Positions 1 through 64,000 of a stretch of 64,000 nt of DNA are shown piece by piece; position 1 is the first letter of the stretch, and each line of letters starts with the position of its first letter. Made by a program: the position numbers and the translations under genes. This stretch comes from Craspedostauros australis (Eukaryota), in assembly GCA_030167865.1 (NCBI GenBank), contig JALAGF010005512.1, positions 1 to 64,000 of the forward strand, in the 5' to 3' direction. The notes below the pieces were generated by a model. That model was not told the origin of the DNA and searched no databases. It saw only the letters and a list, made by a program, of their open reading frames with translations.

Positions 1-363
1 GATGATCATGGGTGCTGAAGGGAGGGCAGCATGGTGCCATCGAGAATTTTTCGCACCCACCACCTGACAGACAGCAAGCCAAAACGACATTAAAAATAAA
101 GTGCATACAAATTTAACTTCAATATTCAGAATCACTGATAGCCACTCGTCCGGATGCACTGTTTATTTTTAATTTTAAACGATGTGTTGTTGAGATATAA
201 CATCATAAGCAGTTGTTTGGATGGTTTTGGATGTGCTCTAATTTAGTCTACTTTATCACGACTCATCACGAGTAAAACTCAAAAAACACTCCACAACTAG
301 TGCTATCGCGACACCGTTTTACATTGAGTGCAGGTCGTAGAGTAGAGCAGTCGCATTTCGGAG

Positions 364-364
<1 letters not shown>

Positions 365-394
<30 letters not shown>
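365..394. repeat. (CA)/(GA)n microsatellite
   Basis: cacacaca followed by gagagagagagagagagagag, read directly. Confidence 0.9.
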
Positions 395-395
<1 letters not shown>

Positions 396-2669
396 GAAGC
401 CGAAGGCTACTCCACTTTGCTATCTACAAATAGGTCGTAGTCAGCCATTGGAGGAGGTATTTTAGTTTGGCCATAATTTCTGAATGAAACCCAGTCCTGT
501 TCCACCCTATTCACGAGTATGTGATCGAACGAGTCGGTCGTTGTTTACGACCTTGCGGACCGAAGTGACGTTTGTAAGGGCGTGACGTGACCTCGTTGCA
601 AACAGACTCTGTTAAGTAATATGTCGTATCATGCAAAAAGACGAATCGTATATAATGGTTCGGAACGAAGGAACGATCAGAACACAAAGCAGATGGTCTT
701 GAAGAGAACTAGCGCAGTGTACTTTCGGCGTTTGCGTACATTTTCCACCCGCTTCGCAACACAACACAACACAACATTCCGAAGCGACTCGGGAGCGCGC
801 CATTCTTCGTGGAAGAGAGAGGCGATCGGCAGTCGCCGTTTCTCTCTCGCGTCGTTACGTTTTTGCGCCGCGAGTGCAAGAAGAAGGTGAGAAAAGGAAA
901 GAAGACAAGAGGGGAGGGACATGAGGACGCAGAGTCAGCGTATCCATAAGCATAAGTATTGGTGGATTGTACATGCCTCACATCAAACAGCAACCAACGA
1001 TCACAAACGACCACCTCGAAGGGCAACAAGAACAATCAAACGCACGAGGAGAAGGACAGCAACCACCTCTTGGAGGAGTGGAGCGTGGTGGTGGCAACAG
1101 AAACAAGGAAACAAAGGCGGTTGGCCGGAACTCCACCCAGGCAATACTGCTCGCGCTTACGATTACTCTGGAAGTGTATCGTAGATCGTGCTCTATTCTG
1201 CTGTACTCGCAGAGCAGAACAGTGTATGGTATTAGAGGTCGTGCTCTCCGAAACCATCACACGATCGTACCGCACAGATAGAGTACCATACAAACGTACT
1301 CGTGCTCTTGGCGAGACGCTCCACAAGCAGGTCCATCTACCGGAGACGCGCGAGGTTGGACCGAAGCGGTGTTGGGAGCATCAGCAAGGTGAGCGACGGC
1401 ACCACCCAAAAACCAACGTGGAAGGACATTGCGCCGAACGCTTTCTGCATTTCATTTTTTGGTATGTGCGTGTGCTCGCGTTTTCGTGGCCGTCGTTGTG
1501 TTGGGCTGTTGGTGGGATGGATGTTCGTGGCACACGATGACGAACGAGAGGACTTGTCCACGGGTTGGCGCGCACGTGAGGAAACAAAAACAAGTCGGAC
1601 GTGGGAGGCAGAGTGACGCGGCGCAACTTGACGAAATCAAACAAGCCGCCGAGCAAAGAATCAAAAGAATCGAATCTTGTCTGTCGGAAAGATGGGACAC
1701 TCCAAGAATCTCCACCATCCTCAATCGGGCGCCATCAATAGCGCGCCATTCGATCGTCCTTGCCACTTCTCCCCATACTGGCATGCTCACATAATTTGTT
1801 CCTTGTTCCTCATCCATTGCAAACACCATCACCAACAACAACAACAAACTTCATCATCAGACCGGATCAAATCAAATCAAAGCAGAGTCTCTTGTGGTAC
1901 CACATCACAAGTTCAGACCCAAGGTGAACGTCACTGTCACCGTCAGGCTGAACTCGTTGGCAGACAATACTCGTGGGTAGAGACAATCACAGGGCAAAGG
2001 ACAGAAACGGCCAAGCGCTTTCGCCTGCATTGGTGAAGGAGAATCGACCTTTGATTTGACTCCGTCGGTGTTCTTGTCTGAAATCGAGCCAGGCATTCAG
2101 CATCCGTGTGCCGAACGAGTATTGCTGCAGGTTGGGACTTGATACACAGCGCTGTGTCATTGATCCATCCGTTCTGGTGACAGCACAGTTCAGCCACGAG
2201 AGTGCGATCGGAAGCAGTGCGACCAGCGGCGCAATCAACAGCAACAACACAACGAACGAGGTTGGTTTTTGCACACTCTCGGCGTCGCCATTTCGGAGCA
2301 TCTTCACTTTGTGTGTGAACCAAAAAGTGACAACGTCGCGAACAAGAGGACGACCAGCTGGTGGTTGGCTTTGGCTCCAATCAGCGTTTGCAATTTCACC
2401 TTGACTCCATTCCGGAATCACAGGAGACAGAGGTGTCTGCCATTGCACAGTGGCGCAGAACTCCCGTCTCAAGTGACTCCAAGGAACAAGCAACCAGCAA
2501 CAACTTCTTGTCACAAATCTACACATTCCTCTTGGATTGACGTCACAAAATTCAACACAACAGAAACGCAAAGCGTCGAACTGCATCGCAACAGGCAGCA
2601 ACACCATCATCCTCATCGTACGAGTACGAGTAAGACGCGTTGTACACTTGCACAACGCAACCAGTCAAC

Positions 2670-5177
2670 ATGTCGTTGGGATTGACAAAGGATTCCATGC
2701 TCAACCTCGCCGAATTGGCCAGGGAGAAGGAGGAGGAAGATGAGGCGATCATGACGCCGGGTGATGCCCACCATGCTGATAGATCTACAACTGCACCGAC
2801 AGGCGAGAGCACAATGGAAGCGCCGTCGTCAACGGGAGGAGGCAATGCAACATCCGCACAAGCTCAAGCAGAAAAAGCAAACACAACAACTGCTGCCAGC
2901 AGGCGCAAAGTGCTGAGCGTGCCTGTGAAGAACAACACTGCTAAAGGCGCCAATTCGAACACCCCAGACGACGCAGAGACTGATGTGTCCCATGCAACCC
3001 AGGCACAGACGCAGACGCAGACGCAGGCAGGGACAAATCTGGTGCCTGGCCAACAGACATACCGATCACCGAAGATCGAAGTCACATCCGAAACCGACCA
3101 CGAGGTTTCACCGAACAGCGTCATCAGCAATGACCAGAGCGACAGAATAGGTTCCAGAAACATGACGTCCGCCAGCCCATCTTCCACCTCTGCTGCGTCT
3201 GCTGGTTCCCTCTCCACCTCGCCCACCGAAAATGTCCGCAAACAGCAGCAGCAGCCCAGCACCAAAAATCAAAATCACCAATGGTACTCCGGATTCTCGG
3301 CGGATTACTACGACATGCATGACTACGATAACTATGACGCGTACGGCACGCCAAGGCATTGGAGACAAAATCAATCGGCGCTCTCCACACACAATGACAC
3401 CAACGCCTTCACCAATCTCCTCCACTGCATCTTCCCTTGGACAGCAAAGCATCATGATGACGACGGCAACAACGACAACAATGCGAACTTCAGTGGCAGC
3501 GACGGGCAGATGGGTAGCCAACGACAACAACAACATTCCCAATTTTCCTCCGCGCGGCAAGTGCCAACCAGCATCACGCAAAAGGCCACGGCATCAAGGG
3601 CTGGCGATGATGATGAGATCTCAACAGGCAGCGAGAAACTTGGCGAGAAGTTGTCGGAACGCGAGCGTCATGTCGTCCTTGCGAGATTAGGAATCATGCA
3701 CCCCCCTCTCCCTTCGTCTTCCTCCGCCGTTGCAAATCGAGCCAAGACGCACAGCAAAAAAGACCACGGCGTGCGCAACAGCAGCGATGCAGCGGATGGC
3801 AACATATCCGTGAGCGATAGCTGGCACGGTAGCAGCAGCAGTAGCGCCGATAGCGTCACGGAGCAACAAAACCGCGCAAACGCCAAAATCAATGCAAAAC
3901 AGCAGAAAGGTGACGGCAAGCCAGCAGCAGCAGCAGCAGCTGCAGTTTCTTCAGGAAGTCCTTCGGCGTCAACTGCGACGACACGGCCATCAATGAATGC
4001 GGGCGCTCCGCTCAAGGGGATCTTGAGAAAGAGCTCGAACCTGATCGACACACGGCTTCCTAGCCCAACCAAATCGGGAGCAGCAGCAGCCAAGCGGAAT
4101 TTCACGAAGCGCCGCTCTCTCTTCCCACAAATCGACACCACCCCCAAGGTGTCAAAGAACGTCAACGTCTCCTTCTCACCCATGGCACGTGTCGTCTCGG
4201 TCAAATCCATACGCGACATGGACAACAGCGAGAAGGGCGACATCTGGTGGCAAAAGTCGGACTACGAGGAGTTCCGCAAGACCGGTCGCATGATCACCAG
4301 GGCCATGCTGCAGGGCGGGAGCGAGATCTGGTTGGCATCCAACCAGTCCTGGCAGATGCCCAACGGCAGCAAGCAGTCCACGCTCAAGCACGCCTTGTCG
4401 CTGTGCGAGAAATCAAAGCAGTTCAAGAACGGAGACATCGCCGCCAAGAAGGAATACGAATCCGCGCGTGACAAGTGGTGGCACATGTTCGGCCACTCGC
4501 GGCGTGGATTGGAGCACATTGCCTCAATCGACGAAGGACGCCAACGGCAGGCGAACGTGCGCACTGCGATCCGCGCGGTTGTGCAGGAACAACGACGTCA
4601 GAAGGTGTTCCAACGCGAGGACGCCGAAAAGCTGCGCATGCTGTCCCTCCAGTACACAGCATGGGCGCGCGACCTTGCCACAGCCGCGGGCCATTCCGAC
4701 GCCGACGCCGTGGAGAGCGAATTCGACGACGACAGCCGTAAGACGCGTGAATTCTACCTGCTGAAATTCGCCCGCACCAAGAAAACCGCAATCAGCACAA
4801 ATCGACAGAACGCCATACCCGCCTTCATGAAGCCCATCCTTTCGATGCGTCCTGATCGTTTTGATGTCAACACCGCCTCGCAGATACGTTACCGGCAGAC
4901 CCAGGCCAACCACCGACCGCCGATGCAAATGAGCTTCGGAGCAGCCGTCAACAAGAGCAACAGCAACGCTGCCGCCTCCTTCACGTCGAAGACGGCCATG
5001 ACACGGCAATCCCCCGTCGAAAGCACGGAAATGCTGCACGATGACAATTCCAGCGTCGCATCCAAGGAGAGTTTGGCGAAACGCGCGGCAGGATATGCAA
5101 GCGGGAAGAAGATTGGCAACATGTCCGCTGTTTTGAGCGGCATGGGTCCAGAAGCAGCCACGGTCGGTGGTCCATGA
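2670..5177 (+). CDS. Uncharacterised protein of the diatom-expanded 'RGLE' family, 835 aa, long S/T/Q-rich disordered N-terminus
   Basis: First ATG at 2670. The C-terminal part has VSFSPMARV..IWWQKSDYEEF..RGLEHI..AVVQEQRRQ..ARDLATAAGHSDA, a motif order I recall from many uncharacterised diatom proteins. Confidence 0.8.
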   Translation: MSLGLTKDSMLNLAELAREKEEEDEAIMTPGDAHHADRSTTAPTGESTMEAPSSTGGGNATSAQAQAEKANTTTAASRRKVLSVPVKNNTAKGANSNTPDDAETDVSHATQAQTQTQTQAGTNLVPGQQTYRSPKIEVTSETDHEVSPNSVISNDQSDRIGSRNMTSASPSSTSAASAGSLSTSPTENVRKQQQQPSTKNQNHQWYSGFSADYYDMHDYDNYDAYGTPRHWRQNQSALSTHNDTNAFTNLLHCIFPWTAKHHDDDGNNDNNANFSGSDGQMGSQRQQQHSQFSSARQVPTSITQKATASRAGDDDEISTGSEKLGEKLSERERHVVLARLGIMHPPLPSSSSAVANRAKTHSKKDHGVRNSSDAADGNISVSDSWHGSSSSSADSVTEQQNRANAKINAKQQKGDGKPAAAAAAAVSSGSPSASTATTRPSMNAGAPLKGILRKSSNLIDTRLPSPTKSGAAAAKRNFTKRRSLFPQIDTTPKVSKNVNVSFSPMARVVSVKSIRDMDNSEKGDIWWQKSDYEEFRKTGRMITRAMLQGGSEIWLASNQSWQMPNGSKQSTLKHALSLCEKSKQFKNGDIAAKKEYESARDKWWHMFGHSRRGLEHIASIDEGRQRQANVRTAIRAVVQEQRRQKVFQREDAEKLRMLSLQYTAWARDLATAAGHSDADAVESEFDDDSRKTREFYLLKFARTKKTAISTNRQNAIPAFMKPILSMRPDRFDVNTASQIRYRQTQANHRPPMQMSFGAAVNKSNSNAAASFTSKTAMTRQSPVESTEMLHDDNSSVASKESLAKRAAGYASGKKIGNMSAVLSGMGPEAATVGGP

Positions 5178-5711
5178 ACATATCAACTCCACTACCACCT
5201 CAAACATCATCTCCAATTCCAATACCGCAGGATGAAACAATGCGCAAACGCAAAAGTCTATGAACTATACTTGTAATGCAGGATACGATAGTAACCCACT
5301 GCTGGCATTCTTTGACATCTCTACAACAACTCCAACAATCATATCACAATTAGAAGAGCAAAGGTCGAGTAAATAGTGTGGTAGAGTATGTTCGTTTGAT
5401 TGTGCAAGAACTAGGCTATAGAGATACGAGTACTATTAGTGTGACAGCGCATGTGTAGAGGGTCAAATCTTCTGAACCGGGAGACCGCGACGCAGGAGTG
5501 TGCTGATTCATCCGTGTATGGGACACAGTGCCTGGAGACCAGAGATCAAGCCTACGAAATGATAGCATGCTCCTGGATATACTCTTGGTGGCGTTGCTGC
5601 TGCTGCTGCTGCTACTACTGCAGCCGTTGTATTACCGTTCGTGTCATTTGCGCTCCATCCAATCCAATCCATTTCATTCCGATCCATTGTAGAGAATTAT
5701 AATAGATCCCA

Positions 5712-7046
5712 TCACTGCACTTCCTCATTGGGACACGACGACGACGACGGCTCCGCGGCAGCACCATCGTTGGCAGTTGGGAAGGATTCCTTGCCATCGA
5801 AGAGAGCAAACCGACCCTTCTCGATGGGGAACACCATATCGTCTCGCGGCCACGGCCATCCGCCAAACTGCGTGCGTCTGTAATCCATGAACGCCTGCTG
5901 GATCTCCCCCTCGCTGGACATGGCGAATGGCCCGTACTGTACGACCCGCTCCTCAATCGGCTTGCCCTGCATCCACAAGAATTCGGATGCCTCTGTGTGC
6001 GTCGATGGGACTTCGATCGCAACCTCTTGCGTCGGGTCCAACGTGATGCTGACCTTCTTCTCGACGGGTTTGCCATCCACCAGAACGCCCCCCTTGCCTT
6101 CGATGTAGAACAAGGAGCGGTTGACGGTTGCGAGATGGGCCTTCGGGATCACGAGCTCCCCACCGGGCTGGACGGTGATGTGCACCAATGCCACATCGTT
6201 GTCCGGGTTGTTGGCCCAGCTGTCTGGCGGTGGCACGTTCTGTCGCTCTTTGGTGACGCCGTAGTAGTGGCCTATCCACACGGTGGCCTTGGCGAGCTTA
6301 TCCTCCGTTTCGTGGTTGGGCACGTCGTTGGCCCAGAACATGGCGAAGCTGGGCGGTGACATCTGCGTGGCTTTCGGCAGGTTCAACCAAATTTGCTGCG
6401 GTGCGGGTGCGACGTTGTTGTCGTTGTTGTCGTTGATGGAGGCGTGTGTGGAAGGTGGTATTGGATCAGTGACAAAGCAAATGAGAAAAAAATGAGATAG
6501 AATGAGATGGTGAGATTGAGTGGAGTGGACTACTCGAGAGCGCGTGATAAAAATCAGACGGATGATAGTCGTATCATAGTGAACGTCGTTCCTTGCAATG
6601 CAACTTGCAATGCAACTTACGAAGAATCTGGTGAGATTGGGACCATCCTGCTTGACCAGTGGGAACATTTCGGAGTGCACGATGCCGCTGCCTGCTGTCA
6701 TCCATTGCAGATCTCCATCGCCGTACCGCCCTCCGTTGCCCAAGCTGTCGGCGTGATCGATGATTCCATCGATGGTGGCTGTAATGGTCTCGAAGCCTCT
6801 GTGTGGATGCTGCGGGAATCCAGGGACTTTGGTGCCGTGATACATGCGGTAGTCAGAGGATGGGTCGAAGTCCTGACCGTTGCCACGACGAGGCGCCTCC
6901 ATTCGCTGGTTGCCAGCAGGGTACTCGTCCTTGTGGTAGACGCAGAAGAGGTAAGGATCGCCGGTGGGATAAGGTCCCGCCTTCGGCAGAGCTCGTGTGC
7001 TCAGGATCGCGCTTCCGATTGTCTTGGCCATCTTCGAGAGTTGCAT
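5712..7046 (-). CDS. Pirin-family bicupin protein, 2 exons (7046-6621, 6395-5712), about 369 aa
   Basis: GFPQHPHRGFETIT, HADSLGN, LQWMTAGSGIVHSE and YGPFAM motifs. Removing GTAAGT...CGCAG (6620-6396) restores TRFF-QIWLNLP. Confidence 0.93.
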   Translation of the reverse strand: MQLSKMAKTIGSAILSTRALPKAGPYPTGDPYLFCVYHKDEYPAGNQRMEAPRRGNGQDFDPSSDYRMYHGTKVPGFPQHPHRGFETITATIDGIIDHADSLGNGGRYGDGDLQWMTAGSGIVHSEMFPLVKQDGPNLTRFFVSCIASCIARNDVHYDTTIIRLIFITRSRVVHSTQSHHLILSHFFLICFVTDPIPPSTHASINDNNDNNVAPAPQQIWLNLPKATQMSPPSFAMFWANDVPNHETEDKLAKATVWIGHYYGVTKERQNVPPPDSWANNPDNDVALVHITVQPGGELVIPKAHLATVNRSLFYIEGKGGVLVDGKPVEKKVSITLDPTQEVAIEVPSTHTEASEFLWMQGKPIEERVVQYGPFAMSSEGEIQQAFMDYRRTQFGGWPWPRDDMVFPIEKGRFALFDGKESFPTANDGAAAEPSSSSCPNEEVQ

Positions 7047-7729
7047 GGGTTTGCGTTTGAGTGTGCTTGGTGCCTTCTTTGGCTTGTGAATTGCTTTGTA
7101 TGGTATTGTGCGTTGACTTGATTTGTATTTTATGGCCTCATCTCAGTCATGAAAGATTCTGCTCGGTCTCCATGCTCCTTCGTACGATGATGAGTGATGC
7201 GCTTCACAAGGTACTACGACTGGTACCGGTGCCGTGTCTTGCGGTGGATGATGTGTTCGGTGACATCGGAAGACTTTCGATTTTGTTCTCGGCGAACTTC
7301 CTTTTCGCCGATCCGGAGGTTCGCAAACAATTTTATTTCTTTTCGCTTCGTTTTTGGAGACGCCGCCGACGCAACAGCGAAGATGTGACAGAGGAAGGTG
7401 CCATGTGATGGTCATGGCGACTGCACACACAGCCGTACCCACATAATCATCTCACTGTATGAATTGCTTCAAAATCTGAACAATAGTAGGTACTATGGGA
7501 AGCGTTAACAAACGTACGTAACGGGAGATCGTTGGCTGTACCCAGGGCAAATCAACCCCCAAATCTGGGTTGGAGCATGTTGGTTTCCTGCTCCTCGCCC
7601 GAATCCAGCATTCAACTCTGGCCAGGGAGAGCCTCTTCATGTTAGGTTTGTGACCGCCCGAGCCTCCATCGTTTTGTCGTCCACAACTCTTGTATTCTCG
7701 CGAGTTCATTCCTTCGCTCGTTGCTGTCT

Positions 7730-8947
7730 TCACATCTTCTCGTAGCTCTCGATGAGCTGGACGAGACCGGCACGGTCGTCGATGTGAACCCAATGTCCCG
7801 CTTTTGGCAGAACATGCACGTGGAATCGATTGGGATGCTGGTTCTGGACGTTCTGCAGCTGCTGCAATGTCCCCACGTCCCAACCGGCGTTCTTACCGCC
7901 CCGTACAAGATGGATCTGAAAGTCATCGTCATTCTCTTCCAGGATCGACGCCACCAGACCATAAAAGTCTTGCCGTTCGAATTCTGCCAGCTGGTCTTGT
8001 GCGATCTGCATGTCGAACGAGAACGTCCTGGTGGATGCATCGTACGATGACAGAAGCCATTGTGCGATGGGCATGCTCAGTTTGTATTCGCTGGTGAAGA
8101 GCTCCAACAGCTCCTTGTTGCTTGAGGGTATGGTGATTTCTGTCGATGCTTCGCCCTGTTGGCTTTGTCCCAAGGCATCATCTCGGAATCGCTGAATGGA
8201 ACTGAGCACCTGCTCCACAGAATCGTTGACCTGGCCTGGCACGGTGTCCAAGAGCCAGATAGATCGAAGGCCATCATACGCGCTATCTTTGCCACTGAAC
8301 ATAGACGCGTACTGCAAGGTGACCCGCCCGCCCCAAGAATGACCAACGATCGATCTGGGCAACGGAACCAACTGCGACGACGACGACGACGCTCCTGTGG
8401 ATGCCAACAATGTTCGTCGCACGTCATGTGCTGCACTTTCGAAGGTGTTGGGCAACGGGTAGACGGCGGACTTCGATTTCCCGTGACCTCGAAGGTCCAA
8501 CAGCATCCCGGATGGCACGTTGGTCTGCGCAATCGCCGACCTGGCAAACGTTTTGAGATTCTTGCCATTCCCGAGAAGACCGTGCAGAAAGACGAACGGT
8601 GCATCGGACGCAGCCGCCTTGTTGTTCACGAGGATTTCGCTGTGGAGCACGTTGCCTCCACCCTCCGTCTCCGTATGTGTGCCCCCGAATCTTCGTGCGC
8701 TGAGATCCATCGAGACCGCATTCAGCATCGATCCATGACGTAAGGTTGGCACAATGCCACAGGTGGATGAATGTATCGTTGGATGTGCGGTCGAATGCGT
8801 ACGCGATGGCACAGATACCATGCAACCGCGATGTCTCAACGTCTCAACCGGTCGCAAACCTCTGCGTTCCGCGATCCGTGTTGCCGTTCGTTGCGACCTG
8901 TGAAACGCTGCGTTCCACGGTGATGCCATCGCTTTCGTTGCCATCAT
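7730..8947 (-). CDS. Alpha/beta hydrolase, ABHD11/YbfF-like, probable mitochondrial presequence
   Basis: FLHGLLGNGKN oxyanion loop, DLRGHGKS, nucleophile elbow GHSWGG, catalytic His in AGHWVH. N-terminus is R/S/A-rich and acid-poor. First ATG at 8947. Confidence 0.88.
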   Translation of the reverse strand: MMATKAMASPWNAAFHRSQRTATRIAERRGLRPVETLRHRGCMVSVPSRTHSTAHPTIHSSTCGIVPTLRHGSMLNAVSMDLSARRFGGTHTETEGGGNVLHSEILVNNKAAASDAPFVFLHGLLGNGKNLKTFARSAIAQTNVPSGMLLDLRGHGKSKSAVYPLPNTFESAAHDVRRTLLASTGASSSSSQLVPLPRSIVGHSWGGRVTLQYASMFSGKDSAYDGLRSIWLLDTVPGQVNDSVEQVLSSIQRFRDDALGQSQQGEASTEITIPSSNKELLELFTSEYKLSMPIAQWLLSSYDASTRTFSFDMQIAQDQLAEFERQDFYGLVASILEENDDDFQIHLVRGGKNAGWDVGTLQQLQNVQNQHPNRFHVHVLPKAGHWVHIDDRAGLVQLIESYEKM

Positions 8948-10005
8948 CTTGACCACTGCTGTTGTCGTGTCGGTGTCGGTTTGGTTGCTTCCCCTTTGCA
9001 ATGAATCTGCGCCGCTTGTTGCGAATACAGATCATCTCCATCCACAAAGCAAGGAGGAAGATCTCGGTCGCGCCAGATTTCACGTTGTTTTGGTTGTGTT
9101 CATCATATCTCAACACTATTATGTAAAACTATTAAATACCGCAGCTTCGGACAAGTCTGGATGTCACCCGCAAATGCACGTTTGAGAGGACTTGACTCAA
9201 ATGGTACACGCGGTAAATATAAAATTTTATTAATTTATTTGGAGTTGAATCTATTGAATGTCTCAATAATGTCGTTGATATTTATTGGCGACATTGTGGT
9301 ATCAACACGATTCAATGAAAGTGGCGGTGAATTCAAAATATATTGCATATTAAAGGTCATCCAAAATGTCGTTAACGTTATTCAAGTGGCTCATCGACGT
9401 TAACACAAGCAATAGTTATTGGCAGAAAGGAGCAATAGGTTTCGGTCGAGAGACATTGCGGTTCACCAGAACGTCTGAAAAAGTTCCTGGCTTCTCCATG
9501 GACATTTGATTGGTCGTGCCGCACTGGTTTGTGCCCCTCCTTTCCTCTTCGTTGGATCTGCAACAACAGGAGTGTTGATGAATCCACCACCGAAAACGCG
9601 GAACCAGCCTCCGACAACGATGAGTCCCAAAGTGTTCACAAGCACAGAGGCACAACGACCTCCTCTGCTCCCCAACACAAGAGAGGAACGCAGAGGTTCA
9701 ACTACCATCCAATCTCGTCCCTCGTGCTCGTCCTCGTACTGGAGTGTCACACCCAGTGCACCTCGCGAGAGTGCCATTCCTCCCCAACGCCTTCCGAGTC
9801 TCTCTCTCCCTCTCTTCGCACGTGGGCATCATCATCCCATCACGTCGTCCGATCGTCTGCACGCCTCCAATAGTACGTTAATACGGCAGTACGCAGTCCA
9901 GAGACCAAGAGGAGGAAGCAGAGGACGATCCCTCACTGACGTCAAGTCCACTTCAATTCAAGTCCACTTCACTTCAATTCAAGCCCACTTCACACAGCAC
10001 CCCAC

Positions 10006-10080
10006 CGCGCTGTGATACAACGCGCTGTGATACAACGCGCTGTGATACAACGCGCTTTGATACGACGCTCTGTGTTCAAA
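10006..10080 (+). repeat. 15-bp tandem repeat: CGCGCTGTGATACAA x3 plus 2 degenerate copies
   Basis: Exact copies at 10006, 10021 and 10036; variants at 10051 and 10066. Ends 26 bp before the ATG at 10106. Confidence 0.9.
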
Positions 10081-10105
10081 CACGCTGCATACGACAGAGA
10101 CCAAG

Positions 10106-13100
10106 ATGAACGGGGATGGAGGCGCAGGCGATGGCCCCAAGGACGGCGACGATGACGAGCATGACCTCGTGTTCGATGAGCACTTCGACTTCGCGACGAT
10201 GGATGCCAAGGTGAGGGACGCATCGCTGATGGCCAAGATAGAGTTTGTGATGATCTCCGATGACTACTTCGGCTGCCCCAACCCACCCACCGATCGGCAG
10301 CTCAAGTCCCTGTTCGCAATGATCGGCAACAAGGCCACCAACCTGCGATGCGTCAAGATCCGCGGCATCGAGGGTGCGCCGATGATGATCTCCGCGTTCC
10401 ATCTCTCGTGCTGCATCTCCGCGGCGTCGCTGGAGATCATCGACATCGACTACGGCATCTCGTTCACCACGCACCAGGACATCAAATCGTTCTCCAACGC
10501 CATCCGCAACCACAAGGGGCTCAAGGAGATGCGCTTTCGCAACTACACCATCCATCTCAAGAGCGATGGCATTGGCAGCAGATTTGGATTCGGCGCGGCC
10601 GTGCCCATCTTGGAACCGCTCATGCAGGCCATCGGCACCATATCGTCCACCTTGCGGCTCCTAGAGATACCGTGCGCCAGCTACGTCGCTAGCGAAGCTG
10701 CGGCGGATCGGCTCCTCATCTCCCCCAACTCCCTGCAGCCATTCTGCGAATCGCCGACTTTGGAATACCTCGACCTCTCGCACCTTCAGCTGGATGACAA
10801 CCACATGCTGCAATGCACATCCCACCTGCAGCGCAATCTGCATCGCATCAAGCTCAGCAAGCTGGCATTCAACGAGAACACGAAGATCACGACCGCAGGC
10901 ATCGATTGCATGCTGCTGCTCCTCGAGTATTCCACCACCATCCGCTGCTTCGAAATATACAACGCTGACCAACCGATCGCCGACGACGTCTTTCGTCACA
11001 TCGACGAGGTCCTGCAGACCAACACCACGCTCACCGCGGTCAAGGTCAACGCCAACTATGATCAATACGACAACATCGATTTTTACCTGGAACTGAACGA
11101 GGCGGGCCGTTCCAAGATCATCAATGCCTCTGCCGATCCGCAATCCAGCTGCGAGGATGTCATCGATGTCATGAACACCGTCTCGGACGAGGTCGGCCTG
11201 CTGTTCTACTGCTTGCGAACGTGCGGCAAGACGATCTTTCAAAACTGGCAAACGACGGAATGGATCCTGCAGGACAAGGGATTGCGGCAGCAGAGAGCGC
11301 CCATGCCATCACCGGACACGGGAGCACAACAAACGACCGCGTACCCGTGGGGTGGCGACGACAGCGAGTTCGATGATTCGCGACATCAGATCCCGCAGCA
11401 TTCCTACTCTTCGCAATACACCAGCGACGATTCCAGAGGACTGTCAACGGATGATCCGTACCGTAGCGACGAAGGTGATGAGTATGGGTCTTCCGATCTC
11501 CCGTGGAATCGTCCCAGCCAGTACATCAATGATGACGACCGCACGGACGATGATTACGAAGATGGCGACGGTTCAGAGTACGGTGCCGGCGGTCGACCGG
11601 ACACATTCATCGATATTCGGAAGAATGAATACGACGGAGGCGACTCGTTGCCGAATTCACGGCATGGCGATTACGAAAATGGCAGCAACGGCAACACTAC
11701 GAGCGACGACGAGGATGCCGAATATCAGCGATATTTGAGATCCCTGTCGGCGCCGTCCAAGCATGACAGCATGTATTCTTCTGTCGGTTCCAGCGCTGGT
11801 GATGATATATCAATGGTTGACGATGACGACTACGACAGTCGTGACAGCTACGACCACGATGCAGACGATGACGACGGTCAGTTGAAGGAATTTAAAGATC
11901 AGCTCAAATCCATGGAACGGTCATTGGAAATGGACGTTGATATGGATGAAGACGAAACACAAGCTCCACGTCAACGCAACGGCGATGGTGTTGACTATGG
12001 TGCCGGTGCCGGTGTTGATGTCGGTGTTGGCAATCATACCAGCATCAACGGTGACGACGACGATGACTCTTTGAACCAAGAAATTCGACGGCTGCCATCA
12101 TACGAGGAAGACTTGCAGTCCGAATTGAACCAAGCCAACGCTGCAGACGAAGAGGCCAACAAAGCAAGACAGGAAGAGCTACAGCCCAACACATCGAGAG
12201 GCATGGGCATCTTTGGTTCCATCTTTAGGAGGTCAGACAATACACCAAAGGAGAAAGAGGAGGAAGAAGTGGATCTTGACTTCTCCGAAACCGAAGTTGA
12301 TGACGCAGGATCGGGAACGGCAGACGCCCCAGCCACCAACGCCTATCCGTGGGACACCAGCGATAGGGATGTCGACGACAATGATGACGATGCTGACAAC
12401 GACAACGCTGGTGGTCATGATGATGATCATCATGAAGAGACCGACCTCAATGCTGACGAAAACAGAGATTCAGCGTTGCTGCATATCGCATCCAATGAAT
12501 CTGACCCCAATTCTCAGATGTCATCCAAAATGAGACTACCATCATTCGAAAGCAATGGTAGCGAAGATCATGATAGTGAAGGTGATGAAGATTTTGATAC
12601 CAACAACAACATCAGCATCAACCACAACAATGACAGCGGCAGCGGCGGTGGCGGCGAAGATGATCAACAGTACCTACAACACACTTACAGCACGGGTGAG
12701 GAGGAGGCAGAACAACGACAGCAACCCAAAGAGGTGGCATTGCAACTTATCGAAGAGCAGGAAATGGCTCGGCAGATCGCTGAAGAAGTCGAGGCTCGCC
12801 GGATTGCGGAAGAAGAGGCAGAGAGAATCGCTGCTGAGGAGGAAGCACGGCGTGTCGCAGAGGAAGTGGAGGAGGAGGCCAAAAGAATTGCTGCCGAAGC
12901 AGCAGAACGACTGCGCCTTGAAGCAGAAGCGGAAGAACAGGCCCGTCGTATTGCGGAAGCGGAAGAAGCTCAGAGGATTGCTCATGCTGAGGAGGAGGCC
13001 CGCCGCATTGCCGCTGAAGAAGAAGCAGAACGACTGTGCCTTGAAGCAGAAGCGGAAGAAGCTCGTCGTCTCGCAGAAGAGGAAGAGGCCGAGAGAATCG

Positions 13101-16100
13101 CTGCTGCCGAAGAGGCAGAGCAGTTGCGACTTGCAGCCGAAGAAGAAGCAAAGCGCATAGCTGAAGAGGAAGAGGCGGAACGACTCCGTATTGAGGAAGA
13201 GAAAGAAGCTGAACGATTGCGACTCGAAGCAGAAGCGGAGGAAGCTCGCCGTGTTGCAAAAGAGGAAGAGACAGAGGCCAAGAGAATCGCCGAAGAAGAG
13301 GAAGTTCGACGAATTGCTGCTGAAGAAGAGGCAGAACGGTTGCGCCTCGAAGCCGAAGAAGAAGCACAACGAATAGCTACAGCGGAAGCACAAAGGATTG
13401 CTGCCGAGGCAGCGGCAGAACAGCTCCGTATTGAGGAAGAGGAGGAAACTGAACGATTGCGACTCGAAGCGGAAGAAGCTAGACGCCTCGCGGAAGAAGA
13501 AGAGACCAAGAGAATCGTCGAAGAAGAGGAAGCTCGACGAATTGCTGCTGACGAAGAGGTAGAACGGTTGCGCCTCGAAGCCGAAGAAGCAAAACGAATA
13601 GCTGAAGCAGAAGCACAAAGGATTGCTGCTGAGGAGGAGGCAGACCGGCTCCGTATTGAGGAAGAGGAGGAAGCTGAACGACTACGACTCGAAGCAGAAG
13701 CAGAAGAAGCTCGCCGCCTCGCGGAAGAAGAGACCAAGAGAATCGCCGAAGAGGCAGAGGCAGAACGACTGCGACATGAAGCAGAACAAGAGGCGGAACG
13801 AATACAGCTGGAAGCAGAAGCGGAGGAAGCTCGTCGTCTCGCTGATGAGGAAGAGGCCAAGAGAATCGCCGAAGCGGAGGAAGAAGAACGACTTCGTCTT
13901 GAGGCCGAAGAAGCTCGTCATCTCGCAGAGGAAGAAGAGGCCGAGAGGCTTGCTGTCGAGGAGGAGGCAGAACGACTCCGCATTGAGGAGGAAGAAGAAG
14001 CTCGACGTATTGCTGAGGAAGAGGCAGAAGCACAACGAATTGCAGCCAAAGAAGAAGAGGTAGATCGACTGCGCATTGAGGAAGAGAAGGAAACAGAACG
14101 ATTGCGACTCGAAGCAGAAGAAGAGGCCCAGCGCATTGCAGAAGCAGAAGCAGAAACAATAGAAGCTGAACGGTTGCGTGTAGTTGCAGAGGAGAGAGCT
14201 CGACGCCTTGCTGAAGAGGAGGCAGAGGCAAAGAGGGTCGCTGCCGAGGAAGAGGCGGGACGATTGCGCCTTGAAGACGAAGCACGGCAGGCAGCGGAAG
14301 AAGCAGAGCGCCTTCGGCTTGCTGAGGAAGAGGAAGAAGCTCGGCGTATCGCAGAAGAGCAGGCAGAGGCTCGACGGATTGCCGAAGAAGAAGAGGCCCA
14401 GCGAATCGCCGAGGAAGAAGCCGAAAAGTCGCGGCTCGCTGAGGAAGAAGCTGAACGGTTGCGGCAGGAGGAGGCAGAAGCCGAAGCGCAACGACTCGCT
14501 GAAAAAGAAGAGGCTCGACTCATTGCCGAGAAAGAGGCAGAGGCAGAGGCAGAGGCGAAGCGGATTGCTGCCGAGGAAGAGGCCGAACGATTGCGGCTTG
14601 AGGAGCAAGCAAAGGCAGAGGCATTGAGGCGTGCACAAGAGGAGGCGGAAGCTCGCCGACTTTCTGAAGCAGCGGAGGCCAAGAGAGTGGCAGACAAAGC
14701 GAAGGCTGACAGACTCGCTGCCGAAGAGAAGGAAGCCGAGAGACAGAGAGTTGAGGCAGAAGCAGAAGCTTTGCGAATGGCACAAGAGGAAGAGGAGGCT
14801 CGTCGGTTGGCAGAAGAAGACGAGAGGAAGCTCGCTGAAGAACAAGAAGCCCAGCGACTTGCTACCGAAGACGAAGCTCTCCAAGCCGCAGAAGACGCCA
14901 GTTTGCACTCGCATGAGGCGGAGCAGCAGCTGGAGCAGCAGCAGCAACAACAACAAGAGCAACAACAAGAGCAACAACAAGAGCAACAACAAGAGCAACA
15001 ACAAGAGCAACAACAAGAGGAGGAAGAGGCAGAAAGAGGTATCTCGCAAGATGCCTCTGATCATGACGAAGAACGAATGGAACCTGCGCAAAATGACTCA
15101 GAGCAGCTGGTTGATGAAGAAGATGCCGGAGAGGAAGTGGAAGCTGGTCAAGATTCGGAAGAAGACGAAGTCGGCGCTCGGGTACATCCAGAGCAAGGCA
15201 GTGTCGATGAAACCGAAGAGGATGCCGAGATCAGCCCGACCAAGGCAAGAGGAAACCGCGAAACACAAGAGCGATCCCAGAATGGCGCAGACATGGGTGA
15301 AGAAGAGCAAGCGCCACCGAGCAACGAAGCGAACGAGACTGAGAATGAGAGTATGAGTGAGGATGAACGTGTGGGCGAGGATGAGCATGAGACAAAAGCA
15401 ATGGGGCTTGCAGGCCAATCGTCACAGACTATCGATCTCATCGAAGCGGCCAATACTGTACCGCCAACTACAGATAACGACCAGGAGGATAATCGCGATG
15501 GTGGAGAAGCAGAAGATGTTGGTCATGGCGGCGATGGTGATGGTGATGGAGCCACTTCTGCCATCGCTGCTGCTGATGCTGCTACCGAAACGGAGCGACA
15601 GGATGAAACGGATGAAGGACGAACTATCCAAGCCCAAGAGAGTGGTGATAGTGTCGATGCTGGGGCAACCAGCCACGCCGACGGTGGCAACACAAGTGCG
15701 AGCGACCTGCTCGGCGCTGGCGAGGCCGAACCACGATCACAAACAAGAGAGGCTCAGAAGGATACGCCTACTCACAAGGAAGCTACGAAATCGCCAATAG
15801 TATCGCCGCTGACGTCGCCTCTGACATCTCCAAGGGGACGAGGCCGATTCTTTGGGGGTCTGTTCGGACGCAAAAAGCGGGAAGAGGAACTGGCAGCCCA
15901 GAAGCAGCAACAGGAGGAGCTCATCAAAGAACAGCTCCGAGTCCTTGGGATCGAGCAAGGCAAAAATAGCCAGCATGAGGATCCAAAGTCACAAGTAGAG
16001 GGAGCAAAGGAGGCAGAGGTGGCAACACATTCAACGGGCACATCAGGTCAGAGTGAAATGCAAAGCAATGACCTTGCCTTGCCAGCGGGAATCACAGACG

Positions 16101-19100
16101 GCATGCCGGACCAAAGCGCCATGACGCCAAAGAATGACCAGCATGTCGACAAGGATAGTCCTTCTGACAAGCAGTTGCTGCCAGATGATGGTCATCAAGC
16201 ATCCAATGGCGTTCGTGTCATGGCTAGCACCGACGGCAAGCATGTACTTCCGATGAATCAAGACGCACGAGACTCGCAGGATCCTGACCAAGACGCCTCC
16301 TCCGACAGTAGACCCGACGAAGCTGGTTCGAGTGACAGAGACGTGGCCAAAGATGACGACGATGGCGACATCGGGACTGAATCTGCCACGATATCAACCG
16401 AACAAGAGGCCGATGCTAGCATCGACCACGGGCAAGAGAACGGGCATGCCAAAGCCGAAGATGACGAGACCGAGCTATTGGAGAGAAATGAGACAGGTGC
16501 CGTCAATGTTGAGAAGGATCATGCTGCTGGAAGCGAGCGTGATTCAAAGGATGACGTACCTACCGGAAAGATCGACAAGAGTCGACTCCCGACATCCTCA
16601 TTCATGCAGCCTGTCCACGAGAAGAGCCTCCTCCCGAACTCTGCGGTGCAGTCTGTTGGCGACAAAGGCAAACTTCCTGGACAGCTCCAACACAGCGACG
16701 AGGACGCCAAGAGCAACGATAGTGAAGACAACGTGTCTCGCGAACACGGAGAAGAACCTCATCTGGACAGCAATGGTACGAGAAAGTTGGAAAGCAAGAG
16801 TGAAAGCATCCAACCACACGCAACATCAAAAGCAGGCACCAAACCACCCAATCCAAACACGGACAGCAAAATCGATGCCGTCGTCGAGAACGACGATGCT
16901 GACGCCGACGAAGAACATGACGGCAATGGAAACGATGGCAACAACGGGAACAAAGACAAAGACGATGAGCAGCACGACAGCTCGACAAGAGCTGCAGAGG
17001 ACGCAGAAGGTGCGGAGGAGTCGAATAAACCACGATGGAAGTGGTTGAAGACCATTGCCGACAAGAAGGAGATTGATCAAACTTGGAACAAGGCCAAGTC
17101 CTTCATCCCGAAGGGCATCGTTGAGAAGGTCAGCACAACGGTTGGGACAGCGCGCAACAGGGACGCAAAGGACACCGCAGAACTAAAATCAGAAGCGCCT
17201 GGAGAAACCACAGACCAGGATGCAGATGCTGGTACCGACGCTCGTGGTGTTGATGATGGCGAAGGAGTTCATGCTGGCACAGTCACGGGCGCAGCGCAGG
17301 ATCAGCCATTCACAACAAAGGCACCACCTGCGAACGAGCAAGAAGCCAAGGCAGATAAAGGCGGCCGGAGTTTCCTGGGGACGCGTTTCCTGGGTGCACT
17401 TGGAAGGGGCCGCGCGGCACACAAGGACAAGAACGATGACGATGGCATTATGAATGCAGTCGAGAAAGATCGCAGCGAGGCTGGAATCAACAACGATGAC
17501 CGCAAGGCTGCAGATGCAGGCGTAGACGCAGACGCAGCTCACTCAAGCGATGATCTGAAGCACCAACAGATGATGCGAGCCGTGCTGGTCCCCGATGACT
17601 ACGAAGCTGAATGCAAACGTCTGATTGACATTGTCTTCGATAACGACGAGAATCTTGACATTGAAGCGATGATGAGCAAATCGACTCCAGAAGATCTGTA
17701 CAAGTACCTGAAACAGCAGCACTGGTACATGCTGCACATGAAAGGTGGCAATAGCGCAGATTCCAAAGCAGATATCGACTACACGACGCCCAATACATCG
17801 AATATTACCGACATGCTTTCTCGGAGCCTGCATGAACGGCCACCGTTCCCCAGCACGCATGAACGAGCGACCGAAGACGATCTGGGAGACGGTGCCTTCC
17901 TCCATCCTGGCATGGCAACCGCGGAGGTTGGCGACAGGGAAGCGATGGATCACCAAGATGAATCGGCGCCAAGCCTCGTTGGCAGCGAAGAGGCAGAACT
18001 TGACAGCGAGAGTGAAGGCGAGGTGGAAATCGATATGGGAGATACCGTTGGTGAGGATAATGACGATGATGATGATGACGACGACGACAGCGGCAGAAAT
18101 AGACGGCAAACAACGAATCGCAAGGACAGCTTCTCCGAAGGCGACGACGACATCCAGAGCTGCGAAGAGCCTGATTTGGATTATGATGGCTCAGCTATTG
18201 GCGATGACACAGGCTCGAGCAACGAAGACGGAACTGGGCTCCGAAGCAAGAGCGACCACAGTGATTTCACACCGTCCGTCAGCTTTCATCAGGCCGGTGA
18301 GGATGATACATTGGAGCAGTACGAAGCGGACATCAAGGCAGCAAAGAATCGATATGTCATCAGCGAGCGAAACATACGTGAAGAAGAAGAAGACGAGGAA
18401 GATCTCGACGCTCGACTCGCCCGTGGCGCCCACTTCGAGCATGAGCCGGACGCCGATGATGAGGTCGAAATGGACGCTGAGGCTCAAGAGGAAGCGGTGC
18501 GTAAGGCAAAGGAAGAGATCTTCAAGTCATTGGCTCTCGCACAGCAAGGCTGCGGTCTTGAAGACGATGTTGATGCCCATGGCGACGAAGAGTATGATCG
18601 CGATCGTGATGCTCACGATCGTCAGTCGGAACTGCATGCCGAAGGCAACAACCGCGGCGAGGGCGAGGAGGTCGAAAGCAACGAAGAGCGGGAGCAGATC
18701 AAGAAGGATAGAGAGAAGGCGAAGAACGCGGTGAAGAACGTTCTGCTCAAACGTTTGTTCGAGCCCAACAGCAAGCCGCAGTCCGAGGAAGAGATGGAAA
18801 GGAACCGGAAAAGTCGGCAAGACGCAAGGCGCGCAGTCCAGTCTGTGCTTCGTAAACGCCTTCTGGGTGGTACGAACTCTGCCCACAGCAACGAGAACAT
18901 GTCCGGCGATTTCCTTTTACGAGGTGACTCTGGCCATTCCAGTCTCTTCGGCGGGAAGGACAATCTCAGTGAGGCGGCTGGCATGCAGGCGTACGGCAAG
19001 ACGTCAAACCACGGTGCCAATCAGTACCGACAGCGGCGGATCCACGGAGGCCTTGGGTCTCAATCTGGCTCTTTCCATTCTCACGATACACACGATATTC

Positions 19101-20536
19101 AGGAGATTGACGAGGAGGACATCGAAGCAGCTGAGGCAGAGCAAGGCGAAGGAGCAGATGAAGCAGCTCAGAGCCACGGGCGGATTCGGCAGACCGATGA
19201 TGATCAAGACAGTTTCCAATATGACAACGAATACGAATCTGAGCATTCTCAAGGCGAGGAGACCACTGTGACCGTTCTGAAGGATCATTCAGCTCACGAT
19301 GAAATCAAAGCTCTGAGGGCGTGCCAGAGACCGCAGAAGAATGTATCGATGCTGCAACACTACCAAGGTGACGCTGCACCAATGGGTAAGCAGAATCTAG
19401 CTGAGAAGAACGAAAGAGGCAGAACCCGTGAGCATACTGGTGACAACGGTGATGGCGATGCTAATGGCGGAACCAACTCACCTAGATCTTCTCCAAAGCG
19501 CAGAAGAAACAAGCACCGTGGATCTGAGTCACCTGGCGCGGATGAACAGGGTGGTGATAGTGGCGACGAAGCTGGTGAAGCATCAGCGGTGTCGCGCGGA
19601 CGCGCAAAGTTCGAGGCGATGACCCAGCGCAGCAAACGCAAGAAGGCTTCCTCTGCAGGCAAGAAGTCGAAGTCGAAGAGCGTTACCTCCAAGGCTGCAA
19701 AGGAGAAGGCATCAGGATCGAAACAAAAGTCAAAATCGAAAGCAAATGCAAAGTCGAAGTCGAAGGTGAAGGTGGCGCCGGAAGATGCAAATTATGTAGG
19801 ATTGGAGAAGGATGATGTGTGCACCATAATTCCCGGGCATCCAGGGACGAAGTACCTCCGCCGTGTCGTGCGTGCCTACATCAAACAGTTTGATGAAAGG
19901 AATTACGGACCCCGGGCGTATAAGACAATCAAACGACGCATGAACGAAAGGAAGTTCGTCGTCGGTGCTGGTGCCGACGAGGAAGGGGACTGGCGTGAAG
20001 CGACCAAGCAGGAGCGCATCGACTTCGTGGGGAAAGTCTTTAACTATGAGAAGCAACGTCACAATGCCGACAAAGGCGGGCCTTCGAAATCGTCGAAACT
20101 CAAGTCCCCGTCCGCAAAGAAAGGCAAGCTGAAGACCGTCAACGAACGCAGACGCGCCAAGGATGTCAATTCATCCTTCGATCGCGATGTCAGCACCGAC
20201 GAAGACGAAGGTTTCTACGACGACGACCACGACCATGACGGTCACGATGACGATGCTGATTACGAAGCTGTGGAACCAGGTCGGTTGGACATCTGCATGG
20301 GTGTTCCAGATCATCCTGGCACGAACGCATTCTATCGGGTGCTGAAATCGTTTATCAAGAAGCATCAGCCTCCGACGTACACGATGGAGGTGTACGAGGC
20401 AATGAAGAAGAAGATCTACACCAGTCGCATGCTCACAGCGCTGGACGCCGAGAATTGGCGACTTGCCACGAACGAGGAATGCATCGATTTTGTGGGCGAT
20501 TGCTTTGCAGAAGTGACCGAAGGCAATCAACCTTGA
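10106..20536 (+). CDS. Giant 3476-aa protein: RI-like LRR domain, acidic disordered region, E/R/A-rich helical repeat, acidic linker, K-rich patch, two DUF6824-like domains
   Basis: Uninterrupted 10.4-kb ORF. LRR strands ([20 protein letters not shown]) end in a [10 protein letters not shown] cap. [11 protein letters not shown] repeats. Two DxC..HPGT..R domains at the C-terminus. Confidence 0.9.
12760..14880 (+). repeat. Coding minisatellite, 10-11 aa units ([11 protein letters not shown] / [11 protein letters not shown])
   Basis: Repeated gaagaagaggcagaacg-like units; obvious in the translation. Confidence 0.9.
14944..15018 (+). repeat. 12-bp coding repeat (CAACAACAAGAG)n encoding QQQE
   Basis: About six perfect copies, read directly. 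Confidence 0.9.
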
Positions 20537-21290
20537 TGAGACCTCGATGAATGGATAGATGAGGGGGCATCGTCGCTTCTATCCATCGTACTACGAGGAG
20601 TACGAACGAAGGTGGAGCGCAAATGTAGTTGTCGCAAATCAAGCATCGAACAATCGACGATTGCACCATTTGGTACCATGCTCAAGCGCTGAATGCATAA
20701 TCGGCGCAGCAGCACAGAATCAAGCAATGCAAAGAATGAATGATAATAGAATAGAATTGTTCGGTTTGATGCAATGGGTATCTGTAGTGTGTGTCATCCA
20801 CCACCTCTCCTGGGCGATGACCGTTGTTGTGGCGACGGATGTTGGCGCTCGCTTCTGATGTTGTCTCGCAAGCGTACCTTTGCGTGTTAGTGTCGCAGAT
20901 GATTTTGGAATCCTCCACTCGACCCTGAGCGGATACGTATAGTAGCATGAAGACGTGTTTACAGAGCACAAATGCATAGGAGCGAGAGTACTCGCGCAGC
21001 ACTACTCTCCATACGGATGTGCCCCGAACACGGCGGAGAAGCAGTTGTTGTTTGATGGAAATTTACACTCTAGAAATTTCTTTCGAAGATACTGTTACAA
21101 TGCAGCGACTGGGAGGATCTTGGGATTGATCTTCCCGCCGCGCTGATGCAGGAGTGTGCTCCCGGTTCCTGTTGTTGGTGCAGTTGCTCGTCGCGCCTAC
21201 CATGCGTTTGCTTCTGTATCGTTCCGCGCGGCCTCTCCGACATGACGGAGGTCTGGGCGAGTTGTTGCTGAGCTGATGTGAATGTGGAGT

Positions 21291-22583
21291 TCACTTGGCC
21301 AGTGGCATGCGATGTCTCAGCAGGGACGGCGCCTGCTGAAGCATGAAGAAGAGCACGTCGGCTTCGGCAGAATCCTGCTCCACCCGATTCCACTTGATGT
21401 GCTTGGCGCGGTTGAAGACATTCGGCCAGGCCGATATTGGAAATCCGCGCGAGGTTGTGAGCAGCCGCCGTCCGCCACGATTCAGGATGAGGTAGTACTC
21501 CATCTCCTTCTGTATCCAGTTGACGGCATCGCTGCGATCCTTCGGCAGGAGCAATTGATGCAGACCGGCATTGTGCTTGACGGCATCCAGCAGCCGGCGG
21601 GCACCGGCCTTGTCGAACCGGTTGCCGTACAGCCACAGCGTCCGAAGTCCCTTCATGTGCGGCAGATGATCGGCAATCGTCATGACGCTGCGGTCTGAGA
21701 TGCTGCAGTTGTTGAGCCGCAGCTCCGTGAGGGTTGTGTTTTCCGTGAGCGCTGCCGAAAGGCTGGTGACGTCGCCCTCGCTGAGCTTGTTGCTGGACAA
21801 GTCAAGGAAGGAGAGGGTTCGATTCGTGGGCAAGGCCGATGCCAGGAAGGAGACGGCGCAAGTGTCGGTGGCCAGCTCCTGCTGGTTGCTGAGATCCAGC
21901 TTGACGAGCTTCTTGCTGTCGGATTTGAGCAGGCTGGAGATGGCGATCATGCCCTTGGACCTGCAGCAGCTGCCCTGCACGGAAAGCTCGACGAGCGAGG
22001 TGTGGCTGTCGAGCGCGCGGATGAGATCAGAGACGTGGCCGTCTTCCAACGAGCAGCGATTGAGACGCAGGCGTTTGAGGTTGGTGTTTTGCTGCAGTCC
22101 ACGTGCCAATGCGGCGATGGCCCTGCGATCGGAGGCGGACAGCATGAGGCTGAGGTCTTCGAGCGCTGCGTTGGATGCCAGGCCTTCCGCCAATGCGACC
22201 GCGAGATCCGTGCAGAGGTTGACGCGCAGAACCAGAGTTTCGACGGCGGTCTTGGTGTTCTTGAGTCCATTTGCCAAGGCGTAGAGACACTTGTCGTCGA
22301 TCATGTGGCCATCCGGGAGGAGGGTGATCTTTCGCACGCTGCCCTGCTCGAGGGCGTTGGTGATGACGACGTCGACCTTGCCGGTGCAATGCGCCAAGTG
22401 AATTCCATCCCACGTCCGCTCCTTCGAACGTAGCACGTCGACGATGCAGTCGCAAACCATCTGGTCGATGTAGATGAGGCTGATGTAGAGCTCCGTGAGA
22501 GCGGTGTCGTTCTTGAGCTTGTTCAGCCTCTCCACGATGGATTGGCTGTCGAGCCCGGTGAGGAAAAGAATTTGGGACGTCAT
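21291..22583 (-). CDS. Ribonuclease-inhibitor-like (NLRC3-type) LRR protein, 430 aa
   Basis: About 28-aa repeats (NTNLKRLRLNRCSL, NRTLSFLDLSSNKL, NTTLTELRLNNCSI) and a C-terminal cap YYLILNRGGRRLL..W..V..DVLFFML. Confidence 0.9.
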   Translation of the reverse strand: MTSQILFLTGLDSQSIVERLNKLKNDTALTELYISLIYIDQMVCDCIVDVLRSKERTWDGIHLAHCTGKVDVVITNALEQGSVRKITLLPDGHMIDDKCLYALANGLKNTKTAVETLVLRVNLCTDLAVALAEGLASNAALEDLSLMLSASDRRAIAALARGLQQNTNLKRLRLNRCSLEDGHVSDLIRALDSHTSLVELSVQGSCCRSKGMIAISSLLKSDSKKLVKLDLSNQQELATDTCAVSFLASALPTNRTLSFLDLSSNKLSEGDVTSLSAALTENTTLTELRLNNCSISDRSVMTIADHLPHMKGLRTLWLYGNRFDKAGARRLLDAVKHNAGLHQLLLPKDRSDAVNWIQKEMEYYLILNRGGRRLLTTSRGFPISAWPNVFNRAKHIKWNRVEQDSAEADVLFFMLQQAPSLLRHRMPLAK

Positions 22584-22626
22584 GATTGTCTGTCACTCAC
22601 TCTGTCTATCCTTTCGATTTCCAACT

Positions 22627-22712
22627 TTTCTTTTGCTTTTGCTTTTGCTTCTGCCTTTGCTTCTGCCTTTGCTTCTGCCTTTGCTTCTGCCTTTGCTTCT
22701 GCCTTTGCTGTT
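22627..22712. repeat. (TTTTGC)n and 12-bp (TTTGCTTCTGCC)n tandem repeat upstream of the LRR gene
   Basis: Read directly; about five copies of the 12-mer. Confidence 0.88.
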
Positions 22713-22812
22713 GCTTTTACTGTAGAGTTGAAAGGTGACCCAAGAGAATTGATGGAGGAGCTCGATGCGAGCAGAGTATTGGTACGCAGAACAGATGTTC
22801 ACTTGTTTGCCA

Positions 22813-22910
22813 TGGAATGGAATGGAATGGGATAGAATTGAAATGCAGTTCAGTTCAGTGGAAGGCACTGATCGAATTGGTTTGGTTTGGTTTGGTTTGG
22901 TTTGGTTTGG
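22813..22910. repeat. (TGGAA)n and (TGGTT)n pentamer microsatellites
   Basis: tggaatggaatggaatgg at about 22813 and tggtttggtttgg... at 22878-22910. Confidence 0.85.
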
Positions 22911-24186
22911 TGCCGGTGGATGGTTTATGATGCGATGAGGCGAAGTAATGGTCGATTGAAGTCCTTCTTTGTCTCGACTTTCCCGTTGCCCTCACGTGTT
23001 CCTCCCTTGCTTTGCGTATGTGGTTGCGTATGTGGTTGCGTGTGCGTTTGTTTGTGTGTTCCTTCGTTCGTTCGATCGATCGTTGAAGTTGCTGGAGTTA
23101 CTAGAATGTGACGAGAATGTGGGCGAGAGGTGTTTGTGATGGTTGGACCACTATCAGCATCAGTAGGTTGTTGTGGAACATCAACCTCCTCCAACCATCA
23201 GCCATCAACACGCACTCACATGGGACAGAAGAATGCATTGGCGCCACTGCTCTCGGCCATCCCACATCGATTCGTTTCTGATCGTTTTTCTGTGGCGTGC
23301 GTTTTCGTTGACGTTGTTGTTCTTGTTCTTGTTATTCCTCCGTTGTCGCTGTACCTGTAGCTTTCACTCCGCCCGTTGTTGTCTTATTTGTTCTTGTTCC
23401 TCTTCCGATCGTGTGCAAGTGTGCAATGCTCGTGTGTGGTGTGATGTGGACCACTGACACCTCACGATGGTATCTTGGATAAAACGTATGCAGACACACA
23501 CTTAACCTTCGGTTGACAATGCCCTCATCCCGCGTTGCACTTACTTAACAGAGCACTTCATGACGTCATGGGAACACGTACATTGCAGCATCGTCACTCC
23601 CACCACGTCAACGTGCCACTCCATCTGCGCGGATTCAACTTTAACGTTTATTAACGTATGTTTGGTACACATTCGTAGTATACGATATCCATGAGGTACT
23701 ATGTAGTATCGTATGATACTATACTTCACGTCTCCCAGGAGCCCATTGTGCACATCTTCGAAAAAAAGCGCGCCATCGATGTGTGCAATCTCGCGCGCCT
23801 TCGAACTCGCGCCGAAAATCATGCCTGGTACTGATTGAACGTACGGCAACACCACCAAAACACACAGCCCAACCGCGGCAACCACCACAAAAATGCATCA
23901 AACCCAACGCCTCTCCACCACCAACGCAAGCACAGACACACAATATCCTTGCACTCTGCCCTCCCCACGCAACCGCATCCGCAACCGCAACCCAAGCAAC
24001 CCAGCCGGAGGCAAGCCATCCGTCACCAGCATCATCAAGGAGAGCCACAGCAGCTTCATCAAAACGGGCGCGCACACACGGCGGACTCAACCGAAGCAAC
24101 GCACACCGAGAGCACCGCGCAAATTCGCCGCAAGCGTCTCGGCCAAGTCACGAATACACGAGCAAACCGCACACAAGACACAAACC

Positions 24187-24253
24187 CCGCGAAAAGCCTG
24201 TTGTGCCAGTTGGCGCGCAAACTTCTTTTCTCGCGTCTTCCGTGCTTTCGCGG
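24187..24253. promoter_or_regulatory. Cluster of E2F-like sites
   Basis: CCGCGAAAA (24187-95), TTGGCGCGCAAA (24210-21) and TTTCGCGG (24246-53) match or nearly match TTTSSCGS, about 400 bp upstream of the atypical E2F ATG. Confidence 0.45.
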
Positions 24254-24650
24254 CCCAGTGCCTTCGTTTTCTCCTGCTCATCGCTCCCGCCACAAACCAA
24301 CCCACGCAACAACCACCGCCACCAATACCGATCGTGGCAGAGAGCCTGTGTCCGCATCTTCGGCCGCAACCAACCCAAACAACGCGACGCAACACAACAC
24401 AACACAACGCGACGTAAAATACTTAATTACCAATTAAAGAACGTGTTGGAAAAGGAGGCACACCCTTGCAACAACGAGAAGACAAGGCTCAAACCAAAGC
24501 CCAGATCCCTCTCCCAGCCGTTGGAGGCAACAATTGCGAAGTGGAACGTAGTTCTATTGGACAAGCGACGCTCGACCGTTCATTGTCGGAAGACAGCGTC
24601 AGATCTCACAGGTAACGCAGAAGCAAAGCAAAGCAAAACAAAGCGACGTC

Positions 24651-27600
24651 ATGGTTCACCTTGTGACAATGACCAACACCCTCGCAAGCGACCACCCGCG
24701 CGACCAGGCCACGGCCAATCAGCTCTTGGCACGGCCACCGCCCATTGCGGATGCCCATCTGCAGCCCGAAGAGGACGCGCAAGCGGAGTCCCCTGCTCCT
24801 GCCACCACCGCTCTGACAACGGCCCCTGCTGTCACCACCACGCCAAGCCCCAAGCAATCCGACCTGTCTTCCCAGGAGGTCCAATCGCCCCCCGCGACGT
24901 CTCCGCAGCTACCGCAGTCTTCGGGATCCAAGAGGCATCGCGCAGCAACGCACATGCAGTTGCCTGTGCAAGCGCACGTGCCCGTTGCAGTTGCCATTGC
25001 CCAGGCCGTTCGCGTGCCAACAAGCACATTCGTGGACAATGCCGATGGGAAGAAGCGCAAAATAGTTGCGCATCCACACGCGGTTGTGCAAGTGCTCCGG
25101 CCTGCCCATGCCCGTGCTCATGGCACTGTCCCTGGCAACGTCCATGCCCATGGGTACGAACAACAACCGCAGCCAACCCTGTCTTCGACGCCTGCCAAGG
25201 GGAAACCATTCGCCGCATTCACTCCTCCAGCTGAGGGTGGCACTCATGTCTCGTTGGAGGAATCAGGATACGCATCTCCGGACGAGGACCAGGTCATCAC
25301 GGGCGAGAAGAAGGGAAAGGTAGTGTCCCCAACGGCCGCCGCCGCATTCGCCCTGTCCTCGTTGCAACACATGCGACCCCACATCGGTCAGCCGGGTGCA
25401 GGCGCTGACAATACCCACGGAAGTCCTTCGCGATATGACGAAACCAGTTCGCTCACGAGGAAGCAGCTGTTCAAGAACTCCCCACCTGCGTCGCAGTTGC
25501 GGGAGCGTGCAAGGAAGACCATGGATGCGTCCCACGATGACCCCACCGGTCAGGCTACTCACCATCAGACGTATGCAGGCGCCCAGGCAGGATCAGCATC
25601 CATCTCCCACACGGCAATGCACGCCTCGCCTGCTGCACCGTCATTGTCAGCAAACGGGGCTCAGCCCGCGGGAAGAGTGGCCATTTCGCCAGTTGCTGGG
25701 GGCAACTTGGAGACGCCGAGGCGTACGGGGGCACCAAGTAAACTCGGAGAGAATGGGGACGGACAAGCCAACGGGAACCTCGTGTCGACATCAGCTTCTG
25801 CGGCTGCGGCTGGAGGCGCCGATGGATATGTGCAAGTGCCAACACAGGCACAGGGACAACAGCAGGAGATGCAAGCACAGGACTACCCAGTCGCTGGAAC
25901 GAAGCCGGTGACCACGCCAGCAGGTTACAAGCCCTACACCCTCGTTACGCACGGGCTCGGCTGGCTGGCGGATCACTCCACCTCGAAGGCGCACAAGACA
26001 TCATCCGAGGCCTATCCTTACACCGCTCTGCTCAACGGCGCTGAAGCGATGCACGCAGCAACTCAAAATCCAAACCAGGTACGTTTCCTGCTTTGGTTGT
26101 GTGTGCGTGTGCATGTGTGTGTGTCAATCTCTGCGCAACATCAGCATGGCACATCTCAACGGCCCAATGCGATTCTGTGATGTCATACATTGCGGTGTGA
26201 TGGGTGCGATGAGACGTGATCATGAACGGCTGTCATACTACACAACTCAACGCAAGTTCAAATCGACTGTCTCCGCACGGCAAAGTCCCAACTTTTCCTT
26301 CATCTCACTCGGTCTGTTTTGATTTCGATCTCTGGCTTTGCCGTATCACCCACACCGGCGACAACGATGGCTACGGCTACCACTACGGCGTGATCATATT
26401 TGCATGCGTACGACTTCCGGAGCAGACGGCGAGCGGTCATCACGGTGAGAATGGCGTCAGTTCGGAACAACCCAGCATGGTCAACTCCTCAATCGTCGAC
26501 AAGATCGCCAGTCCAGGTATGGCTCAGTCGTCGTCCTCCATGTCTCAGGCTCTACCAACCACAAACGCTTCCATGGTGGCAGGTGCTGCTGGAAATGCAA
26601 ATTCCGAAGGTCGTGTTCCCACCGGTCACGATGGCACAAGCCCATCTTTGGCTCGATTGGCATCTTGCGCGTACTCGCTGGTCACGCCAACTCCGACCAA
26701 GAAGAAGAAGCAAGCCACGTTCCAGGTCAACAGGAAAGTGTGCACATCGCCTCCGTACCTTGCACCGCAGCAGCCGGTGTCGATGTATTCGAGGAAGCGC
26801 AAATCGCTGGGTGTGCTGGCCGAGAACTTCATGAGAGTCTTCTCCCAGAGCCCCACCGGATCGCTCGTCGTGCTGGATGAGGCGGCGGTCATGCTGGGTG
26901 TGGAACGACGACGCATTTACGACGTCGTCAACATTTTGGAGGCACTTTCGATCGTCACCAGGAAGCAGAAGAACACGTACTTTTGGAACGGAACGACCAA
27001 CCTCGATGTCTTCTTCTCGAAGCTTCAAGCGGAAGCGATCGAGAACTACCCCGACATCGCGCAGGCCAACGGCTTTCCCACCAAGTCGCCCATTGCAAAG
27101 CAGATGGAGGATCAGGACAGCAAGTCGTTGGCGCGGCTCAGTCGCGAGTTTCTCAAGATGTACCTTCTGGGACACGAGACCCTGTCGTTGCCGCAGACGT
27201 CCGAAATGATCCAAGGCTCGCCGATGGAGAACAAGCTCCTGACCACAATGAAAGATGGCATAACCGAAAACGACGCCATTGTCCAGCACCCCGACTTCAA
27301 ACATCTATCCAAGAAGGAGATCGACGACATGCGAGGAGCCGCGGTGCGTGGGCACAAGACGAAAACACGCCGCCTGTACGACATCGCCAACGTCTTCCTC
27401 AGCGTTGGATTGCTGTGCAAACTGGACGGCAACGACCCGCAGAGCGCCAGACGACCTCGCTTCATCTGGTCCTACCGGCTGACGGCGATGGAGATCTTCG
27501 AGCTGAGCGCCGAGCTGGCCGCCGTGGCCAAGGCTGCAGCAGAAGCGGAGGCTAAAGCGGCGGCAGAGGCCAAAGCCGCAGAAGAGGAGGCTGCCAAAAA

Positions 27601-28390
27601 GCTGGCTGAGGCGACGAAGGCCAGGTTGGCTCTCGAAGTTACGAAGGCAGGTCGCCGCCAAGCCAAGGAGACCAAAAGTGCAATCGCGAAGGCGCAAAGA
27701 GCACGCAAGAAGGCCCTGCCGATATCTTCCACGTCGAAGACGACAAAGAAGAAACATGCCGCAAGCAAGAAGAGTTCCAGCACAGCGCAACATTCCGCTT
27801 CCAAGAGCAACAGCAACAGCACCGTCCGGGAAGTGACGACCAAGACAGCATCGTGGAAGAAGAGTCGGCTTCCCTTGACCACCGCCAAGAGCGCCAAGGC
27901 ATCTCCGTCACCACCGAAAGGAAAGGCTAAGAACCAAGCCGATTCCGCAAACCTAAAGACGAAGTCAACGACATCTCAAGCGAATCAACGCAAGCTGCCT
28001 TCGTCATCGCGAAAGAAGCTGGCTGCTGGTCACAGAGTGGTGAAGATGAGTATCGACGTCAACAAGCTGTCGCCTTCCGGACAATCAAACAGCCAATCAC
28101 CCAATCAACCGGAGAAGACGCAAAACAACAGCGAGACCGCGCAGTCAACGCCCAATGGAGCCAAGCGAGTGGTGGTCATGGGGATGGGAAGCACGAAGCG
28201 AAAAGCCCGGTCGGCCTACCGATTACCTCGGAAACGATTGACGGCAACAGCAATGACGGACGCAACACCATCGACAGTGATGGTGACAGACACAGCGTCC
28301 ATGGATGCAAAGCCTGTGTCACAAGATACCGCCGATCCTGCCATATGCGACAGCGACGGTGAGGAGACGGAAACAGAATCGATCTGCTAG
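24651..28390 (+). CDS. DEL: Atypical E2F (E2F7/8, DEL type) with two DNA-binding domains; exons 24651-26078 and 26426-28390, about 1130 aa
   Basis: DBD1: RKSLGVLAENF..VERRRIYDVVNILE..YFWNG. DBD2: KSLARLSREFL..KTRRLYDIANVF..RFIW. A phase-0 intron GTACGT(26079)..GAGCAG(26425) joins the two ORFs in frame. Confidence 0.9.
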
Positions 28391-30592
28391 CAAGAGAGGG
28401 GAGCGGAGGTGGCACGAACAGGTCGCACGCACCGTGCTATGATCGCCATCAGTGTCCTCGTCGTTGCCATCGACTCGCCGATCTGCAACATATTATACTA
28501 CACAATACAGCACTGCTCTGCTACGACTATAGGCGATACAAAATGTTATTGTAATAATAGTAGAGAGTGGGATTAGATATAGCCCAGAGGATTCCGAATG
28601 CAAACATGCTCTCCAGAAAGTAGTGTTGATTGTGCCAGCGCAGGAGAGCGGCTGCGGAACCCTTGAGTTGCGGTGCCAAGAAATGGATGCGTGCATTTCT
28701 CAGGCACGCACCTGGCGCGACGGCCACTGCATAGCATAGTGATCAGTGTGTTGGGCAGTGTAACTTGGAGAGTGTTCTGCTCTATTCGTACTTGCGCCTT
28801 CTCGTACTCATACGGTATGGTCCGTGTCAACAAAGATGATGTTGTTTGGGACGAAGTGTAAAGAAAAAGAAGCAAAGGCAACAGCCACAACCACAGAAAA
28901 GGCCTCGGTCCAGAGCAGCGCGTCGCGTCAGATCGCATCCATCAGACATCATGTCATCAGATCCCATGACACCACAAGCCAATCTGCGAACTTGTACTTG
29001 CCGCCAAGCGTCACATCACATCGCATCACCTTGCAGCCTTCGTCTCTTCTTGTCATTACCAATTGTTCCGAATCTCCCCCTCCTTCTGGCTCTCTCTCTC
29101 CTCTCTCAACTCAAGTATCGCGCTGGGGCTTGTTGAGAGGTCAGGAAGCGGAGTTTCGATCGGGCTTGTTTGGAGTGATGAGGTTGCTTTTTGGCATCAC
29201 CATCATGGCGCCAAAATTCACGCTACGCTTCTTAGTGTCACGGTTCGCCAGTTTGCAACCGGAACAACCATCCGTGCGTTGTTTGCTGCGTGTCACATGG
29301 GCGCAGAAGGTTATGTGTGGGTTTGTCACGCTGTTAAATACCAAATCGAGCGCCGTGTCTGTCGGCGACACATGCACACAACGAAGGAGCCGTTGGGATT
29401 CAGCCCAATACACAAGCCTTGTGATGCGTGAATGAAATCACAGAATTCGCATGGGCACGAGTATGTCACTCGGAATGTTCGAACACGGAAGATTATTCCT
29501 GTTTGAATTGTCGTGCTGGCGCGCGATCGGTGATGCCAACCTCATTTTTCTGTTGTTCTGTGAGAGTGAACGAGAGGTGGTGGTGATGTCAACAGGCAAC
29601 ATCATCACCAACGACGAAGCGACACACATCAACAACAAAGCGCTCACCAACGAACATCATCGATCGTCAATCCAACAGAACAGAACAAGTAGAACAAACA
29701 GAACAAACGGAGAGCCGAGGCAAAAGAGAGTGCTCGATCAGTATTCGAACGAGGGTGTAACCAGCTAAACGATCACACAATCAACCAAACACCAATGCGC
29801 ATCATCCTGTGACCAATGCTCGTCGAGTAGAGCAGAGCAGAGCGCATTACAACACAAACAAACACTCACATCATCCACACCATCCGCATCATCCACATCA
29901 TCCACACCCTTGGCAGTTGCCCCTTCCCCAATACAATTTGTTCGGACGCTCCCACAATCATCAAAGCGGCGATCAACAATTCGCATTGCAAACAGAAACG
30001 CAAAGCGCACCCCAGATCCCCAAACCTCAAGAGAGAAACGTGGCAACTGCACAATCGTGAGCATCCACTCGCGGCCCCATCAACCATCTGTTCACAACAA
30101 GGACCTCTTCTCACCAAATCGTAAAACCAATTCATCGATCAATCGATCAATCAACCAATCAAGAGTGGTCCATCAAGAGGCAATCAAGTGAACGTTTACT
30201 CTATCAATACCAACCTCTCTCTCCGTCCGCCCATTCTCAGAACATCGAACATCAAACTCCAATCTTAGATCATCCTCTCCCCATCACACGATCGTGAAGG
30301 AACAACTCCGCCCGACTTCAACCAGATCGTCTTCAGTGACACATCGCGGAGTCGTGCGCCTTCATTTGATTTTAAAAAAGGGAACTCCTTCGCCACCTTC
30401 AAATTCATCCGCACAACACGCACACACACAAACGCATTGCCCGTCGCAAATCACAAATCACAAACAACCACAAATCAGCCAAACACACGACAAAGAACAT
30501 CAACAACAAAGATTAGCAACAAGCACAAACACAAAAACAAACAACAGACAGCAGACAGCAGACAGCAAACAGAAAACAGAAAATACACAAGC

Positions 30593-31906
30593 ATGTTCTG
30601 CCAAATGCTATTCCTCACGGGCGAGGGCGACAGCAATGCCATCGTCAAGCGCCTGTCGAAGCTCAGTAAGAATTCCACGTTCACGGAACTCTACATTTCA
30701 GCCATCCACGTGGACGACGTCATTGTCAAGGCCGTTCAGGAGATGCTCCACTTCAAGCGTTTCCGCGTCGGTGTTCACATCGCCCATTGCACGGGGAAGG
30801 TCAACCAATTGATCGATGCCATCTACGCAAACAGCAAGGTGCAGAAATTGACCATGCTCACCGATTGTCCACGGCCAGATTTTTCGGCATTGGGACGCGG
30901 CCTCACGCGCAATACTCACCTGCGAAGGCTGGCAATTCAGGCGCCCTTGTCACCGGAAGCTGCCAAGGCCCTCGGTGAAGGAATCAGCACATGCAGGGCG
31001 CTGCAGGAGCTCAGCGTCTCCATCTCGGGAACCAACCTAGCAGCGTCCAAGGCATTGGCGAAAGGATTGAAGCGAAACGCATCCCTCACGACGCTCAAGC
31101 TCATCCGTTCCGGCAAGCAATTCGGATCCAACGCCGACGAGGATGAAGAGCTCCATCTCAGCGTCATCCTCAAGGCCCTCAAAAAGCACCCCACGCTCAA
31201 GAAGCTGGTCCTTCAGAACAGCGCCTGCAGCACGGCGGGAATTCCAGCGTTGGCAGAAATTCTGCGGTCAAGGCACTGCCGTTTGACGCAGCTGGAGCTC
31301 GTCAACTACCGGTACCGCACGGAAGTGCTGCCAGATCTGCCGGTGCTCATGGGCGCGCTGCAGGCCAACTGCTCGCTTCGCAAGTTGTCGCTGTCGGGCC
31401 ATTACCTTTGCGAACAGGATGTCAGCAGCCTGTCCTGCTCCATCTCCACGTCCGGCATGCTGCAGGAGCTCTGCCTCACTAACTGCGGCCTCAATGACAC
31501 CAGCGCCTGCATCCTCGCCATGTGGCTGTACGAGCTGTCATCCCTCAAACGTCTCTACCTCAAGGACAATCCCTTCGGTTCCGTCGGCGCACGCGAGCTG
31601 TGTGAGGCGGTCAAGATCCACTGGGAGCTGGAGGAGGTCCTGCTGCCGGGCACGACGATGTCGAAGAAGCGCATGCAGAAATGGCAGGAGATGATCGAAT
31701 TCTACCTCATCCTCAACGCTGGAGGACGGCGTCTGCTGCGCGAGCACAACTTCCCGACGTCGCTGTGGGCGCAGGTGCTGGCGCGGGCGGAGCAGACATG
31801 CTGGGATGGCTCGTCCTTCATGCCGCTGAAACACGACAACATCCAAAGCGCCCAGTCCGATATCATTTACCATCTTTTGCAGGGACCCGCTGCTCTGTCC
31901 AGATGA
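30593..31906 (+). CDS. RI-like LRR protein, 437 aa, paralog of 21291-22583
   Basis: ATG at 30593. LRR repeats, shared N-terminus (LFLTG..DS..IV.RL.KL..TELYIS, HCTGKV) and cap FYLILNAGGRRLL. Confidence 0.9.
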   Translation: MFCQMLFLTGEGDSNAIVKRLSKLSKNSTFTELYISAIHVDDVIVKAVQEMLHFKRFRVGVHIAHCTGKVNQLIDAIYANSKVQKLTMLTDCPRPDFSALGRGLTRNTHLRRLAIQAPLSPEAAKALGEGISTCRALQELSVSISGTNLAASKALAKGLKRNASLTTLKLIRSGKQFGSNADEDEELHLSVILKALKKHPTLKKLVLQNSACSTAGIPALAEILRSRHCRLTQLELVNYRYRTEVLPDLPVLMGALQANCSLRKLSLSGHYLCEQDVSSLSCSISTSGMLQELCLTNCGLNDTSACILAMWLYELSSLKRLYLKDNPFGSVGARELCEAVKIHWELEEVLLPGTTMSKKRMQKWQEMIEFYLILNAGGRRLLREHNFPTSLWAQVLARAEQTCWDGSSFMPLKHDNIQSAQSDIIYHLLQGPAALSR

Positions 31907-33399
31907 TGCCAAGCATACTCGAGTATCGTATGAGCAGTACTCGTACGTACTCTGAATTGCATAGGGTCAACCAGAGCGGATGCCGCCGTCGTTGGTGCGA
32001 GTACGAATAGAGAGTACAATATGAGCGTCACCAACATCCACCACGTGGACATACCGAGAATCATGTATAATAACAGTAATTGTATGAAAGGAGCCAAAGT
32101 GGAGATAATTGCATTTGTAGTGTCGCAATACCACGAGTACGAGTATTGAATTCGACTTGTACTCTTCTTGTGGTGTTGTATCACACTGCATCTGCACAGC
32201 AGAGGTTGCGCAGCTCGCATCCCGCACATGCGCATGAGTGGTCACAGGGCGCCCCTTCCTTCTGCCATGGTTCGTGGAATATGCGTACTCTTGTCCATTC
32301 TCTGACACACGCGTACCACTACATACGGGCACACATTGCCAGATGTGGATCTGTAGGCGAGTCATTTCAACTATTATACATATAATAGATTGTATGATTC
32401 GAACTCTACTTCTCGCTCTGCAGAGCCATCGCACATGCGCGGCATAATGTATAGTAGTGCGGAAAGTGCGACGGCCCCAAACAAAGAGAGAGAAAGGGGG
32501 AGATGTCTAGGTCGTATTCAGCTAGACGGACGAATGTATCGAATGGTCTCAGTAACTGAAAGAAATACGCAATTACCGCAACTCCGTTTCTTCTCTTCTT
32601 TTCTCGTAACCACATCGTTTGGTCTGAGAATCCTCGGTGCCAACCACACACACATTGAAGTGTTCGGCAGGTGCCGGCAATCAAGATGGTGTGGTGGTCT
32701 GCGATGCGCAGCGAAGTGCGTCTCCAATGACGCATCGAGACTCTCATGGGACAAGGGCAAGATCAAAGGCCAGAGCGAAGGAACAGAGAGGGGCACAGGC
32801 TGGGGTGGGCCAATGTCATTTTGATTTGGCGAAGGTTCAGCAATACCATGGGCAACGTCGCACACGGTCAACACGCGATGCGAACGTATCCATCCTGCAT
32901 GCGGAGGGCAGTCGGTGCTTTCTGATACTTCGTTTCCAACTTGGAGATACTCACAGATTTCAATCGCAGTGTAGATCAGTGTGCGATTCAAGGCGATGCG
33001 AGACATGACACTCTATGTACCTTACGGCTACGCATGTTCCCTCTTCAGCCACAGGGTTCATTCTGCTTGATACTCTCATCAGTTGGCAATCGCATTCACG
33101 TGTCGTTTCTGAGTGAAGACTGGTTGAAAGAAACATGAGGTGAAAGAGGGATCCTTCACTTGCCGGAATGGCACGAACGAGGTAGCACAAACATGGACTG
33201 AACCACTTCAACAGACGAGGCCTTGCCCTTTGGCATCGTTTGGAGGCAACACTGGAGGCAAAATGATTGCTACCACTACTCTTTCCCACAAAATCAACAC
33301 ACTCCAATTCGAATAGGAAAGAAAGGCAACAGCAACACCAACACCAACAGCAACAACAATCTCCATCACTCAATCACATAAGCCAACACGAAAATCAAG

Positions 33400-36180
33400 A
33401 TGATCAAGATGATCAACGTCAAGACAATCATCATCACCACTCTCCTTGTCACCTTCATGACAATGGTGGAAGCGCGCCTCTCTGGAGATACGACCGCAGA
33501 CACAATCGATGAGATGCACCTGGCGTTACAAGCTACTCGCACCCTCAAGGCCGCTTTCGGCGCCGGCAACAACAAAAGTGTCAAAACAAACAAGAACGGC
33601 CTCCTCGAACCCTCCATTTCGCCATCTCCAATGCCTTCAACTTCCAAAGAGGCTACAGATCTCACCACCACGCCCACATGGATTCCAAGCGCCCATCCAA
33701 CCGTCGATCCCACACGCTCCCCGACCTCCCCTCCCACGGCTGCATCGTCCGTGCCACCAACATCAGCTCCCTCATCTCCCCCGATGGACTTTGATTCCAT
33801 CATCTCCGTTGTCTGCAAGCCTGACGGCGTCACCATCCTCACACCAGAAGAGGCCAAACCCAAGACCATCATCTGCAACTCTGCCAAGCCATCATGCCGC
33901 GAGGCAGTGACCGCTGTGAGGGAATCCACGGCGCTGCAGAACTTCTTCGGATGTGCAGGGAACTTGGGAGAGGGTGCGGCGCGCAAGCTCTTCCACAAGT
34001 ACGCAACCAGCGATATCCTTGCTGAGCAACTCACTCTGGTGGCGACCACCAAGACCGTCCTCGTCACTGAGCGACCGGATGCGATGAAGGCGGCATGCAT
34101 GTCCATCGGGATGGCTCTGTCTCCTCCCGCCGCCGATCCATGCTGCCAAGGATCGACAGGATGCACCTCAATTACCGCTTCTGCTTCCAACTCCAACTAT
34201 CCGCCATTCATGACCGTTGCCGTCACTGCGTGCGTCGGTGACAGCGCATGCAAGGACATGGGACCGAACCCTCTCATCCTCGACGCCTCTTGCACTGACG
34301 TGAGTGCGTGCGAATCCATGAATCAGAACGAGATCAATCCATTCATCACCGGAGTGACATTCGTTGGTGAAGGTGCATGTACCAACACGCAATCCTGTGA
34401 AGGGGTGGGACATCGATCACACGGTGATGTGACCATCCAGACTGGCGCATGCATCAGCCCCAAAGCATGCTACTCAGCTGGCCGCCGGGTCAAACAGTCA
34501 GCATCATCCTTTCGCTATCGAAGTCACATCGATATTGGCCCGAATGCTTGCGTTGGCAGCAATGCCTGCAAGGATGCCCATTCCACTGTGAGTAGTTTTC
34601 CTGGTGGCAAGATTGCAGGAAGCCTGACCATCGGTGATGGTGGCTGTGCTGATGAAGGCTCATGCGAGAAGCTTGGCTTGAATGACAGGATGAGGACGGA
34701 TATCATCGTCCCTCCTGGTGGGTGTGGCGGTGATCAGAGCTGTTGGGCATGCATGACGAAGTCGGAGTGCGATCATGATGCGGTGTATCTGATCAGTGAT
34801 GCGGAGGGANNNNNNNNNNNNNNNNNNNNNNNNNNNNNNNNNNNNNNNNNNNNNNNNNNTGATGCGGAGGGAGCCTGTCCCAAGGGAGGCAGGGACACAA
34901 ACTTCCTTCCAACGGGTGACAAGGTGGAGAAGTATTGCGTTGGGAAGGAAACGTTGCCAACGGAGTGTCCTACCTTCTTTCCGACCCCACTTCCCACTGT
35001 GTCGTCCAAACCTACGCCCATTCCGACCAGCATGCCGACTGATCGACCAAGCTCATCTCCTTCGCGTTCTCAGGCGCCAACCACCATGCCAACTGATCGA
35101 CCAAGCTCATCGCCTTCGCGGTCTCAGGCGCCAACCGCCACGCCTAGACTTGAGGTTGGATGCCTCGAAGGTCCGGGGAATGTGACATCGACTTTCAACA
35201 CGCTATCTGATCAGGTCCTCTGTGGTGATGGCGATGGTGCATGCGCGGATTTCGTTGTCGCAGTCGAAGGTCTACCTGGCAATGGAGATAGGATGATCAA
35301 GAGCATCTTTGGTTGCAACGATGATGACACTCCTGGGATAGTGGCAATTGGAGAAGCTCAAGACCGATTCGACAAGATCAAGAACGACCGCGACATGACT
35401 GAGTTGCTGGTGAAAACTGTGGCAAAAGGCACAAGACTGTTCACTGGGAGTCAAGATCCATTGCAGGAGGCTTGTGGCACAGATTGTTGCACAGACCTCG
35501 GTGATTGCGACACTATTCTTCCTGGTGTGATGACAGTCAGTGAAAATTCCTGTATGGATGGCGCCAGCTGCCTTGGGATGATCCCTGATACCATCATCAT
35601 CGAGAGTTGCGTCGGCGGCGAGGCCTGTGATTCACTGGGCGGATTCGACAGCATCCCAGACCCTGATGTCAAGATCGGGTACCGGGTGATTGGACCAAAG
35701 GCATGCCATGGGTCATTCAGTTGCGAAAGCCTTGGCAGTAATATATTTGGCAATGTGAGAATTAAGAGTGGGGCTTGCGATGGCAGGAGTGCGTGCTTCG
35801 CTCTTGGCAGACGCAACATACAGGATGATACAGCATCACCGACTGTAGCAGACATTTCAGTTGGGGAGAATGCATGCCATGGAACATTAGCTTGCTGGAA
35901 GGTGCATGCGAGGACTGCATTTATGGGAAACAAAACTGAAGGAAGCTTGCTCATTGAACAGGGTGCTTGCGATGGCGTAAGTGCATGCGATTTTCTTGCC
36001 AACAGTGAGTTTGTCACCAATGACATTGTCATCAAGGAGAGGGTCTGCGTGGGTGATTCATCATGCGCAAAATGTCTGCAACAAAACGATTGTGGTGGTG
36101 GCAACACTATGACATACACCATCAGTGGCGCCGGTGATTGTCCCGGCCCTGATCCAGGAGCCTGTTCTCTGAGTAACTAA
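33400..36180 (+). CDS. Secreted Cys-rich protein with two homologous repeat modules and P/T/S-rich linkers (spans a 50-N gap)
   Basis: Signal peptide MIKMINVKTIIITTLLVTFMTMVEA. 2 x 7 repeats of C-x5-C (for example ACVGDSAC). Mucin-like PTxxPT tracts. Confidence 0.85.
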   Translation: MIKMINVKTIIITTLLVTFMTMVEARLSGDTTADTIDEMHLALQATRTLKAAFGAGNNKSVKTNKNGLLEPSISPSPMPSTSKEATDLTTTPTWIPSAHPTVDPTRSPTSPPTAASSVPPTSAPSSPPMDFDSIISVVCKPDGVTILTPEEAKPKTIICNSAKPSCREAVTAVRESTALQNFFGCAGNLGEGAARKLFHKYATSDILAEQLTLVATTKTVLVTERPDAMKAACMSIGMALSPPAADPCCQGSTGCTSITASASNSNYPPFMTVAVTACVGDSACKDMGPNPLILDASCTDVSACESMNQNEINPFITGVTFVGEGACTNTQSCEGVGHRSHGDVTIQTGACISPKACYSAGRRVKQSASSFRYRSHIDIGPNACVGSNACKDAHSTVSSFPGGKIAGSLTIGDGGCADEGSCEKLGLNDRMRTDIIVPPGGCGGDQSCWACMTKSECDHDAVYLISDAEGXXXXXXXXXXXXXXXXXDAEGACPKGGRDTNFLPTGDKVEKYCVGKETLPTECPTFFPTPLPTVSSKPTPIPTSMPTDRPSSSPSRSQAPTTMPTDRPSSSPSRSQAPTATPRLEVGCLEGPGNVTSTFNTLSDQVLCGDGDGACADFVVAVEGLPGNGDRMIKSIFGCNDDDTPGIVAIGEAQDRFDKIKNDRDMTELLVKTVAKGTRLFTGSQDPLQEACGTDCCTDLGDCDTILPGVMTVSENSCMDGASCLGMIPDTIIIESCVGGEACDSLGGFDSIPDPDVKIGYRVIGPKACHGSFSCESLGSNIFGNVRIKSGACDGRSACFALGRRNIQDDTASPTVADISVGENACHGTLACWKVHARTAFMGNKTEGSLLIEQGACDGVSACDFLANSEFVTNDIVIKERVCVGDSSCAKCLQQNDCGGGNTMTYTISGAGDCPGPDPGACSLSN
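35032..35137 (+). repeat. 54-bp coding tandem duplication (MPTDRPSSSPSRSQAPT x2)
   Basis: Near-identical copies starting at 35032 and 35086. Confidence 0.9.
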
Positions 36181-37222
36181 CCATAGCGTACGGTACCATA
36201 CATCTGAATAGTAGAATAGAATATGATGGCTCGTATTTCTGCCGTCACATTCCCAATCTGGTGTTTTTTCATGTGATGATGCCCTTTCCGTGCTTTGCAA
36301 AAGAGCATGTGACGAGGAGAGAAGAGAAGAGATGAGTGAGGATGCTGATGATCGGAGTGATGCAAATCGGATACTGGTACTTCGTATCGCACCAACCACC
36401 AACTCCATTCCTCATGTGCATGTCTGTGCGCCGATCAACACCCATCTCTCCTCGCCAATTGGCTTTGATCCTGTGTAGTAACTGTTCTGATACCTTCAAC
36501 AAGGTGTTATCGGGCATCGCCCAACACCTGCCCAACTACTTTTTGACAATGAGAGGATCCCTTGTGCATGCGCAACATCCTCCAAGGATGCCCCTGGCAT
36601 TTCACTCGCCGCCTTGACTGTCCACCACCCTCACACATTCACCAATAATCAACCCCCATGTCAACACATCGTGTTGCTATGCTACACTCCATGGTTCCGC
36701 GCTGCCTGATTCGGATCGAATCAATTCATCTTAGATGTGGTCCATTGTTGCGTTGACGGTATTTCGATGACCGCATCAATCGCATCCCTCTGCAGCTGCG
36801 ATGTCCTCCGCCAACCTTGGCAACTTTGGTGATACAGGTCTGTCCAACGGGTGCGTTCACATAATGAAAACGCTGGGGAGAGATGCCCGCGTGTCGGAAT
36901 AGAGTAGACTACTCTCTCTCTCCCTCTCCCCCCGTCTCTCCAGGGAGAGACAGGCAATCTACAACTACGACCTACTATGTACTATGTACTCAAATGGTAT
37001 TACATGATACAATCTCAGAACAGAATCGAATAGAAGAGTCCAAAGCAAGCTGCTATGCATGGTGCGAATACTCGTGTGCACCGGAAGTCCTGTCCACAAG
37101 AAAGAATCTGTCCACGATCTACATGAGAGCGCTATACACACGAGCAATGCATTCCTACCCTACTCCACTCTATTCGTATGCATGAACGAGGCTTTGATCA
37201 TTTCTTGATCATTGCTTGACCA

Positions 37223-38725
37223 TTACTTTGGACCGATCATGTCACCTGGGACGATCCATTCGTCGAACTGCTCGGCGGTGACGTGCCCACTTGCGATCGC
37301 TGCCTCCTTGAGGGTGGTGCCTTCCTTGTGCGCCTTCTTGGCGATCGTGGTGGCATTGTCGTATCCGATGCGCGGGTTTAGGGCCGTGACGAGCATGAGG
37401 GATTCGTTGAGAAGGGCATCGACGCGTTCGTTGTTGACCTCGAGGCCCTCGACGCATCGCTTGGAGAAGGAGTCGCAGGAGTCGCCGATGAGACGGGCAG
37501 ACTGCAGGAGGTTGGCGATCATGAGCGGCTTGAAGACGTTGAGCTCGAAGTGTCCCTGGGCGCCGCCGACGGTGATGGCGACGTGGTTTCCCATGACCTG
37601 GGCGCACACCATGGTGATGGCCTCGCACTGGGTCGGGTTGACCTTGCCGGGCATGATGGAGGATCCCGGTTCGTTGGCCGGGAGGGAGAGCTCGCCGAGT
37701 CCGCATCTGGGTCCGCTGGCCAGCAGACGCAGGTCGTTGGCGACCTTGTTCAACCCGCAGGCGATGGTGTTGAGGACGCCCGAGACTTCCACGAGCGAGT
37801 CATGGGCAGCGAGCGCTTCGAACTTGTTGGGCGCCGTGATGAATGGCAGGCCGGTCTCCTTGGCGAGGCGATCGGCGATGGTGGAGTCGTAGCCCTTGGC
37901 GGTGTTGAGGCCTGTTCCCACGGCGGTTCCACCCAGCGCGAGTCTGTACACCGCCGGCATGCTCGCCTCCAGACGCTGGATGCCGTACTCCACCTGCTGC
38001 GCGTAGCCTCCGAACTCCTGACCGAGGGTGAGCGGGGTGGCGTCCTGGCAATGCGTGCGGCCGATCTTGACGATGGCGTCGTAGTCGTCCGCCTTCTGCT
38101 TGAGCGCCGCGTGCAGGGTCTTCATGCCGGGCAGGGTGGTCTCCACGAGCATCTTCGCCAGACAGAGATGCATGGCGGTCGGGAAGGAGTCGTTGCTGGA
38201 CTGCCCCTTGTTGACGTGGTCGTTGGGATGCACGGGTGACTTGGAGCCGACCTCGCCCTTGAGGATCTGGATGGCCCTGTTGGAGAGCACCTCGTTGACG
38301 TTCATGTTGGTCTGCGTGCCGGATCCCGTCTGGAAGGTGACGAGCGGGAAGTGTCTGTCATGCTGTCCGGCAACGACCTCGTCCGCCGCCTCCGCAACGG
38401 CAGCAGCCACCTCCGTCTCCATCTTGCCGATGTCGGCGTGGTACTGCGCGCAGCACTTCTTGATCTGCGCCATGGCGTACACCACCTCCAGCGGCATCTT
38501 GGATTCGGTGCCGCCGATGGGGAAGTTGAGCAGGGATCGCTGCGTCTGGCAGCCCCAGAGGCGGCCTGCCTCGATTTGGAGCTCGCCCATGCTGTCGGAT
38601 TCGACGCGAGCGGGGAGATCAGCTGCTGGGTCGGTCATCGTGGTCGTGGTCAGGGAACGGAAGAGGATCCTGTGGCTTCGGCTGCTGCTTTTGAAGTGCG
38701 CTGGGATCAGTCTCAGGGCCTGCAT
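37223..38725 (-). CDS. fumC: Class II fumarate hydratase, mitochondrial, 500 aa, single exon
   Basis: [15 protein letters not shown] signature, [26 protein letters not shown]-rich N-terminal presequence. Confidence 0.97.
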
Positions 38726-39672
38726 GTTGTGATGTGCGATGTGCGATGTGCGACGTCTGACTTGATGTGTTCTTGTTGGGTTGTGGTGCTGGTGGTCTTT
38801 GGCTGATTACGAGTATCTTTGGGTGGATGCGAGGTGCTCCAGCACGGGTACGACTTCGAGCTGCTCGCAGATCGTGAGGAATGCGCCTGCGGTCAAGAAT
38901 GCAATTGTGACATTATGACTACATGGAGTCTCTTCGCGACGGATCCAACCAACAGCGTTGCCTGTAATGTTCTCCCTTCTTTCGCTTTCTTCTCTCTGCG
39001 ACTGGCGCGCACTCTGTTCACGCAGGCGCCTTGTTCTGCGTTGCACAGCATTGCGTCGCAACCGATGTTCCGGTTGGTGCCGGAACAGTGCCATTTGCGA
39101 TCCCTTGTTGGTTGGGTTCGTGTTTTGTGGCGAACGCCAATGATGGAATGTTCGCGAAATGGTATGTTTTGATTGGCCACATTTTGTCGCAGTTGCTCCT
39201 GGCAGCTGGCACCGATGACTTTTGACATTTTCTGTACTCCGCATTCGTGATCCGAACAGTATCGAATCGTGCGACAGAGAAACAGACACAAAATGATCAG
39301 AGGAGTCGACCAAGTGAGGACAAAATAAAACGTCAGTGTGTGGCCCGTAGTGGATCGAAGGAGTCTGGGGCGGATCGCTTTGGTTGACCGACACACAAAT
39401 CCAATCCACGAAAAGACGAGTGGTGTCACATGATGTCTCGTTTCGCGCCCAAATACGACCACTCTCACGCGGACATCACCATTTTCCGAGCACCACAACT
39501 CATGATCGTACGACCCGGAGAGTGCGCTCCTCTGCTCGTCTCCTCACCCTCAATGGCACAAGCAACCGCTTCAGCAACGTCCATTCCACCCAATCCCTTG
39601 TTCCGCATTCGCATCTACACACGTCCACGGTCACATTTACATCACACGTTACTCCACACCATTCGTTGAAAG

Positions 39673-41677
39673 ATGTTCAAGCAAACACTGACCGCCGTCA
39701 CACGCAGCGGCGCGAGACGATGCCTTTCCGTTGCTGCCGCCGGATCGAGTACCGCAGATGCCTGCATGGCGCTGGAGGACAAGTACGGTGCCCACAATTA
39801 CCATCCCCTCCCAGTTGTTCTGGCCAAGGGAGAGGGGATCAAGGTGTGGGACGTCGAGGGACGCGAGTACTTCGATTTCCTGTCAGCCTACAGCGCCGTG
39901 AACCAGGGCCATTGCCACCCGAAGATCATCAACGCGCTCACCGAGCAGGCGCAGAAGCTCACGCTCACATCGCGTGCTTTCTACAATGATGCCCTGGGAG
40001 AGTACTGCGAGTTCGCCACCGACTACTTCGGCATGGACCGCATCCTGCCCATGAACACCGGCGTGGAGGGCGGAGAGACAGCCATCAAGCTGGCCAGGAA
40101 GTGGGGATACGAAGTCAAGGGCATCGCGCCCGGCAAGGCCCGCGTCCTCTTCGCCAACCAGAACTTCTGGGGACGCACGTTGGCTGCCATCTCCAGCTCC
40201 AATGATCCGACCGCCTACCGTGGTTTCGGTCCCTACATGCCGGGCTTCTCCAGCGTCCCTTTCAACGATCTCGGAAGCCTCGAGATGGAGTTCGAGAAGG
40301 ATGCTGAGAATATGTGAGTTGCTTGATTTGATATTAATTTATATGATTTGATTTGGCGGGTCTTCTAAGCATGAGTGATAACGGGAATACAGGCCATCGT
40401 GAACAGCAACAACCGCGCTGAATGTGACATTGAATTGCAGCCAACCAGCCAATTTCACAAGGTTTACAGCCTCATCCATGACTTGTATGTACGATGACTC
40501 AGCCAATGGATTGCTCACCCACGATCCTCTTCGAAATTGTTCACGAAAAATGCGCGTTGGATTCATCCCACAGTGCCGCCTTCATGGTGGAGCCAATCCA
40601 AGGAGAAGCCGGCGTCGTCGTTCCTGAAGACGGCTACATGGCCAACGTCCTTGAGCTCTGTAGAAAATACAACGTCCTTCTCATCGCTGATGAAGTCCAG
40701 ACCGGTCTGTGCAGGACAGGATACAGAGTCGCGGTGGATCATGACGGCATAAGGCCTGATATGCTTGTCCTCGGAAAGGCGCTCTCTGGTGGCGTCCTTC
40801 CAGTTTCTGCCGTGTTGGCATCAGATGAGATCATGGTAAGGAAAAGGAACTCGACGAGTATGTGCGAACACGCTTCTCGTCTGTCGTCTGCGCTCGTCAT
40901 CGCGAAGAAGTGACCGCGGATGCAGCTGCGGCTGAAGTTCTTCCTGCGTTTGTGCCCCTGCGACGGCTTCCTCTTCCGGTTTCGACCCAAACGTTCAACA
41001 GCATTGTCCGTCGTCTGCATCTTCGTGCATCTTCGTTGGCTACTAAGTTCTCTGTTTCATGGACCGGTTCACGACCAACGCTAACACAGACTGCCTCCTG
41101 TCACTCCTTCATTTACCCATTCATCCCACCATGCATGTGATACTTGCTAATTGCTACTTCTTTGATGAATCCGTGCGTATGTTCACATATCGATGCCCCG
41201 GCCTCCAACGTCGATCGCCCCCCATGAATTCCATTGTCACATCTACTCGTCGTCCGACGTGTGCAATAGCTCACATTGAACCCTGGCGAGCACGGATCCA
41301 CGTACGGTGGCAATCCTTTGGCATGCAAGGTGGCAACCGCCGCGCTCGAGGTCCTCCGTGACGAGAAGCTGGATGAGAATGCCATGGCCCGCGGGCAGCA
41401 GCTGCGCGACGGACTCAGCAGCCTCATCGGCAACACTTGCATCGAGAGCGTTCGCGGACGTGGCCTGCTAAATGCCATCGTCATCAACCAACCAAAGGGC
41501 GGATACGGCGACACCGGCAAGGCTTGGGAGCTGTGCGTCAAGATGCAGGACCATGGCCTCTTGGCCAAGCCAACTCACGGGAATATTATCCGCTTCGCCC
41601 CTCCCCTCGTGATCAACGAAGAAGAGATCAACCAGTCCCTCGAGATCATTGAGAAGTCTGCCCGCGAGATGTCATGA
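39673..41677 (+). CDS. OAT: Ornithine delta-aminotransferase, mitochondrial; exons 39673-40313, 40574-40835, 41270-41677; 436 aa
   Basis: [41 protein letters not shown] lysine in [18 protein letters not shown]. Both GT-AG introns splice in phase. Confidence 0.96.
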
Positions 41678-42622
41678 ACAACTCCACTCGAGCAAAGCAG
41701 ATTGCGACGACGATAACATTTGAATCAATGCAACAAGCACTTTGCTGCAGAGCGGGGCAGGCCAGAGAAAAGCAAGCAAGCCAGCCCGTTGTACTGAAAC
41801 CAACCAAATGAATACCCGTACCATGCACAAATCGATGTCATCTACATGAATACGGGAACTGAATCTTAAGATGCGAATGGAAATAGAGATGGAGATGGGA
41901 GCGATGATGCTGAGCAGTGGGATGGGCGCCATTCCCCCAAGGAATACCATACTCGTACAACTCTGCGCAGCTCCGTATCCATATCTTGACATGTCATGCA
42001 GCGATGGTGTGGCATAGACTCAATTTAGATATCGTCTATCAATCTTGTGTTGGCAATCTTGAGTTTCTGAGGATAGACGTACTGCGCGAAACTCCTCCAT
42101 CCTCCACCCTGCTAGCGCAGCCTTATCGGCACTGTTATCTGCAAAGTGTTGTGGGTGCCCATCGCCAGAGTGCTGATACATTGAATAATTAATATAATAG
42201 AATGCATTCGTATGGTTGAGACCAGAGTGAGTGTCAATACATTGAATTGCAGCCATGGTTGTAATAGAGTATTAATAGGAAGATGAATCTACAAGTACAC
42301 TTCGACTTGGATTTTCATGTGATAACGCCAGACAGCGCTGTACACAGCACAGCTTCGCCTGAGCCATGGTACACGACGGAAGCAAGAGCAAGAACCACGC
42401 ACAGAATCACGAAACACAAACGCAAAACACAGAACACGATGCAACAACAAGCAAACCTCACCTGTCGCATCACCACTCCCAGACCTCTCACCATTGATCA
42501 ACACATCTGTCATCACGACAAGACACGCCATAACATCGTACAATAACTACCTGCATATCCACACTCTTAGCAAAGCCAAGTCAAGCAAACAAGGGCAACG
42601 CAGCTCCAAGTGCCATTTCACC

Positions 42623-43604
42623 ATGCCTCGCAAGTGAGTTGTGCGTTGTGTTGCCACATGGTCGAGTGCCGGACGGAGCCGCGATGGAACAAGTCGGTGA
42701 TGGCTCCGCTTTGATGGCAGCAGCTCTTGTCCAGAATGTTCAGAAGACAAGAAGGATGGTTATGATCAGCCTCAGCCACTTCATTTGCCTTGCGCTTGCT
42801 TCCTTCTCTTCCTCTCAAACAGACCCACCACGCTGCCCACCTGTTCCTGGCCCTCCACCTTCCTCGTATGTCGCCGAATCTGCCTCCAACCAACACAAAA
42901 CGCTACTGCAAACACTCCACATCACACACACACACACTCATCACACCACATCCACACCGTTTGTGGATACAATGACATAATGCGCAAAACAAATACATCG
43001 AACAATCACATTTCCTCAATCACAACACATGATGGTATGATACTCGTACCAATACGATAGATTCCAAATACCCATGGAACTCACCCTGAAGGAGAATCAT
43101 GAGGGCTACATCGCACTGAGCAAGGTGCCCAAGACGGTGGGTTACGAGGCGGTCGCATCAGCGGAGCGATCACGATCCACCAACGTGACGACGAGCTCAG
43201 CGAAAGCGGAGGCGGTCAAGGCGAAGAAGCAGGCCAAGGCGATGTCCATAGCGATGAAGCCGGGGCAGTCGATCCTTATGAACGCCTTCATGATGTACAT
43301 GAGCGGCAAGCAGCTGAACATCTTCTCCATCTCCACAACCAGCTCCGCCATCTTGACGCCCATCACGAGTCTCGCGCAGCTGGACAAGCCGTTCAAGAAC
43401 CTGGACACGGGCAACCAGCTCCCCAAGCTGCTCTACGCGTTGCTGAACATCGTGTGGCTCGCCGTGGGATTGTACAAGATGAGCTCCATGAGACTGCTGC
43501 CAACGACGTCGGCGGATTGGGCCGATCGGGTTGTCTGGAAGGACATGATGGAGGCCACCAGCATCCCGCCAACATCGGATAGCCTCGCGGCCGCCATGTA
43601 TTGA
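42623..43604 (+). CDS. EMC4: ER membrane protein complex subunit 4; exons 42623-42633 and 43061-43604; about 184 aa
   Basis: MNAFMMYMSG..IFSI and GLYK..M.LLPT..DW motifs. ATGCCTCGCAA|gtgagt...gatag|ATTCCAA gives the in-frame start MPRKFQIPMEL. Confidence 0.88.
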
Positions 43605-44780
43605 ACAGATCGATAATATGACGGCAAGAATACGAGCATGGTGCTCTGGACGAGTATGTAGAGACTGAATTGTAGCTTGCATTTTATAGCTGCAAGTACA
43701 CTCGTAAGTATTATGCATTGCCATTGGATCATTCCATCTCACATCTTCGTACGTTGCGAGAAGTGCCAATACGATTGACCACGCGGATTAGGATGATGCT
43801 ATTATATCAGCAAGAGTACGTACCTACCTATCTATGGAAGTCGCAACATTTTCCACGTAACAGCGTGTCAAATCTCAACGTCTATGCAACCAACTCGTAG
43901 ACTATTCGCGAGAAGAGAAGGTCGCAGATTGGAGAAGAAGGATTGAGGGCACTTCTAGTCGTACTGATCGATACACGTGGATGGCTTGACAACAATCTCG
44001 CGGCGGCTGATTGGCGGAGAATCCCATGAATTCATGTCGCAGTGAATGTCCCACGGTTCGTCCTCAATCAGTTCGTTCCCCACACACCAAACAAACTGCA
44101 ACCCAACCAAAAAGGCGACGCAACAGCAACAGCAAGGCGATGACGAGGACGGCGAGGGCGATGGCGATGGCGGCAGCAAATCGCGGACAAGGCCCCCAAA
44201 TGCCCGCGAAAACTGGCGGTGACCACAGGGAGCGTTGCGACCACTACTACGACGCTTCAAAATCAAGATACTGGGTGGAGGCAAACACACGCAACGACAG
44301 ACATCCAAGTAACCAAACAATCGTACTCGGGCTCGGACTCGTCTTGGGTATCAACACAACACTCGAAGACTCCTCTGGTGTGATCACAACAGGAGACCAT
44401 TTCAAAACAGAGCAAGATCAGCAGACGTGGAATAAATCAGAAGAGAAGCAACACCAGAAGGAAACGTGACGACGTGCGATACCAGTAGGATATCACACCA
44501 CAACAGGATCATACCACAAGCACGCAAGCAAGCGCACAAGCAAACGCACAAGCAGAACACCAAGCACATGTGTTGATGCCCTCAGAAACATCAACAACGT
44601 CTGCATCCTTTTGTTCGGAGCTCAGCTTGATCAATTCCAGCCAGAAGAGCTGCTGAGCCGTTGCAAACACAACTTTCACCGGAGGGAAGAGCAAGATTGT
44701 CAGTGCAGGTTTCTTGCCCTACACATCACACTACCACACCATCACACATTCGACGAAAGACACTGGATTAGTCTATCAAG

Positions 44781-46738
44781 ATGGCGTACAACGAAGACTC
44801 GTCAGCGTCTGGCCACGATGAACCTTGGATTCAATGGTATGTTTGTCGTCGATCAAAATACGGAAAGGAGACGAATGAAATCACCAGAGTGATGGGTGTG
44901 TTGTCTGTCGAAAACTGCTACCAGGGAATCAACGTGAAGTACGAGCACCATTGGAGGACTTTAACACTCATCATGCCATGAGAAGGATGCAAGATGCAAT
45001 TGCAGGGACCCTCGCTCAGGTCCACCCCCAAATGATTGGGAAACACGTTGAAAGCGATGTACCAAAACCCGACACCATATGTTGTGCCATCACCAGTCCA
45101 CCTCCTCTTCTCTTCTCTCACCATGCTCTTCACACCTTCCCATCACGACTCTGCGCAACATTAACAACGACAACAACAACTTCACCATCGCACAACCAAT
45201 TCCAATGGCAGGTTCTGCGGCTTGAAGGGACATGAGATGTTTTGCGAGGTCGAACGATCATACATCGAGGACGGGTTCAACCTGTACGGGCTGAGAGGCA
45301 ATGTGTCAAACTTTTCGGATTGCCTTGATCTCATATTAGATCGCATCGGACCAGATGACTCTGATGATTCCCACCTCACGCAGAACGCATGCACGCTGTA
45401 TGGTCTCATACATGCGCGTTACATAATAACGGCACATGGTCTGGACGCGATGTACAACAAGGTAAGTGCGCAGCGCAGCGGTCAATGCAAGGCGCGACAA
45501 GACAGCCCTCCGAGGAATTAGTTCATGAGGAGACCACGAGAGCTTGTGTTCCGTGCCGTCGATCCGACAGACCCATCAATCGATCGATCGGTGAACTCAC
45601 ACACGCACGCAGCGAACAAGAAGCTCCTCGTGCTGTACTCCGGCCGCTATCAGCAACACTGTGCACCCTTTGTCCTTCAGCATATCTCACACCATTCTGT
45701 TGTCCTTCATATCCATGATCGCATTCATAATCATTTTGCATCCCAATGCCGCAACACAATCTCGATGCAAACTGTTGCATGTATCTCGATTGGCTTCGTT
45801 GGCTGTTCGTTGCGACCTTGGCCAATGCACACATTCGGACACATCCTGACTGCACTTGAATTCAACTGAACTGGACTGGGTTACTTTGAAACTCTGTGCG
45901 CATCTGCATGTTTGCGTGGGATGAGCAGTATGCCGCCAAAGAGTTTGGGACGTGCCCGCTGGTCCAGTGCTCTGGCCAGCCGGTTCTTCCAGTTGGGTTG
46001 AGAGATGAGATGGGAGCAGACACTGTCAAAATATTCTGCCCGAAATGCCAATGCGTCTACCACCCACCTCCCGTGAGATCACGCAGCAGCCATCATGGTG
46101 GTGCAGGAGCCGCAGGCGTCGATGGGGCGGCGTTTGGCACCACCTTCCCGCATCTATTCCTCATGACGTTCAACAACCTCGTGCCGGACCGATTGCCCCA
46201 GAACTCCACCTACGTGCCACGTGTGTTTGGATTCCGCGTCCACATGTCCGCCAGACAACGCGCATCGAGCACATCGGCGACAACAGCCGGTTCGACGAGA
46301 CAAAGAAACGACGTTTCGAGAAACATGAACCTCACCAGGAGAAGCAACGAGGCCAATGGCCGCGAGTTGCAGGACAGGAGGTCGAGGGATGCTGTTGGCA
46401 ACGGTAACAGGGCTGCGCCTGCACCTGCAGCAGCGGGAGCTCCGTCGACGGTTGTGCCGGCAGGTCAGACAGGTACAACCGAGACACAAAACGTCGCCGA
46501 TGCGGTCCAACAGGCGACCGCCAGGAATGAAAGTCAGGCTTCGAGAGTTATGAGAGCGCCGGCGGAAGGCGCCTCGGTTCCGAAGGAGGAGGACGGGTCG
46601 AAAAAGTCCAAGGCGGGGAAGAGACGGACTGATGATAGCGGCAGCAAGAAGTCAGATAGCAACGGCGCAGCACAGGACGGATCATCCAAGCGCCGGCGGA
46701 GGGATAACGGCGGCAATGGACCAGAGGCCGCAAAGTAA
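44781..46738 (+). CDS. CSNK2B: Casein kinase II beta subunit; exons 44781-44836, 45212-45461, 45929-46738; about 371 aa
   Basis: WIQWFCGLKGHEMFCEV, FNLYGL, LYGLIHARYI, zinc finger CPLVQC..CPKC, DGAAFGTTFPHLF, PRVFGF. Introns splice in phase. Confidence 0.95.
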
Positions 46739-48236
46739 AAGGCCTTAGGCGGTTGTCAGGATGAGAGAGTATTGGTACACTCTAGAGGAGCGACAGCGAA
46801 GGACGGGGATGGGAGTCTCGCGAACAGGAATGCGGATGCGCAAATGGATGCGTGAGCAAGATGATGTACTACCACCTCCCAATGCGATGCGTCATTCTCA
46901 CCTTGATCCGATGCGACCTGCGCACCCATACCCAACTCAGAAGCGCAACCAACGGCAGCCAGAGCACCGAAAGTGGTACCGAGATGGATATGAAGATTGA
47001 AAACACCTAAAGCTGAACAAAGTGGACCCTACGCGCATGATGCCACGCATCTCCTCCTTTTCGCAAGCCACGCGCAGCCAGCGCCGCCGCTATCGCCAAC
47101 ACCATCATTGCGACGTGAGCGTGTACAGCCAACGACAAGGACAATGACAAGGACAACGAAAGCTAACCACAACAAGCTCCTCCTGTACCACACTCGTACG
47201 TACGACAATACCAAACACTCCGCTGCCAATCCCAACGTCGATGATTTGGAAAGATCACCGAGTACGAACACCACATGACCGAGTTTCTTTCCTTAACAAG
47301 CGACAAGGCTCAGTCAGTGCGTGCTGTTGCCAGCTTGCTGAGATTGTACATACCACATGGAGTAATAGTATTACTAGTAAGTCTACCCCATCTCAAGATG
47401 AACCGATTCATGGTCTGCGGTGTCCCTGCGCAAATCTCAGAGCGCAACGAACGAAGAAGGCAACAGCAGTGAATCGAGTGGACGACAACAACGGCGGGCT
47501 TCCATTTTCTGTGATAGTCGTACATGATTGGTGTTGTGGACCAGCTTTCGATTCATACACACTCGTATCACGCATCATGTCCATGCTCACGTCGGCGTCG
47601 ATGTTGATGTCGTCCAGCCACTGATTTGGTTGATTGGATGGGGGAGATGAGAACCCATTCTGGCGGGGAGCAGAACGCACGGCTTTGGAGTCGTGAGCGA
47701 AAACTCAAGAAGACGACACACGCGCCCACAGCAATCCATGACCGAACCGCAATTATGACTGAAAAAAGATCTGCTGTCGCTGCGTGGAGTATCCACGTTC
47801 TCTCATCACGTTCCTTTCCGCGCTGTGTTCCCAAACAAATTTCAATCTTGTTCGTTCAACCAACCAGAAACGCTAGCGAGTTTCCGCGCGAATAGCTATT
47901 CTGCTAATTCAGTACGTGCAACCGCAGCAGCTGAGAGGCACCCCACCAGAATCACCCAACAGCACATCAGGCAAGAAACATTGCCGCCACAACTGTCACC
48001 ACCTTCGCCACCTTCGCGCTTGGATGAGACAGTGCCAGTGGACGATCACACCTTGCACTGCTTGCACGATCAGCCAATCCATTGATTCATTGATCCATTC
48101 ATCAGTGTGTAGTATTCTATTATACATACCCCACTGCTAGGTTCTATTGTATAACACGTTACATATTATACACAATAGCACAAGCATAGTATTGACACCA
48201 ACTGCGCTCGGACCCATCACCGCGAATTGACACAAG

Positions 48237-50054
48237 ATGGGCAAGAAGAAGCGCGACGCGGAGTACTTTGGCGCCATCCTGAAGGACTGCCAGGAGCTGT
48301 GCTACGGCAAGGCCCCGTCCATCAAATCCAGCCACCGCAAGTCCTTCGTGGAGGCCTGCGAGCTGTACCATGATGCCTGGGTGGAGCGCAACGCCGCGGC
48401 AGGCGAGCTGGAGGCTCTGTCCGCAGCAGGAGGCTCGGAATCGGACATGGACGACCTGCAGGACAAGATCAACCAGAAGAGCAAGACTTTGGAGAAGGCC
48501 ATGCGGAAGGCCATCAAGGCCGCCAACAAGATCTTCGAGAACCTGGACCTGGCCAAGAGCGAGGCGCTGGAGGAGTCCATCCTCAAGGGCAGCGTGGTGC
48601 TGCAGGCCACGCCGCAGGGCCTGGCCAGCTTCTGCGCGCAGGAGAAGGTCAACGGCAAGCTCATCGACGCGCTGCTGGGCACGCCCGACCTCATGAAGGA
48701 GATGGTCTCCGCCGGCGGCGCCAGGGGCGGCAACTACGGCGCGTGCATGAAGATCTACACCAGGATCATGGCCAGCATGCAGGACGTGGAGGACGACTTC
48801 ACGGAGGTCAACAAGAAGCTCGCCATGGCCATCGCGCTGGAGCTCTCCGTCCCCATCTACGAGTTCGACACCAAGATCGAGGTCGACCCCCTCAAGCGGT
48901 ACCAGCACTACGACGCCGCCCATCGCAACGGCGAGCTCGATCCCGCCTTCCCCAACTTCACGGTCTGGGAGATGAGGCACATCGTCAACTGCGACGCCGC
49001 CGACGAGCAGCTCAAATGGGGGAGGGACTGCATATTCGCCTACGCGCCATACATCACCACCGTCGTCGATCCCAAGTGGCGCTATCTCTACATCCTCAAG
49101 TCGGACGTCCTCACGCGCCAGCCATCCTGGACGAGCAGCCCACGCACCTACCAGCAGGTGCTCTCCGGCGGGGGCAAGGACGCGCCCAACGCGTGGTTCG
49201 GTCGCTTCGTTTGCAAGACCTTCGGCATCCCCACGTGGGGCGCCAAGCAACCGGGCCGCGTCGGGTTGGCGAGGTGGACGCCCACCGGCTGGGAGCCCAT
49301 GCTGGGCATCGACTGGGATCTGTGTTACTGGGAGGAGGAGTCCGGTATCGACTTCAAGGGCGAGGTGGATGCCAGGGCCGCCACCACCACGGACGAGTAC
49401 TACGTCATGCTTGTGCTGCTGGAGTGCCTCGCCGACATCCTGGACTCGCGCCGCGGATCCACGCCGGATGACGAGAAGGGTGTTCTCAACCCGCACCGCG
49501 TCTGGAGGTCCTTGGCCATCATCAAGAAGGCGCTCATGCTGCAGCCGGCGTCGCCGGAAGCCTTCCAGCGCGATCAGCAAAAGCTCGTGGAGGCCAAGGT
49601 GGATCAGTACCTCGCCGCCTTCGAACGCGATGCGCCTCCCGGCCCGATCCGATCCGACAAGAAGGGCGTCATCACGGTCCCCGCCACGTCATGCGGCTTC
49701 AGCTCCGATCTCGTCATGGCCATCGCGAGCGCCGACGGCAAGAAGCAGCTCAACTTCCTTTCGGATGGATACGCCGAGTACGAGCTGCCCGACGAGCTGC
49801 CGCCCGACATGAACTACAAGTTCAAGCTCGAGCTCTGCACCGTGCACCTCAAGCAAAGTCCGTTGGGGATCAGCGTCGATGAGGGCACCAAGACGCAGCC
49901 GCAGCTATTCAAAATTCCATACACCATCGGCGAATGGAAGCTGGTGGAGCTGGGCCAGATACAGGCCAGCGGTGGTTCCATCATCAAGCTGTCCCGTCCC
50001 AAGCCATCTTACGGCCTGGCCATCAAGAGGATCGTGTTGGAGCCAACGTCGTAA
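48237..50054 (+). CDS. Uncharacterised 605-aa protein, possible transglutaminase/papain-like fold with degenerate active site and a C-terminal beta-rich domain
   Basis: Intronless ORF with strong C/G third-position bias. Motifs ELDPAF..WEMRHIV and GGGKDAPNAWFGRF..FGIPTWG..QPGR. Confidence 0.8.
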   Translation: MGKKKRDAEYFGAILKDCQELCYGKAPSIKSSHRKSFVEACELYHDAWVERNAAAGELEALSAAGGSESDMDDLQDKINQKSKTLEKAMRKAIKAANKIFENLDLAKSEALEESILKGSVVLQATPQGLASFCAQEKVNGKLIDALLGTPDLMKEMVSAGGARGGNYGACMKIYTRIMASMQDVEDDFTEVNKKLAMAIALELSVPIYEFDTKIEVDPLKRYQHYDAAHRNGELDPAFPNFTVWEMRHIVNCDAADEQLKWGRDCIFAYAPYITTVVDPKWRYLYILKSDVLTRQPSWTSSPRTYQQVLSGGGKDAPNAWFGRFVCKTFGIPTWGAKQPGRVGLARWTPTGWEPMLGIDWDLCYWEEESGIDFKGEVDARAATTTDEYYVMLVLLECLADILDSRRGSTPDDEKGVLNPHRVWRSLAIIKKALMLQPASPEAFQRDQQKLVEAKVDQYLAAFERDAPPGPIRSDKKGVITVPATSCGFSSDLVMAIASADGKKQLNFLSDGYAEYELPDELPPDMNYKFKLELCTVHLKQSPLGISVDEGTKTQPQLFKIPYTIGEWKLVELGQIQASGGSIIKLSRPKPSYGLAIKRIVLEPTS

Positions 50055-50526
50055 AGTCCACTCATGGTTGCCTGGCTGCCCGGCAGCCTGCATTTGTACC
50101 GCCATACTCGTACGTCATGGTGCGGTTGGAGCACGTCAGCCTTTGATACGGAACATTGTCACAACCACCACCGCACTACATTACGAGCGTATCTCTTCGT
50201 TTTTGCATACAAAATATGTGCTTCACTCTACTGGCAATATTGCCATTGCTAGTAAGAGCTAGAGGACACACTTTTCTTGCACATAACTTTTACTACCACA
50301 AATAATTGAAACGAGTTGACAAAGGAACATTGACCTACGGACTCGTGCTCATCGGATCTGTGATAATTCGAGAGTACAGGTATGCCAATGCATCCGTACG
50401 AGAGAATCATTGTGGGGCATCTGTTCAACACGCAACACGTTGCAGACGGTGAGGTGACAGCTCATTGGAGTATCTTGGCCTGTTCTATTACTCCATTCTG
50501 ACTTTGGAGAGCACGATGCTGATGCC

Positions 50527-53042
50527 TCACACCACCAGCGCATGTTCATCGTATGGCACATCATGCAAAGCATCACGTCGCTGGTTGTCACACGTAGCCG
50601 CTCCTTCTCCAGCTGCTTCCGACGCCATGGTCGACATCGCAGATTTCGGTCTTGTCGTCTGCATCTCCACTTCACCGCCGCCGAATTCAGCATGGTCTTC
50701 CTGCGAGGACCTCGGACAATCGGTGCGTTCGTACGGAGACCACCTCGCGGATACCCTCATGAATATCAGCGTATTGAGCAGCATGAGAGTCGCGCAAACA
50801 GCCAGGACGATCTTCAAGTTGAGGAAGGTGAACACGCTGGAGTACAGGGCCGCGCCCAAGACATCGCCCATCGACGTCATGCTCAAGTACAGCGCAAGGA
50901 TGAGCACCTGCATATTGTCGGGCGCCTGCGCGTACGCGAATTCCAACCCTGTCACGTTGACGAAGATCTCGGCGATCGTGATGATGGTGATTTGCGGCAC
51001 CTGCCAAGCAACGTGCACTGAGGATGGCGGCTGGCTTTGGATGTACACTTCCAGCACGCTGCTCGCCGCGAACGACAGCGAGGCGATGTACATGCCGTAC
51101 TTTATCCGCGACGTTGGGGATATGTCCCAGTCATGATTCTCCATGAACGGATACACGATCTGGTCAAAGAGCGGGATGAAGATCATGATCTCGAGCGGAT
51201 TCAATATGTTCAGCTCCTCCGGTTCCAGACCGTGCAGCGCCATACGGCTTGCTTGCAAGATCCCTGCACCAGTACGATATACAATAGAGTAGAGTAGAGT
51301 AGATGCAAGTCAAGAGATAAGTGAGGGATGCAGCAGCAGTCAATACCAATACGCATTATACGTAGTATGCAGCAAAAGTGTAGTATCAATGAACAACCGT
51401 AGAGTAGAGTAGCTCAACAGTGCGATTGCCAAGGGAGGAGACAAAGAAGTGATTGAGCCCATTCATGATGATTGTAGCAATACCATTGTGAGGTCTGCGA
51501 GATATCAGCACATTGCATGTCGAGCACGAACGCAAACAAGTGTACCAGACAACTTCGAATTGCGGCTTGGGCCGGACGACATCCTGCACGGGGCCTCCAT
51601 CTCGTCTACTTACATACGCTCCCCTGCTGGTCGTACAGCATCCAGAACATGGGAAAGAGCAGCATGATCGGCAGCAAGTGCACAATCTGCCTGGCATCTT
51701 CATACACCTTTGATTGTTTGCACAGTGCATCTCCATGTGAAACCTCTTCGCTGTGCTGCAACGTCTGTGCCTGCGTTTGTTCTTGCGTTCTTCTTTGCAA
51801 CTGCATCATGACAGTGTTGTCATTGCTGCAATCAGTGTCTGCGCAATCGGCCCCGCCCTGTTGGTGACCCCCATTATGCGTGACATCTGCTTTGCCGGTC
51901 TGGTCACCCTGAGGCTGAGTCACTGCAGCAGACTCCCCATCGCTGCCAGCTTGCTCCTTGTCATTGATGTGCGGCGCGAACAACGTCTGCTGAGATTGGC
52001 CGCTTCCTTGATTGATGGTGGATGTGCTAACCTGGGAGTAAGCAGCAGTCCGTCCTCTGCTCCGCAGTTTCTCCAGCAGGACATAAGCGCATGCCTTGAA
52101 TGTGTCCCACAACGACGGCGTCTCCGCAACTGCAGTGAGGGAGGCATCTTCATCACCAACACCACTGTCCTGTCGAACAAGCTCTTTCGACGCTCGCTCT
52201 TGCGCGTTGGAGTGCTTGTAATGGCGTTTCTGCGAACCAAAGATGGCGAGAGCGAAAACCATGAAGACGGTCGGAACAGAGAATGCCATTCCGTATCCGA
52301 AATGTTGCTTGACGATCGGAATGACGGCGAAGGATGCGAGTGCACCGACGTTGACGCAGAAGTAGAATGAGGCAAAGTAGAGCCGCAGGTGCTCTTCCTC
52401 CTGCTTGGCCGCATCAACGCATTCGATCTCATCCTGGAAGGTTTCAGCTTGCACATTTGTGTGTTCAATTGGTGTGACGAGGCAGCCTTCACGTTCGCCG
52501 TTGTCGTCATTGCCATTGCAATTCTCATTGATATCGTCAGCATTGTCAGCATCCGTATCATCTTTGACTGTGATCTGATCAGCACCAAAGGCGGAAACGC
52601 AGGGCTTGATGCCACCCGTGCCCGTGCACACCAACAGCAAACCGATGAAGCTGAGGAAACGTTCCAACGCCAACGACTGCGCTTGTGCTTGCGATGCGTC
52701 CTGACCGTCACCGCCTCCCAGATCCATCTGACTCTCCGCAGAGTACGCCCCTGCGGTAAGAAGGCAGAGCCCGAACGCGTACATCCAGCCGAAGTTCCAG
52801 ATCGTGCGATACCGCCCCCAGGCGCCATCCGCGAGCAGCGCCCCCAGAACGGGCGACAGGTAGGCGATGGCGCTCGTGACGCCGAACATGGAGACGGATT
52901 GGTTGTCGTTGTATCGCAGGGCCTCGGAGAAGTAGAGCACCAGCACGGCGCGGAAGCCGAAGAAGGCCACGCGCTCCGCGGTCTCCGTGAGCAGGATGGA
53001 CAGGATCAGCCTGCGCTGCTTGGCGGTCATGCCTCGGAACAT
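50527..53042 (-). CDS. POT/PTR (NPF) proton-coupled peptide or nitrate transporter; exons 53042-51614 and 51263-50527; start uncertain
   Basis: ETAER (ExxER), GALLADGAWGRYRTI, GTGGIKPCVSAFGADQ, FYFCVNVGAL, EFAYAQAP. Splicing GTAAGT..TGCAG restores YDQQGSVWILQA. The ORF-track start at 53063 is GTG. Confidence 0.92.
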
Positions 53043-56000
53043 CCTTGCGCGTGCGTCTTCCACCCAAGGTCGATCGGGCAGCGCTGAGAATGCTGTTCGA
53101 CCTGTGCGGTATCAGCCTCAATTGTACCAGTCGTCGTATGGTATCTGCAACGGCTTGTGGTTCTTGCTCCCATTCGTCTTGTTGCAGGTGCTGGGTCACC
53201 AGTTGTGAGCGCAGACGGACATGAACAGCAAGACCAACCGACAACGCGTTGCACAGCACCATGGGTGGAAGAACTGCAGTGTTTTCTCACAGAAGTGTGT
53301 CCACCTCTGCGGTATGCACGACTTCTGTGGTCGTATCGGTCAAACTACGACTGCGCCACAGGACTGAAATGAGGATTCGTGACTCGCAGTTTTCGAGACG
53401 TGGGCAAATTGAAAATGGCTGTTCGGCAATCACGACAAAGCTTTCGCCAGCGTGTTGTGCCATCGCCACAAACTGTGACCTCCTCGTGTGAACACATCCC
53501 GTCGTTTCGCACGATGACAACAGAGAGGTGGAACAAACAGCTCAACGGGTGCGGGATCAAGCAAAGTAGAGTAGAGTTGAGGAGGTCGTAGAGTATGGTA
53601 CTGATACTCATCTCGCAATGACTGCACTTCTCCCATCATGATGGAGAGACGTCGAGAGCGACGATGGCGATGACAATGCCGATACAGCTGAGGAACGGTG
53701 GAGAGAACAATGAAGAAGGAGGAGCAGATGGCGAAGAAGACTCCACTTCTCTTTGGTTGCCCCTTTTGTCAACGATTGAAGCAGAAGATGTAGCACAAAT
53801 CTGGGACACCGACATGGCGAAGACGGAGATGGGGTCGGAAACGACATGAGTTGGGACAGCTGTGGGTGGTCGCGTGTTTCCTTCGACTCGTACCATGCCA
53901 GCTGCGAATAGGTAGTGGCGAAGCATGATGCGGGACAACATCGGCGCCAACATCGACAGGGCAATGAACATTCTTAGGTCAATAGCGACAGCGACATCAA
54001 CAGAAGAGACGCCAACAACTGCAGCCGCAGCTGCTGCAAGTCAACAGAGCAGTGCGACTGATGAAGCCAATGTTCTGTGGATACCCAGGTTCATGCATCT
54101 GTCTCCGACTCCATCTGGTCGTTCTTGTTCCTCGTCCCCCTTGGCTTCAGCCGTGGATTGTTATACCAAGAAGGGGTGTTGGTTCTGCAAGAGCACAGGA
54201 GATGTGTGAGGGCTATCGCCAAAGCCAACAACCCATCTGTTTTTGTGGCTTAACAACGGCTGTCTGTGCCGGCACGTGTGTGCGTGTCTGCGTGTGTGTC
54301 GCGGTTGTCTCCTTGTCGCGGTTGCCCCCTCACACAGTTGCATCACAACCGCTGTCGCTGCTCTGTCCCCCTTGTATCCACAAATAGATAGCGCCTGCAC
54401 CTCGCAGACAACAGAACGAAAAACCGCGGCCTGTGCATGACCATGCGAGCAACGTACGCCATCCTTCGTTGTGGCCTGCGTTTGCGAGGAATCTCGCAAT
54501 CCTGGCTCCATGCCCATGTTGGTGCGAATTCTTTGCAACGATAGCCAAGGTCGATTCGTACATGCGATGTGCGGAATTCGGAAAGCCGCCTGACGCCCTT
54601 CCTTCTTGAGAACACTGCGCGTCCCAAATTGAGTGAAGTCATCCCTGGGATGATGCACGATCAGAGGAGGCAAGGAGCGACAGAAACCTTCGCATCGCCA
54701 AGTGCAATGGACGGATGCCACAAGGTGTCGTCATTCTGGGATCGATGATAGCGTCTTGAGCAAAAGGTGTACTTGTAGGATGTGGAGTATGGTGGCAGTA
54801 TACTGGTGGTATAATAGTATGCTCGTGAAGATCTCACCATACTCTCTCGAGTGCGCTCGAAGCTGCAGTGGTTTGAGGCGACCGCCATCAGCTCCTGCTG
54901 CTTGTCCTTTTGCGGTTGGGACGATGGAGGCGGTCGGGGGCTTTTTGGTGCTACCCTTCAAGACAAACTGCGGACAAGAAGAGAGTCTTCTTCGCAATTC
55001 TGCTCTCCTTCCTATCGGTATCTTTGACTCTCTGGAATAATAGGAACAGCCACGCAAGAGCATTCGCGACGTCGCAATCGTATGAATTGAAATGAATGCG
55101 CAGATTGATGCGGATTTGTTTCTTCAGCGCAACCGAACTCGCGATGGATTGGACACTTCACTCAGTTGCGTGATGCAGTGATCATGGCGACCTCATCCGT
55201 TTCCGGGGCCATGATGTTCCTCCGATCTTCAATCATCCAATGTGCATGTGCCCAATCTGTCATGTATTGCGAGCTATTGTATGCTTCTTCCTGTTTGTTC
55301 TCGCCCTGCCCAGGTGAGGAAGATCGCACCATCCGCATCGCAGGAAGCTGCGTCGCTTCCTTTGGTTGGCTGAGTGAGTGGTTTGGCGAATTTGGCAAGA
55401 TCGGCCAAAACGAAAAAGGAGAAGCACGAAGTGTGGTCACAGAACCTTGCCGCCTGCTTCCGTGAGCTTTTGGTTGCGTTATTTCTCGTTGGCGCGACGA
55501 GGTTGGACAAACAATTTGGTGGGACAACGGTCATTTTGCCACGATTGGGGCGTACCATTTGTGATTGCCTGTCCAGTGTTGGTCGTCGTTTCGGCAACCT
55601 TGGCACAAAACAACGAGCATGGGCTGTTTTCGTCGATTGTGAACTCACCCGCCGGGCCCGTGTTCTCACCGCATGTCGCAGATGCCGTCATCCACACGAA
55701 GAAGCTGGTTGTGGCGTGTTATGTGCTGACGTGGAATGGCGGAATGACAAATGATTGCGCATTTTGACGGAAGTTTCCGCCTTCTTGGCCGAAGTGATTG
55801 GCACGAACGAGCAGAACTCGTTCGAGGCAGTTAAACGAGCCTGCGCTTAATTAAGGGTGATGCGACATTTGGGAGATGCGTTATTCACACGACCACACAT
55901 GCTGCCCGTGCGGCAAGGAAGCAAGAAACAAACAGGCAGGTGCGACACACGCCAAGAATTGGAGCGTGGCACAGGAGAGCTGAGTAGAGTTGGGAGTAGT

Positions 56001-56232
56001 CGTACAAAACACCCCACGCTGTTGCTCGCACGAGTGTTTTGCGCTGAGAGAAGATGGCAACCGGTGTGGGGAAAGCCAACACACCAGAGTGCACCGCTTC
56101 TCTCAACACCACCTGTTCCATCGCCATCGTCAACTCAATCCGGGAGTGTCCACAAGAGAGAAGGAGAGGACCAACACGACGAAGGGTTGCAGAGTGTCAC
56201 AAGGGAGTGCAAAGTGTGCATATCCCCGCAGC

Positions 56233-56346
56233 CATACCCACATCCACATCCACATCCATACCTTCTCCAACAAATACACAAACACAAACACAAACACAAA
56301 CACAAACACAAACACAGATCATACACAACCAAGCAACCAAGCAACC
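56233..56346 (+). repeat. (CATCCA)n, (CACAAA)n and (CAACCAAG)n simple repeats in a gene leader
   Basis: Read directly. Confidence 0.85.
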
Positions 56347-56492
56347 AACTCCAATCTTCTTGCTCCAAGTGCTGCTCTTGGACATAAAACTCAACCAAGC
56401 AACCTTCGGATGGATCACAGGCGCAACGAACACATCAACGACAGCATCAGCAACCACAACAGCAGCAACCGCATTCGGCATCATCCAACAGA

Positions 56493-58571
56493 ATGGAGCA
56501 CAGCAACGAACAGATGACAGACACCAAGATGGAGGCAACGATGGAGGCAACGATGGAGTCCACCACAGCCACTGGTCACAGTGACAGTAGGACCAGACCG
56601 CTCCATGAACAGCAGCAGCAGCACCGCAACACAGCGGGTGATGATCCCTCAATCCTGCTTGGACAACCACAGTCAGCCGTGCATGCTCATTTGCACCACG
56701 AGGTGCAGCAGCAACACCAAGAGAGGCCGCAGGAGTGTCTCAGCGACGAGAAACAGCGAAAACTGCGCGAGTTGTATTCGAGGCCATCTTCTGGAGGGCA
56801 AGCACGCGGAGATCCGCACGACTACAGCACCAACACACACACTCATAGGCACGACTACAGGCACGATCACAGCCATGACTACAGTCATGACTACAGTCAT
56901 CAATACCAACAGCAACACCAAACACAACACCAGCACATGGGCATGGGCATGGACATGGAGAGTCGTGGAGAAAGCAAGCGACGGGAGAGCCTGGGTGCTT
57001 GCTCCACCTCATCAACCGCCTCTTCCGAGGCCTCCGTGATGACAGAGCCAATGTCCAACACCACTGACACGAGGATCGAGAAGAAGCGACGGCACCACCG
57101 CTTCCTCAAGCTGACGCACGTCCTGCTCAAGGTGCTGGAACGCAGGGACAGGGACACCCACATCAAAGCAAAGGCCATCATCGACGACTGCCAAGCTCGC
57201 AAACGCGCCAAGGAACCAGGCTTCGAGAGCTTGGGAGAGAGCATCAAGGCGCCTCTGCGATCCCTCGTCAACAGAGCGCATTGGAAGGAGGCCACCAGGA
57301 TCATCGGCTTCAAGCGCCAGGAACGCGCCTTCCGCACCAGGCGGTCGTCGACCAAGAGGGCTTTCGTGGAGGCACAGACCGCGTTGGACCCAATCCCCAT
57401 GGACGTTGCTTCCTCTCAGGCAGCAAACTACGTCACGCAGGAAACAGCTGCCTTCCTGGGACACCTTGCTGGTCGCGATCAGATGCACACCTCGCAACCT
57501 ATCGTCCATCAGAACACGAGCAATCATCAACCAATGCAGCAACAGTACCAACAGAAGCAACAGAAGCAACAGTTCGATCACCAAGCAGACGCCCTGCTGG
57601 TCAAGCAACAGCAGAAGAAGCAGAAGCAAAAGTTCTGGCTGCTGCTGCGCGTTCTCATGAAGTACCTGGAGAAGAAGGACAAGGCCCTTCACCTGAAGGC
57701 CAGGAGCGTAATGGATGACTGCATTGAGCGCAACAAGCACAACGAGCCGGGTTACAGCAGCCTCACCAGTATCACGCGTCAACGAATGCGCGATCTCGTT
57801 GACCCCGTCTACTGGAATCGTGCGGAATGCTACCTCGGCGGAGTCCTTGCCAAGAAGGATGCCAAGTCGAGGCGCAGCAGCCGAAGCAGCAGCACCGCCA
57901 ACAACAGCCACAGCAGTAACAGCAACGTTGTGGACAACAACGTTGTGGACAGCAAAAGTCGCCCTGATAACCGCAAGCGACGCATCTCCAGCATCCCAAT
58001 GGAGACCAACGATACGGACAACTATCCATCACGAGCTCAGCCTCAACGACAAACGCAACACCAAACGGGAACACCTTCTGTGACTGCAAAACTCGGTGCG
58101 ACTTTGGTCGTGTCAAATGAGCAACAGCCATTTCAAGTCCCTTCATCGTCTGTTGCGTTCACGCAGCAGCTCGAGCCTCCATCAACCGTCACACCAGCGG
58201 ACAGCCCAAAGTGCACGCGCAGAGACGCGGTTAGTTTGATGCAGTTCGATGAGCTGGACCCGTTCCCGATCTACCACACCATGACCGCCAATCCGCTGCA
58301 AGAGATGCCCATGCCTGACAAGGTGTGGAGTATTCCATCACCGGTCAACACCATGGACACCGCAAGTCAATCATCGCCACTGGTGCATTCGTCGCTCGAC
58401 AAGGCCAGCGTGCACAGCGCCAGCAGCAGCTGCAGTTCCAACAACAGCAGGAGCAGCACAGGTTACGTTCGATCTCGCACCTCGCGGCATTCTCGGGAGG
58501 CGCGCAAGGACAGGTTCTTCCTGGATGATGCCTCCATCACGCACCACTCACTCAAGCGCGTTCGATACTAG
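56493..58571 (+). CDS. Uncharacterised Q/H/S-rich protein, 692 aa, with two copies of a ~70-aa helical domain
   Basis: Repeat 1 FLKLTHVLLKVLERRD..C..EPGFESL..LRSLV..HWKEA aligns with repeat 2 FWLLLRVLMKYLEKKD..C..EPGYSSL..MRDLV..YWNRA. Confidence 0.85.
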   Translation: MEHSNEQMTDTKMEATMEATMESTTATGHSDSRTRPLHEQQQQHRNTAGDDPSILLGQPQSAVHAHLHHEVQQQHQERPQECLSDEKQRKLRELYSRPSSGGQARGDPHDYSTNTHTHRHDYRHDHSHDYSHDYSHQYQQQHQTQHQHMGMGMDMESRGESKRRESLGACSTSSTASSEASVMTEPMSNTTDTRIEKKRRHHRFLKLTHVLLKVLERRDRDTHIKAKAIIDDCQARKRAKEPGFESLGESIKAPLRSLVNRAHWKEATRIIGFKRQERAFRTRRSSTKRAFVEAQTALDPIPMDVASSQAANYVTQETAAFLGHLAGRDQMHTSQPIVHQNTSNHQPMQQQYQQKQQKQQFDHQADALLVKQQQKKQKQKFWLLLRVLMKYLEKKDKALHLKARSVMDDCIERNKHNEPGYSSLTSITRQRMRDLVDPVYWNRAECYLGGVLAKKDAKSRRSSRSSSTANNSHSSNSNVVDNNVVDSKSRPDNRKRRISSIPMETNDTDNYPSRAQPQRQTQHQTGTPSVTAKLGATLVVSNEQQPFQVPSSSVAFTQQLEPPSTVTPADSPKCTRRDAVSLMQFDELDPFPIYHTMTANPLQEMPMPDKVWSIPSPVNTMDTASQSSPLVHSSLDKASVHSASSSCSSNNSRSSTGYVRSRTSRHSREARKDRFFLDDASITHHSLKRVRY

Positions 58572-60392
58572 AGCGTACGCCACAGTGAAGTGAAGAATAG
58601 CAGAGTACATTGGAATGCATTGGGACAGGTTACTGCAAGGCCATACGTAATCTTAGATCGTGCCAAGTTTGCAAGATCGAACTACTGGTACCATACGCAT
58701 TCGCGTCCTTCCCACTCGCTCCTCCGCCACGAGGCAAAAATAGCGCACACTCTTTTGGCGCTGCCCAGAGATCGTATTTCGCTTTGATTCTCAATTGTGC
58801 CATGGCTCTATTCTCCAATCGGATCATGTAGGACCATACGATTAGGCATCATTTACTGTTGTCCAAAGTATGGTACCAGAGGCTTATTGGAACATGTGGC
58901 AAACGGCAACGCTGCAGCGCACATTCAGGCACATGCCATACGACTACACACATTCGCACACATCAAACGGACACATGCGATCTACTCGTGTTGGTACATC
59001 TGTTCTCCTATTCTCCTTTCTTGAATGAGCAGTGATCCAGGCGGGCTCATTCTTGTTCCCCCATTCCGCCTGAGCGCTCTCCGAAGCACTCGACGCATCG
59101 ACTGGAGCACTCCACGATGAACGATTGTTGCTGCCCCGGGCGTCGTTACCAATACCTGTACCTACAACAACAACAACAACAAGTCTTGAACCCACACGCC
59201 TCCTTCTCGAAGATGCCTTCGGCCATGTGTGCATCCGTGCGAGCGATGACCTGCATGCGTACAGTGAAAGCTGTCACGATCTATGGCATTGCTCCCTCCC
59301 TCCATTCTGCTCTATCCTATTCGTAGTAGTATTGCCGGCGAGATGAGCCACGGAAAGAACAACTCCACGGCAATCTCCATTCCATGGAGTGAAGTGCGGA
59401 GGCGGTTTCGGAACTTCAATCGCCAGATTTTCGCAGCGTGGGCAGCATTGCGGCGGCGCCTCTTCACGACCACAGGACCACCACAACCAAGACATGATCC
59501 TACCAGAGTGTTCCCTCTGTTCGTTTTTGTGACCACTCATGCGGGCACAGGCCCATCTGCGTCACGGAGATCTCGCTGCCTTTTCTGACTTCGACAACGC
59601 GGATGAAAATGCGGAAACAACCTCACGAGTTTGGGAACACCTCTCTTCACGCACGATCACATTTTCCGCCGATCTTGACTGACAACAGAAACGCACGACC
59701 CAATCTTGCTTGCGCAGTGTCCACCAGTCACCGCAACGATCTTGGGTATCGCGTCTGTGCGTCGCACCGATACAGAAATGGAGATTGCTCTTTCTCGTCT
59801 GTCAGTCAACCTCACCAACCAATCGACAAATTCGATCATGTCCGTGATTCCGACTTGATCGATCAAAAGTGCGGCCATGGCAGAATGGCAGAACGATAAA
59901 TCCCACAGCGGCACGAACACGGCAAACAGCGAACGATCCTCACGTGAACTCGCGCCACACGATCCTCTCTGTGCGTGTCTCCGTGACCGTGTTGGATCTG
60001 CGGGGGAATCCTTTGACGAACCAACAAACAGGAAGACAGCACGAAGACAGGCGGAGACACACCTCTATTGGTTAGCATTCGACGAGGATTGCCGCCGGTT
60101 CCGCAATTCGCAACCAGCTTTGAACGAAGAGAGAACTGCGCAAACACACCTCCATCCAACATTTCAACTGCGGTGTTGAGGACCCTGATCCGTGAACTTG
60201 GTGATCCTGATACAAAGGCTCCAACAGAGGCACCAAGGAGATCTAAAAGGCGAAGGCTTTCCAAAGCACACATCACTCGCACGCTCATTGGACAGGCAAG
60301 GTCCACTTGAGGTTCTCGTCGGCAAACAGTCGCACCGAGAGACCGAGTCTGCACTCTCCAACAACAGAGGAAAGCAAAGGAAAGGAAGCAAG

Positions 60393-61692
60393 ATGGGGCG
60401 ATCAATGGTATCGGCGGTCATTCTCGCCATTTGTTGCGCGATGGCGCAGGCGTATCCAGTCATCATTGAGATCCCAGAATCGACAGAAAAGGTGGGTCAG
60501 CATGCAAATCAGCATGCAAATCATCTCGCAAATGGGCAAGCACATGCATCTGAGTCGATGATGCTTCATTGGAGTTTTGATACAGCAGAAGGCTGGGCAT
60601 TCTGACCTGTCAGGTGGAGGCTTTGAGAATGTTTGCTTTCTCGTCTGTGGGTACCACTGCAGCCACCAAGATAGCCACATGGCGACAGCACAGGGTGTAC
60701 AATACAAGGGCTATCAAACTCTTGTGTACGCAGGCCACACAAGGAGGTGGAGATTGACTTGTATTGCGCATGAAATATCATGGAGCACCCATTTGCCGCA
60801 CGCAGTTCAACTGCTCTTCGTTCTTGGCCAATACCACCTGCTTCTATTCCATTATGCGGCAACAAAACACGTTCCATTCACTCAAATCTCACCCAAATCT
60901 CCCACCTACTCCATTGTTCAGTGCATTAACTTCAATATCCCGGAGGACGATGATGCGCACATGGCGTTCTTCGCCATGGCAACCCCGATCGATGAAAACT
61001 CGGACATCGACTGGACGCCGAAGGCTCGCAAGATCGAGGACTACTTCGTCGGCGCGATGGACAAGCTCACGGCAGTGCGTGCAGATGACGACAGGACGAT
61101 GCCGACCAAATTCCCAGACTCGACACCGCAGGAAATCAGTGACCTGGTGGATGAATTCCTCGCCGACGTCGGGGGCAACAAGGACACCGACTGCCGCGTC
61201 TCCATCACCAATCCGGAGACATTCGATCGGCTAACGAAGAACTTGAGGTATTACGAGCTCTTGGTCATCAACCACGTGCGTGAGAGCGCGAGGCGTCATC
61301 CAGGGACCGACGAATCATCGCCGCTGGCGGGATACACCCTGTGCTTCCAAAACGATCACGAGCAGGAGGAGATCTTCGTGATGATGGAGACCGTCGTGGT
61401 CAGCGAAGAAAAGGAGGATCACAGCAAGGCAAAGACGAACAAGAAGGTCTTCAAGAAGGAACATCTAACGCCGTTGGCGGAGGAGCTGTCGGAGAGCCTC
61501 GAGGCCGCGCAGACTGTGCTGCATGAGATGAAGTACATGGAGAAGAGGGAGGCGCGCATGCGAATCACGTCCGACAGCGTCAACAGCCGGGTGCAGTACC
61601 TCTCCTACAACTCCATCGCCGTGCTTTTGGGCGTCACGTACATCCAGGTCACCTACCTCAAGCGATACTTCCGCAAGAAGAAGCTGCTGTAA
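60393..61692 (+). CDS. p24/TMED (emp24/gp25L) cargo receptor; exons 60393-60491 and 60922-61692; about 289 aa
   Basis: Signal peptide, EKCINF, YTLCFQN, coiled coil EMKYMEKREARMR, TM helix, and tail YLKRYFRKKKLL with a dilysine motif. Phase-0 intron. Confidence 0.9.
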
Positions 61693-63823
61693 ACCATCTC
61701 TCGATGGTGCATGCAGATACTCTAGACAGAGCAGCAGCGTACCCGTACTTTTCTTGAATCAAATAGCGTGAATATGCAAAGAACGCGTCTACTCCCTTGA
61801 CTACGATTACGATCCTGTTGCGTGGACTGCATCACTGGTCGCACCAAGACGCAGTGAAATGTTTTGTGCTGTTGAATCCTCCCAATGGCGTTGCACTGTC
61901 AAACCACAATACTACCTGGTTATGAGTGCGCTTGTTCTGCTTTGACACTTGGGCCGATTGATAGGAGGTGCCGTAGCTGTGGACGTATGGTCTTAGTACA
62001 GCTCAACACACCTCCATTGATGCGAGAGAACACGAGCGCAAGCAATACTAATGGCAGTAGTGTTGTTGCCAGAAGCGTGGCACTTCATCAACCTGTGCGG
62101 CTGTGTGAACCTGATATGCGTACAACATCCTGCACACGTTTGAATGTTGTCGTTGCTATGAGTATGCATGAGATAGCGTGGCATGGGACGGGCCTGAACA
62201 TTGCATTGCACTCCATCAGGAATGGTCTCGTGCATTCTATTGCACGGGCCGAAGAGGGTGCAACAAAGTGGTGCATTATGCTCGCATGCATGGCATCATC
62301 TCCTGAGCTCCCCAAATTGGTACGATTGCAAGCGCGGCACTCTATTAATCCCCCCTCCCCCAATCCTCAGCTATTCGGTTCTCATTGCACGCGACAGCGC
62401 AAGCGCGACTGTCCTCTGGTACCTATGATACGAGCTACGATACAAATCTTCCACGATACAGAGTCCAAGCTGCGCCCTGTGGCATTCCACTGCCCGTGGG
62501 AGTGCATCTCCGCAAACTCACATACCCGCGTATGGTCGCATTTTGCGAACACGCGGCATTGCACTACCCGTGTACTACTCTTACCCTACGCGCAACCACG
62601 CGAGATTCGATTCCAGAAGGTGCTTCCATTTCAAACCGAAGCACATCAATGCTGGGCAAGAGTCACAACATAGACGACACACAACGAACAGAACACAGTG
62701 TCATCAACGCGAAAGAAGGACCGCATCAATGCGTGGCAACTCGCATTCGCCTTCACGTCGTACTCATTGGCGTCATCATCCACTGCAGCGATGCAAGATT
62801 CAAACTCGTCATGGTGTTGTTGAGATAACTCTACATACACGTATGGTATGATTATACTCCTCCCCACCCGATGTGGTCGTCCGAGGATGGAACTGAGGAG
62901 TTGCATCTGTTGCTTTGAAAGGACAGCGACGTCTCATGACGACATCCGACAACACATCACGAAATTCCAAACGACACCCAGATCTCGTTCGGAGGCTCGT
63001 CCGGCTTGTGAAACGCCGAAAATCAGGGAAGTTGAGTTATGGCGTGGTAGAAAACTAACGTGTGTGTCGCCTTTTGGCGGGTGCGACACGCCAGCCGCTC
63101 CGTATTATGAAAAATGGAGCGATGCAGCACATGTCATGAGACGTTAGATTGGGTAATTCAACATTAGTACACGAATACAACATAAATGTCCCAACCGACG
63201 CCGATGAAGTTTCCCAGCCAAAACCAACGAATCCTGTCTCAAGTTGTGTGAGCGCTGTTCTGTCACCACTGATGCGTTCATCAAAGAGGCGTGCACCTAC
63301 CACTACTCTGACTGTGCGCAGATACACAGACACACAGAGACGCAGGGACACAGCAACGGAGTGCAAAGTGTCTCCATCTCTCCATCCACATCAAGAGCAA
63401 CAGTAACGGTGAGAGTGACTTCGTGAAAACGGCTTGTCGGAACATAGCTATCATCATTATCACGACCAGCGTCATCAACGAGGACAAGGACAGAGGACTC
63501 CTGATTTGAACTCTCGCACGCTCAACCTACTGCTGGTACCATTAATCGATCAGCGCTCTACCAGCCAGCTACCGACATTCCAAAAGACAACTGAGGAGAG
63601 CGGGAGAGTGGAGGACAGCTGACTCAGGTGCTACACTGCTCATACAAACGAGAAGCACAGTGGCTCAGGACCTCGCCTTGGTGCTCACAGGGTGCAGGAC
63701 TTGCAAAAACCGCAGATTTCATTGTCGAAGCGACGGTGGTGACGAGACCGAAGATCGGAAGAGTCAAGCGTTGAAATCAGCTTCATCCGCACGACCGTCG
63801 ACGTCGACACCGAGACTTGCACC

Positions 63824-64000
63824 ATGAGGATACTTCCCGGTGCTATCCTGGTGATGGCGGCGACAGCATCAGGCAACGACCCGAGCGTGATGCGTCGAAG
63901 GCGACATGAGACGCCAGCCTTCGAAGGCCGTGATTCTGCAATCGAATCCTCCGAGAGACGGCTTTCCTTGTCTGTCGCCACTCAGACTAACAGTTCAGGC
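63824..64000 (+). CDS. Possible 5' end of a secreted protein, truncated by the window edge
   Basis: accATG starts a frame open to the end: MRILPGAILVMAATASG-NDPSVMRRRRHETPAFEGRDSAIESSERRLSL. Looks like a signal peptide followed by an RRL motif. Confidence 0.4.
   Translation, partial: MRILPGAILVMAATASGNDPSVMRRRRHETPAFEGRDSAIESSERRLSLSVATQTNSSG

Follow-up and report, generated by a model that had tools for sequence, protein, structure and literature searches.

The feature examined in the window (64,000 nucleotides of Craspedostauros australis contig JALAGF010005512.1) is a single forward-strand open reading frame (ORF) predicted to encode a giant modular protein, the components of which are collected in Table 1. 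The initial annotation had claimed one 3476-codon ORF, and at 10106..20536 (+) this proved to be exact: frame +1 contained 0 stops, compared with 57 and 222 in the remaining forward frames and a mean of 146 (minimum 113) in 200 mononucleotide shuffles of the same sequence, and the longest other open frame of the window extended to 932 codons. Composition bins gave a hydrophobic content of 33-39% for aa 1-400, and this region is read as folded on that account. Pfam searches conducted with the whole protein (E <= 1) and with four pieces of it each returned 0 families, and no enzymatic or effector domain was thereby detected at any point along the chain.

Table 1. Features of the giant ORF, with positions in the window.
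Feature	Residues (aa)	Positions	Strand	Remarks
Whole ORF		10106..20536	+	3476 aa, 387 kDa, pI 4.45, net charge -453
RI-like LRR head (moderate confidence)	~45-390	10238..11275	+	~9-10 strand/helix units; ESM, AF2, Foldseek, P0058
C-terminal LRR cap motif	326-335	11081..11110	+	Common to P0058 and two neighbouring LRR genes
Acidic polar low-complexity spacer 1	401-864	11306..12697	+	D+E 24-34 per 100 residues; hydrophobic 15-21%
Basic FG motif 1	698-709	12197..12232	+	
Charged, putatively helical rod	865-1606	12698..14923	+	E 36%, A 24%, R 15%; decamer repeat
Acidic polar low-complexity spacer 2	1607-3100	14924..19405	+	Hydrophobic island near aa 2500-2600
(QQQE)n-coding tract of perfect 12-nt repeats (x 6), end of rod		14948..15019	+	
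Basic FG motif 2	1910-1925	15833..15880	+	Followed by an EEL..QQELIK.QL stretch, as is a similar motif of P0058
Basic FG-like motif 3	2418-2436	17357..17413	+	
K/S/R-rich basic patch	3101-3228	19406..19789	+	K+R 24-25%; KRRR and KRKK clusters
HPGT domain copy 1	3229-3320	19790..20065	+	
HPGT domain copy 2	3386-3475	20261..20530	+	AF2 model of 20255-20533

The closest relative recovered was P0058, a 1950-aa 'hypothetical protein' in which an LRR head, charged helices and an HPGT tail likewise occur in one chain. When a profile built from the heads of both proteins was searched against proteins of 738-2105 aa (7999 candidates), P0058 alone was returned. The two capped heads share 28% identity over 389 columns (E 4e-36) and the HPGT domains 35-37% identity (E ~1e-13), and P0058 resembles the giant further in being acidic overall and in possessing charged helical segments. 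Unlike the giant, it is about half as long, and contains one complete HPGT copy together with a truncated second HPG motif; its helical segments are K-rich and charge-balanced, flank the HPGT domain on both sides and extend to only 102 and 126 aa, so that the length of the rod is not conserved. The claim that this architecture is without precedent was borne out, P0058 being the sole relative found to combine head and tail, and DUF6824 (PF20710), the domain to which the tail had been likened, being itself uncharacterised. Literature searches for DUF6824, PF20710 or diatom HPGN found no paper, and those for diatom LRR proteins found nothing relevant.

The LRR head and its capped neighbours

An RI-like LRR head had been proposed for the N-terminus, a proposal that gained support from ESM features, from Foldseek and from a predicted solenoid model, but none from Pfam. 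The ESM features placed the head at 0.96-0.90 to LRR_6 and LRR_TMOD-LMOD clusters, the top cluster being auto-named 'Ran GTPase-activating protein (Fragment)', while the low-confidence AF2 model (pLDDT 54.9) consisted of alternating short strands and helices arranged in ~9-10 units. The best-ranked Foldseek matches in the PDB were the LRRs of NLRP3, NLRC4, CARMIL, FBXL17 and COI1/TIR1 (E 2e-6 to 1e-4; TM 0.16-0.44). Pfam LRR models returned 0 families against aa 1-420 (E <= 10), sequence-profile searches of the PDB with head and tail gave chance-level matches only (E 0.07-0.64), and a word-indexed search for homologues of the head, run over proteins of 231-735 aa, retained 0 of 3525 candidates. 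It may be concluded with moderate confidence that the head is a folded RI-like LRR solenoid with a lineage-typical C-terminal cap.

The cap motif [FY]YLxLNxxGR occurred in exactly three ORFs of the window, namely the giant and those at 21294..22592 (-) and 30269..31903 (+), in full agreement with the earlier claim that genes of the same cap type lie nearby. Both neighbouring products (ORFs 21291-22583 (-) and 30593-31906 (+)) share with the giant head the cap and a hydrophobic tail motif, and are RI-type LRR proteins that match Pfam LRR_6, LRR_1 and LRR_4, whereas the giant head has no Pfam match; they also differ in consisting of 430-437 aa and ending at the cap. Similarity to the giant head was weak in each case, hhalign assigning a probability of 81% (E 1.2e-5) to the first and 15% to the second.

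Acidic spacers and the charged rod

The initial annotation had also claimed over 2000 residues of acidic disorder, of which the acidic low-complexity character was upheld and the extent reduced, the acidic polar sequence outside the rod amounting to about 1,950 aa when summed over composition bins. Spacer 2 gave no match in Pfam, and a phmmer comparison of both spacers (aa 401-872 and 1607-3229) with the 109 HPGT-family proteins, P0058 included, likewise gave none. The clusters of K and R next to the tail might serve in nuclear import, in the manner of an NLS, or might bind acidic partners.

One alternative would place the function of the protein in its acidic residues (~880) themselves, as a polyanion sink or chaperone for histones, basic proteins, polyamines or cations, with the LRR and HPGT ends serving only to target it, much in the manner of the ANP32 type of small nuclear LRR-plus-acidic-tail proteins. 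A D+E content of 25.5%, the low pI, the similar acidity of the homologue P0058 (net -140) and the presence of the KRRR and KRKK clusters close to the C-terminus would all be compatible with such a role. It is nevertheless considered rather unlikely: no sequence relation to characterised acidic chaperones was apparent (Pfam, 0 families; PDB profile searches empty), the spacers exhibited no detectable conservation in P0058, and the regular decamer helix would be left unexplained.

That helix, the rod, is built from a repeat of the form (A/E)EEEA(E/R/K)R(L/I)(A/R)E, and over 734 residues (aa 872-1605) contains one Pro and one Gly. Charged residues (E+D+K+R) constitute ~55% of its composition, with A at 24%, Q at 4% and L/I/V at about 14-15% (14.7% when counted as strongly hydrophobic residues), and with an E:R+K ratio of about 2:1 the net charge is -139 to -143. 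Opposite-charge pairs at i/i+3 and i/i+4 were present at 0.433 per residue, as compared with 0.265 ± 0.014 in 500 shuffles. The dominant period was 10 residues (z 12-29), and hydrophobic periodicity at 3.5, 3.6 and 3.67 residues fell below the shuffled controls (z -2.7 to -1.7) irrespective of whether Ala was included. The rod thus lacks the heptad (3.5) or hendecad (3.67) periodicity of a canonical coiled coil, and exhibits the excess of opposite-charge pairs and the lack of a hydrophobic heptad seam that characterise a charged single alpha-helix (SAH), while its charged content of ~55% lies below the level of up to or about 80% E/K/R (or charged plus polar residues) used as a further SAH criterion. 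Apart from the segments of P0058, no rod of at least 80 aa was present in the HPGT family (0 of the 107 other proteins).

PMC5812594 describes SAH domains as connectors that are enriched in long multidomain proteins, puts their typical content of charged or polar residues at up to or about 80%, and reports that Ala-rich designs aggregate; the connector role is also treated in PMC4571873 and PMC4183817. With ~55% charge, and in view of the aggregation of Ala-rich designs (PMC5812594), the monomeric helicity of the rod is not assured. Its pattern of residues suggests that it would behave like a charged single alpha-helix of the SAH or ER-K type, and hence as a semi-rigid spacer with a reach of at most ~110 nm, the approximate end-to-end distance if the rod is fully helical.

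That the rod is instead an oligomerising coiled coil, which would make of the protein a dimeric or multimeric filament-like tether of the golgin or nuclear-matrix style, is judged unlikely. Although L/I/V recur every ~10 residues in a background rich in Ala, and the charged fraction falls short of that given for SAH domains, the depressed periodicities at 3.5, 3.6 and 3.67 residues and the low content of strongly hydrophobic residues both argue against such an assembly, and parallel chains, with a net charge of -139, would repel one another.

The tandem HPGT domains of the tail

The two related terminal domains noted at the outset were confirmed as modules of ~90 aa each, exhibiting 34% identity over 76 columns (E 7e-18). 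Both also matched the hidden Markov model (HMM) of the HPGT family, a family defined in this analysis and absent from Pfam, with E values of 1e-27 and 9e-24. The module follows the pattern D-V-C-F ... H-P-G-T ... Y ... G-R-R-F ... W-R-E-A ... E over ~90 aa, its most conserved columns being D (98%), G (96%), T (89%), E (89%) and H (85%). A search of 1.84 billion representatives placed 109 proteins in the family at E <= 1e-3; 159 copies were counted in 110 proteins, in 68 of which a copy lay no more than 30 aa from the C-terminus. Fusion partners identified by scanning the 109 proteins included arrestin (10), TPR (8), signal peptide peptidase (6) and DnaJ (1).

The AF2 model of copy 2 was a confident one (pLDDT 92.6, pTM 0.81) with the order strand-helix-helix-strand-strand-helix. 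Foldseek returned 0 PDB matches to it at E <= 0.001 (best E 0.59, TM 0.26), and in the ESM Atlas the same copy matched only clusters without names. A winged-helix reading of the domain was dropped on the strength of the same Foldseek result. HPGT is a distinct module and, if the model is right, would be a new small domain, confidently predicted in its fold but lacking any solved counterpart. Its conserved residues look structural, forming a turn and a helix cap. Complex prediction with copies 1 and 2 gave a score of 0.00, a value obtained with alignments unused and with the fold of the partner uncertain, which speaks neither for nor against binding. Two further candidate readings were rejected, namely nucleic-acid binding by the tail, as the domain is not basic as a rule (median net charge +1; positive in 51%), and an NLR-like nature of the HPGT-bearing TPR proteins, a Walker-A motif being found in 0 of 8.

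With respect to DUF6824, to which the tail had been described as similar, no direct match was found, and a remote relation may at most exist by way of one other protein. The Pfam model (84 positions; gathering score 27 bits) gave no match, even at E <= 10, either to aa 3099-3476 of the giant or to copy 2 alone. The two domains are similar in size and share an HPG[NT] turn, but the motif of the HPGT family is HPGT (88 of the 159 copies) and not HPGN (8 of 159). P0081 was the only one of the 109 family members to reach the Pfam cut-off, its copy 1 scoring 38.9 bits against DUF6824 while also matching the HPGT HMM (4e-19); below that cut-off were P0006 (19.6 bits) and one member of the HPGT alignment (E 0.017). 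On these comparisons any kinship between HPGT and DUF6824 would be remote.

The sensor-effector fusion that had been offered as an alternative to a scaffold gained no support, no enzymatic or effector domain having been found and the conserved tail residues appearing structural. The occurrence of HPGT elsewhere as an appendage, mostly at the extreme C-terminus, of scaffolds and membrane proteins would be in keeping with a docking or adaptor role, and we infer that it is a domain of that kind rather than an enzyme.

Proposed function and relation to known systems

Taken together, these data are most readily accommodated by one real gene at 10106..20536 (+) encoding a giant polyanionic modular scaffold that serves as a tether or spacer of long reach, a joint reading drawn from the anatomy of the protein and to which a probability of about 0.5 is assigned. 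About 2,800 residues, the ~740-residue rod among them, lie between the folded end modules, and it is on this separation and the rod that the long-range scaffold or tether of the initial annotation stands as the best, if inferential, reading. In such an arrangement the rod would act as a semi-rigid spacer with flexible acidic tethers on either side, and a ligand of the LRR head would be kept some way off from the docking partner of the HPGT modules.

A bolder extension, distinctly improbable at present, is that HPGT is a hitherto unrecognised fold, perhaps lineage-specific, that serves in docking or as a homotypic adaptor, that wires unrelated scaffolds to one hub and for which the giant provides the long-range element. 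The clients of the hub would then comprise arrestin-fold, TPR and DnaJ proteins, signal peptide peptidase, membrane-anchored stubs and the LRR giant, with the net-negative helix of ~740 residues serving as a ~100-nm ruler or spring between LRR-bound cargo and the hub.

As regards the single gene, the only database entry identical to it was P0002, a C-terminal piece of 198 aa that starts within HPGT copy 1 and covers HMM positions 52-90 only; since it begins inside a folded domain, it is taken to be a truncated fragment and not to mark a natural start. A word-indexed search with the head (3182 candidates) found no full-length entry among database proteins of 1911-6083 aa. That the ORF is not one protein, but is expressed as distinct or alternative products by way of internal starts or splicing, or owes its length to repeat mis-assembly, is very improbable, for while P0002 and the missing full-length self-match, the fall in GC3 from 0.81 in the head to 0.42-0.63 downstream of it, the internal Met at aa 700 followed by G-I-F-G-S (which resembles the N-myristoylation pattern MGxxxS/T) and the tandem repeats of 84-228 nt in the rod might each be so explained, 10.4 kb proceed without a stop, P0002 begins within a folded domain, the rod repeats have diverged (64-82% matches), making assembly collapse or inflation less likely, and the joint presence of head, charged helices and tail in P0058 argues for a single gene.

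No long-standing open question is addressed directly by the giant protein. If the model of HPGT is right, the attachment of this domain to no fewer than five kinds of scaffold or membrane protein would suggest that diatom-like algae possess an interaction network that has gone unstudied. The rod, if helical, would rank among the longest natural charged helices predicted and, being strongly net-negative and built from decamers, is therefore a useful test case for SAH stability as a function of charge balance; the two taggable ends of the tether would equally provide a convenient object for measuring reach within the cell.

Among known systems, RanGAP and ANP32 resemble the giant in that an LRR is followed by an acidic low-complexity region. 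They differ from it in giving no sequence match (Pfam, PDB profile), and in the giant the acidic part is 10-50 times longer, encloses a regular helix and is accompanied by two extra folded end domains. The SAH or ER-K spacers of INCENP and the myosins are like the rod in being long, E/R-rich and free of helix breakers, in their excess of salt-bridge pairs and lack of a heptad seam, and in their placement between folded modules of a long protein; the rod is distinguished from them by its much greater length (~740 aa), strongly net-negative charge, Ala content of 24% and regular decamer repeat.

Open reading frame and domain layout

The 3476-codon open reading frame (ORF) claimed in the initial annotation proved to be real: it runs from ATG to stop in a single frame (+1) containing no internal stop, compared with 57 and 222 stops in the other two forward frames and with a mean of 146 (minimum 113) in 200 shuffles of the same bases. 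The second-longest open frame of the window has 932 codons. The predicted giant protein has a mass of 387 kDa and a pI of 4.45; its peak hydrophobicity over 19-residue windows (1.62) was located within the head, no 19-residue window outside the LRR core exhibited clear transmembrane hydrophobicity, and the acidic N-terminus suggests a cytosolic or nuclear location. The surrounding genes (pirin, alpha/beta hydrolase, E2F/DP, CK2-beta, fumarase, POT transporter and emp24) form a neighbourhood that is that of a eukaryotic nucleus. GC3 was 0.81 in the head, similar to the neighbouring LRR genes (0.78–0.81) and fumarase (0.86), and 0.42–0.63 in the remainder, the GAG share of Glu codons likewise dropping after the head from 0.65 to 0.29–0.53.

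The layout of the protein was established from composition in 100-residue bins combined with a charged-helix scan. The hydrophobic island of spacer 2 could represent a small element that is folded or helical; it has neither a Pfam match nor a counterpart in P0058, the homologue considered below. Three short basic FG motifs are set amid the acidic disorder; in the first of these an internal Met, which could be an alternative start, is followed by GIFGS, a combination that resembles the N-myristoylation pattern. The 15-bp tandem repeat preceding the ORF stops 32 nt short of the ATG and could be a promoter or 5′-UTR element.

Coordinates of the giant ORF, its domains and other features of the window
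Feature	Window position (strand)	Protein position (aa)	Remarks
15-bp tandem repeat	10006–10074		CGCGCTGTGATACAA; 4.6 copies, 92% matches
Giant ORF	10106..20536 (+)		3476 codons
Folded head		1–400	33–39% hydrophobic
Spacer 1, acidic and polar		401–864	
Basic FG motif, first	12197–12232		
E/A/R helical repeats (rod)		865–1606	
12-nt repeat	14948–15019		CAACAACAAGAG; perfect, × 6
Spacer 2, acidic and polar		1607–~3100	
Basic FG motif, second	15833–15880		
Basic FG motif, third	17357–17413		
Hydrophobic island in spacer 2	~17603–17905	~2500–2600	29% hydrophobic
K/S/R-rich patch		3101–3228	KRRR and KRKK clusters
HPGT domain, copy 1		3229–3320	~90 aa
HPGT domain, copy 2		3386–3475	~90 aa, related to copy 1
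Long ORFs overlapping the rod	12555–15356		opposite strand and other frames
Example of these	13682..15064 (−)		460 aa
Stand-alone RI-type LRR gene	21291–22583 (−)		
Stand-alone RI-type LRR gene	30593–31906 (+)		
Four ORFs without a Pfam family	2670–5177, 24651–26180, 48237–50054, 56493–58571 (+)		509–835 aa; E ≤ 0.01
ORF with DUF7640	33400–36180		sole Pfam match

Leucine-rich head and HPGT tail

The head had also been taken for a ribonuclease-inhibitor (RI)-like LRR domain, an assignment retained here with moderate confidence, as a local capped subtype, because ESM-Atlas features, a structural model, Foldseek, the cap motif and neighbour alignments point to it, although Pfam returned nothing for the head even at E ≤ 10. 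By ESM-Atlas features, aa 20–400 adjoin RI-type LRR clusters, LRR_6 and LRR_TMOD-LMOD (scores 0.96–0.90), the nearest being mostly from Bacillariophyta, in keeping with a diatom source; the ten best matches with a Pfam family all belonged to the same family or clan, a result also reached by a third of shuffled proteins. Built from a single sequence, the AlphaFold model is of poor quality (pLDDT 54.9, pTM 0.52) but has ~9–10 alternating strand/helix units, and Foldseek ranked LRR proteins among its best matches (NLRP3, NLRC4, CARMIL, FBXL17 and COI1/TIR1; E 2e-6 to 1e-4, TM 0.16–0.44). A cap motif forms the C-terminal end of the head, with a hydrophobic motif ~35 residues further on. Three ORFs of the window, and no others, contain the pattern [FY]YLxLNxxGR: the giant and the two stand-alone LRR genes. 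All three lie within 22 kb, and they bear out the prior claim of two nearby genes with the same cap type. The head profile aligned with the minus-strand neighbour over 152 columns (hhalign probability 81%, E 1.2e-5), and weakly with the plus-strand neighbour (probability 15%; BLASTP E 0.002).

Sequence identity between the two terminal domains is 34% (E 7e-18). A phmmer search with aa 3225–3476 against 1.84 billion representatives returned 109 proteins at E ≤ 1e-3, 21 at E ≤ 1e-10 and one at E ≤ 1e-30; this single strong match, P0002, has 198 aa and is identical to aa 3279–3476. An iterated HMM located 159 copies of the module, here termed the HPGT domain, in 110 stored proteins (one copy in 76, two in 19, three in 15), with a copy no more than 30 aa from the C-terminus in 68 of them. 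The turn motif reads HPGT in 88 of the 159 copies and HPGN in eight, and the conserved residues (D 98%, G 96%, T 89%, E 89%, H 85%) look structural, not catalytic. Pfam scans of the 109 proteins, 39 at E ≤ 0.01 and 70 at E ≤ 0.001, identified as fusion partners arrestin N/C domains (10), TPR_12 or NPHP3-type TPRs (8), the C-terminal part of signal peptide peptidase (6) and DnaJ (1). No Walker-A motif was present in the eight TPR proteins; a stretch of P0023, an HPGT-TPR protein (aa ~1240–1280, GYRDLLFHV…EVQVHH), may resemble RelA/SpoT-type nucleotidyltransferases.

The DUF6824-like character attributed to the tail survives at most as a remote tie. DUF6824 scored above its cut-off in one tail-family protein (P0081, 38.9 bits against 27), below it in another (P0006, 19.6 bits), and at E 0.017 in one of 28 members of the HPGT alignment A1 scanned singly at E ≤ 10, a threshold at which copy 2 of the giant itself had no Pfam match. 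The tail is consequently regarded as a separate family of domains, as yet unmodelled and related to DUF6824 remotely at best. An AlphaFold model of copy 2 with A1 (pLDDT 92.6, pTM 0.81) adopts a strand-helix-helix-hairpin-helix order in which the first helix opens with the HPGT motif; Foldseek recorded no PDB relative of this model at E ≤ 0.001 (best E 0.59, TM 0.26), and a sequence-profile search of the PDB with the tail likewise found none.

Charged rod and proposed function

Two folded end modules flank polyacidic spacers and a helix-prone rod devoid of a coiled-coil pattern, and copies of the HPGT domain are found again at the C-terminal ends of scaffold and membrane proteins. This anatomy fits the long-range scaffold or tether originally suggested, and from it we would assign a probability of about 0.5 to the giant being a long-reach tether or spacer, whereas the accompanying proposal of a sensor-effector fusion is unsupported because no effector domain was detected in the protein. 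The LRR head would bind a protein partner, the HPGT modules would dock to a site or hub common to other HPGT proteins, and the rod would set distance or serve as a spring, roles described for charged single alpha-helix (SAH) domains in the abstracts of PMC4183817 and PMC4571873. That the protein, with a net charge of −453, instead acts as a polyanion sink or chaperone is considered unlikely.

Residues 872–1605 include a single Pro and a single Gly and are rich in E (36%), A (24%) and R (15%), followed by L (8%) and I (5%). Sixty units anchored on R-[LIV] gave the consensus (A/E)EEEA(E/R/K)R(L/I)(A/R)E, and the underlying DNA contains diverged tandem duplications of 84–228 nt (64–82% matches). 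Opposite-charge pairs at i/i+3 and i/i+4 amounted to 0.433 per residue, against 0.265 ± 0.014 in 500 shuffles. A 10-residue period was prominent (z 12 for hydrophobic, 29 for acidic and 19 for basic residues), and on an alpha-helix such a repeat would turn the hydrophobic positions about the axis and so leave no seam. As far as sequence can tell, this pattern is the signature of an SAH, not of a coiled coil. A coiled-coil filament is a still less probable alternative, since hydrophobic periodicity at 3.5, 3.6 and 3.67 residues fell below that of shuffled controls (z −2.7 to −1.7) with Ala counted or not.

If fully helical, 731 residues of the rod would extend ~110 nm. According to the SAH survey PMC5812594, up to or about 80% charged or polar residues are typical of SAH domains and Ala-rich designs aggregate, whereas the rod has ~55% charged residues, a high Ala content and a net charge of −139, so that its stability as a monomer is not assured. 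The 12-nt repeat directly after the rod codes for (QQQE)n, and its length is likely to differ between strains. The long ORFs overlapping the rod were rejected as genes and read as artefacts, because its purine-rich repeats carry few stops (1–3 per 1.5 kb on the minus strand).

A diverged homologue and comparison with known proteins

When the head was compared with the 109 stored tail-family proteins, the one match was P0058 (1950 aa, E 2.3e-32), for which BLASTP gave 28% identity over 389 columns of the head (E 4e-36) and 35–37% in the tail domain. Like the giant, it has the cap motif, basic FG motifs (two similar ones against three) and a negative net charge (−140); it contains two charged helical segments (102 and 126 aa), and the stretch EEL..QQELIK.QL follows one of its FG motifs as it does in the giant after aa 1925. 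A rod of at least 80 aa was found in none of the 107 other tail-family proteins. The P0058 record is a single-member cluster ('jgi: hypothetical protein') on a 12.9-kb contig. At aa ~1560–1580 a second, truncated HPG motif (…DVLDHPGR…) is continued directly by charged helical repeats, which gives the impression of a second tail domain that was overwritten.

Because two much-diverged sequences combine the head, the charged helices, the motif and the tail in one frame, P0058 provides the best available evidence that the giant is probably one gene product. The contrary possibility, that the ORF does not encode one protein, is improbable in view of P0058 and of the stop-free frame; P0002 is a truncated fragment, since its start falls inside HPGT copy 1 and HMM positions 52–90 alone are present. 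Comparison with P0058 also shows that the extreme length of the rod is a recent expansion in the lineage of the window.

Apart from one uncharacterised domain, the giant is assembled from parts of familiar types (LRR, SAH-like helix and disordered acidic linkers). Searches of Pfam, the PDB, protein databases and the literature yielded no described counterpart of their combination, in agreement with the initial annotation, which knew of no protein with such an architecture. We class the giant as a modular scaffold whose spacer is a charged helix.
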